DNA from: Laetmonice hystrix
Taxonomy: Eukaryota
Reading direction: 5' to 3'
Assembly (NCBI GenBank): GCA_965235115.1
Contig: OZ249447.1
Span: 7,564,001-7,628,000 of the forward strand
Length of the DNA: 64,000 bases
This document shows positions 1-64,000 of this stretch, piece by piece. Under the pieces are notes generated by a model that worked only from the letters and a program-made list of their open reading frames with translations, searched no databases and was not told where the DNA came from. The position numbers and the translations under genes were made by a program. How positions within the stretch are numbered: position 1 is the stretch's first letter; the number at the start of each line of letters is the position of its first letter.

Positions 1-278
1 TACATGCTCCATAGAAGTTTGGGTTTGGCTTGGGTGTAATTTAACAGACCAATTAGCCATTGTCTTATTATCATTAGATAATTGTATGCAGTAAACTTCA
101 TTAAAAAAAAATTACTGCTCATGAGCAGGGAAAGACATAGGATTTTATTATGTTTGGTTATAATGTACATGTACATGTAGTCAGTCTTTGTTAACCCGAG
201 TACATGTACATATGATTTTTGTAGTAGCAAGGGTTGAGTGATTTTTTTATAACGTGTTAACTTTATTTACTTTACCAG

Positions 279-3200
279 TACTCCCTGTCCTATGCCTGCC
301 TGAAGCTCGTCAACTATGCCTTCTTCTTCTGGCTTCCATTTTACCTGACCAACAAGTTTGGCTGGGCTGCTACTGTTGCTGATAAAATTTCCATTTGGTA
401 TGATGTGGGTGGAATCATAGGTGGAGCTGTAGGTGGATTTGTTTCAGTAAGTACCAAATTCAAACCTGTGATTATTCAGTCAATTCAGTATTACTGGTAA
501 TTATACTGAGATTAATTGGTAAAACCAGCTTTGGATGTGAGGGCTCTTTGTTGTTTGTTACAGGATCGTGTCGGGTTGCGTGCTACAGTTGTAAATGTGA
601 TGTTACTTGGAGCTTTGCCCTCCCTCTATGGATATAGTTGTGAGTAAACCTTGCCCTCCCTCTATGGATATAGTTGTGAGTAAACCTTGCCCTCCCTCTA
701 TGGATATAGTTGTGAGTAAACCATGCCCTCCCTCTATGGATATAGTTGTGAGTAAACCTTGCCCTCCCTCTATGGATATAGTTGTGAGTAAACCTTGCCC
801 TCCCTCTATGGATATAGTTGTGAGTAAACCTTGCCCTCCCTCTATGGATATAGTTGTGAGTAAACCTTGCACTCCCTCTATGGATATAGTTGTGGGTAAA
901 CCTTGCCCTCCCCCTATGGATATAGTTGTGAGTAAACCTTGCACTCCCTCTATGGATATAGTTGTGAGTAAACCTTGCACTCCTATGGATATAGTTGTGG
1001 GTAAACCTTGCACTCCTTCTATGGATATAGTTGTGAGTAAACCTTGCACTCCTATGGATATAGTTGTGAGTAAACCTTGCCCTCCCTCTATGGATATAGT
1101 TGTGGGTAAACCTTGCCCTCCCTCTATGGATATAGTTGTGGGTAAACCTTGCCCTCCCTCTATGGATATAGTTGTGGGTAAACCTTGCACTCCTTCTATG
1201 AATATAGTTGTGAGTAAACCTTGCACTCCTTCTATGGATATAGTTGTGAGTAAACCTTGCTCTCCTTCTAGGGTATAGTTGTAAGTAAACCTTGCTCTAT
1301 TTACTTAAACTTTAAAATTAGTGATAGTTATATAATGGTGTTATTAATGGTCTAAGTAATCATCCTTTTTACATACATATCCTTTTTGCAGACATTTCTT
1401 TCATTGTGCCTCACCTTACATATTACTAGCACCTTTCGTTGCAACTGCTGCATGTAACTTTTGTGTGAAAGTTGGTAGATTACGTGTTAATTATTTGGCA
1501 TACCTGGCAGTGTCTCCGAACAGTGAGACGATCAACGCAGTCCTGATGGCTGTGACAGGATTCTGGATCGGTGGACCAGCGAATCTCATCAGCTCTGCTA
1601 TCGCAGCTGACATCGGTAAACTAAACATGTTAACCATTCTACCATAATGTAATCACTAGAATCGTGTATTGATTTAATTATTGTCAGTAGGCCTAGTACA
1701 GGACGGTTAGAGAAATTATTTGGTAATTTTAAAGTTCCATTTATTAACCAAAGTAAAACTGATACTAGCAGAGAAAAATCAGAGGTACTGGTAACGGAGC
1801 TGTTTGTACTTTCTATAATGTGGCAGTTATTTCACGTTTTTATCCTGAGAACTAGTCCTTGTGACTACCATGTCGACATGTAAATTGTAATGGGTGCCAT
1901 AATTTTGTTTGTTACAGGTAAGCAAGGATTGGTGTCTGGTAACAAGGAGGCTTTAGCCACTGTCACTGGTATCGTGGATGGTACGGGCAGCGTTGGAGCA
2001 GCTGCCGGCCAGGTGCGAAATCTAACATGCAATCAATCATGGAGGCCTAAAGGCTTTAAGCATTTCACTTGTACTTTGGGTGAAGGAAATCTTAGATGCA
2101 TTCAACCCTAGGAACAACATACATTTGTACAATGTATTTGTGAATACAAATCACAGATTTATTGAAATGGTTACACTGAATAACTACACTAAGGTTACCT
2201 TTCGCTTAGAAACAAAATCTATTATTGATTGGGTCTTAGGTCACATATATACATGTAAATAAGTGAAGGATAGGATGGTTTGTTTAGCAATGGACAGCCC
2301 TGCCGTTATTGGATTCATAGTACAAATACAAAGTTTTTATGTTATGTGTGGGTCATGACATGGTAAGCTCCCTGTCTGCCTCAACTCCTAAATAAGCTAA
2401 TTTAAGTCTGTGTTTTGTTCTGCAGCTGCTCGTTCCACTCATCCAGCTTCATCTCGGATGGCATTTCGTCTTTTATCTCTTCATGTTAATGGTTAGTTTT
2501 ACATACCACAATCATGTTAATGGTTAGTTTTACATACCACGATCATGTTAATGGTTAGTTTTACATACCACGATCATGTTAATGGTTAGTTTTACATACC
2601 ACGATCACGTTAATGGTTAGTTTTACATACTACGATCATGTGAATGGTTAGTTTTACATACTACGATCATGTTAATGGTTAGTTTTACATACTACGATCA
2701 TGTGAATGGTTAGTTTTACATGCCACGATCATGTTAATGGTTAGTTTTACATACCACGATCATGTTAATGGTTAGTTTTACATACTACGATCATGTTAAT
2801 GGTTAGTTTTACATACCACGATCATGTTAATGGTTAGTTTTACATACCACGATCATGTTAATGGTTAGTTTTACATACCACGATCATGTTAATGGTTAGT
2901 TTTACATACCACGATCATGTTAATGGTTAGTTTTACATACTACGATCATGTTAATGGTTAGTTTTACATACCACGATCCATGGACTTATAAATGCTGTCA
3001 CGCCTTACATTGCATGAAGTTTTACCAGGAAAACTTTATTTTGGTTCAATGTCTGCTTGATATGATTTGTTTTGTGAAACCAAAATGTGTGACTCGTAGT
3101 GAAAGGGCACTTTATATGGGAGGTTTAATAATGATTAATGATGCAGTTTGAAAAAAGACGAATTTATCCATGCAAATAATGTGTGGGTACTTGCTACCAT

Positions 3201-3393
3201 TGCTACTTGCTACTATTTGTCACCGATGGAATGTTTGGTATTTCAGACTGTTCTAACCATCATCTGTGTAGCTCCCATGCTCCGGGAATGGCGGGAAACT
3301 GCTTTCTATAGGCGCCGCTGGGGGGCGCTGCCGAGCCCTCAGGTCCAGAGTGGAGACCATGACGTCATCATCAACCGGTCTGTATGTTCCTGA
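279..3393 (+). CDS. SLC37A3: Sugar phosphate exchanger 3 (MFS, SLC37 family), 3' part; the 5' exons lie upstream of the window
   Basis: GT-AG exons in consistent phase: 279-446, 564-639, 1511-1615, 1918-2012, 2426-2491, 3247-3393. The translation contains YSLSYACLKLVNYAFFFWLPFYL, PSLYGYSLSPNSETINAVLMAVTGFWIGGPANLISSAIAADIG and EALATVTGIVDGTGSVGAAAGQ, which I recognise as SLC37A3-type. Confidence 0.92.
613..1297 (+). repeat. 36-bp minisatellite (~18 copies) spanning the SLC37A3 exon end and 5' splice site
   Basis: Unit ccttgccctccctctatggatatagtt|gtgagtaaa. The first copy is the true exon end at 639. Confidence 0.95.
2482..2978 (+). repeat. 31-bp minisatellite (~16 copies) spanning an SLC37A3 donor site
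   Basis: Unit atcatgttaatg|gttagttttacataccacg. The true exon end is at 2491. Confidence 0.95.
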
Positions 3394-4250
3394 GGTAGTA
3401 TGCCGTCCTGACTGCTTGTTTTGGCGTGAAGCAGTTCCGTTTGTCACTCATTCAGAAAAGAACAAAACACATAGAGCAATGTAATATACCTCAGTTTTGG
3501 TGCAATAGAAAGGATGTTAAATTTGTTCTGTCAGGGTCAAAAACACTTCACAAAACAAAATACATGTAACATGACAGAAACTGGCCTGGAAATGGCCTGC
3601 AAGCATACTAAGTATACAGGACAGTGGCCAAGAAATAAACCCGTCTTGTTATGACAACCTACTAAACAATAAGAAAAGCTTAATGCTCCCTGTAAATGCA
3701 GTTCGATATTCAAATGGACGCCTTGACGACATAATGGTTATTGATGATAACGGTAAAGATGAGTGAATGTGCAGCCACCTTGAAGCAAGGGTTGCCGCTT
3801 TGGGACATTGATCGTACAGAAAGTCTGTTAAACCAAGCAAAAAATGTATTGGTCTCGTTGTCAAAGATTGATAACCATTGAACAGGCAACTCTGATCAAT
3901 GTATCTTCAGAAATGTGTATGGTTCAAGTGTTGACTGATTGAATTCTTTCTATTGATTCGGACCAGTTGGAAACGGTGCACATTAACAAAGAGTGCACCT
4001 TTGTGACGGTTCACCTCCTAGGTTAATCCAGCAGATATCAGTGGGCACGAAATCAGTGGTGTATAGGCAGTGTTAAATCTTTAACTTCTGGCAGGTGAAT
4101 TGGTGGTCATAGCATGTACTGAATATGACAGAATATGTTTTGAAATTTAAAAAAAAGTTCAATTTTTCGAGCTTGATCATTCTTTCCTGGAGAAGACAGG
4201 AGTATCACCCTAATCCAATAGAAGACTGTACTTGAGGGATTCTCTATTTT

Positions 4251-4462
4251 AAGAGTCAGAACAAAGTGTTTGTGTTGAGTTTGATACTCGGTGTTGTCTC
4301 AAGGTGGTCGTTATCCTTATCCTGCTATAAAGAGTCGGAACAAATTGTTTGTGTTGAGTTTGATACTCGGTGTTGTCTCAAGGTGGTCGTTATCCTTATC
4401 CTGCTATAAAGAGTCGGAACAAATTGTTTGTGTTGAGTTTGATACTCGGTGTTGTCTCAAGG
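4251..4462 (+). repeat. 79-bp tandem repeat, ~2.7 copies
   Basis: aagagtc(a/g)gaacaaa...cctgctata starts at 4251, 4330 and 4409. Confidence 0.9.
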
Positions 4463-5309
4463 TGTAGTGAGTGTGTCAGTCCGTCCGAGCGCTGCCTTGG
4501 CCTGGTAGCAGCCGATCGGCGGATTTCTTTTTTTCTGATCTCGGAATGTGCGACATTAAAGCTTTAGTTCACTCAGAAATTTGATCAGTTTGTTTAGGTA
4601 GGCACGTCTCCTTCAAAAACAAAGCTATTGTAAAGCCAGCTGGTTTGGTATCGAACTTTACATACATGTACAATGTACTTCACACAGAGATTTATCTCAT
4701 GATGTCCTAGGTAATACGTAAACCTTACAATATTGGAACTCCTGGGGGCACCACCCCCTGCCTACCCCCCCCCCCCCTGCCGAAGTTGTATATTGTGGAA
4801 AACCTTCCTTATTGAATCCTGAAACGCGTCTCTCAGATCCTCAGCCAATATACGGCCTAGGTTCTAAAATTCTGGTCCCGCTATTTGACATAGCTTCTCT
4901 TGTGATTGGGTGAATGGTACCAAAAACATGCCAAAGTGTGAAATGTAGCAACATTCCATGAATAAATAAAATATTACAGGACTTGCTACCTTTTGACGTG
5001 TTCTTTCTTCTTACAATTCTAGACTGTCCGTGATGAATGTCACTTGTAATTTATTGGCCTCATGGTCAGCGGGGACCTGAGACGAGATTTATTATGAGGA
5101 TACCAACGGGGATGCCCCCTCCCCCGTAAACAGTCAGCCTACATTATAGTAAAGGTTGAACATGCGGATTTACTGGTCTGAGTAACATCAGTTACAGTTT
5201 AGTACTGTCTCTTTTGGCGCTGAGGTCTACTAATGATACATTCAGACGGGTAACATAAACTCCCCCCTTCCCCAACCCGTGCTGAGGGGTTGTTTGCCCA
5301 GGGACCCCA

Positions 5310-7603
5310 CCCCTAGCCCCGTGTTGAGGGTTTGGTAGTGCAGGGACCTCCAGACCCTAACTCCTAGCCCCGTGTTGAGGGTTTGGTAGTGCAGGGACCT
5401 CCAGACCTCAACCCCTAGCCCCGAGCCGTGTTGAGGGTTTGGTAGTGCAGGGACCTCCAGACCTCAACCCCTAGCCCCGTGTTGAGGGTTTGGTAGTGCA
5501 GGGACCTCCAGACCTCAACCCCTAGCCCCGTGTTGAGGGTTTGGTAGTGCAGGGACCTCCAGACCTCAACCCCTAGCCCCGTGTTGAGGGTTTGGTAGTA
5601 GAGGGACCTCCAGACCTCAACCCCTAGCCCCGTGTTGAGGGTTTGGTAGTACAGGGACCTCCAGACCTCAACCCCTAGCCCCGTGGTGAGGGTTTGGTAG
5701 TACAGGGACCTCCAGACCTCAACCCCTAGCCCCGTGTTGAGGGTTTGGTAGTGCAGGGACCTCCAGACCTCAACCCCTAGCCCCGTGGTGAGGGTTTGGT
5801 AGTACAGGGACCTCCAGACCTCAACCCCTAGCCCCGTGTTGAGGGTTTGGTAGTACAGGGACCTCCAGACCTCAACCCCTAGCCCCGTGGTGAGGGTTTG
5901 GTAGTGCAGGGACCTCCAGACCTCAACCCCTAGCCCCGTGTTGAGGGTTTGGTAGTGCAGGGACCTCCAGACCTCAACCCCTAGCCCCGTGTTGAGGGTT
6001 TGGTAGTGCAGGAACCTCCAGACCTCAACCCCTAGCCCCGTGGTGAGGGTTTGGTAGTACAGGGACCTCCAGACCTCAACCCCTAGCCCCGTGTTGAGGG
6101 TTTGGTAGTGCAGGAACCTCCAGACCTCAACCCCTAGCCCCGTGTTGAGGGTTTGGTAGTCCAGGGACTTCCAGACCTAAACCCCAGGCCCCTGTTGAGG
6201 GTTTGGTAGTGCAGGGACCTCCAGACCTCAACCCCTAGCCCCGTGTTGAGGGTTTGGTAGTACAGGGACCTCCAGACCTCAACCCCTAGCCCCGTGGTGA
6301 GGGTTTGGTAGTACAGGGACCTCCAGACCTCAACCCCTAGCCCCGTGTTGAGGGTTTGGTAGTGCAGGAACCTCCAGACCTCAACCCCTAGCCCCGTGTT
6401 GAGGGTTTGGTAGTGCAGGGACCTCCAGACCTCAACCCCTAGCCCCGTGTTGAGGGTTTGGTAGTGCAGGGACCTCCAGACCTCAACCCTAGGCCCCGTG
6501 TTGAGGGTTTGGTAGTGCAGGGACCTCCAGACCTCAACCCCTAGCCCCGTGTTGAGGGTTTGGTAGTACAGGGACCTCCAGACCTCAACCCCTAGCCCCG
6601 TGTTGAGGGTTTGGTAGTGCAGGGACCTCCAGACCTCAACCCCTAGCCCCGTGTTGAGGGTTTGGTAGTGCAGGGACCTCCAGACCTCAACCCCTAGCCC
6701 CGTGTTGAGGGTTTGGTAGTGCAGGGACCTCCAGACCTCAACCTCTAGCCCCGTGTTGAGGGTTTGGCAGTGCAGGGACCTCCAGACCTCAACCTCTAGC
6801 CCCGTGTTGAGGGTTTGGTAGTGCAGGGACCTCCAGACCTCAACCCCTAGCCCCGTGGTGAGGGTTTGGTAGTGCAGGGACCTCCAGACCTCAACCCCTA
6901 GCCCCGTGTTGAGGGTTTGGTAGTGCAGGGACCTCCAGACCTCAACCCCTAGCCCCGTGTTGAGGGTTTGGTAGTGCAGGGACCTCCAGACCTCAACCCC
7001 TAGCCCCGTGTTGAGGGTTTGGTAGTGCAGGGACCTCCAGACCTCAACCCCTAGCCCCGTGTTGAGGGTTTGGTAGTGCAGGGACCTCCAGACCTCAACC
7101 TCTAGCCCCGTGTTGAGGGTTTGGCAGTGCAGGGACCTCCAGACCTCAACCTCTAGCCCCGTGTTGAGGGTTTGGTAGTGCAGGGACCTCCAGACCTCAA
7201 CCCCTAGCCCCGTGGTGAGGGTTTGGTAGTACAGGGACCTCCAGACCTCAACCCCTAGCCCCGTGTTGAGGGTTTGGTAGTACAGGGACCTCCAGACCTC
7301 AACCCCTAGCCCCGTGTTGAGGGTTTGGTAGTACAGGGACCTCCAGACCTCAACCCCTAGCCCCGTGTTGAGGGTTTGGTAGTGCAGGGACCTCCAGACC
7401 TCAACCCCTAGCCCCGTGTTGAGGGTTTGGTAGTACAGGGACCTCCAGACCTCAACCCCTAGCCCCGTGGTGAGGGTTTGGTAGTACAGGGACCTCCAGA
7501 CCTCAACCCCTAGCCCCGTGTTGAGGGTTTGGTAGTGCAGGGACCTCCAGACCTCAACCCCTAGCCCCGAGCCGTGTTGAGGGTTTGGTAGTGCAGGGAC
7601 CTC
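5310..7603. repeat. 51-bp GC-rich minisatellite, ~45 copies
   Basis: Unit ccccgtgttgagggtttggtagtgcagggacctccagacctcaacccctag, highly homogeneous. It explains the 504-aa minus-strand ORF. Confidence 0.97.
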
Positions 7604-9261
7604 ATTGTTGGCATTCTGGCAGTGCCTGGCTCCCGTTGACGCCGGCACACAGGTATCGTTTTGTGATCAGATCGGCGTATAAACTCGATAATTGCCGTCC
7701 ATTGATCTAACGACCATCAGCCATGGCCACAGATTGGACCCCGACTCCGTCCACTACATCCCAAAGACTTTATCAGAAAGTTCATGGAATGCATATATTT
7801 ATTATTTAGTTCTCCTAGGGGTCGCTTACTTAATGATCCTTAGCGAACTGTTCACGTCTGTTCACCGTGATGTTCAACCAAGACGGCCAAGCATCTGTTC
7901 AGATAGAAAACCTAACCAGACAACCTCATGACGTGTATCGCAGTCTTCGAAGCTGCGAAATTAATTCATTTGGTTTTAGATGATATCCCTTCGGTACCTC
8001 CACCAAAAGTCTTGCAGCTCTCTGCGGTGAGACTGACACTTATTCACACCCAAACTTACTTTTCAACAATTTGGCTGCGGTCAAATGCCAGTCTGTTACG
8101 CACTGTAGTAGGCCTTTCATCCAACAGTTTCCCTGTCATAACGATGATGTCTTGACACGTTGATGGAACGACCAAATATGTCGAAAGCTATGCACGTTTT
8201 TTCAGTATTCCCACACGTTTGGTCGGAACACCTGACGCGCCAGTTGTGAGTAGTATATGGCGAAAGGCCTAAGTGTCGGCATTGTTAAGTCGGCCTCATC
8301 ACATCAAGATGTATAAAATTAAATACATAGGTCTCTAACATTATTTTATAGAGAGTGACACTTCGGGCTTGATAATCCAGTACACAGCAGCCTGAGGGGA
8401 AGCCTCGAGAGTACTGATTGCTTCCAACACAAGGCACGTGTACTCCCTCAAGTAATGACAGGGGGCGTAGATTGCATTTAGACCCGGCTGAAAGTTTGGC
8501 AGGTTACCATGAGTCTTACCTGGGGTGTTACTGAGCCTGCCCGGTGCTGTGTGGGAGACCGGCCGTCTCCACATGCCGTCCCGGGACGGTAGACCCTGGT
8601 CGCCCTCCCGCGACCAACCCGTACAACCCGACTGATGCCAGGGAAGCTATCACACCACGCTAACACCGTAATTCGATTTCAGATAATAGCCCATTGACCC
8701 GTGTGGTGGCGGCCGATAGGTGCGACCCGGGAGGTGAGAGGGTAGGGTAGGCTGGGATAGGGTTGGAGTTCAGGGAGTGGTGGGTATAAGTTTAGAGTTC
8801 ACCATATACAGACTGCATGGAAGTGTCTTCTAGTTGGCTCATTTAGACTACGGACACTGATTTTAACGATTCAATTTGTTCCAACAGACCTTTCCTGGGG
8901 AAAATATGGTAAAATAACCTCTTTAACCCCAATAGGAATCAGCAGATATAGGCCTATTTTTCAGTATTACAAATGCTTTAAGTTGAATTAGGCGAGATAG
9001 CATGCCCATTTCTTATTTATTATAAATGTCGCAGTTATACTGCTGGCATCTCTCGGTCACTGATATATTATAATTACATGTATATATGTTAAAAAATTAC
9101 CTGCCAGTGACAGATCTGGGGTGGGGGCTAAGGGAGCTCAGCCGAAATTCGGCCAGTTTTTAGGCCCAGATTTATTGGTCTTTCAGACATGTACATGTAA
9201 AAGATTTTTTTGTGAAAAACGATGTATAATCCCTACTGTAGACCTAAAGTTTGAGCGAGTA

Positions 9262-9308
9262 ATGGTCAGAGTGTTGGCTTGGGTGGTCATCCTCACGGCG
9301 TCTACATG
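9262..9308 (+). CDS. Candidate signal-peptide first exon of the lectin/EGF membrane protein gene
   Basis: ATG-initiated hydrophobic peptide MVRVLAWVVILTAST(W) followed by a weak donor (gttaga). Linkage to the downstream exons is not demonstrated. Confidence 0.3.
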
Positions 9309-10430
9309 GTTAGAACAGTCCTTGAATTAATCGGGGAACGAGATCTAAAAATTGTATGGTCTGCAGTACGTAGACTTATTGTAGGCCTAAGGGGCCTGAT
9401 GTTAGAGTTAGACATTTAGTTATGTAATTGTAGGGGTGGGGTTAAAATTGGTGCGATTAGATTTCTAAATGAAATGAAATAAATGACGATCCAGATATTA
9501 TTACATGTAGGCCTATAGATGCTATTCCTTTCGTTCTGGGTATGCCGCCTTCTCTCAGTAGATGTCGCTGTCATTCATTGATACCGTTTTCAGCGTGCGA
9601 AACCTGGGAGGGATTGCCCTCACCTTCGCCTTTTGGCCGAAGGTAAGGAACAAGAAATGGAAAAAGTTTTTGGGTTCGCTTTAGACCTTCCGCGCTCTTC
9701 CGGGCGCTTACGAACTCTTTATGCATCTTCCGATATCTTACGCGAGGCCACGCGCACTATGCACTCTTCCGATCATATCTAACATTTTTGATCTGCTCGT
9801 AAGGAGGTCCCGAGGGCGCTCTAGCACTCGTAAGACGTCTGAAGCCCTCGGAACACTCGTGAACTCTAGTAATGCGTGATTCACTTTAATTGCTTGCGTG
9901 TATTCCCAATTTGGATTTTTTTCCTCGGAAGAACTCGTAAGACCGCGCAAGGGGTGAATCGGAAGCATCGCAACGTAAGTGGATCACGTCCAATTAGAAA
10001 GACATCCTCTCATTCTGACTTAATGTCATGCATACTCCGGAATGGCAGGTCATGCAGAGGTCGCCCTGCCATTCTGCCGAATTCCTTATTGGCATGAAAA
10101 CGTGATGCGTCTTGATACACTTGGTGTGAATATAAATTATACAGCCGTTTCTGTACACACGTAACGTAATTGTTTCCATAGAGACGGAGGCTCCCATTTA
10201 GAGTCTCATTGCCGAAAACGGTAGAAGTACCGGACTGCACCATTGCGACGTCGACGGAAGGCACTTTATATTGTTGCTTTATTTCTGTACACGGAAAAGG
10301 CTGGAAATATGGTGAGAGAAATTATTATTTCATTTCGTTTTTTTTTCCGCTCTGATCGTACCCCAAGATGAGGGGAACAAAAGAATCTAATGAAGGTATA
10401 AATCATTCACGAAATTTCAAGGAGTCTACT

Positions 10431-12145
10431 CAATAGTGTTTATAATAATGGCTGAGTTTGTACACACATTGAATAGTGTTTATAGTAACGGCTGAGTTTG
10501 TACACACATTGTGTTTATAAAAACGGCTGAGTTTGTACACACATTGTGTTTATAGTAACGGCTGAGTTTGTACACACATTGTGTTTATAATAACGGTTGA
10601 GTTTGTACACACATTCTGTTTATAATAACGGCTGAGTTTGTACACACATTGAATAGTGTTTATAATAACGGTTGAGTTTGTACACACATTGAATAGTGTT
10701 TATAATAACGGCTGAGTTTGTACACACATTGAATAGTGTTTATAATAACGGCTGAGTTTGTACACACATTGAATAGTGTTTATAACGGCTGAGTTTGTAC
10801 ACACATTGAATAGTGTTTATAGTAACGGCTGAGTTTGTACACACATTGAATAGTGTTTATAAAAACGGCTGAGTTTGTACACACGTTAAATAGTGTTTAT
10901 AATAACGGCTGAGTTTGTACACACATTGAATAGTGTTTATAATAATGGTTGAGTTTGTACACACATCGAATAGTGTTTATAATAACGGTTGAGTTTGTAC
11001 ACACATTGACTAGTGTTTATAACGGCTGAGTTTGTACACACATTGTGTTTATAATAACGGCTGAGTTTGTACACACATTGACTAGTGTTTATAACGGCTG
11101 AGTTTGTACACACATTGTGTTTATAATAACGGCTGAGTTTGTACACACATTGCCTAGTGTTTATAACGGCTGAGTTTGTACACACATTGTGTTTATAATA
11201 ACGACTCAGTTTGTACACACATTGAATAGTGTTTATAATAACGGCTGAGTTTGTACACACATTGTGTTTATAATAACGGCTGAGTTTGTACACACATTGG
11301 AAAGTGTTTATAATAACGGCTGAGTTTGTACACACATTGTGTTTATAATAACGGCTGAGTTTGTACACACATTGTGTTTATAATAACGGCTGAGTTTGTA
11401 CACACATTGTGTTTATAATAACGGCTGAGTTTGTACAAACATTGAATAGTGTTTACAATAACGGCTGAGTTTGTACACACATTGTGTTTATAATAACGGC
11501 TGAGTTTGTACAAACATTGAATAGTGTTTACAATAACGGCTGAGTTTGTACACACATTGTGTTTATAATAACGGCTGAGTTTGTACACACATTGGAAAGT
11601 GTTTATAATAACGGCTGAGTTTGTATACACATTGGATAGTGTTTACAATAACGGCTGAGTTTGTACACACATTGTGTTTATAATAACGGCTGAGTTTGTA
11701 CACACATTGAATAGTGTTTATAATAACGGCTGAGTTTGTACACACATTGAATAGTGTTTATAATAACGGCTGAGTTTGTACACACATTGGAAAGTGTTTA
11801 TAATAACGGCTGAGTTTGTACACACATTGGAAAGTGTTTATAATAACGGCTGAGTTTGTACACACATTAAATAGTGTTTATAATAATGGCTGAGTTTGTA
11901 TACACATTGAATAGTGTTTATAACGGCTGAGTTTGTACACACATTGAATAGTGTTTATAATAACGGCTGAGTTTGTACACACATTGGAAAGTGTTTATAA
12001 TAACGGCTGAGTTTGTACACACATTGGAAAGTGTTTATAACAACGGCTGAGTTTGTACACACATTAAATAGTGTTTATAATAATGGCTGAGTTTGTATAC
12101 ACATTGAATAGTGTTTATAATAACGGCTGAGTTTGTACACACATT
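10431..12145. repeat. AT-rich minisatellite with interleaved ~33-bp and ~40-bp unit variants, ~45 copies
   Basis: Core ataataacggctgagtttgtacacacattg, with or without aatagt, then tgttt. Confidence 0.95.
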
Positions 12146-12363
12146 TGCCAGTGGGGATCGAGTCTCAAGACTCACGCATTTCAGGTAATGTATAGCTTGA
12201 ACCCTGGACCTAAATATTGTGCGTTAGACCGACAAATCTTCTTCATCAAACATACGATCCTTATAGGCTTAGCTGCTTGTAGCATCAAGAGGAATGTAGA
12301 GGCTGTGTTGATGTAGGCAACATGAGTTCCTAACACCGGCTCAATCAGTCGCCGTCATCTGAC

Positions 12364-12647
12364 CAGGGCCGTAGCTAGCGGGGGGCGGGAGGGGGCAGCT
12401 GCCCCCTGTGAAACCCCAGAAAATTGTTTCTATGTCTATTATAGGCCTAAAGACTGGTCTATATCGCGTATTTGGCAATGTAATTTTCAATTTTTTCTGG
12501 GGGAGGACCTCCAGACCCCCCGCGCATGGCTTCGCGCCTTCGGCGCCCCATGGGGGGGGGGACACCCCTTTTCACAAAATCCTGGATCCGTCCCTGACTG
12601 CCCTCCCCCCCCCCCCCCATTCAGATATTTCTAGCTATACGGCCCTG
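12364..12647. mobile_element. MITE-like non-autonomous DNA transposon (284 bp)
   Basis: The left end cagggccgtagctag matches the right end ctagctatacggccctg as an inverted repeat with a 2-nt indel. A 5-bp direct repeat ctgac flanks both sides. The interior has G/C runs and a nested terminus ctggatccgtccctg that also occurs near 42755. Confidence 0.7.
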
Positions 12648-13241
12648 CTGACAGCAAGCGTGATGGCAAAGTTGTTCACGCTGATACATGTACATCCATG
12701 TTCCTTCGACCTCTGGAACATTCCTTATGTTCAGCCATCAGTTTTGTCTTATTCCATACCTAATTGGTTTCTCTCAGGCAACTTTCCACCTCATGCGACC
12801 GCTTAGTTTGGCATGTATAGATCTGGACCTACATGGGACAAATTACAAAACCTAAATGTTGCGTTTAAAATCGCATCTACCCCTCAATTAATTTGTCATA
12901 TAACGATAAGGCCAGGGCAAGGAAATCGGTTGTTGACATTAATATGTTGTTCCGTTGGCCTTACGGCAAAGTTAATGGGACTAAATTGGGCGTGTCCGGT
13001 TAAATATGAATTGCATGAAAGATTTCGTGGGTTGGAGATTATAGACGGAATCCTACGGGAGGGAGATCGCGTGCCTGATATACAGCTAGGAGCACGCCTA
13101 TAGCACCTTGACGATGGGCTCAGTAAACAACCTCTTCACACCTGGGTGGATCCGGAATTTCAGATCCCGGCCGGGAAATTTACCTAGAACTTTTTACTAT
13201 TAAAAATAATATGTAACTCTCTTATATACTGTGCGATATGT

Positions 13242-13393
13242 CAGTGGTGTAGAAAGGAAAAAAATATTGGGGGGGGGGGCAGAAGTGACGTCACAATGGC
13301 TTACGCCGATGGCTCTGCATTGAGCCTGCGGTCATTTTATAAATATTGGGGGGGGGGGGCAGCCCCCACTGCCCCCAGCTTCCTACGCCCCGG
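13242..13393. mobile_element. Degenerate short MITE-like element
   Basis: Imperfect terminal inverted repeats (cagtggtgtagaaag versus the reverse complement of cttcctacgccccgg) enclosing two aaatattggggggggg motifs. Confidence 0.4.
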
Positions 13394-14328
13394 CATGTGG
13401 TGTTGTTTACTGACCATGCAGATCTATTCCATTTTACAGGGTATAGAATTCCTCTATCTTCTCATCAGTGTTTTAATTAATGTGTTCTGTAGAACTGTCG
13501 GGCTCACTTCATCGTCGTACTGATTAGTATTACGTCACAGTATTCTCACTTGACGGTTGGAATGATCATCCTAGGTAAGTAGACCTAATCAGCTAACAAG
13601 CCTGGGTACAGGCTTGTTATCACGATGCTCCGTTAATACCTAATGTTTCCCAACACTCCAAAAATCCTCTCCCTGCCCTGATCAGCACTTAGGAATGTTT
13701 TTTGCCTCCATGTAGTCGGGGGGAGGGATAACGAAACGCGCCACTGTGAGGCAATCCCATAACCTTTCGGGAAATGGCAATGGTTTCTTTAAAGGGGCAT
13801 GCTATGGAACACGTTTTGGAGGATTTCCGGCAATTATCCAACTTGACTGTGTACTAGGGATCCAAGTAAATAATCCTACCACAGCATTTTGTCCTCCGAT
13901 GTGTTTTCGCTGCGTATGCAGCACAAGTAGGTTCTATACGACCAAACGCATAGATTTCTCCCGATAGCACATCTCCCGCCATAATTTGGTAGACAACCCC
14001 CCCACCAACCCGTGTAATCGCGTACTGCGTCACATCCTGCGTGTGCACTCTCTGCATGTGTTTAGTTAGTGCTTCGCTTAGTTGTAAACAATTCAGCAGT
14101 TGCACTCGATCGTTCGGCATCAGAATGCCACCCAAAAAATATTTTACGAAATCGGCAGAGAAGCGGGCAAGGGAGCCTCATAAACTTCGATTTCTCACGC
14201 AAAATGAAACTGATAAGTTTGCCTTTGTTTACCAAGCAATTTTAATGAAGGATCTCTTTATGAAAACAGCAAAAGTTCTTTGAAATACCGATTTTTCACG
14301 TTTCCTCATAATATGCCCCTTTAAATAT

Positions 14329-14444
14329 GTTGTGGAGCACTGGGACTGGTCAGTTGTGGAGCACTGGGGAGGGTCAGTTGTGGAGCACTGGGGAGGGTCA
14401 GTTGTGGAGCACTGGGGAGGGTCAGTTGTGGAGCACTGGGTCAG
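14329..14444. repeat. 24-bp tandem repeat, ~4.7 copies
   Basis: Unit gttgtggagcactggggagggtca. Confidence 0.9.
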
Positions 14445-14616
14445 TGCATAAGAGAAATGTATAGAGTGGTAGGATCCAAATCCATCTTTCAGTTTGCCAC
14501 GCAGATGATACAATCTGATACTCGACCACTTCCCCACACCAGCCCTCGCCCATTCGTCGCCTCTCACGAAGAGCCTGTGGCAGAGTTGAGGATTATTTTA
14601 ACTGTTATTTCCTCAG

Positions 14617-17600
14617 ATGACGAAGCGCCATCGGTGTGGGTTGATGGGAGGGTGAAGAACAAAGTGACTGACGAGATTGACAGTCTGACTGTGTCGTGTG
14701 GAGTGTTGTCTAGGTTTACCGCTAACCTCGATACAAACGTCAACTGTGACGACAGACGCACGTATCTCTGTGAGGACGATACCTGTGAGTAAGAATAGGA
14801 TTTCTCCGCCAGGTGACATTGCCATCACCCTATAGGTAGCGTTACTATCGCAACATAAGCACCTTCTTAAATAGAATAAATCCCATTATTGCATAATGTC
14901 TCATATATCTATGTAACTGGTATCTATGTCTACTATAGAGAGATAGTTGCTTTCATTTCGTTTTTAGATCTGATTATGTAATATTATTGATTATGTAATA
15001 TTATATATTACATAATCATGTCTTGAAGCGAAGAGGTGACTGACACTTAAATTTAATAGGCCCAAACAGTAGGCTGTCACGAGCTCTGATAGGCCTGTTT
15101 TTGGTTTTGTCTTTACATATTTGCAGGTCACGAGCTCCGATAGGCCTGTTATAGGTTTTGTCTTCACACATTTGCAGGTCACGAGCTCTGATAGGCCTGT
15201 TACAGGTGTTGTCTTTACATATTTGCAGGTCACAAGCTCTGATAGGCCTGTTACAGGTTTTGTCTTTACATATTTGCAGGTCACGAGCTCTGATAGGCCT
15301 GTTTTTGGTTTTGTCTTTACATATTTGCGGGTCACGAGCTCTGATAGGCCTGTTTTTGGTTTTGTCTTTACATATTTGCAGGTCACGAGCTCCGATAGGC
15401 CTGTTACAGGTGTTGTCTTTACATATTTGCAGGTCACGAGCTCTGATAGGCCTGTTATAGGTTTTGTCTTTACATATTTGCAGGTCACGAGCTCCGATAG
15501 GCCTGTTACAGGTTTTGTCTTTACATATTTGCAGGTCACGAGCTCTGATAGGCCTGTTTTTGGTTTTGTCTTTACATATTTGCAGGTCACGAGCTCCGAT
15601 AGGCCTGTTACAGGTTTTGTCTTTACATATTTGCAGGTCACGAGCTCTGATAGGCCTGTTACAGGTGTTGTCTTTACATATTTGCAGGTCACGAGCTCCG
15701 ATAGGCCTGTTACAGGTTTTGTCTTTACATATTTGCAGGTCACGAGCTCTGATAGGCCTGTTACAGGTTTTGTCTTTACATATTTGCAGGTCACGAGCTC
15801 CGATAGGCCTGTTACAGGTTTTGTCTTTACATATTTGCAGACGATAATTGTATTCGCGAACTTCCTGACTGGACATGGGTAGGCGGACATTGTATCATTC
15901 AGGACGGAGTTCCTCTTCCTGATCGCTTGAATTGGACTCAAGCTTGTTCGGAATGCGAAAAGAACGGATATCATTTGGTGTCCTTAGAAGACAATTACAA
16001 CAAATTAGCCTTCCGAACAGCACTACCAAATGACATAGCGAACCCTTGGATCGGACTCGTCAAAGCCAGAAATAGTAGGTTGGATTAGCTACCCACATTC
16101 AGGGACCGCAGAACAGTTTCGACAGTCGGGGGGGGGGTGCAGTTTGGGATGAGCCTGGAAACTACTGGAGATTGTTTTTACTTGTATTGAAAAAAGGCTT
16201 TCAGAAAAAAAGGGGGGGGGGGGGGCTGAGCTGCTGAGGCAGTTGAGGGTGGGTATTTCTTTATGTATTTTTTCATGTATGGCGCTATCCATGCCCCCCC
16301 CTATATAATATATAGCTATAGGTCGATTAGGCCTATATACACGTTCTAAACTAAACATGTGTTTTGTGTAGACATGTGCTTTAAAAAAGCTTTTATTATA
16401 TAACTGTGTGTTACGTCAAGGCAATGTTTAAGCCTACTGGCGGGATTAATATATTTCATTACAGAATGTGATAAGGGTTATATCGGTTGTAGTGGCTGTT
16501 TCGGTAAGTTTTTCTTGAGTCGCTCTTTCAAGGTTGAGGAACTCTCATATATCCAATGTAAAGTATTTGATCAATTATTTGTATAAACACACTGCTATCA
16601 GATCCCATACACTCGTTTACTTGACGTATTTCTCGCCATTATTCTGTTGCATTACTGATCATTCCTGTCTTTCCTATAGATATTGATGAATGTAAATACT
16701 GATCATTCCTGTCTTTCCTATAGATATTGATGAATGTAAATACTGATCATTCCTGTCTTTCCTATAGATATTGATGAATGTAAATACTGATCATTCCTGT
16801 CTTTCCTATAGATATTGATGAATGTAAACTAAAGCAAGCAAAATGTGCCTATGAAGCCAAATGTGTCAATATCAAAGGGAGTTACGTTTGTGATAGTAAG
16901 TTTATCAAATTATTTCAAAACTTTATAGATTGACCATACTATTGAAATATATTCAAACGGGGGGTGGGGGGGATTTAATTGTTATATAAGGTGCTCACTA
17001 GACGCTGACAGTACGCAAGATGGGCTGCAGGCAGTTATGACGTAACAATGGATTATTACGATCACAGTATCTATAATGATTACAATCGATAGGCGTAGTT
17101 GGCTATACTCATCATGATACAACAATGATTAAAACATCATTTTGATACCAGTTATGACGTAACAATGGATTATTACAATCACAGTATCTATAATGATTAC
17201 AATCGATAGGCGTAGTTGGCTATACTCATCATGATACAACAATGATTAAAACATGATTTTGATACCAGTTATGACGTAACAATGGATTATTACGATCACA
17301 GTATCTATAATGATTACAATCGATAGGCGTAGTTGGCTATACTCATCATGATACAACAATGATTAAAACATGATTTTGATACCAGTTATGACGTAACAAT
17401 GGATTATTACGATCACAGTATCTATAATGATTACAATCGATAGGCGTAGTTGGCTATACTCATCATGATACAACAATGATTAAAACATCATTTTGATACC
17501 AGTTATGACGTAACAATGGATTATTACGATCACAGTATCTATAATGATTACAATCGATAGGCGTAGTTGGCTCTACTCATCATGATACAACAATGATTAA

Positions 17601-20600
17601 AACATCATTTTGATACCAGTTATTTGTTCATTTTGACAGTAAACGAGTGTTACTCACAGCCTTGTCCGAATGATACAACATGTATCGATACAGTGGAATC
17701 GTTCGAGTGTGTTTGTGACGGCATTGTCGACAAGGATGTTTGTGATGGTTTGCTTTCATGTACTCATATATCATCTCACAAAATCCTGCGATTCACAAGA
17801 AATTGAACCCGAACAATTACGATCTCTTTGCAAGCTTAAATTGAAATAGATTCTTGCGCATACATCTCAAACTTTTGTTCATCAAAATTTGATAGTAGGC
17901 CTACGATTTATAAAGTGAGAATGCAGCCGTAAGAAATACAAGACTTCGCCCTCTTGGTTTTAAATGAGATAATATTCCTTATGGTTGATGATTTACTTTA
18001 ATTTCAGCTCCAATCTCATGCAACAAAGAAAATGGAGGTTGCCAACAGAAATGTGACGATTTAGCAGGAAAGGTTATCTGTTCGTGTAAGAAAGGGTACA
18101 AACTAAATGCCGACAGTCGCACCTGTTCAGGTAAAGCAGTATACCAAACGTATAGGTCGTTCTATATATAAACCTAATGTTTTCAATATGTGCCACCAAA
18201 ATAAGTGAAACATGAAACAATAAGTGGACGGAGGCGGGTATAGGAAGGAGTACAGTGTAGTAAGACCTAATTATTTGTATGTGTTTTATATGTAGATGTG
18301 CCGCCGACATGCGCAGTTGATAACGGCGGTTGCGGGCATTTCGCTCTCTGTAAGCCTGCTGACGTCACCAAGGGGGCAGTGACATGTCAATGTCCAGACG
18401 GATTCCTTCTCCAGGACGACAGATGTGTCGGTGAGTAAAACGATCCACTGGAAATACGTGGTGGTGTTGTGGTGGTGGTGATGGTGGGGGGGGGGGGGGG
18501 GCGCATATCGTGTACCATGACCAGACGCAGCTAAACATTATCAGAATGCGGAACGAGATCCCAAGAAGAACTTATAGCATTACAGCATGATCTATTTCTT
18601 TCATATTAAAAAGGGCACACTATAAGCGTAGCTACATCCCGACATGACCATTATTGAGACTTACTGGAATAGGTCACAACCTTGACTGAGAAATCGTAAC
18701 GTCAAGTTTGCCAAGTATAAATGTCTGAATCTTACAGATGACAATGAATGCGAGGATGACGTTTGCGACAAACTGCCATGTCTCAATACGTTCTGAGAAA
18801 TCGTAATGTTAAGTTTACCAAGTTACGTTTATGTCTGAATCTTACAGATGACAATGAATGCGAGGATGACGTTTGCGACAAACTGCCATGTCTCAATACG
18901 TTCGGCTCTTTCCAATGTGTTTGTCCGATTGGGCAAACATGGGACGGAGAGTCGTGCAATGGTGAATCATTGAATCTTTTTACAATACACATAATAATAT
19001 TATGTTCATATACATGTACAGGTGAAATTGCTTACATACAATATGGATTACATTTAGACAAGGCATCCCTATATGAATATCATTAATCCATGATACATTC
19101 GTTAAAAGATCAAGGATTTATTTGATTTGATGCTGATGACATACTATCCTATAATCGAGTTTATGTTTTATTCCTGACGACTCAGCTCGCTCGTTGTGTG
19201 CCGTTGTTTCAGGTACTACTCCACAGGACTGCTTGGTTTCAAACGGTGGCTGTGAGGACGAGTGTCTAGGATCATACGGACCATGCTCCTGTAGCTCGAA
19301 TGGGCTTACCCTATCAGACAATGGTCTTTCATGTGTCGGTATGTACAGAACCTATACCTCTTCATATATCAATACATAAGATCATGTATGCACCATGTGT
19401 CGGTATGTACAGAACCTATACCTAATATCATGTATGCAATCATATGTGGAGCCCAATTAATGCGGTGTTTCATGTATCAACCAGATATCGATGAGTGTGC
19501 CACACAACCTTGTCCAGACGGCGTGTATTGTTTGAATACTTACGGGTCGCATAAATGTGTTTGTCCTATTGGTAGCGTATGGACTGGTTCAAACTGCAGT
19601 GGTGAGTATGGCACAAAAACACACACACACAAAAAAAACAACAACAAAAAACACCAGCACATGTATTAATAGATGTATTAATAATAAACAAGGGACTACA
19701 TTTTTAGGGCAGACCACTCTCACAAATTTGGTAGAAGCTGTGCATAAAGTTCTCTCGATATTTCCTGTATAGCCGACATATTGAGGTGCAGCATCGCTAA
19801 CGGTGGATGCTCCCAGATCTGTGAGGAGTCCCATACCTCTGGAAGACCAGTGGTCAGCTGCAGGTGTTACCCTGGGTTCAGTCTGAGAGACGGCGTGTGC
19901 CGCGGTAGGTCGCTATCATCGTTTTTAGCTCTCCTCAACAAACTAATTCATGCATTCAAAGACCAATTTGGTGTATTTAATTCTCTGAGGTGTGTGTGTA
20001 TACTTGCATGCAGACATAGACGAATGTCTTCCTGACACGTGTTTCCCGTACGGATGTATCAACACCTGGGGGTCGTTCAAGTGTGTCTGTCCTGCTACCC
20101 GTGTATGGAACGGACAGGCTTGTGTCGGTGGGTTCAGTATACAGAAATATTCATTCTACCAATGTCAAGTACAGAAAGCTCTTTGTATATATAAATCTAG
20201 AGGTAACTACTGTAAAGTAGCTAGTTTATTCACCACGTGGCAGTTATACCAGCGAAATATGAGTGCGATTATCAAGCGCCATGGTTGAGTGGACACGGGC
20301 GAGTCCCAACGACGACCACCACCACAGAAGTGGTGGCACCTCTATTGGGATCGCTCGTGACTTCCTACCAATACCGCCACTCTCTTGTGCACCTCATCAA
20401 CATCGGTGGACCTCAACACCTGGGTTGACACCCTCTGGTCTTGGCCCACCTCGCGTCACGAGGCGACATGTCGCTTTAATCTTAGGCGACTGAGAAGCGT
20501 GTACACATTGACCACCCCTTGTCACGACTCATAGCGTGAAGTAGACTACTTGTACAGCTTGATAGAACACCTTGGCCCTCGGCGTATAATCTGCATGGGA

Positions 20601-23600
20601 TCATTCGTGGGCCGTGGTCTATCCCTTACATAAACGACCTCTGCTTTTAATCATTATTCCAAGTGGCAAACCTTTTCTTACAAGTGCTGTGTCAAGAACA
20701 GTAGCTGTATATTTCATTTCAAATTTAATTTGAGCTACTAGTATATTACTGTTACTTTCTCAAACACGTGTCTAAAAGTCGATGTCTCATTTTATTGAAG
20801 AGAAGAAAAACTGAACAGATTATCTATAATGATTTTATCGATGTTAAAACTGGTATACGATAGATGCCAAACGAGTGTGTGCTGTGAACAATGGTGGATG
20901 TGCCCAGAGTTGTTCTAGTGGAGAGTGTAGTTGTGGACCGGGCCTGGAACTCTCAGCCGACTCAACCAGCTGTGTCGGTACGTAAATTGGTCAGTCACCC
21001 TTCTCACCCCCACCCCGACCCCCTGTTATAGCCAGACACCGGTACGTAAACTGGCCAGTCACCCTACTCACCCCCACCCCGACCCCCTGTTATAGCCAGA
21101 CACCGGTACGTAACCTGGCCAGTCACCCTACTCACCCCCACCCCGACCCCCTGTTATAGCCAGACACCGGTACGTAACCTGGCCAGTCACCCTACTCACC
21201 CCCACCCCGACCCCCTGTTATAGCCGGACACCGGTACGTAACCTGGCCAGTCACCCTACTCACCCCCACCCCGACCCCCTGTTATAGCCAGACACCGGTA
21301 CGTAACCTGGCCAGTCACCCTACTCACCCCCACCCCGACCCCCTGTTATAGCCAGACACCGGTACGTAAACCGGCCAGCCACCCTACTCACCCCCACCCC
21401 GACCCCCTGTTATAGCCAGACATCCCTCCTTCAACCCCCCCCCCCTCCAAAGTCCTGGATACTGAACTGCTCGTGCTGTCTCTTCATTGCGTGATGGAAT
21501 GTTTTGTGAAGCTATACCTCGTACCGTAGGCCTGTATACTATGTCAGTGAACCAAGTGTTTAACATACTCAGACTATTAAGTACCACTAATGGTAGGATA
21601 TCACATGCAGAGATTTGTTGTAACCAAACGTGTCATTTTTGACTTACTGGTATAGACACGGACGAATGTAGTACCAGTGACCCATGCGGTAGCCTCAACT
21701 GTATCAACACGCTTGGGTCCTTCATCTGCCAATGTCCTGTGGGAACGGTCTGGGATGGAAAATCCTGCGTGCGTGAGTGTTATATATTTATAAATGTATT
21801 GACATTTTATTATCCCGTTTCCCTCCGTATTGGCTACCACACAACAAGTGTCAGGAACAAACAATGATCTCTTGTTTTCGGGAAGTTTGATGAAGCAGTG
21901 GATTGAAATTTTAGCTTTTGTTGTGGGATGGAAAATCTTCGACCGTTTCCCACAGAGCGGTCTGTAGGTATGGTAGGGAGGTTTCAGAAAGGAAATACTT
22001 CCCATAATCCGTTCTTGTGGTTTCCCTATTGTTCAAAGCACATGAATTATCATTTTAGTGACGAACATCTTTCGGTTTATATTATCATTCAGATGTAATT
22101 CGGGATTGCGACAAAAAGAACGGAGGTTGTGATTACAACTGTGATAATGGCCAATGTTCGTGCCCGGTTGGACTTCTACTGTCTGACAATGAGCAAAGCT
22201 GCATTGGTAGGTGTCATCTTATACAAATAAGGGGCAGAGTATTTGATATAAGGGAGGGGGCATATTTTTCCTTCTATGCAATCTATTTTGTTTACTTCCA
22301 AACCAATAAAGAACTTTATTTCCCTTCTACATATTTTATTTTTACATGCATGTGTGGTGAGATAAACCATCTGCTGTTTTCGTTTAAAACGTTTAAATGA
22401 GATATTAGCTGTGCCTTCCGTTGTCCCGAGAAGATGTTACTGTGAGGTTGACCTTCCAGATAAAGATGAATGTGCTGATGCCGGGGGGCAGGCCTCCTGT
22501 GGTTTTCCGTTTATCTGTGTCAATACGTTTGGCAGCTTCAACTGTATCTGCCCGCGTGGATTCGGTTTTGACGCTCAAACCTGCACCCGCAAGTATCTCT
22601 ACAACCATTTAGATAATCATGATTCGTGTAATTTGGCATTCTTGTAGGGCTCACAGCTATATTTAACAGTGAATATTCAGGATATTTTTATTCTTGCAAT
22701 GTACTTAGGTATATTATTTGTGTTCCTCTAAATTTATACTTGAAAGAATTAAATCTAATGAGGATATTGCTTGTACATTGTACTAGAACATATCTATGTG
22801 CTATCAGAGGAACATAATGATAGAATTCTCATATTATTTCATTGACACCTACACAATTATGTAACAGTTATATATTTCTTAATTGTTGACACCTCAGGTA
22901 ACTGTAGCATAGCCAATGGGAACTGCCAGTATACGTGTGAAGATGGGGAGTGCAGCTGTCCTGATGGTCTGGCTTTATCCGCCGACGGACAGACTTGTGT
23001 GGGTATGTATATAAAACCCTATAAGATCTACAGTATTGGACATAAGATATAGGTTTATCATATTCGTCATAAACTCTTCCTATAAGTTTATCATATTCGT
23101 CATAAACTCTTCCTATAGGTTTATCATATTCGTCATAAACTCTTCCTAAAGGTTTATCATATTCATCATAAACTCTTCCTAACTATGATATAAAGAGTTG
23201 ATGAATCAGTCCAGGTCGGCCTAGCATATAGTGGCCAGACTGCTTGATTCAGAAATAGGGGCATAACTTCTGTTCTCTTTTCAGATATCGATGAATGTGT
23301 TTTGAACACAGATGACTGCCCTTTCAACCGACCGTGTGAAAACACATTGGGATCGTTTGAGTGTAGAACCAAATGTCCAGGGAAGGCAATTGGATGCAGA
23401 ACGGACTTTGGTAAGATCTTTTCACATCGTTTGAGTGTAGAACCAAATGTCCAGGGAAGGCCATTGGATGCAGAACGGACTTTGGTAAGATCTTTTCACA
23501 TCGTTTGAGTGTAGAACCAAATGTCCAGGGAAGGTCATTGAATGTAGAACGGACTTTGGTAAGATCTTTTCACATCGTTTGAGTGTAGAACTAAATGTCC

Positions 23601-26118
23601 AGGGAAGGCCATTGGATGCAGAACGGACTTTGATAAGATCTTTTCACATCGTTTGAGTGTAGAACCAAATGTCCAGGGAAGGCCATTGGATGCAGAACGG
23701 ACTTTGGTAAGATCTTTTCACATCGTTTGAGTGTATAACTAAATGTCCAGGGAAGGCCATTGGATGCAGAACGGACTTTGGTAAGATCTTTTCACATCGT
23801 TTCAGTGTATAACTAAATGTCCAGGGAAGGCCATTGGATGCAGAACGGACTTTGGTAAGATCTTTTCACATCGTTTTAGTAAAGAACTAAATGTCCAGGG
23901 AAGGCCATTGAATGCAGAATGGACTTTGGTAAGATCTTTTCACATCGTTTGGGTGTAAAACTAAATGTCCAGGGAATACTTTGGTAAGATCTTTTCACAT
24001 CGTTTCACATAATATTACATTCGTGATTATTGATCACACATTCCTTCAGACCTGACTTTTTGATGATTTCAGTTCTCGGTCATTGCGAGTTCGCCTTCAC
24101 CGTCCCGGGTTGTGCATACACAGAGGACATGAACATCAAGCAGAGTGCTGAATATTTGAAAAATTACAAATTCATCAAAGCCTCGGTAAACTTATATCTT
24201 ATACAAGTTATATACCCCCCGGTACGTCAAACATAGATGGTTTACACATACTTACTTAATTCACAGATCTACATACATACATACACTCATGGTTATACTG
24301 AAGATATACTACCTCATGTGAGGGTCAGAGGGCGAGCTTTCTTGAGGTAAAGCCATGCCTGGGTCAGAGGGCGAGCTTTCTTTAGGTAAAGCCATGCCTG
24401 GGTTAGAGGGCGAGCTTTCTTTAGGTAAAGACATTCCTGATGCCTCTCCCGCGTAATGCTTTCAGTATATCAACCCAGTACAGGAGCTTCATGCGTTGGG
24501 TCTGCAAGAGGTTGATGTTACCTTTGCGTAAGTTGCTCCCTGTGACCTCAGGTGGTTATGGTATTTGAGATATTAGAATTATAATAGAATAATAGCAGCT
24601 TCAAACGTTCAAATAGCATACAGACAGGGGGAGTAGAGGGAGGCGGAAATAGAGCTCGAACAAGTCAAAGTGGCCCGTGTGAGGGTGTCAGTAATCGGGG
24701 GGGGGGGGGGGTGCGTATCTGACAAATTATGATGCTTTCAATATAGTTGTGTTAACCGGGATAGTGATTTTATACGTCAACAGGCCTGGTCTTGAGATTC
24801 GGGTGAATCTGGGGTTTTTCTCCACACTCACGTACGGGCGACAAAACCAGATTGGGAGGGCAATATGGAAGGCGATCCAAGCGCGCAAGTCCAGGTTCAT
24901 GTGTGGGGATGTCGCCCATATTATCGTGAACCCTATTGTGGTATTAAAACATTCTTCCCCAGTGCCAATCCGTAAGTAGGCCTATAGTAAAAGCTCTTTA
25001 ATATACATTGTAGTACATATGGATTTGTGCAATCGAATTTTCTTTCTTTATTTCGTTTTAGCATAGATCTTGCCATTCGGGCACCATTCAGGCACCATTC
25101 AGGCTGGTTATAATTTTAAAATATCATTATAATGTGTTATTTTATATGATATTTCTCAGCGGTAGATTCCGAGTGTTTCCTGTACAAGGTTTTAAAGTTA
25201 TGTCCAAGCTTACCATCTGGAGACAAAAACTGTCGGGAAATAGAAGATGAGATTGGGAAACATTATCCTGTATGTGTGTAAGTACCTCGCCAACATCCCA
25301 TGAGGTCTGCAATACCGTGAGAATTATTTTGAAGCTTTTATTGGTGCTAAACGTAACCAAAGTCTAACAGAATAAAGATATGAAAGAACGTTAATCATCA
25401 TGGTCCAACAGGACAAGTTACGGATGTTTCATGTGTAACCAAGCGTGTGACCAAGCGAGATACACATTTTGATACACATTTTTTCTTCTTCCCTTTGCCT
25501 TCCCGAAGGTGTCCTGTCGGGTTTTATGGTGAGCGATGCCAGTTCAAACTTCCCGATCTGCAGCCACCAGGAGATGGTCACAAAACCTCGCCACGTTTGT
25601 CTGAGGCGGAGCTTGGGTTAACCGTCGGGTTGGTTATTTGTGGACTTTTGTTTGTCGTGCTCGGATGTCTCCTCTGTTTGACGTGCAGGAGACAGAGTGT
25701 GACGCCTGCAGATAAAGTCACACGCTTGGTTACTTATCATGATACTTCAGAGTTCATACACAGGTTGGTAAAATACAATATCTGTAGGTCCTATAGCTGA
25801 ACAGTTGTGAATAAGGTTACGATGATACAGCAGAATTTGGCATATTGAGTCAATCTAAATGCTCTTGCCATGATTAATCAATCATCATTCAATCAATCAA
25901 GTTTATTTCTATGAAAAGAAAGCGTACAGATGCATTAACCTCGTTGAAATACATTAGGGATAGGAAGCATAATATTGCTTATGAAGTCCCTGATGATGAA
26001 ATTACATTTAATAATTTACATATTTTCAGAACGTTCACAATGATATTATCATGAACGTGCCATTACTTGTTTTCAGACAGATTCCCGCGGTGAAGTGTAT
26101 CCCATCGTACCGAACTAA
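14617..26118 (+). CDS. Type I membrane protein: C-type lectin half-domains, EGF/cbEGF array, SEA-like region, EGF, TM and short cytoplasmic tail (5' end unresolved)
   Basis: Phase-1 exons: 14617-14784, 15841-16074, 16465-16503, 16812-16895, 17640-17747, 18008-18130, 18296-18430, 18848-18961, 19213-19338, 19485-19601, 19773-19904, 20014-20127, 20864-20977, 21656-21772, 22093-22206, 22460-22588 (GC donor), 22898-23002, 23285-23410. SEA-like exons: 24073-24185, 24466-24527, 24784-24971. EGF: 25160-25277 joined to 25509 onward ([12 protein letters not shown]). TM: [23 protein letters not shown]; the donor after the TM exon is uncertain. The last exon ends ..[12 protein letters not shown] at 26118, with AATAAA near 26318. 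Motifs DIDEC/CxNxxGSF and C..NGGC recur. Confidence 0.85.
15076..15840 (+). repeat. 51-bp minisatellite, 15 copies, each ending in a 3' splice-site motif
   Basis: Unit gtcacgagctccgataggcctgttacaggttttgtctttacatatttgcag. The last copy is the real acceptor of exon 15841. Confidence 0.95.
16653..16828 (+). repeat. 44-bp tandem repeat, 4 copies, containing a branch-like motif, acceptor and exon start
   Basis: Unit tactgatcattcctgtctttcctatag|atattgatgaatgtaaa, with AG acceptors at 16679, 16723, 16767 and 16811. Confidence 0.95.
17032..17623. repeat. 117-bp tandem repeat, 5 copies, intronic
   Basis: cagttatgacgtaac... starts at 17032, 17149, 17266, 17383 and 17500, and ends 16 nt before the acceptor at 17639. 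Confidence 0.95.
18686..18903 (+). repeat. ~110-bp tandem duplication of an acceptor plus the first half of a cbEGF exon
   Basis: cttacag|atgacaatgaatgcgagg...aatacgttc occurs at 18738 and 18848. The upstream copy ends in TTC TGA. Confidence 0.9.
20225..20617 (+). mobile_element. Dispersed repeat, copy 1 (intronic); class unknown, possibly solo-LTR-like
   Basis: About 400 bp with clear reverse-complement similarity to 40138-40530, for example gagtcccaacgacgaccaccaccacagaagtggtggc and cacctgggttgacaccctct. Confidence 0.75.
20977..21422 (+). repeat. 64-bp minisatellite, 7 copies, each recreating a g|gtacgt donor
   Basis: Units start at 20977, 21041, 21105, 21169, 21233, 21297 and 21361. The plus strand is C-rich. 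Confidence 0.95.
23052..23183. repeat. 33-bp tandem repeat, ~4 copies
   Basis: Unit ggtttatcatattcgtcataaactcttcctata. Confidence 0.9.
23353..24008 (+). repeat. 74-bp minisatellite, ~9 copies, made of 58 nt of exon plus the donor
   Basis: Unit tcgtttgagtgtagaaccaaatgtccagggaaggccattggatgcagaacggactttg|gtaagatcttttcaca. The true exon end is at 23410. Confidence 0.95.
24322..24430. repeat. 39-bp tandem repeat, ~3 copies
   Basis: Unit gggtcagagggcgagctttctttaggtaaagccatgcct. Confidence 0.85.
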
Positions 26119-26819
26119 TCAGAACTGGCCAATGTAAGCCATTACTCATCATGAAGCTATGAAGCTAAGCTTGGAACCATCACTTTTCATTGTTACGCTT
26201 TGCCAGCCTGTCGTGCAAGGCTATGAGCTAATTATAATGCAGGGTACTTCAACATAATGATATAAAAGTGCTATTTGATAAAACTAAGAACATACATGTA
26301 GACCTATTATGATGTGAAATAAAGTTTGTAATCACAATGTTCTATGAGATATTGTGTTATACCTAACATTTGGTCCTTTGAAAAGTAGGCCCTATATCTA
26401 TAGGGCCTAGGCCTATTGATGCCTAGAGGTCTATAATTTAAAACGTGTTTTTTTATTCAAGTTATGGCACGTTACCATATATCGCCATTCTTTCACATAG
26501 CTGAGTCTGAGAGATTGGTATGTTGTACGCCTATATGCCCACAGATACAATAGATTTCTTTTCCATAGATAGACATACAATAGATATACAATGACTCGTC
26601 AAAATTATGGGAATGCTGCATTTTGCTTTTGCCGCAACTTGCATCATTAGTTATAAAACAAGTCTGTTTACATAGGCTTACTGGAGTTCTCTTCTGGAGA
26701 TTCCCGGTGTAGATCTCTGATGTTATCCGGAAAGGAAGCTGGTGGAGGGGAATTTGACGACTATTAGGCCATCTAGTGGTGGGACCTTGAACTAGAGGAG
26801 CCGTATACGGCGTACCGAT

Positions 26820-26838
26820 CGTGGCGCTCAGCGATTGG
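26820..26838 (-). promoter_or_regulatory. ER stress response element (ERSE, CCAAT-N9-CCACG) upstream of CRELD
   Basis: The plus strand reads CGTGG-cgctcagcg-ATTGG, an exact match with 9-nt spacing, 572 bp upstream of the ATG. A candidate non-coding first exon ends at the donor gag|gtaata (26895) and would splice to the acceptor at 27390. Confidence 0.75.
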
Positions 26839-27196
26839 CTATTAACATCTGATGAGCCGGGTGTGATGCTGGCGTAGAAAGTTGACGTGCTTGAGGTAAT
26901 AACTATCAGTTTTACTAACTAAATGCGGCATATACGGTCGTATAGATTTACACTGACGTAAATGAGTTGTTAATGGACACGTGAATGGTATTTGTTGAGG
27001 TGTTGTTCCTGTTGGTTCGAGGATAACACCCCACCGGCGTGTGTACAGACCGAGTCCGAGTCGACAAATCAGTAACGTCCACATGTAGGGCCGGGGTGTC
27101 GTGGCTTCACCACCGGGCGGCAGGAGGCAAAACGGCCGGGTAGGCACGGACCGGCAACATAGGCCTGCAACTGCTGCACCCACAAACCAGAAATCT

Positions 27197-27215
27197 CGTG
27201 GACGTTTGCCATAGG
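27197..27215 (-). promoter_or_regulatory. Second ERSE-like motif (one mismatch)
   Basis: CGTGG-acgtttgcc-ATAGG. Confidence 0.35.
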
Positions 27216-27409
27216 GAAGGAGGCATATTCAGCTAAAGGGAAGGCCCATTCATTGGATTTAATTAAGACCGAATACACAATTCACCGATATAAGAACTGT
27301 GAGTTTGCACTGCCACTACTGCTGGATTACCCCCGACTGTCACTGAACGACTGTCATTGAGTTGGGACTGTCATTGAGTTGGCATTGCAGATCTAGTAAA
27401 ACTTTAAAA

Positions 27410-30400
27410 ATGATTGTGCATTTTGGAAATTGTGGTTTCCAATTAAAGATTTCAGTAGAGGGTGTATTACTCTTACTAGTAATATTAGTAGCCTCATCCG
27501 TTGAAGCGAGAGAAAGCAAAGCAAAATGTGCTGTTTGTCAAGAAATCTCAAGCAAGTTTTTAGAGGTAGGTTCTATTTTTGAAAATATGATACATTAATT
27601 ATTTCATATGAGTTTTACTATTAGGATCCCCGTTAGAATCTGTATTTTACTTTGACCTTCCAACAATTCACAACAGAAAAATATTTATTGAAATATGCAA
27701 CATGAATTTGAGTTTTAAATCTATCGGTATAACTGAAGTCCAAAGCTATTTCATAATGATTGAAGATCATTTGATAAGGTTTGTGCTTTTTGTACAGGGT
27801 TTAAAAAAGACAGCAAAATCAAATTTTGGAGGAGGTAATACACGATGGGAGGAGAAGAGTTTAGGAAGCTACCAATACAGGTAAAGTTGACTTTCACAGT
27901 ATTGAATTCTATTATTTCATGTTCAGTATGATTATGATATAATATCTTGTATTTTTTTAAAAGGTGGACAGTAGATAGAAAACTAAGAAAAACTTGACAG
28001 TTCTGCATATATATTCACTTAGGAAATATTAACAGTCCGTATATAAAATGTGATTTCTCGGTTGTATTTGCAGTGAGACACGCTTGATAGAGATAACAGA
28101 AATGCTTTGCCAAGACTCCAATTCAGATGTAAGTTATAAAGATATGAATCGCTTATTTCAGCTGGTTTACTTATTCACTGAATAACCTTCCTTTTTTCAA
28201 TTCTAGGAGTATCAGTATAAGGCTTGAATAGACATTGTATATATTCAAACATCTTTCAAGTTGTACCCTCACTCAGTGTCGGTCTTTATAATATTGTTAT
28301 AGACAGTGCAAGAATATTTTGTTTTCTTTCCCCAAAGTGTCATAATTTCATGGAGATATGGGAAGAGAAGATGGAAGAGTGGTGGTTTAAACATTTTGCA
28401 AAAGGAAAGGACAGAAATTTCTTTGAATACTTCTGTATTCAGCTTACTAAAGGTAAGGGTAGCAATAGCAGATTAGATTGACTTGATTGTAATCCTGTAT
28501 TGACATTTCTGCTAACTTTGTATAGGGTCATATTACCGGTAATGAAAGGAGGTTGAAAATTTAACATTAAAATGATCCGTTGAAGGAGAACATGAGATAA
28601 ATAATGACGTAAGATATTTGTGAGGAACCAGTATGATCTGAATGTCATGTACATTTTTCAATGAGGAAATGCCTTGTTTACAATAGTGTGCTGTCCAGAC
28701 AATACCTATGGTCCAGACTGTGAGCCATGTCCAGGCAGTGCAGGAAGACCATGCAATGACAATGGAAAATGTAATGTGAGTAGTTCCTCCATCTTTAAAC
28801 CCCTGAAATCTGAAGTATCCCATGAAAACAATATTTTGGTAGGATTTGCACAGAACATCCAAATTTACATAGAGAACTTACTTTGTCAAGTTGAAAGGTT
28901 CTTGCTGAATGTAGATTCCAGAACATGGAAAGTTCTAGAAAAGTCTGTATTTTACTGGCTTGAATTATTCTGACAGATCAGATAAAAATGTGACACCTTA
29001 TGTCGTTTTGTTTCAGGGTGCTGGCACCAGAGAAGGCACGGGAAAGTGTGAGTGTAACGAGGCCTACGATGGTGATCTATGTGATGATTGCAAAGAAGGC
29101 TTCTATGAAGAAATGCGAAATGAAACCCATGTGACCTGTGGAAGTATGATAAGCTTCTCATTATTCATTGTAAATAAAGGAATAACAGTAATGATTTAAA
29201 GGAACATAAAGGTACGGGGTATTTGCTAAAATTAACAACAATGGATTTATATATAGATTGAATAAGCATATTAAGGGCAGGTAGAATTGTGTAGATTTAG
29301 TAATTCCCACAAAGGTTATTTCAACTTTTTCATCTAAATTGTCATGTTCAGTTTTTTCTAAAGTTTTGCTTCGAACAGAAAGCTATAGTTTTATTTTCAC
29401 ACATTTTAAAATTCTGATCCATCAACCCTTTTTTTGCAGAGTGCCATGAAGCATGTGATGGAGGCTGCCATAAGGAAGGGGCGGCTGGTTGCCATGACTG
29501 CAAGAAAGGCTGGAAGCAAGAAACTGATGATAGTTGTCAAGGTACATCTTGAATACTTTATATCAGATAGCCAGGATATGAGAGAAAATTGTGAAATGAA
29601 TTTTGTTCTCTCTTCAGATGAATACAAATTATACATGTAAAGGCAAATCTGAACTCTTTGTAAGGCGTTGGTCATATTTGTTGTTATTTCTTATCGTTGA
29701 TGTCATAATGTAAAATTATCCCTGGTTTTGTTATTTTCAGATATGGATGAGTGTGCTGAAGATACAGAAAACACTTTGTGTCAAGAAGACCAATACTGCA
29801 GCAACACTCCAGGATCATATAGATGTGAAGGTGAGTGTGAAATAGAAGTTTAATTCTGCAATATTCTGTGACATACCTTGGTAATATCTAAAGATCGAAA
29901 ACAGACACAGATGCGCCAAGTCTATTGGGTAAAAGGAAAAAGAAATCTATAATTCTAAATTTTTCAGAATGCAAAGATGGCTGTTCCAAATGTAGTGGAC
30001 CAGGCCCTGACAAGTGCACCGAGTGTAAGAAGTCTCATTATCAAGAAGATGGGGCTTGTAAACGTGAGTGTTTTATGACAACACCAAGTGTTCAGGTGTT
30101 CATTTCAACTCTTCTATTGGGTACTGCTTCTCGTAATATTTTGAATGTGTTGATTTACCATTTACTTTTAAAAAGAGAACTAAATTTATCAGACAAAGAT
30201 GCAAGTATTTTAAAAGGTGCTTAATACATCATCACCTTCCTTACCAGAATCATGATTGAGTTGACTTAAATAGTTTGTGTTAAGGTCAGTGATAACGCCT
30301 ATGTTATTGCAGTTTGTGACCCATCGTGTGAAGAGTCATGTTCGGGACCAGGACCCAAGGTCTGTGAGAAGTGTAGGAGTGGTTATAACATGGTGGATGA

Positions 30401-33400
30401 AGAAGGATGTCAAGGTATGGTTACAAGATGCAAACATCTACTTGTATTCATCATCTAACAGTACATACAGAAGTTTACTAGTTGACACTGGAATATAATA
30501 TAACCCTAAGACATCCTTGTAGTTACACATTTCCATAAGGGAATAGAAGGCTTGGGATGATTTCCAAAAATAATTTCAAGCAAACACTGGTAGGTCTTGT
30601 ACTGTGTATTTGTTTTGAACAATATAGGTGAATTTTAGCGCAGATAAGTTTTTTAAAGTTGATGACACTAGAGTGGTGTTACTTTAACTGTACAATTTAA
30701 CTTTTAAATGTATTTTACATTTACAACAGATATTATTGAATGTGGACAGGAGGAGCCTGTTTGTGATGAGGGCCAGTACTGCATCAATACTCAGGGCTCA
30801 TATTATTGCCGTAGTAAGTAGGGTAATTCTCCCTCATACCTAATAAGATGTGATTTAATCTGGTTACCGACATATTATCTGAACTCAACATGTAGCTGTA
30901 GGCCTTATAATGGTAGGAACAGAAGATATTGGGTATAAATGGCAAAGGCATTATCCTGTTGAAAAGCATAATAATCTGCAGTGTACGTATTGGGGATAAA
31001 TAATCTATTTTCATGTAGATCAATCAGGTCTTGTCTTATAGAATATTGAAGCATGTAATAAAAAAAAATCGCTATGATTTATAAAAGGAATTGTAGCCCT
31101 GCCTTATCATGCCTGAGGTATGTGGCCATGCTAGGTTTGTGTAGTTCTGATATCTGTAGTTAGGAGTTCCGTTCATATTTTAATTTTGTGTGTTGGTATT
31201 AAAAATCTGTGTTTTGTTTTCAAATGTTTCAGCATGTGACAAGGCATGTAAGAGATGTAAGGGTGAAGGTACTATGTGTGACGAGTGTGCCAGTGGTTAT
31301 CAGATAAAGGAAGGGACCATAGAATGTACAGGTGAGAATTAACAGCCCTCAGTAACCTGAGAACAGCTTTGAACAAATATTATCTGTACCTTGATGTCAT
31401 CATAGGGTTGAGAATCGGTTAAGAAAAAGAAATGAATTTAACAATCACTTACCTGCAAGGTGTTTTTAATTGTAAAGGTGTTTGTGGTTCCAGATATAGA
31501 CGAATGTTTAGGAGAGACAAAGGCATGCACGGGTGATAACGAGAAGTGTGTGAATACCATTGGAGGATACAGCTGTGACTGCAAGAAAGGATACATTCGG
31601 AGGGGAAGTAAATGTGAACTTCGCAAGAAAGGTGCATAAAATTGTTTAAATCATCACATTCTCTAGGTGGGGGGGGGGGGTTAAAATATTTTTGGAAAAG
31701 TTATATTTTCTGGTTTATTTGATAGAATTTGTAGAATTGTCGTTATTGTAAAGATTTCATGGAGACTTGTATGACTTCCATAGGTATCCTAATGTTATTT
31801 ATTGATTTTTTTTGTGGGTTTGTTATAATGATTGCCTGGTTACTTCCACAGTATCTGCAACCTACTCCAAGCAAGCGTGTGAAATATGCACTGGGATTGT
31901 GAACAAGTTTAAAGAGGCAAGTTTTCTATAGATGTGCCAGTTCTTTTCTTTAAAGGATAAAAAAACACTTTCTGTATAACTCCATCACAATCAATATTGA
32001 CATATAAAAATCTGTTATTTGTATTCACATTCTGTCCTATTTGTCCTGATCGTTGAATATGTTCTCAGGGATTGAAGAAAACAGACAAGCTGAACTTTGG
32101 TGGCGGTAACACCCAATGGGAGGAGAAACGTCTTGGCAATTTCGCTTACAGGTTTGTGAGGTTCAACTCTCCGGCAATCATTTTAAACCTTTTGTAATTT
32201 GTCCTTTCATGGCTGACTGAAGTCAGTGTATCCTGGTATCCACAGTGATCCTATCTTTATGTCAACTATTGTCAATTATACTCATATTATCTGCTATTTT
32301 GACCATGTGATATTTCAGCGAGACACGACTGGTAGAAATATCTGAGGGAATCTGTGATGACTCAGACAAAGATGTAAGTGGGATGTTACACTTTACCAAT
32401 CTTATGTCTTTCAAATATATATCAAGCTTGCCTTTGTCTGGTTGGATGCAAGACTCCATTTTTGAGAATTCATCTTTATTTTACCTTTTCAATGTAACAG
32501 GTAGGGATGAATCGGGGACAGCTGTGGAATGCCTGCCGCAGGTACAACGTTCATGAGTTTATGAAAACCTACTTTGATTTGTTATTTCAGTGTTACAAGA
32601 TGATGGAGACGAATGAACAGTTTCTTGAACAGTGGTGGTTTAAACACTTTGCTGAGCAAAAAGATACAGACCTGCATAGCTACTTTTGTGTCAATCGTGT
32701 AGAAGGTAGGTTGAAGCGTCAACATTGCTGGATCCCATTCCACAGTATTTGATATAAACATCGGCCATTCTATGTGAATTGGACAGAATTATGGAGACGG
32801 TCAACAACTGCGAAGAGTGTTGTAAAAAGTTATTGTTGGTTTAATTCAAGATTCAAGACTCATGGAGCACTGGTTTTTTTGCCTGATTTAATATGTTCCA
32901 TAATTTGGTTACAGCCTGCTGCCCTAAAGGGACGTTTGGATCATCCTGTACTGAATGCCAAGGTGGGAAGGAAAACCCATGCAGTGGAAACGGAAAATGT
33001 GATGTGAGTTCTGTACTGAAAGCAGTTTTCATTATTGATTATGCATATTCACATGCAGGCTTGTTTCAGGATTTGTAGAATATTAGATTTATTTTATATT
33101 TGTGAACAAATATTTCAGGGTGAAGGTACTCGGGAAGGTGGAGGAGCTTGTTCCTGTAATGATGGCTACACTGGCGATACCTGTGACCAGTGTGGAAAGA
33201 AATTTTATGAAGAACGGAATGAAACACACCTCCTTTGTAAAGGTAGGTTAACTTGTTTGTTAATTTGGCATTTTCTGTCACAGAGTCCTTGCCAAAAGAA
33301 CAGAAATAATTTCTTAAAAGCAATATGAATCATTTATATCAGACTACCCGTATATTGTGAAACCCTAAGAACCAAATTTTGACTATGAATTGTACAAATG

Positions 33401-36400
33401 TCATGTTCTGACCAGGTTCATGGAATTGACTTCTGTTATTTTTACATACAGACTGTGACGATGCCTGTGAAAGTTGCTGGGCAGAGGGTCCCGCTGGATG
33501 TCATGAATGTAGGTCAGGATGGACTAAGGATGAAGAGAAAGGATGTTTAGGTGAGTGAAAGATGTCACTAGAACTGGAACAGAGGAAAAGTTACAGAAAG
33601 ATTTGTGCCGTCCCTTGTTATTTCTGAAAATGATGTTTGATGGTGCGAGGGATGGTCAATGATAACCAAACTACTCTGTTACAGACAAGGACGAGTGTGC
33701 TGCTGAAGTGTGGCCGTGTAGTGAGAACCAGCATTGTGTTAACACAGACGGCTCCTTTAACTGCCAGAGTGAGTTAATACAAAACGTTCATTAGAGTTTC
33801 TCTTCAATTTCTCTCCAGTAGTATGAAGATAAAACCAGATATAACTGTTGACAAGAGAATAAGAATAATTTTTGTTTCAAAATACAGACGCCCTTCTAGC
33901 TTGATTCAAGATATTCTACATTAGAACTTTTCCCCGTCCCGTTATGGTAAAATATTTACGGTCTGTGATATTGTTGATTCCAGATTGTCACCCAGCTTGT
34001 AAAGGCTGCACTGGGCCTGGAAATGACATGTGTTCAGAGTGCAATAAACACTACTTCCCAGACTCAGGAAAATGTTTTGGTATGTTAACTCAAGCTAGTA
34101 TCTGAAAGTGGTAATAAATCTTTAAAAAAAAATTTCTTAAATGTAAATCTGAAAAAAGTGTTTATTGGCAGATGTGGTGAGACTGCTGTCACTTAGTAGA
34201 GGTAAGATTACTGTCATGGGTAAATGTTTCAGAATGCCATGAAGCGTGTGAAAGCTGCACCACAGGGGGCCAACAGGAGTGCACGGAATGTCGCAGTGGA
34301 TGGATCTATAAGGAGGGCGAGGGCTGCGTTGGTGAGCAGATTAAGTTAAACTCATTTGTAACTAAACTAATGTTGTCGTTTAAAGAAAGTCGTTATTTCA
34401 CACCAAATGCTAAGTAGTTTAGTCTTCCTTTTTTCTATTTCAATTATTCCATATTACAGTTTTCAATGAAAATCAGAGCATTGATTTTCAACAAGATAGA
34501 TAGGTGAGGTAAGAAATGAGTGTTGTATTTACAGATGTCAATGAATGTAGTCGTGAGGAGCAGCCGTGTACATCAGATGAATATTGTGTCAACTCACTAG
34601 GCTCGTACAGATGTCATGGTAGGTTTGCTAACTCAGGTATAATCTCAGTCATGAGATGAATATTGTGTCAACTCACTAGGCTCATACAGATGTCATGGTA
34701 GGTTTGCTAACTCAGGTATAATCTCAGTCATGAGATGAATATTGTGTCAACTCACTAGGCTCATACAGATGTCATGGTAGGTTTGCTAACTCAGGTATAA
34801 TTACGGTCTAAAGAGAAAAAAGTCATAAAATCATGTTTTGAATTCTCCCCAGATTTTAAGGACAGATAGAGGTTACAGGGCTCAGGCTTTCTCACTTGAC
34901 TTATGACCATAACTTTGTGCAGGCTATAAGAAAATTTAGATTAAGATTGTTCCAAGTATATTCAAATAGCTCTGGAGGTTCTATTGGCCAGTCTTACTGT
35001 ATTACTGTATCGTTACAGGTTGCCACACGGCCTGTCAAGGATGTAGCGGAGCAGGCAATGATAACTGCCAGAGTTGCTCGGTTGGCTATCAACATGAAGA
35101 GGGGGTATGTGCAGGTATGTAGATTCCAGCCATGGTAAAACGTAAAACTGTCTATCTGTCTTGAGAAGTGTTGGAAGTTTGTAATTTGATCTGGATGATA
35201 TATTTATAGTCATTGTGTTATCATACAGACATAGACGAGTGTTCAGCAGATGAAGTGTGTAAAGGAAGTGGTGAGACATGTTCCAACACCGTGGGAAGTT
35301 TCAAGTGTGATTGTGTTAGTGGATACGTTAAAAAAGATGGTGTCTGTACAAAGAAAACAAAAGGTAAGACAAATTGATAGTTTCTTGTGGGACAGTAACT
35401 TCTTTTTGTGGGACAGTAGCTTTAGATGTGTTGTGATAGTTTGCTCAGTATGTTTGCTATAGTTTGCTCTGTATATGTTAAAGATTTTATTATTGTACGA
35501 ATGAAATGTTGCTTCATGGTGAATCAATAATTTCCAGTACCGGTAATTAAAATATTGTCCAATGTTGCTAATAGGTGTTGAAACTAGCTTGAGTGTGACT
35601 TTCTGTGCATATGCATTCATGTTGTACCATCCGTTGTACTGGTACTTGATGCACATCCTAGTAATGGGGGCACCTGTTGGGTGCTGTATACTGGCAGACA
35701 TAAAAAATGGATACTTGACATGTGTAAGCATGAAGAAGTTTCTGTATGATTGTTATAGGTTATCATGTCTGTGTAAAATGTGTGAACAATTGCAAATGAA
35801 CCCAAGTGAGCAGATAGGAATGACTGCACATTAAATACTGACAATAAATGATTGAACAACCAGGCGTGCTATTAACACTAAAAACGTGAACAAAATGTTA
35901 GGGGGGAATTTAGAATACTGGCTGTAACTTGAGTTACCTGACACCCAGCCAGGGAAACATTTCTCAATATTAAATATCAAAATAGACTTTACTGCTATTG
36001 TGTTTGATATTTAGGGATTTAGGAATATGGATTGGAAACTTGAAATCATTTAGTTATAATCAGGCATATGTTCCCCCAAGCAAATGGAGCATGTGATTGC
36101 TTTGTGTTGCGAGATACTGAGTGACTGTATGTAATGTCCAATGCCTTGCAGAATATTTGGGTTTTCATTTAACTAAAATTCCAAAAGAAAGTCCCAATTG
36201 GCAGATTGGTGTCTGTGTTTATGTTGTAATTTCTTACAAGTGCTAGTGCTCATTTCTTTCAACTTATAATTCATAGCAGATTTAGTGTCAGCAACTGAAT
36301 AAATGTGAATAGATGTTCGATAGCCAACCAAAGTGTTAGTGACAGTGGCCTGTCTCCCGTTTGTCTTGTAGATTCTACAAAGACAAAGGCTAAACAGAGC

Positions 36401-36649
36401 AAACAGAGTAATGGCAGAACAGGCAGACCCAGGGCCCAACCCCCAGACTTGAAGAAAAAGAGGAAGACGAAGAAAGACCAAAGCCATGAACACCTAAAGT
36501 ATTTCTCATCCCTGCTTGGCTATGCCTTGGTGGGATATTTCCTGAGAAAAAGCTGGGTGGCTCAGCTGGTGTTTAGTTGTACTTTCTGGATATATCTTTA
36601 TTGGTTTAGCTTGAGGTTTGAGAAAGCTAAACCAAAGTTTACCATGTAG
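27410..36649 (+). CDS. CRELD: CRELD family protein with two tandem DUF3456-EGF-furin/cbEGF modules; transmembrane (CRELD1-like) isoform, ~945 aa
   Basis: Module 1 exons: 27410-27565, 27798-27880, 28074-28128, 28338-28452, 28687-28775, 29017-29143, 29440-29541, 29741-29830, 29968-30063, 30313-30414, 30730-30813, 31233-31331, 31494-31631. Module 2 exons: 31852-31916 (GC donor), 32069-32151, 32319-32373, 32591-32705, 32915-33003, 33119-33242, 33452-33550, 33685-33768, 33984-34079, 34233-34331, 34535-34618, 35019-35114, 35229-35363. Terminal exon 36372-36649 has two hydrophobic segments. The hallmark NFGGGNTxWEEK..YSETRL.E occurs twice. The exon sum of 2838 nt is in frame. Confidence 0.93.
34577..34800 (+). 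repeat. 79-bp tandem repeat, ~3 copies, spanning a CRELD exon end and donor
   Basis: Unit atgaatattgtgtcaactcactaggctc(g/a)tacagatgtcatg|gtaggtttgctaactcaggtataatctcagtcatgag. Confidence 0.92.
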
Positions 36650-39126
36650 ACATTGGCTCCAGGAGCTGCCGTTTTGGCCTGTCATAAATTTCTTTCTTCT
36701 TCATTATCATTTCATATCATGACTGAAAGGAACATGCAAGCCCAGGGCATGTTTGGTATGTCTGAGTGGGTGACAGCATTAGTCTCACTGTTAGAGAGTG
36801 AGATAAAAAAGATTTAATGATAACTCGTTGTCATATCTAGTCAGTCGTCTTGTTAGTACCCTCCATTGCAGGTGTACTTTTGTATTATACAGTTGTACAA
36901 TATTGTACAATGTTGTACCATATTGTACAATGCCTCCAGCTAGGCAGTATGTGTGTTAAAAACGAACGTATGAACAATTGTTTTGACCAGTTTCATCTTC
37001 TCTCATTTGTCAGGCAGAGTCATGGGAATCATACCTTTAAGTCATATTTTGAAGGGAGTTAAAGGGAATAGGAGGGTGCAACACAGTACGACTTATCAAA
37101 GTGTAGTTCACCAGGCATCTGGTCCAAGCATATGCACCTGTGTTTAAGTATGAAAGAGATAGGTTAATTATATAGGCCTAAGGCTTGAAGTCCTAAAAAC
37201 CATCGTTAGATTATCTACTGCATGTAAAGAGCTAAAGGTACTAGCAAGACAAATTGGCACAAGACATTATATGAATGTCTATAAGTAACTTCGTGTACCG
37301 TTATTTTACAGGAAGTTCCATGTTATGAAAGCTGGTTTTCTTGTGTGGTTTTTTTTTTAGCCTTGAATTCGAGATTGATGACTGATAAATCATAGTCCCA
37401 GGGCATACTTATGGCGACCCCCAAAGTGGAATTGAAAATCAATGGTTTTGCTTGATTTTTTCTGTCTAACGAATCACCCACTGCTAAGTAGCTAAATGTT
37501 GCAGATATATGCTCTGATGCTGCCGGAATATGTTAAAATATTCCATGGTCAGTGTTTACTAAAAAAGGCTGAACTATTCTACATGGGGAAACCGTTTGAC
37601 ACAAGTGGTACATGTACACATTATCATAAAGAAAGGAAACTTTGACGTTTTATTTGAGTTGGGTTCATTACGATACTAAACCAGTCACATGACCACAGGT
37701 GACCAGCATGCTTGAGGTGATCAAGTTTGTCAGGGGCAGACCAAGAAGGGGTAGGGTGAGGGGGGCACACAAGTGTTCCCACGCATGGGGTAAAGGGAGG
37801 GCTCACTGATTGGTTAAACCTTTTTGTTGGAGGCTGAGGATGCAGTGAAAGCGGTCCTTTTGAATCGTGATACCATGGATAGTCTGTGTCAAGATGACTG
37901 CCCAGGGCAAGCATAAATATTAAAACATCGTATGGGAAGTTCATTCACTTGAAGAGACTCAGAGAGCCATTGTTGGAGTCGGTGATGAATTATGTTTTGA
38001 AATATTGGAATTTGTATAATGTCTACAGCGCGTATCGTACTTGTAGACAAATGTATTAACAATTATACAGGTAGCTGAACCAATTTTAAATCTTTTGTGA
38101 ATGTGAGTCAGCTGTAGAGTTGACTGGCTCCTTCGTCTAGTGTAACAGCACAGTGTCAGTAGGCCTCATGAAATGTGGCTCGTTACAGACAATCGAGGGA
38201 ACTGTAAAAACCATTTTATGTGCCTTAAAGTTTTTTTAGAAGGCGATGGGTTCATTTGTGTAGGTGAATCAGGAAAGTGTAGTTTGTGTGAGTGTGAAAA
38301 ATATTCCTCGTGATTCTGCTTCAGGAGAAAAACTAGATACGATAATGGGATCGGCACTATGTCTTGCTCATCTTTCTTTTGAGATTGTGTTTTTTCCTGT
38401 CTTTTGTTCTGCCGCCTGTTTGTATATCACAAAAATAAAAGACTTTTGTTTACGTACTATAATAATAGTATGCCAAACAGTCCTTGTCATTCTCTGGCGT
38501 TAAAAAGGGAGTTTCCATCCTTAAGACGGGCAGCTTCAGGATATTGCTACAGAGTCGCTCCACCATAGAACTAGGATAATGCTGACCTTACGTATATAAG
38601 AAGCCTAGTCACCGGTCCTGAGAAAGTACCTCTGAACAATCACATTTTGTACCTATAATAAACGTGATTGTTTCCCTACACGGTAACAAACGTATCAGTT
38701 TTGTTGTGTTCGTCCGCGTGAGCAGATGGGTGCTATTCTGAGGTTGGACACACAAAAACATTGTCTTCCATGTCCCTTGGTAACCGTAATAATACTAAGC
38801 CGTGGATTGGGAAAGATATCCCCATCGTCGGAAATAGGTACACTATTGAATTTTAGTGGTGGTTGTACAAAAAAGGTTTTCAAATCTCGATACAAAATGT
38901 GGTGCGAGATGTCCTATTGGTACTTGCGAATCGGTTTGGTAGGTATAGGTATACATGTAATAAGATATTTCTCAAATTGTTGACAGGGGTTTTGTGAGGA
39001 AATACATGATACCAAAACATATTCTCAACTTCTTTTACCTTCTTCCATCCCCTATAATACGTATGAAATTCAGAAAGAAATAGAAAATTACACATCATCT
39101 TTCTACCGGTATATTTTCTATGACAG

Positions 39127-39308
39127 GAAAAAAGGGGAAGGGGAAGAAACGGAAAAAGTCCAAGGATTCAGCAGAGAAAAGCAAGGAGCCACCAAAACCC
39201 AGTATTCCAGGAATTGACAACGACATGTTCATAGACGCATCGACCGCCTCAGCCGACCAGGTGGCTGAGAAAATACAGAAGATAATGAGAGACAAGGTTG
39301 AGTTATGA
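39127..39308 (+). CDS. CRELD: Alternative terminal exon of CRELD encoding a soluble tail ending in the KDEL-like KVEL* (isoform ~913 aa)
   Basis: The acceptor ttttctatgacag is in phase 1, matching the donor at 35363. It encodes GKKGKGKKRKKSKD...KIQKIMRDKVEL* with no hydrophobic segment. Confidence 0.75.
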
Positions 39309-40137
39309 CATAGTCGTCCTGGATACCTAAATAATGAACGGTGATGTATGTAAGTTGGTCTGAATTGTTTCACCTCTAGTGTGACATTGTTTGCCATAAT
39401 ATCTATCATTCAAATCCGTCAATATATGCCCGTGAAGTATTGAATTGACAATCAATAAAACAAATTTTACTTGTGCTATCATTTAGATTTTCTTGCTTTC
39501 GTTTGCAGAAAGGGAGGCATAAAAGAAAAAAATGAAGTTTGACCAACTAGCTTATGGACATCAGGAGAAGAAACTTACGCCGTACCAGTTTTCGAAGAGT
39601 TCTGTTAAAAGGACAACACACAGAATTCGGAATTTTCTTTAATAAAATGTCCTACTTAACATAATTATATGGGACGGATGCAGTGGTATGCCTAAAGTAC
39701 GAAACGGAACAACAAAATATGGAAAGTATTTGTTTACAATTTGGTAATGATCACGTTTCACGCCGGTCATACTCCAGGATGTCTTATCTAAGGCCCCGGA
39801 CCCGATTTTCTGGATGTATTTCAGAGAAGTATCACATCACGATGGTGTTTGATTCCAAAATAAACTTATAATTCATTCCTGTTGGGAATGTGGAAGAACT
39901 TGTATTCTTACATTTTCGTTAAACATATGATAAACGTGACAGATATCTCCTCAGTGTATCGTATCAAATGATCCGGAATGTCTATACACTTTGTTCATGG
40001 ATTCCTACACTGATCACTTGTAAAGTTATCACCCGCTACTTGTCCTGGAAATATTGATTGAATGATAAATACATATCGCAGCGACATCGGGCACACCGAC
40101 GGATCTCACAGTTGATGTGGTGCTATGTGTGTGCCCA

Positions 40138-40530
40138 CGGGATAGTCCACGGCCCACGAATGGCTCCATGCAGGTTATACACCGAGGGCCAAGCCTCGTG
40201 ACGCGAGGTGGGCCAAGACAAGAGGGTGTCAACCCAGGTGTTGAGGTCCACCGATGTGTCACATCATACCGAGGAGGGCCGAAACAAGAGGGTGTAAACC
40301 CGAGTGTTGAGGTCCACCGAGGTTGATGAGGTGCACAAGTGAGTGGCGGTATTGGTAGAGAGCCGAGGCGAGCCGAGGCTGTCTATCAATACCGACACGA
40401 GCGATCCCAATAGAGGTTGCCACCACTTCTGTGGTGGTGGTCGTCGTTGGGACTCACCCGTGTCCACTCAACCATGGCACTTGATAATTCGCTGGTATAA
40501 TTCGCTGTATAACTGCCACATGGTGACTAA
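40138..40530 (-). mobile_element. Dispersed repeat, copy 2 (inverted relative to 20225-20617), with an internal partial duplication
   Basis: Reverse complement of copy 1. The segment gggccaagacaagagggtgtcaacccaggtgttgaggtccaccga appears twice. Confidence 0.75.
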
Positions 40531-41973
40531 AGTGAACAAAGGTGGCCTACTCGACCTGGTCCATGTTAACTGTTGCCGGTACTCCTGAATGATTGAAATG
40601 GGTAATTAATAGACGGAGAGGGGCATATCCTTGAGGCTTGAACAGGTGGACAAGTCAAAACTCTTAGTCAACAGACATAGAATGTGTGTACATGTATATA
40701 GGTGCGTAATATTGCTCCTATACTAGGCCCCTAATGGTGTTCAGATGTGTACCATCAACTGTGTGTACCATTATAATCGTCATTCCAGATGTACCTATGT
40801 CAATAGGTAAACACTCAGTAAGAAAGGATGCCCAGATGTACCTTGATTTGTCTGTTAAAGTTTGGGGGAACACTTTTGCTTGATGTCACTCTTGTAATAA
40901 CTGGCCTCAGGATCTAGACGTGCCAGTTAGGCCTGTATTGCAAAGTTGCCGGATGATGTTGTCTGGTGTACTATGTCTTTATTCGGTAGATGTTGTGCTC
41001 CTGCACAGTCATATATGGTCTTCCTTTTGTTCGTAAAGAAATGTTTTGTTCTAACTTTTTGCAATGCATCGATGTATGAAAATGCTCAGAACATTCCTCT
41101 ATAATGGTGGGTTAGATATTTTAAGATTTCAAGGGATTAGGGATAGTCGGGCCTAGGCCTAACGTCGGGCACAATGGATATATTTATAAGAAATAGTTTG
41201 GTGTGAGAACAAGTGATAATATTACCTATGTTATGTGTCACTCTAACATGGAAGAAAAAAATCATTTAGAAAATATGAATTTCGAGTCCTGTGTTTTATT
41301 CGATGCCCGTTTTGCCCGCCCAACCCGTTTTACAAGCCCACTGGGCATTTGCCAGTTTTGACGGATAATATCAAACTGCTTCTCAAACATCTATCATAAG
41401 TACTGTAGGCTATCCCGGAACCACCAAGTATACCCTATTGGAATGACACGGGAGGCGTCAAAATGCAGCAGCGCCTGCTGGTGGGAATTTTGAGAAACCG
41501 TGTTCCACAGACCTCCAGTAAAGATGCAACAAATAAATTATGAGTGTAGGCCAAGGCCCTATAGGCCTATTATATTCCATTTCCCAGCTTCTGTAATTAG
41601 CGTATTTAGGCCTACTCGTTTAAAATAAGTCATATTGGTCATATTCGGGCCTACAAGTTACAACACCCCACCTGCATCATGAGTGGACATGATGAACAAA
41701 TGGTTGTAACTTATGACAGAGAAATCCTACATAATAGGCCTATATGACAAAAGAGCTTTAGTAGCCTAATGCAACCAGTCCAGCATGAATTGTTTTACTG
41801 CCCCCCCCCCCCTTTTTATTGAATTCTGACCCTCTTTGGGGGACGCTGGCCCCCGGTTATTAGGCGCCTTTCCTTTTGAGGGAGATCTATCTACATCCTA
41901 TGCGAGTGTCTTTCCGACCCTCGAACCGTGCACGGGTCACGCATCACCGCCCTCCGTACGCCCAGTAATTTGA

Positions 41974-42078
41974 CCGCATGCGCCGCACACCGGAACTGAG
42001 ACTCGTGTGTACTGATGGCAGCCGCCATTTTCTGTCACGGTAAAGGACTATGGGAAGGTACAAGAGGAGGATGGCGGC
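41974..42078 (+). promoter_or_regulatory. Putative SMIM29 core promoter / first exon with NRF1-like and YY1 motifs
   Basis: ccgcatgcgc (41974-41983, NRF1-like), GCCGCCATTTT (42021-42031, YY1 consensus) and ATGGCGGC (42071-42078) lie in a CpG-rich patch with nearby donors (cg|gtaaag, aag|gtacaa). Confidence 0.5.
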
Positions 42079-42909
42079 CCACGGACGTGAGTCATCTGTC
42101 AAATAAAACTGGCTAGCCTTCCTGGTCGTAATATAAGCCGCCAGTCATGTTTTCTCGCCACATATTGCACTATGACTAGGTAAGTGTTCTCTGCAACTGT
42201 TTGTGTGTCGAGTTGAACAGAACAGGCCCGCCGTGCGCCGACACAATCGCAGAATGAGACGACTCTATACCACTGATGAGTAGCAGCAGTTGCTGGCGAT
42301 ATGTGCAAAGACACTTGGATATGTGCTCAGCCACTCGACTCCTCGGACTCGACTGAGTGTGACTGGGAGATGTTAATATTGAGTAACTGCCCCTGTTGGG
42401 AGTCACATGTAGAGGCCGATATTATCGTGGTATATTCAGAATAATAAAAGGGGAAGAGGTCTCGCTGAACGGGGCGCTGTCATGAATCACTGGAGATTGA
42501 CTGACAATGTTACCAGCATCAATGGGGACTTTCCATATACTACTAACTTGGCTGGTCGGGGCCTAGCTAATGGTGGCCTATGTAATATGTACGTACACTA
42601 CACAAGGTAGGCCTAATTATTGCCGCCCCCCTTATGAAGCGCAATTTGTCTTTTTTTTTTCTGCTTGAAAGGTTCAAATAAAACATACAACCCCCCCCGG
42701 CACCCACAATTAACCCCCCTCTTATGGCACCCCAAGAGTTTGTTGGTGCAAACCTGGATCCGTCCCTGATTTAGGGTTACCCACCTATAGTATAGTCCTA
42801 GAAGGAGCTAGGCCTACATAGTCATAGGCCTCTATGTTACCTGATTTTATTGCAGAAACTTGTAATTTCAGGATTTATAATTATGAGAGATGGTGACTAA
42901 ACATTGGCA

Positions 42910-45442
<2,533 letters not shown>

Positions 45443-48400
45443 GCTCTAAGACAGCACGTCAGCACCTGGAGGGTTGACCTGTCTTTGTAAGATATAAAGT
45501 CCTGTACGTGATGCTTGACATCGTATACCAACCCTGGGCTGAATACAAGTATTGTAATAACTGATGTTCCGTTAACCATTCTAGATGGTGCCCTTCATAC
45601 ATATAATCCCAGAGAGGGACAAGAAGAATGCTGGTTTACTTCTGTTCTGAAAACAAAATATAATGAATGTCATGTGTTCGTAGATAGGAAGTTTCATTAA
45701 ATTCCTCACAGTGAACATTGTCAATAGTATCGTTTAAAGGAGGTATTGGTGTAATATCTAAAAGCAATTGTTGTTGCTGCTTCCCCTCACCAAAAAAGTA
45801 TCCAGAAAGATTAGGCAAATCAGCAGAAGGAATCTTCTGCCGTTTGGAACAGTGAACATTGAAATTACTTTACATAGTTGTAAAACAGATTGACCAGTGG
45901 AAGGTCTTATTGCAGGAAATAATAGTTGAAACATTGTTCAAAACTTTAGTCCCTTTTTCATAATACAAAATGTATAACTCTATCATTAGGTATAACGGGA
46001 AAAAGCAAATTTCCCCTTTTTTCGCATTCTTTGACCGTTCGGTTATTAGATTTTGTATGAATATCCTGTGTTGCAAGGGGACTAAGAAATGCTTGAACAG
46101 GCCTTTTTTGCCAACAAGAAATTCATCAGGATGCCCTGTATTAGACCAGGTAAGTTACTGTAACAAGAATCGTTCGGGTTACATGTTTATACACGGGCAG
46201 CTCTGCCTCATGTTATCATATTTTCTGTCCTATATTTCATTGACATTCGGAATGTAGTGTCTGGAAGGGATAAGTATATTAAAGTGTATGATGATAAAAG
46301 ATCACGACAAGAAGAACAATGTCTTTTTCAGACCTTTTGTTTTGGAAAACCATATATTGAATTGGTGTTTTCAAATCAATCCCCGGAAACATTCAGCTCT
46401 TATGACTCTCATGAAAATTAGAGGATAAGTTGGATATTATAAGAGATTTCAAGGCAAGGATATGGTCGATATCCTTGCTTTCTGAATTCAGAAATATAAT
46501 AGAGAAAACTCTGGTGTACATACTTATGTGTTCAGTATACACGTATATACAGTACATGTATAAACAGAAGCAGATTATGTCTAAAGCAGAAACAATGCAA
46601 TGTTCATATAAATATACATGTATGTACATATATAAAGTGTCCATGAGGTGGTGTATTGTTTAGAGGGGTAACAAGTGTCAGCACGATCAGTTGGTACGTT
46701 AATTACCATCGAGGGGATCTAGTTCAACAGCTAACGGATCGTAGAGATATCTAATGGTGTCTCCCGGCTTGGTGTGTCTAACATGCCTGTGCAGGAGAGG
46801 TACGAATATTTATCTACACTGGTATCAGTACTGGGACTATTACCTGTACTTCAACTGGTAACAATGCATGTGCTACAAAAAAGTCGTTTTCCATTGTAAA
46901 AACTGACTGTTGCTATGATACAATATTATATGGGAAGCAGTTTGCAGGTGAAACGTACAATCAAAAGTTATGAGGAATTTGTAGAATTCTTGTAGAAGGT
47001 GCACCTAAAGTTGTTTAACAGGATCTCATCTGTGATTGGGTGTTCACATGTTTTAGTGCGATTGGCCATTTGGCCTGAGAGTATGTATGGGTACAGCTGT
47101 GCTGTGGAGAACGAAAGACTTTTTATTTATACTTGTGTACCATTATATTATTATTGGTTATTTACACCGACCATGTTGTGTTCATTTCTCACTTAAGAAG
47201 AAACAAGTGATTTTTATCTTTGAAAAACCGTGAGACACGCCGGTAATCCTAACTTATTGAGTTCATTATAGTTATATTTTATTAGGTGTTTAGTTGTTGG
47301 TATTTCACATACTTATTTGGGCCAAACCATTTTACGTCGTATTGATAAATGCTGATATAACATGACATTTGAAAAAGGTTGATATTATACAGTTGTCATG
47401 AAGTCAATATGGTACCTGTATGAACCACTTTCATATGATAGCGTTTCCCGTGAATTGTACTTACAACCTGTCCAAAGATTTCCTCTATGGAACTGGTGTT
47501 GAAGAAAATGGTTGTGGCTGTTTATACTGTAAAACATCAATTGATGGTAATGCTGAAAAACTTGGAGCACTATAATGTGAGTGTGATTAAACCTAGTGCC
47601 AATAATATCCGTCTGATATATATAAGTAGAACTAGGTGTTGTAGAAAAGGGTAAACATGCTTATTCCAAAGTTGTATACTAAAAGGAGATATTCTGTTCT
47701 GTTGAGAAATCCGCAATGATTATGTCGAGTACAGTAGGCTTTCTAGAAGGAATTCTGTCGTTTTTAACCATGCCTTTAGAAAAGTAACAAAATGTCAGAT
47801 GGGAAGGCCATGGCATGTGATCCAGATACCGGGGGTATGTAAGAAGCAGCTCCAACACAATGTAAATATGTAAGACACAAAAGGTTCTCTTTGTAGTCAA
47901 TTTTTAAGCCAAGTCGCTATAAAACGGCAGGAACGAAGGTATCATATTGCAAAGTGATAGGCATTAGAAAGATAGAAATTATTCATTCAAGAACCCAGTA
48001 AAAATTTTGAACATAACCAATAAGAAAAAAGTGCAGCTGCTTTTACTTCCAACTTTAGATACAGTTTAACTTTGCCCGTGGTGTCAATATTATGATAAAA
48101 CCTGCAAACTATGAGTTGAAAAATTATTGAAAAATGTGACACCATTCATCCCAATTTTATAAGGCACCATGTAGTTTTACTAGGGTGTAATGGAACCAGA
48201 AGTAAACACCCAATGATGGCGAAATGAAAGTAGAAAAAGTCTAGGCTTACAAAATACGGGGCAGCATTTAAAAGGCTTGCGATTATTTACAATATAGTGC
48301 AAATGTCAGTTAATTCTTGCTGTTGACGTGAATTCTTTGCTTATGGGAACGCTTATCTAAATAGATGCAACTTCTTGTGACAACGCTTTTTCCTCTTGTT

Positions 48401-48829
48401 AATAACAGAGTAATATTTTACCATTCCGTGTATAATATTCTACAATCTGCTTCAAAAGGAAATACTCTTTGCCTTGCATTAAAGTCATCTTTGTCTGCCA
48501 TGTTCATCGAGGGAAATAAAAACATTCCGACTGTTCTTGATTTTAAACTTATCATTGTACAAAGCACAGGAAAAAATGATCAATTTTACCTTTCCGTGTA
48601 CAGTTGTATATTGTATATATGAGGGGATTGTAAGAGAAAAAGGACAAAAAGTCTATATCCATCTTTTTTAATTGATGACATTTATAAATTCAGTAATATC
48701 TAATTACAGAATCTGTTCAACTTTTCAAATCCACACCTTCAATGTTTTTACAGTAGAGCCAGGAGCACTGTTCTTGGAGAGAACTCTACCACTTCATTGT
48801 AGGAATATGCCCTCAGTAGCATTCTCTTA

Positions 48830-50830
48830 TCACGCATTAGGTTGAGGTTCAGATTCGTCCATAAGTTCTTCCAAGGTTATTTCCCCAGCTTGATATTTTC
48901 GTTTCCACTTGCCACGCATGGCTTTGGGTAGCCGTTGCCATCGAGGACAGGGGATTTGACCTGGCAGTTCACAGATACACTGACGTGGGAATTCAAACCC
49001 AAAGTTAGCTGGATTCGCTGTGATAGACGCTTCCTTTGCTTTTTCAAACGCCAGCATCTCTCTAAAACAGAATGTTTTAAAAGTTATTTTTATAAATATG
49101 TCACATACAACATTCAGGGTTCTTTAAAAAGCAAATGTTGCATGCATGGTTTACTTTGATGCCAGTGCTTCTTTTCTGGTCTTCAATCTAGTACCAACCA
49201 AACAATATTTGGCCCATTGGGAATGATATCTCCACAGTGCAATACATTACAAACACAATCTTTGCACACTTATTAAATGGTACCTTTAAATGCAATTCTG
49301 CTTTTGATCACAAAGCTCATAGGATTGACCTTTACTCAACCTACTCTGTCTTTCCTAGAACCCTTTTCACATGGTCGTGGATCTCCTCTCTCGATCTGCT
49401 ATCACAGTCAATCACAACCTTTCTTTCATCCTCTGTAAATACAGAAAACCTTATAGAATATATCGTGACATTAATGTAACATTGTTAGGCTGTATAGATC
49501 ATACTAGATCATGTCAAGTTGTACTATCATGACCTGATAATTCAGATTCGCCTTTGCACCCCGTAGTTTTACGTACATACATGCTCAACTTTGTCCTTTT
49601 TCATGCCTTATTTTGAGGGCAATGTTTTGTAGATAAATTATGTCATTTCCTTCAGATGCTTAGCACCCACCAAGATAAGCCATTATCCATGGTGTTGGAG
49701 TCATCTTCTTAAACGTCACTAGTTGAACATCAGGATTCTTGAATTTGATTTGAGGCAGGTGCCAGAAAATAAATTTGCTGCAAAAACAATTTACATAAGA
49801 AAATTATTAACAGGAGTAATGTAAGAATGACACTAATATATACTACTAGTATAATAGGGCTTTACACCTCGTGGGTCGAGGCCCCCCTTTGGCTTTGCGG
49901 GGGAAGGAGGTCAAGGTAGGCCAGAGGCAGACTCCCCCCCCCCCAACTGCTAAGGTGTCTGGACGTTTCAAGCGCGAACCAGTTCGAGCACCGACCACTT
50001 CGAGCGCCGACACCGACCACTTCGAGCGCAACTATTTCACAACTCGGCCTGTATTTTACAACTTCCGTTCTCAGAAGTCGGCAAGAATTGTATCCCTATC
50101 TTTCGTATGATGATACTAGGCTATTATTCATATTGCGACATTGACAGGGCCCTCCCTTAGCACGCTCGAACGTGGCCGCGCTCAACTGTCGCGATCAAAA
50201 TCTACCCCCGATCGAAATCGGCCGCAGACGAGAGGGCATAGCATGCGGGCGGCTCCACCCACGGAGCCCCGCTCAACTCGTTGCCGCTCGAACTCAATCG
50301 CGCTCGAACTGGCAATGGAGCGGCGCTCGAACTGGTCCGCACTCGAAACGTCCTGGGACCACTGCTAAACTAGGGGGGGGGGGGGTGAGGGGCGCCCCAC
50401 CCTGTTGGCCATTGCCATGCATTGCATTGAATTGCCATCATGCAGCCATGCCATGGCCACTGGGCACGCTCACTCACAGACTCGGGGCCAGGGCCACTGC
50501 CGGGGCACTGCCTTTGCATTTGGCTTTGCCTCGAGTCACACTCCTCCCCCATTCCAAATACATCAGCTATGACCCATGTTTTAATAGGGCTGGAGATCTT
50601 TGACCTGTATGATCCCAAGTCTCATAGATTAGTACTGCTGACACTTACTACAATCCGTTGTGTTGGGCAAACCTATTGGCATCTTGTTGTTGTTGGGTCT
50701 GAATCATGTCAGCCTCTACCGGCATGTAGTTAAATGTAACTATCTTTACATTGTCCCTTAACAGAATCTGTCCCTTTTCAAGCCAATCTGTTGTCCGCCG
50801 CAGAGCAGCTCTTCCTTTCATAAAAGGCAT
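48830..50830 (-). CDS. MRPS25: Mitochondrial ribosomal protein S25 (mS25), ~202 aa
   Basis: Minus-strand exons 50830-50649, 49777-49671, 49432-49345, 49061-48830 (609 nt, in frame). Motifs MPFMKGRAALRRT, KFIFWHLPQIKFKNP and ANPANFG..RQCICELPGQIPCP. Confidence 0.93.
49954..50360. mobile_element. 407-bp non-autonomous TIR transposon with an 8-bp TSD in MRPS25 intron 1
   Basis: 36-bp TIRs beginning GG (30/36 identical): ggtgtctggacgtttcaagcgcgaaccagttcgagc and the reverse complement of the right end, ggtcccaggacgtttcgagtgcggaccagttcgagc. A perfect direct repeat actgctaa lies at 49946-49953 and 50361-50368. Subterminal ttcgagcg repeats occur on both arms. Confidence 0.85.
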
Positions 50831-51192
50831 CTTTCCTTAATTATGACGCGAACGTTCACTATCTATAACCGCGTTTTTGCCCCTAGTTTGTTGTGTAAAA
50901 CTTTCCCCGATGCCCTTTATCCGCCATGCCGGTTTCTCTGCCATAAGTCGGTTCTTTTCATATTTGACGACATACTGTTTTTGAGGGATACAGCTGCGTT
51001 TCTAATATTTTATATGACTTTTACTCTTTTATGGCTTGCTTTATTTGGCCCATTATTTTACTTGGCATGATCAATCGTCCTTTCATATGTAGCGGGGTTT
51101 CACATTGTCTCACGACTACCGGTAACCGTCGATTGCGACGGGCACCTTGCTCCCGCCGTCCACCGGGTACCCTGCTGTTTTGTGACTGGGTT
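50831..51192. promoter_or_regulatory. Putative bidirectional promoter between MRPS25 and the ARMC10-like gene
   Basis: Divergent ATGs at 50830 (-) and 51193 (+) are only 362 bp apart, and the interval is CpG-enriched. Confidence 0.65.
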
Positions 51193-54100
51193 ATGGCTGC
51201 ATCCATGCTGACACGCGCCCGTGTAGCAGGTCTCCTCGCCCTTGGTGCGGGGGCCGTTGTGTTTACTGTCTATATAAGGTACTATCATCAGAGAAGGAGG
51301 AGAAGAAGAAAAGGGGATGGAGGTATGTTGAGTGTAATCAAAGGTTGATAGGCAGTGATTTCGTAGTGAGGAGGTCCAGCACTTCCTTCGTTCATGTTTG
51401 GGATGACCGGCATGATGAAGCTGAAGGCCACGGCTGCTGAAGACTAATAACATTCAGGGACGACTTGCCAATTGACAAAATCTTAGGCAATAACAACTAA
51501 CTGATAGCCTTGGCCTTGTTTTTACTTGTTGTTGTTATTAAATTTTTGTGTGAACAGAAATTTCCACTGGTTTCCACTGACCCACTAAGTCTAGGGTACA
51601 GCTGGTATTAATTAAAACATCTAAGTCTAACTTCTAAGTAACTGATGCCAAGGTTTTCTTCAGTTCAGAGGCCAGAGGCCTAGGCTAAGGGGTGTTTCAA
51701 AGTTCCGTTCAGTTCAGTTTCCTCCTAGCCATACTATTATAGTGTCATTTTGATAGGTAGACTTGGCTCAGTCTCAGTAAAACTTAAAGTGTAATGCTAT
51801 AGTATTTGGGAAATGTGAGGTAATTAATAAAGCCTTTACTTTTTGATATTATTTATATTATGTCTATAAATATGTGTACTGCATATATCACTCTAAGAAG
51901 CAACCATCTCCCCCCCCCCTCCCCCCCTCCCCCCCCCCCCAAAAAAAAATCTGAAAAAAAACCTTTTGGGGAATCATTGGGATTGAAAATATTAAAAGTG
52001 GTGTATTGCCTGCATATGGCAGTGATCGACATTCTTGTTTTGTAGTAAGCGAAGTCAAGTTGCAAGTCGTTACTCACATGTCAGGGTTTTCATACTAGGG
52101 TCATGTTACCAGGAGTGAAACGGCTGTCAGTTCTCTATTTTTAGCCCTGCATGGGCAGCGGCAGTATGCCAGGATAAGGGGAGGGTAGAGGTATGGTGGC
52201 TCCCCCTGCCGTGCCTCATGTGTTCAGCATGAGGCAGCCACTGAGAATGAAATTTACCTGTTATTGTTAATGTTCACACAGGCTAGGACAGTTCACAATC
52301 CCTATCATAGTCTTACATGGGAATAGACTTTCTCTGTTTCAGCAGTTTTAGAGCTAGCTGATTCAGAGCATAGATCCCTTTCTATATTTGTGTGGTGATA
52401 ATGCGTAGGCCTAAGAATGACATGGCTCGATCCTGACTTACATTCCCATCTGTTTCAAAATATTTAACAGCACCACTATATTTTACCACACATCTGCAGT
52501 GCGGTTATTTTTTGTTTATACAGACATATTGTCTTTGCACTTTGGCACATATTGATGTTTGCAGAGAGTAAAAAGCTGAAGCATGACTATAGTTTTATGT
52601 AACACTTTGTTTAATCTGGAGCAGAGAAGAGCTAAAAAGCAGGATGTCCTGAACTAGTTTGGACTTTATCCAAACAGTCAGCACCTAGATTGAGGTCACA
52701 CTTACTGTTCACGCATAATGTGTCAATTAAAGGACCTGCTTTGGAATCTTCCTTCAGATCATGTCGATTTAGATTTCTTCCAATCTTATCTCTATAAGTA
52801 TAGCTGAGATAGTTAAAACTATGTATATTCTTTCATAAAACCTTTTAGAAAGGGAGGGGTTGGGGGGGTTGGGTCCGTTTTATGTGTTTAGGCAGACAAC
52901 ACCAAGTTTTGATTTAAGGATCGACAGTTAAAAAAGATGTTTTGTTCTTGCTCATATTGCATCAGCAATTTCAGCTTCCCCGTCAGTGTCAGTATGGTGG
53001 TAGTGTTTCATTTTTTGCCGAGTTTGGAATAGGTGGGCATGAGCAACAGCTTCAGCCTCTGACTGGCCAAACCCCATCCCTACTGTTCATTCACTCCTGT
53101 CTGTCGTGATAGGATTATCTCATATGTCTTCTTGAACATCACCATCTCCAGAGGCACCCCCCCCCTCCCCGTTCGAAAGCGCAACGGCACGGTCCTCACT
53201 AACTGTTCCTGAAAAAAAATACAAATAACTGGACAGTTAAATCAGATGAAGTATTCACATGACCCTTATGAAATAGACTCAACAATTCATATGGCGAGGT
53301 TTCAGAGTTTTATAATGGTCTGCTAGCTGGTAAAGTAAACAGTTTGATGCCTATACACATATTATATTGTACATATTGTGTTTCCTGGTTCCGTGTTTAG
53401 ATTTGTACTGTTGCCCTTTGCTTGAATCTCAGCTGCTCCTCAACATCAAGGACATGTTTATTTCACCACATGTTGAGTCCCGACTCTTTGCCTGCTCAGA
53501 GCTGGGTATCAGCAGCTGACCAACACACGCAAATAGGGCCGTAATCTGCTCTGCCTTGTTAGTTCGGTCAGCCTACGGGACCTGTAGGCCTACTAAAGTT
53601 GGCAGCTAGCGCGCAGAATTTAATTTTGTAGCACCCGTTAATTTAGAAAGGCTTTATGTGGGTTGTATCAAGTAATTTCCTGTTGATTGAGATAATTTTA
53701 TGCACGAAAAACAAAGAAAAAATATCAGTTAGAGGTTATTTTTAAAATTCCAGGATCATGATCTCTATATATATCACTGGAATATATATAATATAGATAT
53801 AATATCACCAGATACCCAGGGAACTATAGACAAATATTATGGAGGAAATGTCTGTGCGTTGATTACACAGAGTAAGCCATGTAGTGTTTATTCTGAGTGC
53901 AGTGTGACTGTTGCTGAGGTGTAGTACAGCTGTACCCGGGGGGTATCACCACCGGCTGGGACTGGAGGAGCATAGCGTTCTAAGGGTGGGAATGGGGGTG
54001 GGGGTGGGGGTGGGAATGGGGGTGGGGTTGGGGGATATGCGGGGACACGCACGCGTGCCACACCACTGTAAACCACATAATTTTCGCGGCCTTTACTTTA

Positions 54101-57100
54101 AGAAAATATTTGAGAAATTTCGTGTCGTGACATTTCGTAACATTCTCATACGAGATTTTTGTGTCACTGATTTTGCACACTGTGTTCAAAATGTGGAATT
54201 TAAGGGCACATAAAGATTAGGAGGTTTACATGATTTTGTTGAAGTTGTCCTGGAGGAAAGATGTTGACTGTTTGATAGGGTGTCCGATCATCTGGCTGTG
54301 GTTAGTTAGTATAAGAGATAAACTATGATCTGGGTGTGGGACCGATATCTGCGGTCGGCAGCAGCAGCAGAGGAAGCCTGGCGGGGTGTGAGTGGGTGTG
54401 CGGCTCACCGCAGGGTCACGGCAACGCTAGGGTCACAGTAAGAGGAGGGGTTGAGTGGGGTGATGAAGGTATGCGTGTGAGGGAGAGGAGGGCAAGTTGA
54501 AGGTATGAATACATGATAAACACTCTGAACATGTATCACGAGTTTTGTTTTTGAGAGTGAGATTCAAACAAAAGAAGAGAGATTTGTTGATTTCTGATAT
54601 TCTTGTATTAAATGTCAGGTACATATAGGCCTACTTTTGTAGAAGTAGTACAAAATATGTGATTTTAAAATACCTTGGGGACAGTGAATGTTCTGACGAA
54701 GAAAAAGGTGTGCATGCTGTTTCTTGGCTGGGTCGCTCTTGAGGAAGCTCATATGTAATTTGAAATATATATGTGTGAAAACTGCAGCTAGCTTATACAG
54801 GGGGAATTCCTAGGTCCTCTGTCCAGGTATCAATCAAACACGTTGGTTAGGTGGGACCCATAGAGGCATGCGGATTTCTGTTAGAAAGGAAACACTATAC
54901 AAGCAGAACCAGGTACCATATATTAGATAATCTGTGGTCTGGTTCTTACCTCAGCCGGAGTAAGGCTGCTCAGCATATTGTGGATTTTGTAGCGAGCTAC
55001 CCATGCCGCCTCCACACACGCACACCCATGCATCACTGCCTGGCCAGGCACGTGAAGCACGCCCATACAAAGCGCCACACGGCGGCATCTCTAGGAGTCT
55101 GAATCTCCTTTGTACCGGTATACCTCAGTTCATATACCTTCTCAAAAACTCATAAATATCCGCATGTATCTCATATTAACATCTCGTTTTTGTTTTTTTC
55201 CTCTTTAACGAATTTTTGCCATCTCGTTTTTACTGCGGGTTGGCCATCGGTCTGTCGGCAGAGCATGTCTTGATGCATACCATATTGACGCACTTTTAGG
55301 CGCATAAGTGAGCATGCGCCTATATCCGGGGCACTTTCTAATTTCCATCGTGAAAACCAATAGTCACATATAGGCGCACCCACCTGCGATGATGATTGGG
55401 TATGTTGTGTGTGTTACAGATGATGATTGGGTATGTTGTGTGTGTTACAGATGATGATTGGGTATGTTGTGTGTGTTACAGATGATGATTGTGTGTGTTG
55501 TGTGTGTTACAGATGATGATCGGGTATGTTGTGTGTGTTACAGATGATGATCGGGTATGTTGTGTGTGTTACAGATGATGATCGGGTATGTTGTGTGTGT
55601 TACAGATGATGATTGTGTATGTTGTGTGTGTTACAGATGATGAACGGGTATGTTGTGTGTGTTACAGATGATGAACGGGTATGTTGTGTGTGTTACAGAT
55701 GATGATCGGGTATGTTGTGTGTGTTACAGATGATGATTGGGTATGTTATGTGTGTTACAGATGATGATTGCGTATATTGCGTGTGTTACAGATGATGTTT
55801 GGGTATATTGCGTGTGTTACAGATGATGACTGGGTATGTTGTGTGTGTTACAGATGATGATTGGGTATGTTGTGTGTGTTACAGATGATGACTGGGTATG
55901 TTGTGTGTGTTACAGATGATGATTGGGTATGTTGTGTGTGTTACAGATGATGATTGGGTATGCTGTGTGTGTTACAGATGATGATTGTGTGTGTTACAGA
56001 TGGTGATCGGGTATGTTGTGTGTGTTACAGATGATGATTGGGTATGTTATGTGTGTTACAGATGATGATTGGGTATATTGCGTGTTACAGATGATGTTTG
56101 GGCATGTTGTGTGTGTTACAGATGATGATTGGGTATGTTGTGTGTGTTACAGATGATGATTGTGTGTGTTGTGTGTGTTACAGATGATGATCGGGTATGT
56201 TGTGTGTGTTACAGATGATGATTGTGTATGTTGTGTGTGTTACAGATGATGATCGGGTATGTTGTGTGTGTTACAGATGATGATTGTGTGTGTTGTGTGT
56301 GTTACAGATGATGATTGGGTATGTTGTGTGTGTTACAGATGATGATGGGGTATGTTGTGTGTGTTACAGATGATGATTGGGCATGTTGTGTGTGTTACAG
56401 ATGATGATTGGGTATGTTATGTGTGTTACAGATGATGATTGTGTGTGTTGTGTGTGTTAGAGGATGATTGGGTATGTTGTGTGTGTTACAGATGATGATT
56501 AGGTATGTTATGTGTGTTACAGATGATGATTGGGTATGTTGTGTGTGTTACAGATGATGATTAGGTATGCTGTGTGTGTTACAGATGATTGGGTATGTTG
56601 TGTGTGTTACAGATGATGATTGGGTATGTTGTGTGTGTTACAGATGATGATTGGGTATGTTGTGTGTGTTACAGATGATGATTGGGTATGTTGTGTGTGT
56701 TACAGATGATGATTGGGTATGTTGTGTGTGTTACAGATGATGATTCGGGTGTGGAGTCGGAGGCGGACAGTGAACTCTCACAGCGGGAAGATGACCGTTC
56801 AGCAGATAAACTCAACCAGCAGCCGACAGCGGCTCAGCAAGGTAAGTTGGACCACAGTGTTTGAAACACGTTACTTTTGGAGATATGTGGAAAAATGAGC
56901 ATGAAGATTTACCTCATTTTGTATACGGGTAGTTATAGTGGCATTCACAGGCATTACAACCTTTCCTTGACCGCTGTAATTTCAGTGGACAAATATTTTA
57001 TAAGTTGTTTTTAATCTATATATCTTTAAAAGAAAAGTAAGAAAACTGTCTTAATTTCATGGTTGCTATCTCCCTGACACGTAGCGTGCGTGGGGTTCCA

Positions 57101-60100
57101 CAGCGTTATCATAACATGAGAAGGGCCTCTTATTAGAGGTCTTAAATTGAACAAACCTTTTTCTGCGTTCCCGAGGCCATGACAAGTTTAACGTGAGGAA
57201 AACTGACAGTTTCTGGAAAAGCCGTTTGTTAAACAGTAAAGAAGCCTGAAAATCTGAATTGTTTCCTACATAACCTAAATACCTCTACCTAATTATACAA
57301 CATGTATGTTATTTAGATGTTTCTCTCTGTTTCTGTATCACCGTCTTTATATTCCCTTTTCTTACCTCCAATAAGGACAACGTTTCTTGATGATCACACG
57401 CCAGACGATTATCACAGTCACGTTGAGTGTCACTCTCTGATGCATGTAACATTGTATGGATGTGACACTTCATGATCTGTTTATTTCCTCACTCTAGATA
57501 AACCATAGATAGAGATAATGTTTCTTATCCCTCTAGGGTCTGGTAAGGAGACGGGTAGTGGAGCGGTTCTACCATCAGCTCAATCGCTGCCGTTTCCTCC
57601 AGGACCCCCTCCAGGAGCCTCTCCAGGACCCCCTCCAGGATCCTCTCCAGGACCCCCTCCAGGATCCCCTTCAGGACCCCCTCCAGAGCCCCCTGCAAGA
57701 CCCCCTGCAGGGTTCCCTCCAGGACCCCCTGCAGGGGCCCCTCCCGAGCCCACTCCAGGGCCAGGTATTCCTGAATGTGACTTAGTGCGGCCAGATCGTG
57801 AAGGAGACTTTCTGGAGGCAGTGAGTGCCGTGTCCGCGTCTTCATGTCAGACAGCGCCACCTAGGGAGGACAGGGGACACCGTCCGGATGCTCACGCTGA
57901 ACAATCTAAAGATGACTCTCCATTAGACCAGATTGTGAAATCAGAAAATCTCATGATCAAAACGGTTAAACCCTTGGAAGGCCATGAAGATAACAAAAAA
58001 TCCCGTTCAGAGGAACCGGAAAACCTGGGCAATGGCATTGTCCAGACAACAGCAGCGGATGTCGAGTCCGTACGTGTTGTGGAAGAGAAAGCCCTTCACA
58101 GTCGTCCAGTACAAGAAACCGTACAATCTGCAGTCAGTGATCCAGAACGCCATCTGGCGGCGTCTGTCTCCGTGACCAAGGCACACGGGCCTGAAGGGAG
58201 TGAAGACGTAAAAACAACGCAACACCGAGTCTCTGAAAAGGAAGATGAAAATGATATAAGAAAAGCTAAAGATGCATGCATCCCGGAAGAGGAACTCGAA
58301 TTGTCTGAGCATTATGACCTGTGTCAAGAACCAACAACGGGAGAATTACAGGAGACTTCTGTTGCCAATTCTAGGGAAGAGCTTACCCAACGTATTCCAG
58401 ACCAGGGAGAGTCCACGGTTGATATCCAAGACAGAACTAAAGATGACGTGGAGGTCGAACAAGTACATCGTACAGATTTGAAACAAACAGACAGTGACAG
58501 TAGTAGCTCCATCACAGTCCAGGAGGTCGAGACCAAAGTGGACACAACAGAAACAGCTGAACCTCAGGAGAAGGTGGCAGAGAAAGCGGCAGTAAATCAG
58601 CTTGTGAGTGAAGGAGAGATCAGAACATCTGGATCTGGCGGAAACCAAATTACACAGGAGTCTGATATAGAGATACTTGAACACCAACCAAGTACCAGTG
58701 ATGGAACAAACATCGTACAGTTGGAAAAGAAAGAGAGGCAACCAGTGGATGAAGATAAAGTCCAACAATCAACCAAACGACCAGAAACCGTTCCGGATTA
58801 TTCAACACATACCAGCGGGAAACTCTCATCAACTGATGTAACCATACTAGCGACGTCTGTGGATGAGGTACCAAGGGATGAACACTCTGCCGATGTTAGT
58901 GGTTCTGGCCCAGTGCCGTCAGATTCTGTGGATGAGGCACCAAGGGATGAACACTCTGCCGATGTTAGCAGTAGGTCCGGCGCAGTGCCGTCAGATTCTG
59001 TGGATGAGGCACCAAGGGATGAACACTCTGCCGATGTTAGCAGTAGATCCGGCGCAGTGCCGTCAGATTCTGTGGATGAGGCACCAAGGGATGAACACTC
59101 TGCCGATGTTAGCAGTAGGTCTGGCGCAGTGTCGTCAGATTCGGACCCTGAATTTGAACTCTGTGTTACAGGCCCTGATGATGGAGTGGGTGTTGAAATG
59201 TTCGTGTCGCCCAGTTTATCCGGAGGGACTGAGGCTGGCTCCCTGGAAGATGGTGTAGAACTGGATGTGATGGCAGTACCACGACCTCCGCCACCCACAC
59301 GTAACGTCTCTGGTACAAACCTTCTGGAACAGAACGGCCTGATGGGACACTCGGAGGAGATAGAGCGGAAGCTTGCCGCACGGGGGCAGCACCGTACGGA
59401 TTATGACCAGAGGGTGTCACCGCGTAGGAACAGAAAGCGACGTCATGAAGGAGAGACAGAGGGCAGCAATCCTTCTCCAAGTACTGGGCCGAGTCAGTGG
59501 ACCTCCGAGACAAGGGGTCAACGGAAATGTCGTATGACCTCGGAGACAATGGATCAGGATTCATCAAGTCCGGCCAGTCCGGAAAACATGATGGTTAAAA
59601 CAATGGAAGCGCATAGTGATATAACTGAGACAGACTCAATAGTTCAGGCATACCCAGACAGTGGCTCAAGTCTACTTGATAAAGCAGGTACTGGCACTGA
59701 AGGGGGAGTCGACACTGAAGGAACCTCTCAGAAAATGTTGATCTCAGATGTTGAAGATACGGCATCAGTGGAAGACCTCAGTTCAGAGAGAGATAGTGAG
59801 AAACAGGGAAACATTCCCAGACAAGTTTTGTTAAATGACGAAAACAGACCAGACAGTGAGAAGATTGATACGGAGACAGACAAAGAACATTTACAGAGTG
59901 ATGATGCTGTGATATTTCATCATAAGCCGGTGTTAACGGAACCCAAACCGGCGTCACCAAAACATGCGTCACCCAGACCGGCGTCACCCAGACCGGCGTC
60001 ACCAAGACCGGCGTCACCCAGACCGGCGTCACCAAGACCGGCGTCACCAAGACCGGCGTCACCAAGACCGGCGTCGCCAAGACCGGCGTCACCCAGACAG

Positions 60101-62793
60101 GCGTCACCCAGACAGGCGTCACCAAGACATGCGTCACCCAGACCAGTCGATTCAGGGCCGCCACATGAAGATTCGCCCCAGCGTCCCGGAGATGGGGCTG
60201 AACCCAGACCGGCGTCACCCAGACCGGCGTCACCCAGACCGGCGTCACCAAGACCGGCGTCACCAAGACTGGCCGACTCAGGGCCGTCACATGAAGATTC
60301 GTCCCAGCGTCCCGGAGATAGGGCTGAACCCAGACCGGAGTCTCCAAGACAGGCGTCACCCAGACCGGCGTCACCAAGACCGGCGTCACCCAGACCGGCG
60401 TCACCAAGACTGACCGACTCAGGGCCGTCACACGAAGATTCGTCCCAGCGTCCCGGAGATGCGTATAGTGAGAGCCAGGATAAAGAAACTGTGACTGCGA
60501 GAACTGACGGAGGAAAATCCAGAGCGATGTTTGATATACTCCCAGATGAGGATACAGACCGTGCGATGGAACTCCCAGATGAGGATACAGACCGTGCGAT
60601 GGAACTCCCAGATGAGGATACAGACCGTGCGATGAAACTCCCAGATGAGGATACAGACCGTGCGATGAAACTCCCAGATGAGGATACAGACCGTGCGATG
60701 GAACTCCCAGATGAGGATACAGACCGTGCGATGGAACTCCCAGATGAGGATACAGACCGTGCGATGGAACTCCCAGATGAGGATACAGACCGTGCGATGA
60801 AACTCCCAGATGAGGATACAGACCGTGCGATGGAACTCCCAGATGAGGATACAGACCGTGCGATGGAACTCCCAGATGAGGATACAGACCGTGCGATGGA
60901 ACTCCCAGATGAGGATACAGACCGTGCGATGGATGATGACGACATGGAAATACTTGCCCTCCATACTGACTACAGCCAGGGTCGACCACCCTATAGGTAT
61001 GAGGAGTCAGCCACATCGTTTGGTGCGGAGGGGAGTGACTCTGATGATTCAGGAGAGGATGGTGAATGTCAGGAAGGTGTGGATGATGATATTGAGGTAC
61101 TGAGAGTGACCGCTAACTCCTGCACCACGGGACCCACGTATTCACTGGTCGCTAACTATGACTCCCGCCTGTACACACACTACGAGGACGGCGAGCCCGA
61201 GGCTGGGGACGCTCACCCCACCAAGACGGGAACGCTGGAGGAGAGGCATGACGTTGAGAACGTGGAGGGCTGTCCTGGGGTCACCCTTGACCGTTCCGGG
61301 GATGCGGTCAAGGACAAAAAGGTGGTTGAAATGGGTTTGTTACTGGAGGAAGATACGGAGGAGAAAGATGAGAGCCATGTACTAGGAGTCCAAGACGATG
61401 ATATGAATATCGACTCAGACGATGATAGTTCCAGTAACGACACTGTCGTACTCCGGGAGCTGAGCTCGCCTCAGGGATCGGCAAATACCACTGAAGGCGC
61501 CACACGCTCATTAACCAACACAACGCCAGAGGGCGCATCGGGAGGTTCATTTCTCCCGCTAGGTGTCTCTCTAGTGACAGACATCTCGGCCGACGGAGAT
61601 CCAGACACACAACTGAGTGAAAAGCACGATCATGTTTCAAAAAGTACTGTCAATACTACAAAGGATGGTTATAGCCCTGGTGAAATGCAAAAGAACGATT
61701 ATTCTACTAACGAACAAATTCGCGAAACAGATGAATCATTAGCAACGGATGCCTTATCAACAGATAGTGATGCTTTCAGAGGTAACTACTTTGAGCATGC
61801 AGAATTGAATTAAGCATCTCCACGTGTGCTTGCAGTGCATCCAAACAATCGTTTTGATTGTGTTGGTGACTCCACCTCCCTTTATGACAGAAGCTTCCCG
61901 ACTCCACACAACCAGCGTTTTTGTTATCAAAGTCCTTCATTTTTGTCCCAATGCCAAGCTCTCTGTGCTTTTTCAGCCATGTTATTCTGTGTCAGTGTTA
62001 AGCTCTGTGATTGAAAACCGACTTAGGTGCATGAGTGCCAAATGATTTGAGCTGTTTTTGCTTATACCCCAGGATCACGACACCAGTGCATGGCTCTCTG
62101 GTATAATATATGTCATTCTTTGGTGAATTTCGAACGTTGGCCCCGCCTAGGTTTTAATACCCATAACAGCTGCTAATATAGTACATTACGTTATATATAA
62201 GTGGTTATTGTTAGGTTTTATTCTCTACATTTTGAATATTGGGATTAATGTGTAGAAGATAACTGCGGATTTATCAGAAAAGGTTATTGACTAATTCATT
62301 AGTCATTCTAGATTATCAGAACGAACAAAAGTAAAATTTTGACCTACTGAACCGGTAATCTTTTGAAATTCCAACCAATCTAGCAAAGATATCGGGGAAA
62401 GCAGAGTTTGTATTTAAGAAGTGGTTAAACAACAAATTAAATACATTCAAGGGCTTTCAATTGGTAACCGTCAGTTTCATTGTGTGACCTTGACCTCAAG
62501 AGACGATAATTTGTTGAATTATAACTGGTTCCTTTTCTTTTGTCATGTGGTGACAGAAAGATTTTCAATTCCTGACAGGTGCTGATGGCGATAACCATTG
62601 GCAGGAATTCCCAGAAGTGTCTGTGTCGCCAGAGGCAGCTGAGATGACGTTTGATAAATTCAAAACAAGCGAAGGAAGAATGACTTCAACAGAAGCGCAA
62701 ATTTTGACGGGGTTGTTAGTTACCAAGGACAACTCGCTCCTGGAGAAGACACTCGTCACAATCGCCAACGCCTCTGCTTTCAAGTACAATCAG
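51193..62793 (+). CDS. ARMC10: ARMC10/ARMCX-like protein: N-terminal TM anchor, very long disordered insert, start of the armadillo domain; continues beyond the window
   Basis: Exons 51193-51322 (MAASMLTRARVAGLLALGAGAVVFTVYIRYYHQRRRRRRK, a signal-anchor with a basic flank), 56737-56841, 57537-61781 and 62579-62793 (TEAQILTGLLVTKDNSLLEKTLVTIANASAFKYNQ, resembling the ARMC10 Arm repeat ..ERALITLGNNAAF..NQ). Phases are consistent. Orthology is inferred from motif recall only. Confidence 0.7.
53987..54033 (+). other. G-rich (GGGGGT)n tract, potential G-quadruplex
   Basis: gggtgggaatgggggtgggggtgggggtgggaatgggggtggggttggggg contains more than 8 G-runs. Confidence 0.6.
55388..56746 (+). repeat. 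31-bp minisatellite, ~44 copies, each carrying the acceptor and first bases of ARMC10-like exon 2
   Basis: Unit atgatgattgggtatgttgtgtgtgttacag. The final ttacag|ATGATGATTCGG at 56736 is the real exon start. Confidence 0.96.
58857..59140 (+). repeat. Coding 72-bp repeat x4 (SVDEAPRDEHSADVSSRSGAVPSD)
   Basis: Visible in both the DNA and the 1431-aa ORF. Confidence 0.92.
59946..60410 (+). repeat. Coding 15-bp repeat (RPASP, 22 units in three blocks) with a higher-order DSGPSHEDSSQRPGD spacer
   Basis: agaccggcgtcacc(a/c) units in blocks of 13, 4 and 5 pentapeptides. Confidence 0.92.
60536..60931 (+). repeat. Coding 33-bp repeat x12 ((E/K)LPDEDTDRAM)
   Basis: Unit gaactcccagatgaggatacagaccgtgcgatg. 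Confidence 0.95.
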
Positions 62794-62798
62794 GTTTG

Positions 62799-62875
62799 GA
62801 ACCTTTTCCCAACCTTTTCCCAACCTTTTCCCAACCTTTTCACAACGTTTCCACAACCTTTTCACAACCTTTTCC
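62799..62875. repeat. Degenerate 11-bp repeat (caaccttttcc) immediately after a donor
   Basis: About 7 copies starting 6 nt into the intron. Confidence 0.8.
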
Positions 62876-63890
62876 TGATGACCGTCCAGGTTTAAATGAA
62901 CAAGGGCATTGGAGGTCGGACCATTTTCTCTTCACCAGAGATCAAATGTTTAATCAACAAATGACATGGATGCAGGTTTTCCATAGATCCATTAATTGTC
63001 ATGAGTGGCAGTGTTTAGACAAACCTTTTTATAGGTCATATAACACCTGTGTCGGCCAAGAAGCTACCTTTAATACCAGCACAGAGGAGTGGACAGTTAT
63101 AATGTCACAGGTGGGAATTGCAGGTATTTTGGTGCTGCGTGTCGATTTGCTGATGTAGATGTGTTTCCTATACTTGGACCAACACTGGACTGGGACGGGA
63201 TAACATGATATATCGTATTCAGTGTACCTGTTGTTCCTGATATCGTGCTGGCTTTTCGAGGTTACCAAAAAGAAAATTATTGATCGCATTATGGATTTTT
63301 AGAAGTGATAGGAATTTATGTATACTGGTATGATTTTGTCAATATCCCAAGCTGTATGGATGTGAACCAACATACACACCAGCTTTCCTAGTCAGTAGAT
63401 TATTATTGTGATTGCCTCTGTTGCATATTGCTATCAATAATTTGTATATAGTTTTACATGACTGCTGTTAGAGTTCCACATTCATGTGTGATACATATAA
63501 AGTGATTTATTTGGAAGGTTGTATTGGTCGCAAGGTTAAATAGTGCACTGGTAGAAACAGGTTGCTGTAAACAAGTGATCACAGATTGCTTGTCCCAGAC
63601 CAGCTTGTTTACTATCCTCTGGTGAAAGTATAATGAGAAAAAGTTAAGACAATGGGCACAGTGAGAGAAATCAAATAGGATCTAATATATGATGAATAAT
63701 GTGTGTAAGAGTGCTGCCAGTATCAGCAGTGCCATGAGGCCTGCATGACCGCTCTGATTCCTGCAGTTTAATACGACTTGCCTGCTCTAACCAGCACTGT
63801 GACCGGGCCTGTCCTCCAATATTACCAGTGTCACCTAAGTACTGTAGGACCTGTGGAATAGCAATGCCAAAGCATATGCTCGCATTGGTC

Positions 63891-64000
63891 TCAGCAGCGT
63901 CCCAGGACCAGCGTACTGGTATCAGCAGCGTCCCAGGACCAGCGTACTGGTATCAGCAGCGTCCCAGGACCAGCGTACTGGTATCAGCAGCGTCCCAGGA
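63891..64000. repeat. 31-bp tandem repeat truncated by the window end
   Basis: Unit tcagcagcgtcccaggaccagcgtactggta. Confidence 0.9.

Follow-up and report, generated by a model that had tools for sequence, protein, structure and literature searches.

In the window (the whole 64 kb stretch of DNA analysed here), four consecutive exons, A to D, encode halves of extracellular domains in swapped order. A putative C-terminal half of a C-type lectin domain (CTLD; 14617) lies ahead of an N-terminal half (15841), so that the halves do not follow each other N-then-C, and the next two exons appear to repeat the swap with the tail and head of an EGF domain. The question that the locus raises is whether these exons encode a circularly permuted lectin domain, are put back in order by non-linear splicing, or belong to a decaying 5' region, as the original prediction variously proposed.

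Exon structure and gene context

The coordinates, frames, splice borders and phases first proposed for A-D (Table 1) were reproduced by translation and a border check. Each exon has a length that is a multiple of three, with its first two bases completing a codon and one extra base at its end; all four are phase 1 at both ends, with an AG acceptor and a GT donor (GTGAGT for A, GTAGGT for B and GTAAGT for both C and D). None of the four contains an in-frame Met. Contig depth is single-copy throughout, at 40-50 for each exon and 49 for A, and A and B are each single copy in the 627 Mb genome, where no paralogue of either was found. Judged from their sequence, A-D are genuine, splice-competent half-domain exons that lie at the 5' end of a plus-strand EGF-repeat gene, their use as exons being predicted.

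Table 1. Features of the A-D locus and its host gene, in window positions
Feature	Position	Strand	Length or basis
Dispersed repeat, very high copy, ending ~100-200 bp upstream of A	13594-14500		depth, TRF
Exon A, putative divergent CTLD C-terminal half	14617-14784	+	168 nt
51-bp x15 minisatellite, acceptor-side mirage	15076-15840	+	TRF
Exon B, CTLD N-terminal half	15841-16074	+	234 nt
Exon C, mini-exon	16465-16503	+	39 nt
44-bp x4 minisatellite, mirage	16653-16828	+	TRF
Exon D, cbEGF head	16812-16895	+	84 nt
117-bp x5 minisatellite, most of intron D to first complete EGF exon	17032-17623	+	TRF; no spanning contigs
14 single-exon EGF domains, phase 1-1, 6 Cys each	17640-23410	+	Pfam, exon models
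74-bp x8.4 minisatellite, donor-side mirage	23352-23976	+	TRF
EGF tail (C-P-x-G-F-Y-G-x-R-C), transmembrane segment, short cytoplasmic tail and stop	25507-25797	+	

The 14 complete EGF exons start at 17640, 18008, 18296, 18848, 19213, 19485, 19773, 20014, 20864, 21656, 22093, 22460, 22898 and 23285, with cbEGF exons alternating with exons of the FXa_inhibition/cEGF type; the exon at 22460 has a GC donor. The juxtamembrane EGF is itself split, and its head lies in a separate ORF at about 25160-25273. The gene that hosts A-D, at about 14.6-25.8 kb, is predicted to encode a type I membrane protein that carries 14-15 EGF domains.

Several of the tandem arrays in this gene are copies of its own splice junctions. 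The 51-bp unit corresponds to the 3'-terminal 51 nt of the intron, with the exon B acceptor included, and the 44-bp array copies the acceptor and first 17 nt of exon D, its upstream copies reaching a stop. The 74-bp array copies the tail of the last EGF exon together with its donor, and comparison of TRF output with the exon borders shows that an array at 18686-18903 also copies a splice site and adjacent exon sequence. The dispersed repeat upstream of A has a summed contig depth of ~5e5-7e5, compared with ~40-50 in the single-copy flanks; it includes a 24-bp x4.7 array at 14329-14440 (TRF), and its ORFs have no Pfam match.

Short-read contigs break at the 51-bp, 44-bp and 117-bp arrays, and the A-B, C-D and D-E1 links come from the assembly without independent confirmation, as would be expected if blocks had been mis-ordered across the minisatellites. 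Against such an error, the window has no Ns, the 627 Mb genome is assembled in 35 contigs, the four exons share the depth given above, and one independent contig (15785-16682) spans B to C. The flanking arrays are also four different, unrelated repeats, which leaves no common repeat at which a false join could form. A mis-ordered assembly is thus very unlikely.

The CTLD halves

Exon B had been read as the N-terminal half of a CTLD, and the profile searches bear this out. It matches Pfam Lectin_C (PF00059) over positions 2-48 of 107 with an E-value of 2.9e-4 and 22.0 bits, just below the 22.6 cut-off, and it scores 38.6 bits against a CTLD profile built in this analysis from 174 domains. Its translation contains the long-form C0-C0' hairpin, alpha1 with C1, alpha2 and the WIGL strand. 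The best relatives in a full-library profile search are multi-CTLD proteins with 28-39% identity; no orthologue above 39% identity was found in that search, and a metagenome scan returned only 20-residue chance segments.

Exon A is more divergent. It carries W-x-D-G, three Cys at the C2, C3 and C4 positions and a terminal Y-L-C-E, and its translation lacks the sugar/Ca motifs EPN/QPD and WND; if the exon A/B domain is a CTLD, it would be of the non-sugar-binding type. On its own, exon A has no Pfam match and scores 5.8 bits against the CTLD profile, ranking at E = 11 in a six-frame scan of the window. Joined in the order B-A, the two give a single-domain alignment that covers profile positions 18-140 at 46.4-47.0 bits, ~8 bits more than the 38.6 of B alone. 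Of 1542 natural 55-aa stretches taken from the window, only 2 did equally well in this context, as did 3 of 2000 shuffles of A (empirical p ~0.002). By language-model features, the named Atlas clusters closest to A are Lectin_C families (0.88-0.89), which the tool grades as a lead only.

Co-folding of A with B points weakly the same way, with a score of 0.40 compared with 0.19 for the best control, contact agreement of at least 77% and partner pLDDT of at least 48. In calibration, 51 of 78 solved complexes passed the mark of this assay, as did 2 of 108 mismatched pairs; at scores of 0.60 or below, the range in which A-B falls, only 5 of the 78 solved complexes passed, and all 4 passing mismatches of 180 lie there. 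The proposal that A is a CTLD C-half thus gains from its context score, its Lectin_C neighbours and the co-folding, and is held back by the missing Pfam match of the exon alone. Similarly, the claim that B plus A make a complete CTLD holds as far as the one-domain alignment and the full Cys set are concerned, with the divergence of A counting against it.

Reading through the donor of exon A gives C-E-stop, a stop after two codons, with an AATAAA at 14875, 85 nt further on. CTLDs often end a protein. These features would suit two transcription units, in which a decayed lectin gene upstream would end with A as its final coding exon and B, C and D would form the 5' part of the EGF-repeat gene. 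However, the stop sits within the donor consensus GTGAGTAA, AATAAA is frequent in DNA of 58% A+T, and no N-half or other exon of such a gene was found within 54 kb upstream. B would also still be left with neither a C-half nor a signal peptide. A division into two genes is decidedly improbable.

The EGF halves

Exon D was predicted to be a calcium-binding EGF (cbEGF) N-half, in agreement with its match to EGF_CA (Pfam PF07645) over positions 2-28 of 43 at 33.4 bits, above the cut-off of 27. It runs from a D-I-D-E-C start through C4 and ends one residue past C4 in phase 1. No EGF tail (C5-C6) was found between D and the next complete EGF exon; the only tail-like piece is exon C, upstream of D.

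Exon C encodes C-x6-C-x2-C and resembles either the C5-C6 tail of a cbEGF or the beginning of a furin-like repeat. Its 12 codons are below the length for a profile test. Its donor is strong, its polypyrimidine tract is weak, and the exon is missing from one exon listing; the other haplotype differs in it by two synonymous changes and a Tyr-to-Phe replacement. The spacing of D plus C had been said to match that of the intact exon at 23285-23410, and this is true of C5-C6, which is equal, while C4-C5 has two residues rather than three. With real EGF/furin-like exons excluded, only one mini-ORF besides C has at least three Cys between an AG and a GTRAGT in 128 kb (both strands). By this count, exon C is not a chance ORF.

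The same evidence bears on whether B and D might simply be orphans, a CTLD N-half and a cbEGF head, with A and C as unrelated open stretches. The missing Pfam match and the E-value of A, the 12 codons of C and its weak polypyrimidine tract would all be in keeping with coincidence. However, A has the right length, phase, strand and cysteine spacing, its context p is ~0.002 and its nearest Atlas families are all Lectin_C, and C, besides belonging to a rare class, starts x-C-D-K like the exons that follow nearby cbEGF heads. Chance is accordingly a rather unlikely explanation of the pairing.

The two termini of an EGF domain lie at opposite ends of the domain. A permuted EGF made from C and D is therefore structurally implausible, since it could not fold without a linker, and the C-D pair must be two orphan halves.

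Search for partner halves and a gene start

Six-frame scans of the window and 40 kb upstream of it (104 kb) with our CTLD profile and with EGF profiles, the latter slightly weakened by two mis-set exon borders, found no CTLD or EGF partner halves at profile sensitivity. This upholds the original observation that no CTLD C-half follows B and no EGF C-half follows D. A sensitive self-BLAST of 12-26 kb showed only EGF exon-to-exon similarity and tandem arrays; with no dispersed intron self-similarity, the region bears no mark of recent duplication. Heterozygous differences are ~1% in exons and introns alike, which gives no power to detect selection either way.

Two candidate pieces upstream of A were rejected. 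The stretch at 13493-13574, put forward earlier as a degenerate N-half for A, does not match the CTLD profile (E 29) and is ruled out. A signal-like start at 9262, M-V-R-V-L-A-W-V-V-I-L, has only phase-2 donors and was discarded as the gene start.

Heuristic scans found no phase-1 signal-peptide exon. The sequencing runs that match 14.5-24.4 kb (a 9.9 kb query) or the A-B stretch are three DNA-contig runs of one sample, with no RNA run among them.

In non-linear splicing, back-splicing or exon scrambling would restore B before A and D before C in the RNA. All four exons being phase 1-1, any order would remain in frame, and A plus B come to 402 nt, a multiple of three. Against this reading are the lack of an in-frame Met in A-D and of an RNA run; in addition, a circular RNA product without a signal peptide could not form the disulphides of extracellular domains. 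With no signal-peptide exon either, and a cytosolic circular RNA being unfit for a disulphide-rich extracellular domain, the suggestion is rejected, and we give it next to no credence.

Half-domain exons as a native unit

A search of the genome with Lectin_C gives many matches to the N-half of the profile (position 2 to ~50-65) followed within a few hundred bases by matches to the C-half (~50-107), as at C19:7511551-7511709 and then 7511805-7511972. Nearby, in the CRELD-like genes, cbEGF head exons (30729-30813 and 33684-33768) stop at the same point as D, one residue past C4 in phase 1, and the exons that follow such heads begin x-C-D-K..., as exon C does. On these matches and exon models, symmetric phase-1 half-domain exons are a native unit of this genome, with CTLDs commonly made of an N-half and a C-half exon and some cbEGFs of a head and a tail exon.

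The two junctions of the locus also have an ordinary look. At the A-to-B junction there are 7 residues from C4 to C0, with A ending 4 past C4 and B starting 2 ahead of C0, and the order A plus B aligns across consecutive domains in 45 cases. The codon at the C-to-D junction is GAT, which gives the canonical first Asp of D-x-D-E-C, and all EGF-to-cbEGF junctions in the gene give this start. Both junctions resemble those between ordinary tandem domains, so no permutation event is needed.

A possible register-shifted remnant

The reading that fits best, with a probability of about 0.45, is that A-D may be a register-shifted remnant of a CTLD-CTLD-EGF-EGF region whose outer and middle partners have been lost. 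A and B would be native neighbours from two successive CTLDs, A the C-half of the first and B the N-half of the second, and C and D would likewise be the tail of one EGF and the head of the next, all from a CTLD-CTLD-EGF-EGF N-terminal region of the ancestor. One loss would have removed the N-half upstream of A, where the high-copy repeat now stands, a second the C-half and EGF head between B and C, and a third the EGF tail downstream of D, ahead of the first complete EGF exon. Since every exon is a multiple of three, the frame survives such losses. Today, splicing might leave A-D out, or they might be translated into a leader that forms no domain; alternatively, the whole gene might be silent. 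The layout in the ancestor, the three losses and the lack of function today are inferred; what favours the remnant is the occurrence of split CTLDs, the matching end of D, the split juxtamembrane EGF, the GAT codon, the short A-to-B linker, the orphan state of C-D, and the absence of partners, paralogues, dispersed intron self-similarity and an RNA run. Of the readings offered originally, that of a decaying 5' region fares best, refined here by the native half-domain exons and the ordinary A-to-B and C-to-D junctions.

Some features of the exons sit less easily with a remnant. A-D keep open frames, good splice signals and gene-typical spacing, which is unexpected for old relics. Three separate losses, each removing exactly the complementary halves, are not parsimonious. 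A and B between them hold the full CTLD cysteine set, with the weak co-folding support described above. In addition, the 14 EGF exons and the transmembrane exon look intact, so that the gene probably needs a 5' end, and no other 5' end was found.

The main competitor is a true circular permutation, in which a (B, A) CTLD was duplicated in tandem and its outer halves lost, leaving A-B to be spliced in genomic order and to fold at the N-terminus. The N- and C-termini of a CTLD are adjacent in the fold, and the 7-residue A-B link would suffice to join them. Between them, A and B have all the core elements of a CTLD, with C0, C0', C1, C2, C3 and C4, and in the order B-A they give a one-domain alignment; the co-folding score lends weak support, the splice sites and frames are intact, and exon junctions in this genome tend to undergo tandem duplication. 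Permutation by duplication is also an accepted mechanism (PMC3320104).

Against a permutation, the matching runs include no RNA run, and no signal peptide was found. There is no orthologue, no duplicated or truncated intermediate and no canonical-order paralogue, the closest library relative having less than 40% identity, and A is strongly diverged, with no Pfam match alone. No description of a permuted CTLD was found in the literature searched. The neighbouring C-D pair has the same swap yet makes no foldable permuted EGF, and a second, non-functional explanation would be needed anyway. A true permutation is on balance unlikely. Slightly less likely again is its specific form, in which A-B would be a natural permuted CTLD at the receptor tip (a beta2'-beta5 half, the 7-residue link and a beta0-beta2 half) that arose through exon-level duplication and loss.

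If the remnant reading is true, the locus is a clean example of symmetric phase-1 half-domain exons being lost or shuffled with the frame kept, in a genome where splice-junction minisatellites are common. It would involve no new principle, and would be of use to annotators because gene predictors string such exons into a nonsense N-terminus. If A-D were instead expressed in genomic order, they would be a rare natural intermediate for domain permutation and a test of the tolerance of the CTLD for new termini past the WIGL strand. A permuted CTLD, if true, would be the first one, with the genomic route to permutation still visible, and would have arisen in a genome that duplicates splice junctions unusually often.

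Comparison with known systems

Tandem multi-CTLD proteins, such as those like the macrophage mannose receptor, share with B the long-form C0-C0' hairpin, and their short inter-CTLD linkers resemble the A-to-B junction. In contrast to these proteins, the present gene has one N-half and one C-half with the C-half first; fn2 and ricin domains are missing, EGF repeats and a transmembrane segment come after this region, and A lacks the sugar/Ca motifs.

The group XIV CTLD receptors (thrombomodulin, CD93, CLEC14A and CD248) have an N-terminal CTLD, EGF repeats, a transmembrane segment and a short tail. The predicted layout here would be similar, since lectin-like material precedes numerous EGF/cbEGF domains, which are followed by a single transmembrane segment and a short cytoplasmic tail. 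Unlike in that group, no signal peptide was found, the CTLD halves are out of order, and there is no sequence match to its members.

As in permutation by duplication (saposin/swaposin; PMC3320104), the halves of one fold are swapped at a locus prone to tandem duplication, whereas no duplicated intermediate, expressed product or conserved permuted homologue was found here. The end point of D and the start of C are like those of CRELD-type cbEGF/furin-repeat exons. In the CRELD-like genes, a head is followed by its continuation, whereas here a C-like exon stands ahead of D and no continuation follows it.

Mirage minisatellites that span exon-intron boundaries have been described in the Adh3 and globin genes of amphioxus (PMC3087553). 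The arrays at 15076-15840, 16653-16828, 18686-18903 and 23352-23976 resemble them in copying an acceptor or donor together with adjacent exon sequence. Such mirages do not by themselves reorder exons; they explain the decoy splice sites and possibly also orphan exon pieces such as C.

Half-domain exons in swapped order

Four candidate exons, A to D, lie near the 5' end of an EGF-repeat gene, and the original prediction that they encode halves of a C-type lectin-like domain (CTLD) and of EGF domains in swapped order, C-half before N-half, describes a real arrangement and describes it well. The predicted translations match exactly, with the frame running from the third base of each exon. All four lengths are divisible by three, and each exon has two codon-completing bases at its start, one spare base at its end, an AG before it and a good GT donor after it. 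Back-splicing of A-D, the non-linear option in that prediction, is rejected, as none of the four contains an in-frame Met or secretion signal.

Candidate exons and splice-site-associated minisatellites
Feature	Position	Strand	Size	Relation to exons
Exon A	14617-14784	+	168 nt	
Exon B	15841-16074	+	234 nt	
Exon C	16465-16503	+	39 nt	
Exon D	16812-16895	+	84 nt	
Minisatellite			51 bp x15	end is B's acceptor
Minisatellite			44 bp x4	contains D's acceptor and first 17 nt
Minisatellite			110 bp x2	covers head of exon at 18848
Minisatellite	23352-23976		74 bp x8.4	contains last 55 nt and donor of final EGF exon (23285)

The window contains no Ns, and all four exons are covered at single-copy depth (about 40-50) by contigs from three runs of one sample. 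One contig (15785-16682) spans B through C, while all contigs end at 51-bp, 44-bp and 117-bp arrays, leaving the links A-B, C-D and D to the first complete EGF exon (17640) unspanned. The arrays flanking the exons are mutually unrelated and thus offer no obvious repeat for mis-joining.

Domain identity

The half-domain assignments are clear for B and D, much weaker for A, and tentative for C. B is a CTLD N-half, matching Pfam Lectin_C (2-48 of 107, E 2.9e-4) at 22.0 bits, just below the 22.6-bit cut-off, and scoring 38.6 bits against our own profile of 174 CTLDs taken from its best library relatives. D is a calcium-binding EGF (cbEGF) head (EGF_CA 2-28 of 43, 33.4 bits). A alone has no match in Pfam and scores 5.8 bits against our CTLD profile. 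Joined behind B it gives one continuous CTLD (profile positions 18-140) and raises the score to 46.4-47.0 bits, a value reached by 2 of 1542 natural 55-residue window pieces and 3 of 2000 shuffles of A appended to B. In language-model features, every named cluster closest to A is a Lectin_C family (0.88-0.89), graded by the tool as a lead only. Two-chain prediction of B with A gives 0.40 vs 0.19 for the best control, graded as weak support, with contact agreement between runs of at least 77% and partner pLDDT of at least 48. Of 78 solved complexes, 51 reach the pass mark, as do 2 of 108 mismatched pairs, but passes scoring 0.60 or less comprise only 5 of the 78 solved complexes and all 4 passing mismatches (of 180). 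The EPN/QPD and WND motifs are absent from A, which is therefore not a classical sugar-binding half. Cys-rich mini-ORFs flanked by an AG and a strong donor, like C, a putative EGF tail, are rare, with one other outside real exons in 128 kb.

The partner halves were said to be missing, and this is borne out at profile sensitivity: neither a further CTLD half nor an unpaired EGF tail was found in the whole window or in the 40 kb upstream of it. The N-half suggested at 13493-13574 does not match the CTLD profile. A and B are each single copy in the 627-Mb, 35-contig genome, and none of 1.84 billion representatives searched is related to B at more than 39% identity.

The downstream gene

A-D are followed by fourteen single-exon EGF domains (17640-23410) that share their strand and phase, with calcium-binding EGF alternating with FXa_inhibition/cEGF types. 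Each of the 14 contains six cysteines and is flanked by usable splice sites, one of the donors being GC; cbEGF exon 22460-22582 has an apparent GC-AG intron (donor GCAAGT, phase 1). Beyond the array the gene encodes a split juxtamembrane EGF, a transmembrane segment and a short tail, up to a stop at 25797. A-D thus occupy the position expected of exons for the N-terminus of a type I membrane protein with EGF repeats. In the juxtamembrane EGF (25160-25797, +) the split falls between C4 and C5, and one exon encodes both the EGF tail and the transmembrane segment; EGF-family ligand genes likewise place these on a shared exon. No signal-peptide exon was found for the gene. A signal-peptide-like start at 9262-9308 (+; M-V-R-V-L-A-W-V-V-I-L-T-A-S-T) has phase-2 donors only, which do not fit A-D with their phase-1 ends; it may have arisen by chance or be part of another transcript. 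No RNA run containing any of 14.5-24.4 kb was found, which points mildly to low or restricted expression of the locus.

Origin of the swapped order

Half-domain exons are a native coding unit in this genome. A genome-wide Lectin_C search gives many N-half matches with C-half matches a few hundred bases on. The cbEGF head exons of two CRELD-like genes in the window end as D does (C4 plus one residue, phase 1), and the exons after them start x-C-D-K..., as C does, so that new splice sites are unnecessary for D and C. The CRELD-like region itself (28665-35374, +) consists of two tandem paralogous units, with tenascin-type EGF, furin-like repeats, cbEGF heads ending just past C4 and a terminal complete cbEGF, and may be two genes or one gene duplicated internally.

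The two junctions present in the DNA, A>B and C>D, look like ordinary junctions of consecutive domains. The C>D junction codon, GAT, is the first Asp of D-I-D-E-C, as at every EGF-to-cbEGF junction downstream. At A>B, seven residues separate the last CTLD cysteine from the cysteine that opens the next hairpin, a spacing similar to the short inter-domain linkers of B's best relatives, which are tandem multi-CTLD proteins. In 45 cases, A followed by B aligns across consecutive domains.

In the favoured reading, A-B and C-D would be native pairs of exons, each bridging the boundary between two domains of an older CTLD-CTLD-EGF-EGF region. Three sites would have lost partner exons: the stretch upstream of A, now occupied by a repeat with roughly ten-thousand-fold depth, the B-C interval, and the interval from D to 17640. 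Because the exons are symmetric and in phase 1, the frame is preserved, and such losses would be tolerated at the RNA level. However, three matching losses are unparsimonious, A-D are all still open with good splice signals, and the downstream gene looks intact, with no other visible 5' end or signal-peptide exon. Tandem duplication followed by loss of the outer halves is a described route to permutation (PMC3320104), and an original B-A pair could have been duplicated and trimmed in this way, leaving A and B to be translated now as a permuted CTLD. Sterically such a domain is possible, but this reading is unproven, is not the most likely one and seems improbable to us. The N- and C-termini of an EGF domain lie well apart and there is no linker here, so C-D could not fold as a permuted EGF, whereas loss of partner exons also accounts for this pair.

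Repeats and minisatellites

The dispersed repeat at 13594-14500, ending just upstream of A, has no protein-family match; its summed contig depth is about 5e5-7e5 vs about 45 for single-copy DNA, indicating a copy number in the region of ten thousand. Upstream of the gene, a 40-bp x45 minisatellite (10432-12145) has an open minus-strand frame with a Cys/Tyr-rich repeat and is probably non-coding. At 55374-56737 (+) and 601-1275 (+), units of 31 bp and 36 bp form long arrays with open frames, whose putative peptide repeats are a Cys-rich one (..V-C-V-T-D-D-D-W-V-C-C-V-C-Y-R) and P-C-P-P-S-M-D-I-V-V-S-K. The six-frame listing also gives one open frame of about 1430 codons at 57509-61810 (+), possibly a transposable-element polyprotein.

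The array over the final EGF exon keeps the open frame and a GTAAG donor in several copies, so that alternative donors are on offer. Minisatellites that copy splice junctions are termed "mirages" in amphioxus, and the junction-copying arrays of this locus are of the same kind (PMC3087553).

Follow-up and report, generated by a model that had tools for sequence, protein, structure and literature searches.

CRELD1, a human disease gene, and CRELD2 are conserved factors of the endoplasmic reticulum (ER) that act in receptor assembly and the ER stress response. The N-terminal CXXC of C. elegans CRLD-1 and mammalian CRELD2 is a PDI site; to our knowledge, the engagement of clients by the WE domain and its CXXC is still poorly understood. 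In C. elegans one gene, crld-1, carries alternative transmembrane (TM) and KDEL-type last exons, and substrate trapping indicates PDI/chaperone activity of CRLD-1 and CRELD2 in the ER (PMC6245729). CRELD1/CRELD2, CRLD-1A/B and the single-module spiralian CRELDs used here for comparison (Paralvinella palmiformis LSH36_188g10000, Dimorphilus DgyrCDS10638 and the transcript-derived P0054/P0005) each have one module composed of CXXC, WE/DUF3456, EGF-like, furin-like and cbEGF parts. In Laetmonice hystrix, by contrast, two complete modules of this common layout stand in one frame at a single locus, and there is no separate single-module gene. The locus lies in the window, by which we mean the whole 64,000-nt stretch of DNA analysed (assembly GCA_965235115.1, contig OZ249447.1, positions 7,564,001 to 7,628,000). 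We consider it probable (roughly 0.75) that this is a single gene, its two modules sharing a signal peptide and a set of last exons, and that it encodes a fused, double-length CRELD.

Gene structure

The exon model rebuilt from the sequence comprises two collinear 13-exon CRELD modules (27410-31631 and 31852-35363) followed by two alternative last exons. Its features, numbered from the first letter of the window, are:

27410-27565, + strand: module 1 exon 1, with ATG, signal peptide (hydrophobic core GVLLLLVILVASS) and CAVC; ends in phase 0; aligns with named CRELD N-termini
27798-31631, + strand: module 1 exons 2-13, with the rest of WE/DUF3456, EGF-like exons, 4 furin-like and 3 cbEGF exons; last donor in phase 1
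31632-31851, + strand: inter-module intron of 220 nt, with neither a terminal exon nor a usable start exon
31852-31916, + strand: module 2 exon 1, with phase-1 acceptor, CEIC and a GIV.KF.E helix; no ATG or signal peptide
32069-35363, + strand: module 2 exons 2-13, with a second full WE domain, EGF, and the furin-like and cbEGF set
36372-36649, + strand: last exon A (TM), with phase-1 acceptor, a basic linker and two hydrophobic segments, CRELD1-like; 945 aa with both modules
39127-39308, + strand: last exon B (KVEL), with phase-1 acceptor and a basic/acidic tail ending in KVEL, CRELD2-like; 913 aa with both modules

The paired exons, all on the + strand (length in nt in brackets), are:

Exon 1: module 1 27410-27565; module 2 31852-31916
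Exon 2: module 1 27798-27880 (83); module 2 32069-32151 (83)
Exon 3: module 1 28074-28128 (55); module 2 32319-32373 (55)
Exon 4: module 1 28338-28452 (115); module 2 32591-32705 (115)
Exon 5: module 1 28687-28775 (89); module 2 32915-33003 (89)
Exon 6: module 1 29017-29143 (127); module 2 33119-33242 (124)
Exon 7: module 1 29440-29541 (102); module 2 33452-33550 (99)
Exon 8: module 1 29741-29830 (90); module 2 33685-33768 (84)
Exon 9: module 1 29968-30063 (96); module 2 33984-34079 (96)
Exon 10: module 1 30313-30414 (102); module 2 34233-34331 (99)
Exon 11: module 1 30730-30813 (84); module 2 34535-34618 (84)
Exon 12: module 1 31233-31331 (99); module 2 35019-35114 (96)
Exon 13: module 1 31494-31631 (138); module 2 35229-35363 (135)

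The exon-for-exon match of the original prediction was borne out in all 12 length pairs, in the phases and in the splice sites. Exon phases are the same in both modules, each of which ends in phase 1. All acceptors are AG and all donors GT, with the sole exception of the donor after module-2 exon 1, a consensus GC (GAG/GCAAGT) that makes this a GC-AG intron. Joined, the two modules form a single frame of 853 codons without a stop, 408 of them in module 2. The rebuilt model also agrees with the prediction that module 2 has a phase-1 acceptor and no ATG, and that the 220-nt gap holds no terminal exon, leaving module 1 without a last exon of its own. The inter-module intron shows length polymorphisms, namely a GG insertion at 31668 and a 2-nt deletion at 31808. 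A 79-nt tandem repeat at 34571-34801 (+ strand; 2.9 copies, 98% matches) places copies of the 3' part of module-2 exon 11, donor included, in the intron; in RNA the first donor (34618) is used.

Family features and copy number

By inspection, the hydrophobic core of module-1 exon 1 and its VEA/R signal-peptidase site align with named CRELD N-termini. Each module had been credited with its own CXXC, NFGGGNT-WEE and WWF motif, and all were found in both: CAVC in module 1 and CEIC in module 2, with NFGGGNT.WEE and WWFKHFA in each. There are 54 cysteines per module, and 54/54 align between modules. Each module is 42-49% identical to single-module CRELDs over about 400 aa, and outgroup CRELDs are no more distant from module 2 (up to 49%) than from module 1. 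Module-2 exon 1 retains the family consensus, since CEIC is also the oyster motif and GIV.KF occurs in annelid-like CRELDs. Exon-level Pfam matches were found for EGF_CA in the last exons (E 1e-9 and, in module 1, 1.9e-11) and EGF_laminin in exon 6 (E 8.4e-7), with weak matches to GF_recep_IV for the furin-like exons. Matches to DUF3456 positions 114-146 (E 0.018 and, in module 1, 0.088) did not reach the cut-off, the domain being divided among four exons; full-module BLASTP against PF11938-carrying proteins gave E values of 1e-94 to 1e-130.

Exons 4 and 6 have two genome copies each, both at this locus, whereas the TM (36372) and KVEL (39127) last exons have one genome copy each. No other CRELD locus was found in the genome by exon 4, exon 6 or TM-exon searches, and tblastn with the fused protein revealed no third module or hidden last exon in the whole window. 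Its only other matches were weak EGF ones in an unrelated gene farther upstream (16.8-23.4 kb). A genome scan with Pfam DUF3456 matched only two loci, both elsewhere, and missed the CRELD locus because introns split the domain. The double-module locus is the genome's only CRELD gene.

Transcription and the module 1-module 2 junction

RNA evidence comes from run X4, the sole RNA-like run, which has spliced contigs and derives from the same sample as the DNA; no run is recorded as RNA. Its spliced contigs confirm ten module-2 introns, from exon 3 to exon 13, and the exon 12>13 splice of module 1 (with a loose end before 31491). One contig passes from 35363 straight into 39127 onward (with a loose end behind 35364), joining exon 13 to the KVEL exon. 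For the TM exon at 36372, which is clearly alignable to the C-terminus of the single-module CRELD P0054, no spliced form was seen in X4, and an unspliced contig runs across its acceptor. X4 contigs are absent over 31600-32199, a region that spans the 31631>31852 junction and module-2 exons 1 and 2; the regions on both sides are expressed and spliced. For the predicted in-frame fusion, the arrangement holds (853-codon frame, matching phases) and the fused transcript itself is a strong inference, as X4 has no contigs over 31600-32199.

Upstream of module-2 exon 3, a single X4 contig continues not into exon 2 but into the final 49 nt of module-2 intron 2, which could reflect a retained intron or transcription starting within module 2. 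The latter would suit two tandem paralogous genes, with module 2 transcribed from a promoter of its own within or close to 31632-32318 and translated separately, and the contig end just upstream of module-2 exon 3, together with the lack of X4 coverage farther upstream in module 2, could be read in this way. However, the contig ends at an indel polymorphism between haplotypes (32194-32265), as is typical of assembly breaks, and a start in intron 2 would provide only internal Met codons and no signal peptide for a chain with 54 conserved disulfide cysteines that require the ER. Nor does module 1 have a stop or last exon, apart from a 2-codon read-through, and the gap has no poly(A) signal or RNA coverage. 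The gap 31632-31851 contains no ATG-started exon of more than 8 codons and no hydrophobic stretch, and the reading frame that continues into module-2 exon 1 is open from 31806 only and lacks a Met. This is in line with the prediction that module 2 has no independent start, there being no ATG-started signal-peptide exon in the gap, and we regard separate genes as quite improbable.

Age of the duplication and selection

Over 407 aligned residues the two modules share 49.4% identity, with exon nucleotide identities of 49-67% and a pS of 0.85, which is saturated, against a pN of 0.34. Their introns are about as similar as shuffled sequences; 2 of the 12 marginally exceed their 20 shuffles. In three runs, DNA contigs reach across the module boundary (e.g. 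31474-31939 and 31539-32165), although these runs represent one sample, possibly the assembled one. Because the boundary is spanned, the adjacency of the modules is not an assembly join, and a collapsed haplotype or assembly artefact is ruled out by the spanning contigs together with the 49% identity. The view that this is an old tandem duplication and not a collapsed haplotype is thus sustained by module identity, saturated synonymous sites, randomised introns and spanning contigs alike. The duplication is real and old, and comprises the whole 13-exon body in an in-frame arrangement. A phylogeny of module 1 versus module 2 had been proposed as a check: a sister relation is compatible with the data, as the AU test does not reject it (p 0.50), but both modules are placed in a bilaterian polytomy.

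SNPs in the fused frame comprise 13 synonymous and 3 conservative non-synonymous changes; the module-2 SNPs shown are 11 synonymous and 2 non-synonymous. In the codon that the proposed 31631>31852 splice would form, the SNP at 31853 changes no amino acid. Purifying selection acts on module 2, which is transcribed and correctly spliced. Could it still be a transcribed but non-functional relic, a duplicate decaying in the 3' part of the transcript? Nothing specific points that way beyond the 79-nt repeat, which has copied the donor of one module-2 exon, and the position of the junction outside X4 coverage. Against it, 408 codons remain open with all cysteines and motifs intact, synonymous sites are saturated compared with a pN of 0.34, SNPs are mostly synonymous, and module 2 matches outgroup CRELDs (up to 49%) as well as module 1 does. 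Such decay is hardly credible.

Splice phases bear on whether both modules are used together. The donor of module-1 exon 1 is in phase 0 and hence unfit for module-2 exon 1, so that a module-1 phase-1 donor is needed; judging from the phases, the phase-1 acceptor of module-2 exon 1 can only be served by such a donor. Phases also permit exon 1 to join module-2 exon 2, which starts in phase 0 (0/0), and module-1 exon 13 to join either last exon (1/1), making single-module isoforms possible. The modules might then be chosen mostly as alternatives, giving ordinary single-module CRELDs of about 470-540 aa that differ in their bodies, with the double form rare or absent. A point against fusion is the GC donor that follows module-2 exon 1; such donors are often linked with alternative splicing, so that it is consistent with alternative use, and X4 contigs leave exactly the junction part uncovered. 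If unused, however, module-2 exon 1 should decay like the introns, yet it keeps an open frame, its CXXC and the consensus helix. Skipping a block of 13 exons (3.7 kb or more) would also be unusual, and no skip joint occurs among the X4 contigs, though 31631>36372 fell inside the stretch examined. A choice between modules is therefore unlikely, and because the family consensus around the CXXC was kept while introns were randomised, module-2 exon 1 is best explained as a used coding exon of the fused gene.

Proposed origin and products

We posit that the coding body, from exon 1 through the last cbEGF exon, was tandem-duplicated long ago, and that the second copy became an in-frame extension of the first. 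In the duplicated exon 1, a new phase-1 acceptor, placed roughly where signal peptidase formerly cut, would have removed the signal-peptide part. In every CRELD the last cbEGF exon has to be spliced to last exons in phase 1 and so itself ends in phase 1; a phase-1 acceptor at the former signal-peptidase site therefore lets the 31631>31852 splice read straight on. Two main products are predicted: a 913-aa form in the ER lumen that ends in KVEL, a putative non-canonical ER-retrieval motif, and a 945-aa two-TM form, each with one signal peptide and two full WE(CXXC)-EGF-furin-cbEGF units. We infer the module 1-module 2 splice and the use of the TM exon, as well as ER residence and any catalytic activity. 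By analogy with C. elegans CRLD-1 and mammalian CRELD2, both WE domains may be redox-active or chaperoning ER sites, held apart by a disulfide-rich stalk, and the CXXC kept in both modules is consistent with a bivalent foldase function.

Comparison with known systems

The double CRELD is a variant of a known family, and uncharacterised precedents exist in neogastropods. The double architecture, originally flagged as not known to be described, is not unique: the gene models of Babylonia areolata (LOC143285214, 783 aa, RefSeq) and Nucella lapillus (ACOMHN_021893, 589 aa, partial) are double too; these were the only others among the matches listed. We found no paper on either, and the Babylonia protein is annotated as an 'uncharacterized protein'. 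Homologue searches were limited by word sharing and partly to the best 120 matches, and an exon-4 profile search reached 52 proteins. Because word-sharing searches with annelid-like queries missed the Babylonia double CRELD, the rarity of double-module CRELDs is indicated only. A Cordylochernes 'CRELD2' (814 aa, two stretches) was judged to be an annotation artefact, as a transposase-like N-terminal stretch (by inspection) is merged with two near-identical truncated copies that have their own TM tails. An ENA contig (L005) from another organism bears a compact single-module CRELD and, in the 6.4 kb upstream of it, no further module; it is uninformative for the lineage.

As proposed for the Laetmonice hystrix gene, each neogastropod model encodes a single chain with one signal peptide and two WE-EGF units. 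The Babylonia tail is KDEL-like (KQEL), and its junction is similar: a phase-1 donor (KK+G/GT) follows the last cbEGF exon, and the phase-1 acceptor lies immediately ahead of the second CXXC. Its exon sizes, estimated from alignment extents, are also alike: exon 1 has 156 nt, and module 2 includes exons of about 83, 55 and 115 nt. Since the two neogastropod modules are sisters (100/97) inside caenogastropods on the tree, their duplication is independent of that in Laetmonice hystrix. In these two neogastropods the double genes adjoin a normal single CRELD gene, GGGNT.WEE and some repeats have been lost from the first module, and the modules are connected through a basic mini-exon of 12 aa, whereas in Laetmonice hystrix the double locus is the only CRELD and both modules are complete.

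It is possible, though in our view rather doubtful, that a bivalent CRELD arose at least twice independently in spiralians by the same route (body duplication, with a signal-less exon 1 captured by the cbEGF phase-1 donor), that it replaced the single form here, and that both CXXC-WE domains act on clients, e.g. on two subunits of a multimeric receptor at once. A natural protein of this kind, the sole CRELD of an animal with two complete, selectively maintained WE-EGF units, would be a ready test of WE valency and spacing, with the practical limit that Laetmonice hystrix is not a laboratory model. The independent neogastropod double CRELD suggests that the arrangement is selectable and not an accident, and the locus offers a clean case of symmetric phase-1 exons letting a whole multi-exon body duplicate in frame. 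The likeness to classical PDI (a-b-b'-a') is functional only, consisting of two CXXC domains in one chain, here putatively ER-retained; the folds, thioredoxin versus WE/DUF3456, are unrelated. With crld-1 the gene shares its alternative two-TM and KDEL-type last exons.

Gene structure and family identity

Reading and translation of 27300-35500 resolved two tandem CRELD copies, and the original prediction of two collinear modules was borne out in every detail, down to the exact length pairs of exons 2-13:

27410-31631, + strand, module 1, 13 exons
31852-35363, + strand, module 2, 13 exons collinear with those of module 1

Intron phases match between the modules, all acceptors are AG, and all donors are GT with the sole exception of the one after module-2 exon 1 (31916/31917), a consensus GC donor (GAG/GCAAGT) of a GC-AG intron, whose module-1 homologue is GT and near which there is no frame-keeping GT donor. 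Joined in order, the 26 exons form a single open frame of 853 codons (residues 1-445 from module 1, 446-853 from module 2), both modules ending in phase 1. Module-1 exon 1 comprises an ATG, a hydrophobic signal-like segment and the CXXC motif CAVC; module-2 exon 1 (65 nt) is the counterpart of its last 65 nt, has a phase-1 acceptor, begins approximately at the former signal-peptidase site and carries CEIC.

Family membership is indicated by an exon-level Pfam scan, in which EGF_CA matched both last module exons (E 1.9e-11 and 1e-9), EGF_laminin matched exon 6 and the furin-like exons gave weak growth-factor-receptor matches. Both exon 4 copies matched DUF3456 below threshold (positions 114-146 of 150), as is to be expected of a domain that four exons share between them. 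Homologues were drawn from 1.84 billion representatives with a profile built on the two exon-4 peptides; in BLASTP comparisons with these and later matches, each module was 42-49% identical to named CRELD proteins over ~400 residues, the closest matches being annelid or annelid-like (Paralvinella, Dimorphilus and the unnamed transcript-derived single-module proteins P0054 and P0005).

A downstream scan for phase-1 acceptors yielded two convincing candidate last exons:

36372-36646, + strand, two-TM exon: basic linker and two hydrophobic segments, clearly alignable to the two-TM tail of P0054
39127-39305, + strand, KVEL exon: charged tail with KVEL at its end

This pair has the same arrangement as in C. 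elegans crld-1, a gene established to yield a two-TM form and a KDEL form through alternative last exons (PMC6245729). The whole 627-Mb genome contains two copies each of exon 4 and exon 6, all at this locus, and one TM exon; this is therefore its sole CRELD locus, and the two modules have a single start and a single set of ends in common. Within the 220-nt inter-module gap, ATG-started segments span only 3-8 codons and contain no hydrophobic stretch, no Met occurs in the frame that leads straight into module-2 exon 1, and read-through past donor 31631 meets a stop after two codons, which upholds the claim that module 2 has no ATG or signal peptide of its own and that no terminal exon intervenes. 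A poly-G run in this inter-module intron (31668-31680) differs in length between sequencing runs, with a GG insertion in DNA run X1. Outside the CRELD locus, an upstream gene with many cbEGF-like exons occupies 16800-23400 (+ strand).

Age of the duplication and selection

The modules share 49.4% identity over 407 aligned positions, and the 54 cysteines of each align with the 54 of the other. Paired exons are 49-67% identical in nucleotides, with synonymous differences saturated (pS 0.85) versus a pN of 0.34, while homologous introns, compared as twelve pairs, show roughly the similarity of shuffled sequences, two pairs marginally exceeding their 20 shuffles. Intron randomisation, saturated pS, the lower pN and the aligned cysteines together argue for an old duplication with protein-level constraint kept on both copies, in agreement with the predicted age and the absence of obvious intron similarity. 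Within the sample, contigs of the runs carry 13 synonymous and three conservative non-synonymous polymorphisms in the fused frame, and indels in introns. In a maximum-likelihood tree of 43 sequences both modules fall in an unresolved bilaterian polytomy on end branches of ~0.8, and an AU test did not reject their sisterhood (p 0.50), which is compatible with, though not proof of, duplication within the lineage and rapid divergence afterwards.

Splicing and the case for fusion

Spliced contigs were found in X4, a small run from the same sample that is not recorded as RNA, compared over 31400-37399. GT..AG joints coincide exactly with ten of the introns predicted in module 2, from 32373>32591 through 35114>35229; one contig joins the end of module-1 exon 12 to exon 13, and another continues past 35363 into the sequence of 39127 onward, so the KVEL exon is spliced to module-2 exon 13. 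None of these joints occurs in the DNA runs X1-X3, whose contigs cross the module boundary. Across 35612-37399, unspliced X4 contigs (depth 5-23) cover the TM exon, much of its preceding intron and downstream sequence, and may represent pre-mRNA, an extended terminal exon or a different transcript, on either strand; because they cross acceptor 36372 unspliced, use of the TM exon as a last exon is predicted from homology. In module 2, a 79-nt unit at 34571-34801 (2.9 copies, 98% matches) repeats the 3' end of exon 11 with its donor, creating three identical donor sites; X4 uses the first (34618), and splicing at the others would displace the frame by 79 nt.

X4 has no contig in 31600-32199, a stretch that takes in module-2 exons 1 and 2 as well as the final part of module-1 exon 13. 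Heterozygous sites break short-read graphs. As the uncovered mRNA stretch is only ~200 nt, with heterozygous sites at 31621, 31853 and 32319 inside it, and X4 contigs under ~150 nt are absent from the listing, we read this hole as assembly dropout. One contig that includes module-2 exon 3 extends into the final 49 nt of intron 2, with its end at an indel polymorphism (32194-32265); it could reflect intron retention, an internal start being less likely. In all three DNA runs a second haplotype replaces these 72 nt with 11 letters. The retaining contig represents the allele with T at 32319 and stops at the indel boundary, and retention may be allele-specific.

We consider a fused double-module CRELD the best reading, with a probability of roughly three in four. 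Module-1 donor 31631 (phase 1) would splice to the module-2 exon 1 acceptor 220 nt downstream, and module-1 exon 1 would give module 2 its only available signal peptide, needed because the expressed and spliced module 2 is under the constraint of a secretory protein rich in disulfides. The phase-0 donor of module-1 exon 1 could instead reach module-2 exon 2 directly, leaving module-2 exon 1 unused; that exon has kept an open frame and the family's catalytic segment (CEIC, then GIV.KF.E) while neighbouring introns were randomised, and its fit to the CRELDs of other species is no worse than that of module 1. Lacking an ATG and starting at a phase-1 acceptor, such an exon, if used, has to follow a phase-1 donor of module 1, the natural one being 31631. 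Single-module isoforms through block skipping are possible as products additional to the fused form. The original interpretation is borne out in part, for the duplication, the in-frame layout and module-2 splicing; the 31631>31852 junction lies within 31600-32199, where X4 has no contig. Going by motif conservation, the product may act as a bivalent foldase.

Double-module CRELDs in other species

Homologue and exon-4 profile searches, whose reach is set by shared words and by the length of the lists, returned hundreds of single-module CRELDs (317-634 aa) and, among the matches listed, only two double-module ones, which indicates but does not prove that such proteins are rare:

Babylonia areolata LOC143285214, 783 aa, RefSeq 'uncharacterized protein'
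Nucella lapillus ACOMHN_021893, 589 aa, partial

The architecture was initially not known to be described; no description was found in the literature searched, but these two uncharacterised models already stand in databases. Cordylochernes scorpioides 'CRELD2' (P0021, 814 aa) was rejected as a true double: a transposase-like N-terminal stretch (by inspection) joined to two truncated, nearly identical CRELD copies that both have a TM tail of their own looks like a merged annotation. The neogastropod modules are sisters (100/97) within caenogastropods, where they group next to the ordinary single CRELD that the same species has; their duplication is therefore independent of that in Laetmonice hystrix.

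In the Babylonia areolata gene (CM085414.1, 14629-19155 of the analysed locus), a long (CA)n microsatellite immediately precedes the exon 1 acceptor of the second module. The gene shares its design with the one in the window, with a 156-nt exon 1, module-2 exons of ~83, 55 and 115 nt (from alignment extents), a KK+G/GT phase-1 donor after the last cbEGF of module 1 and a phase-1 acceptor just before the second CXXC; it differs in an extra 12-residue basic mini-exon between the modules. Uncharacterised, independently evolved precedents of the double-module architecture are thus present in public databases.
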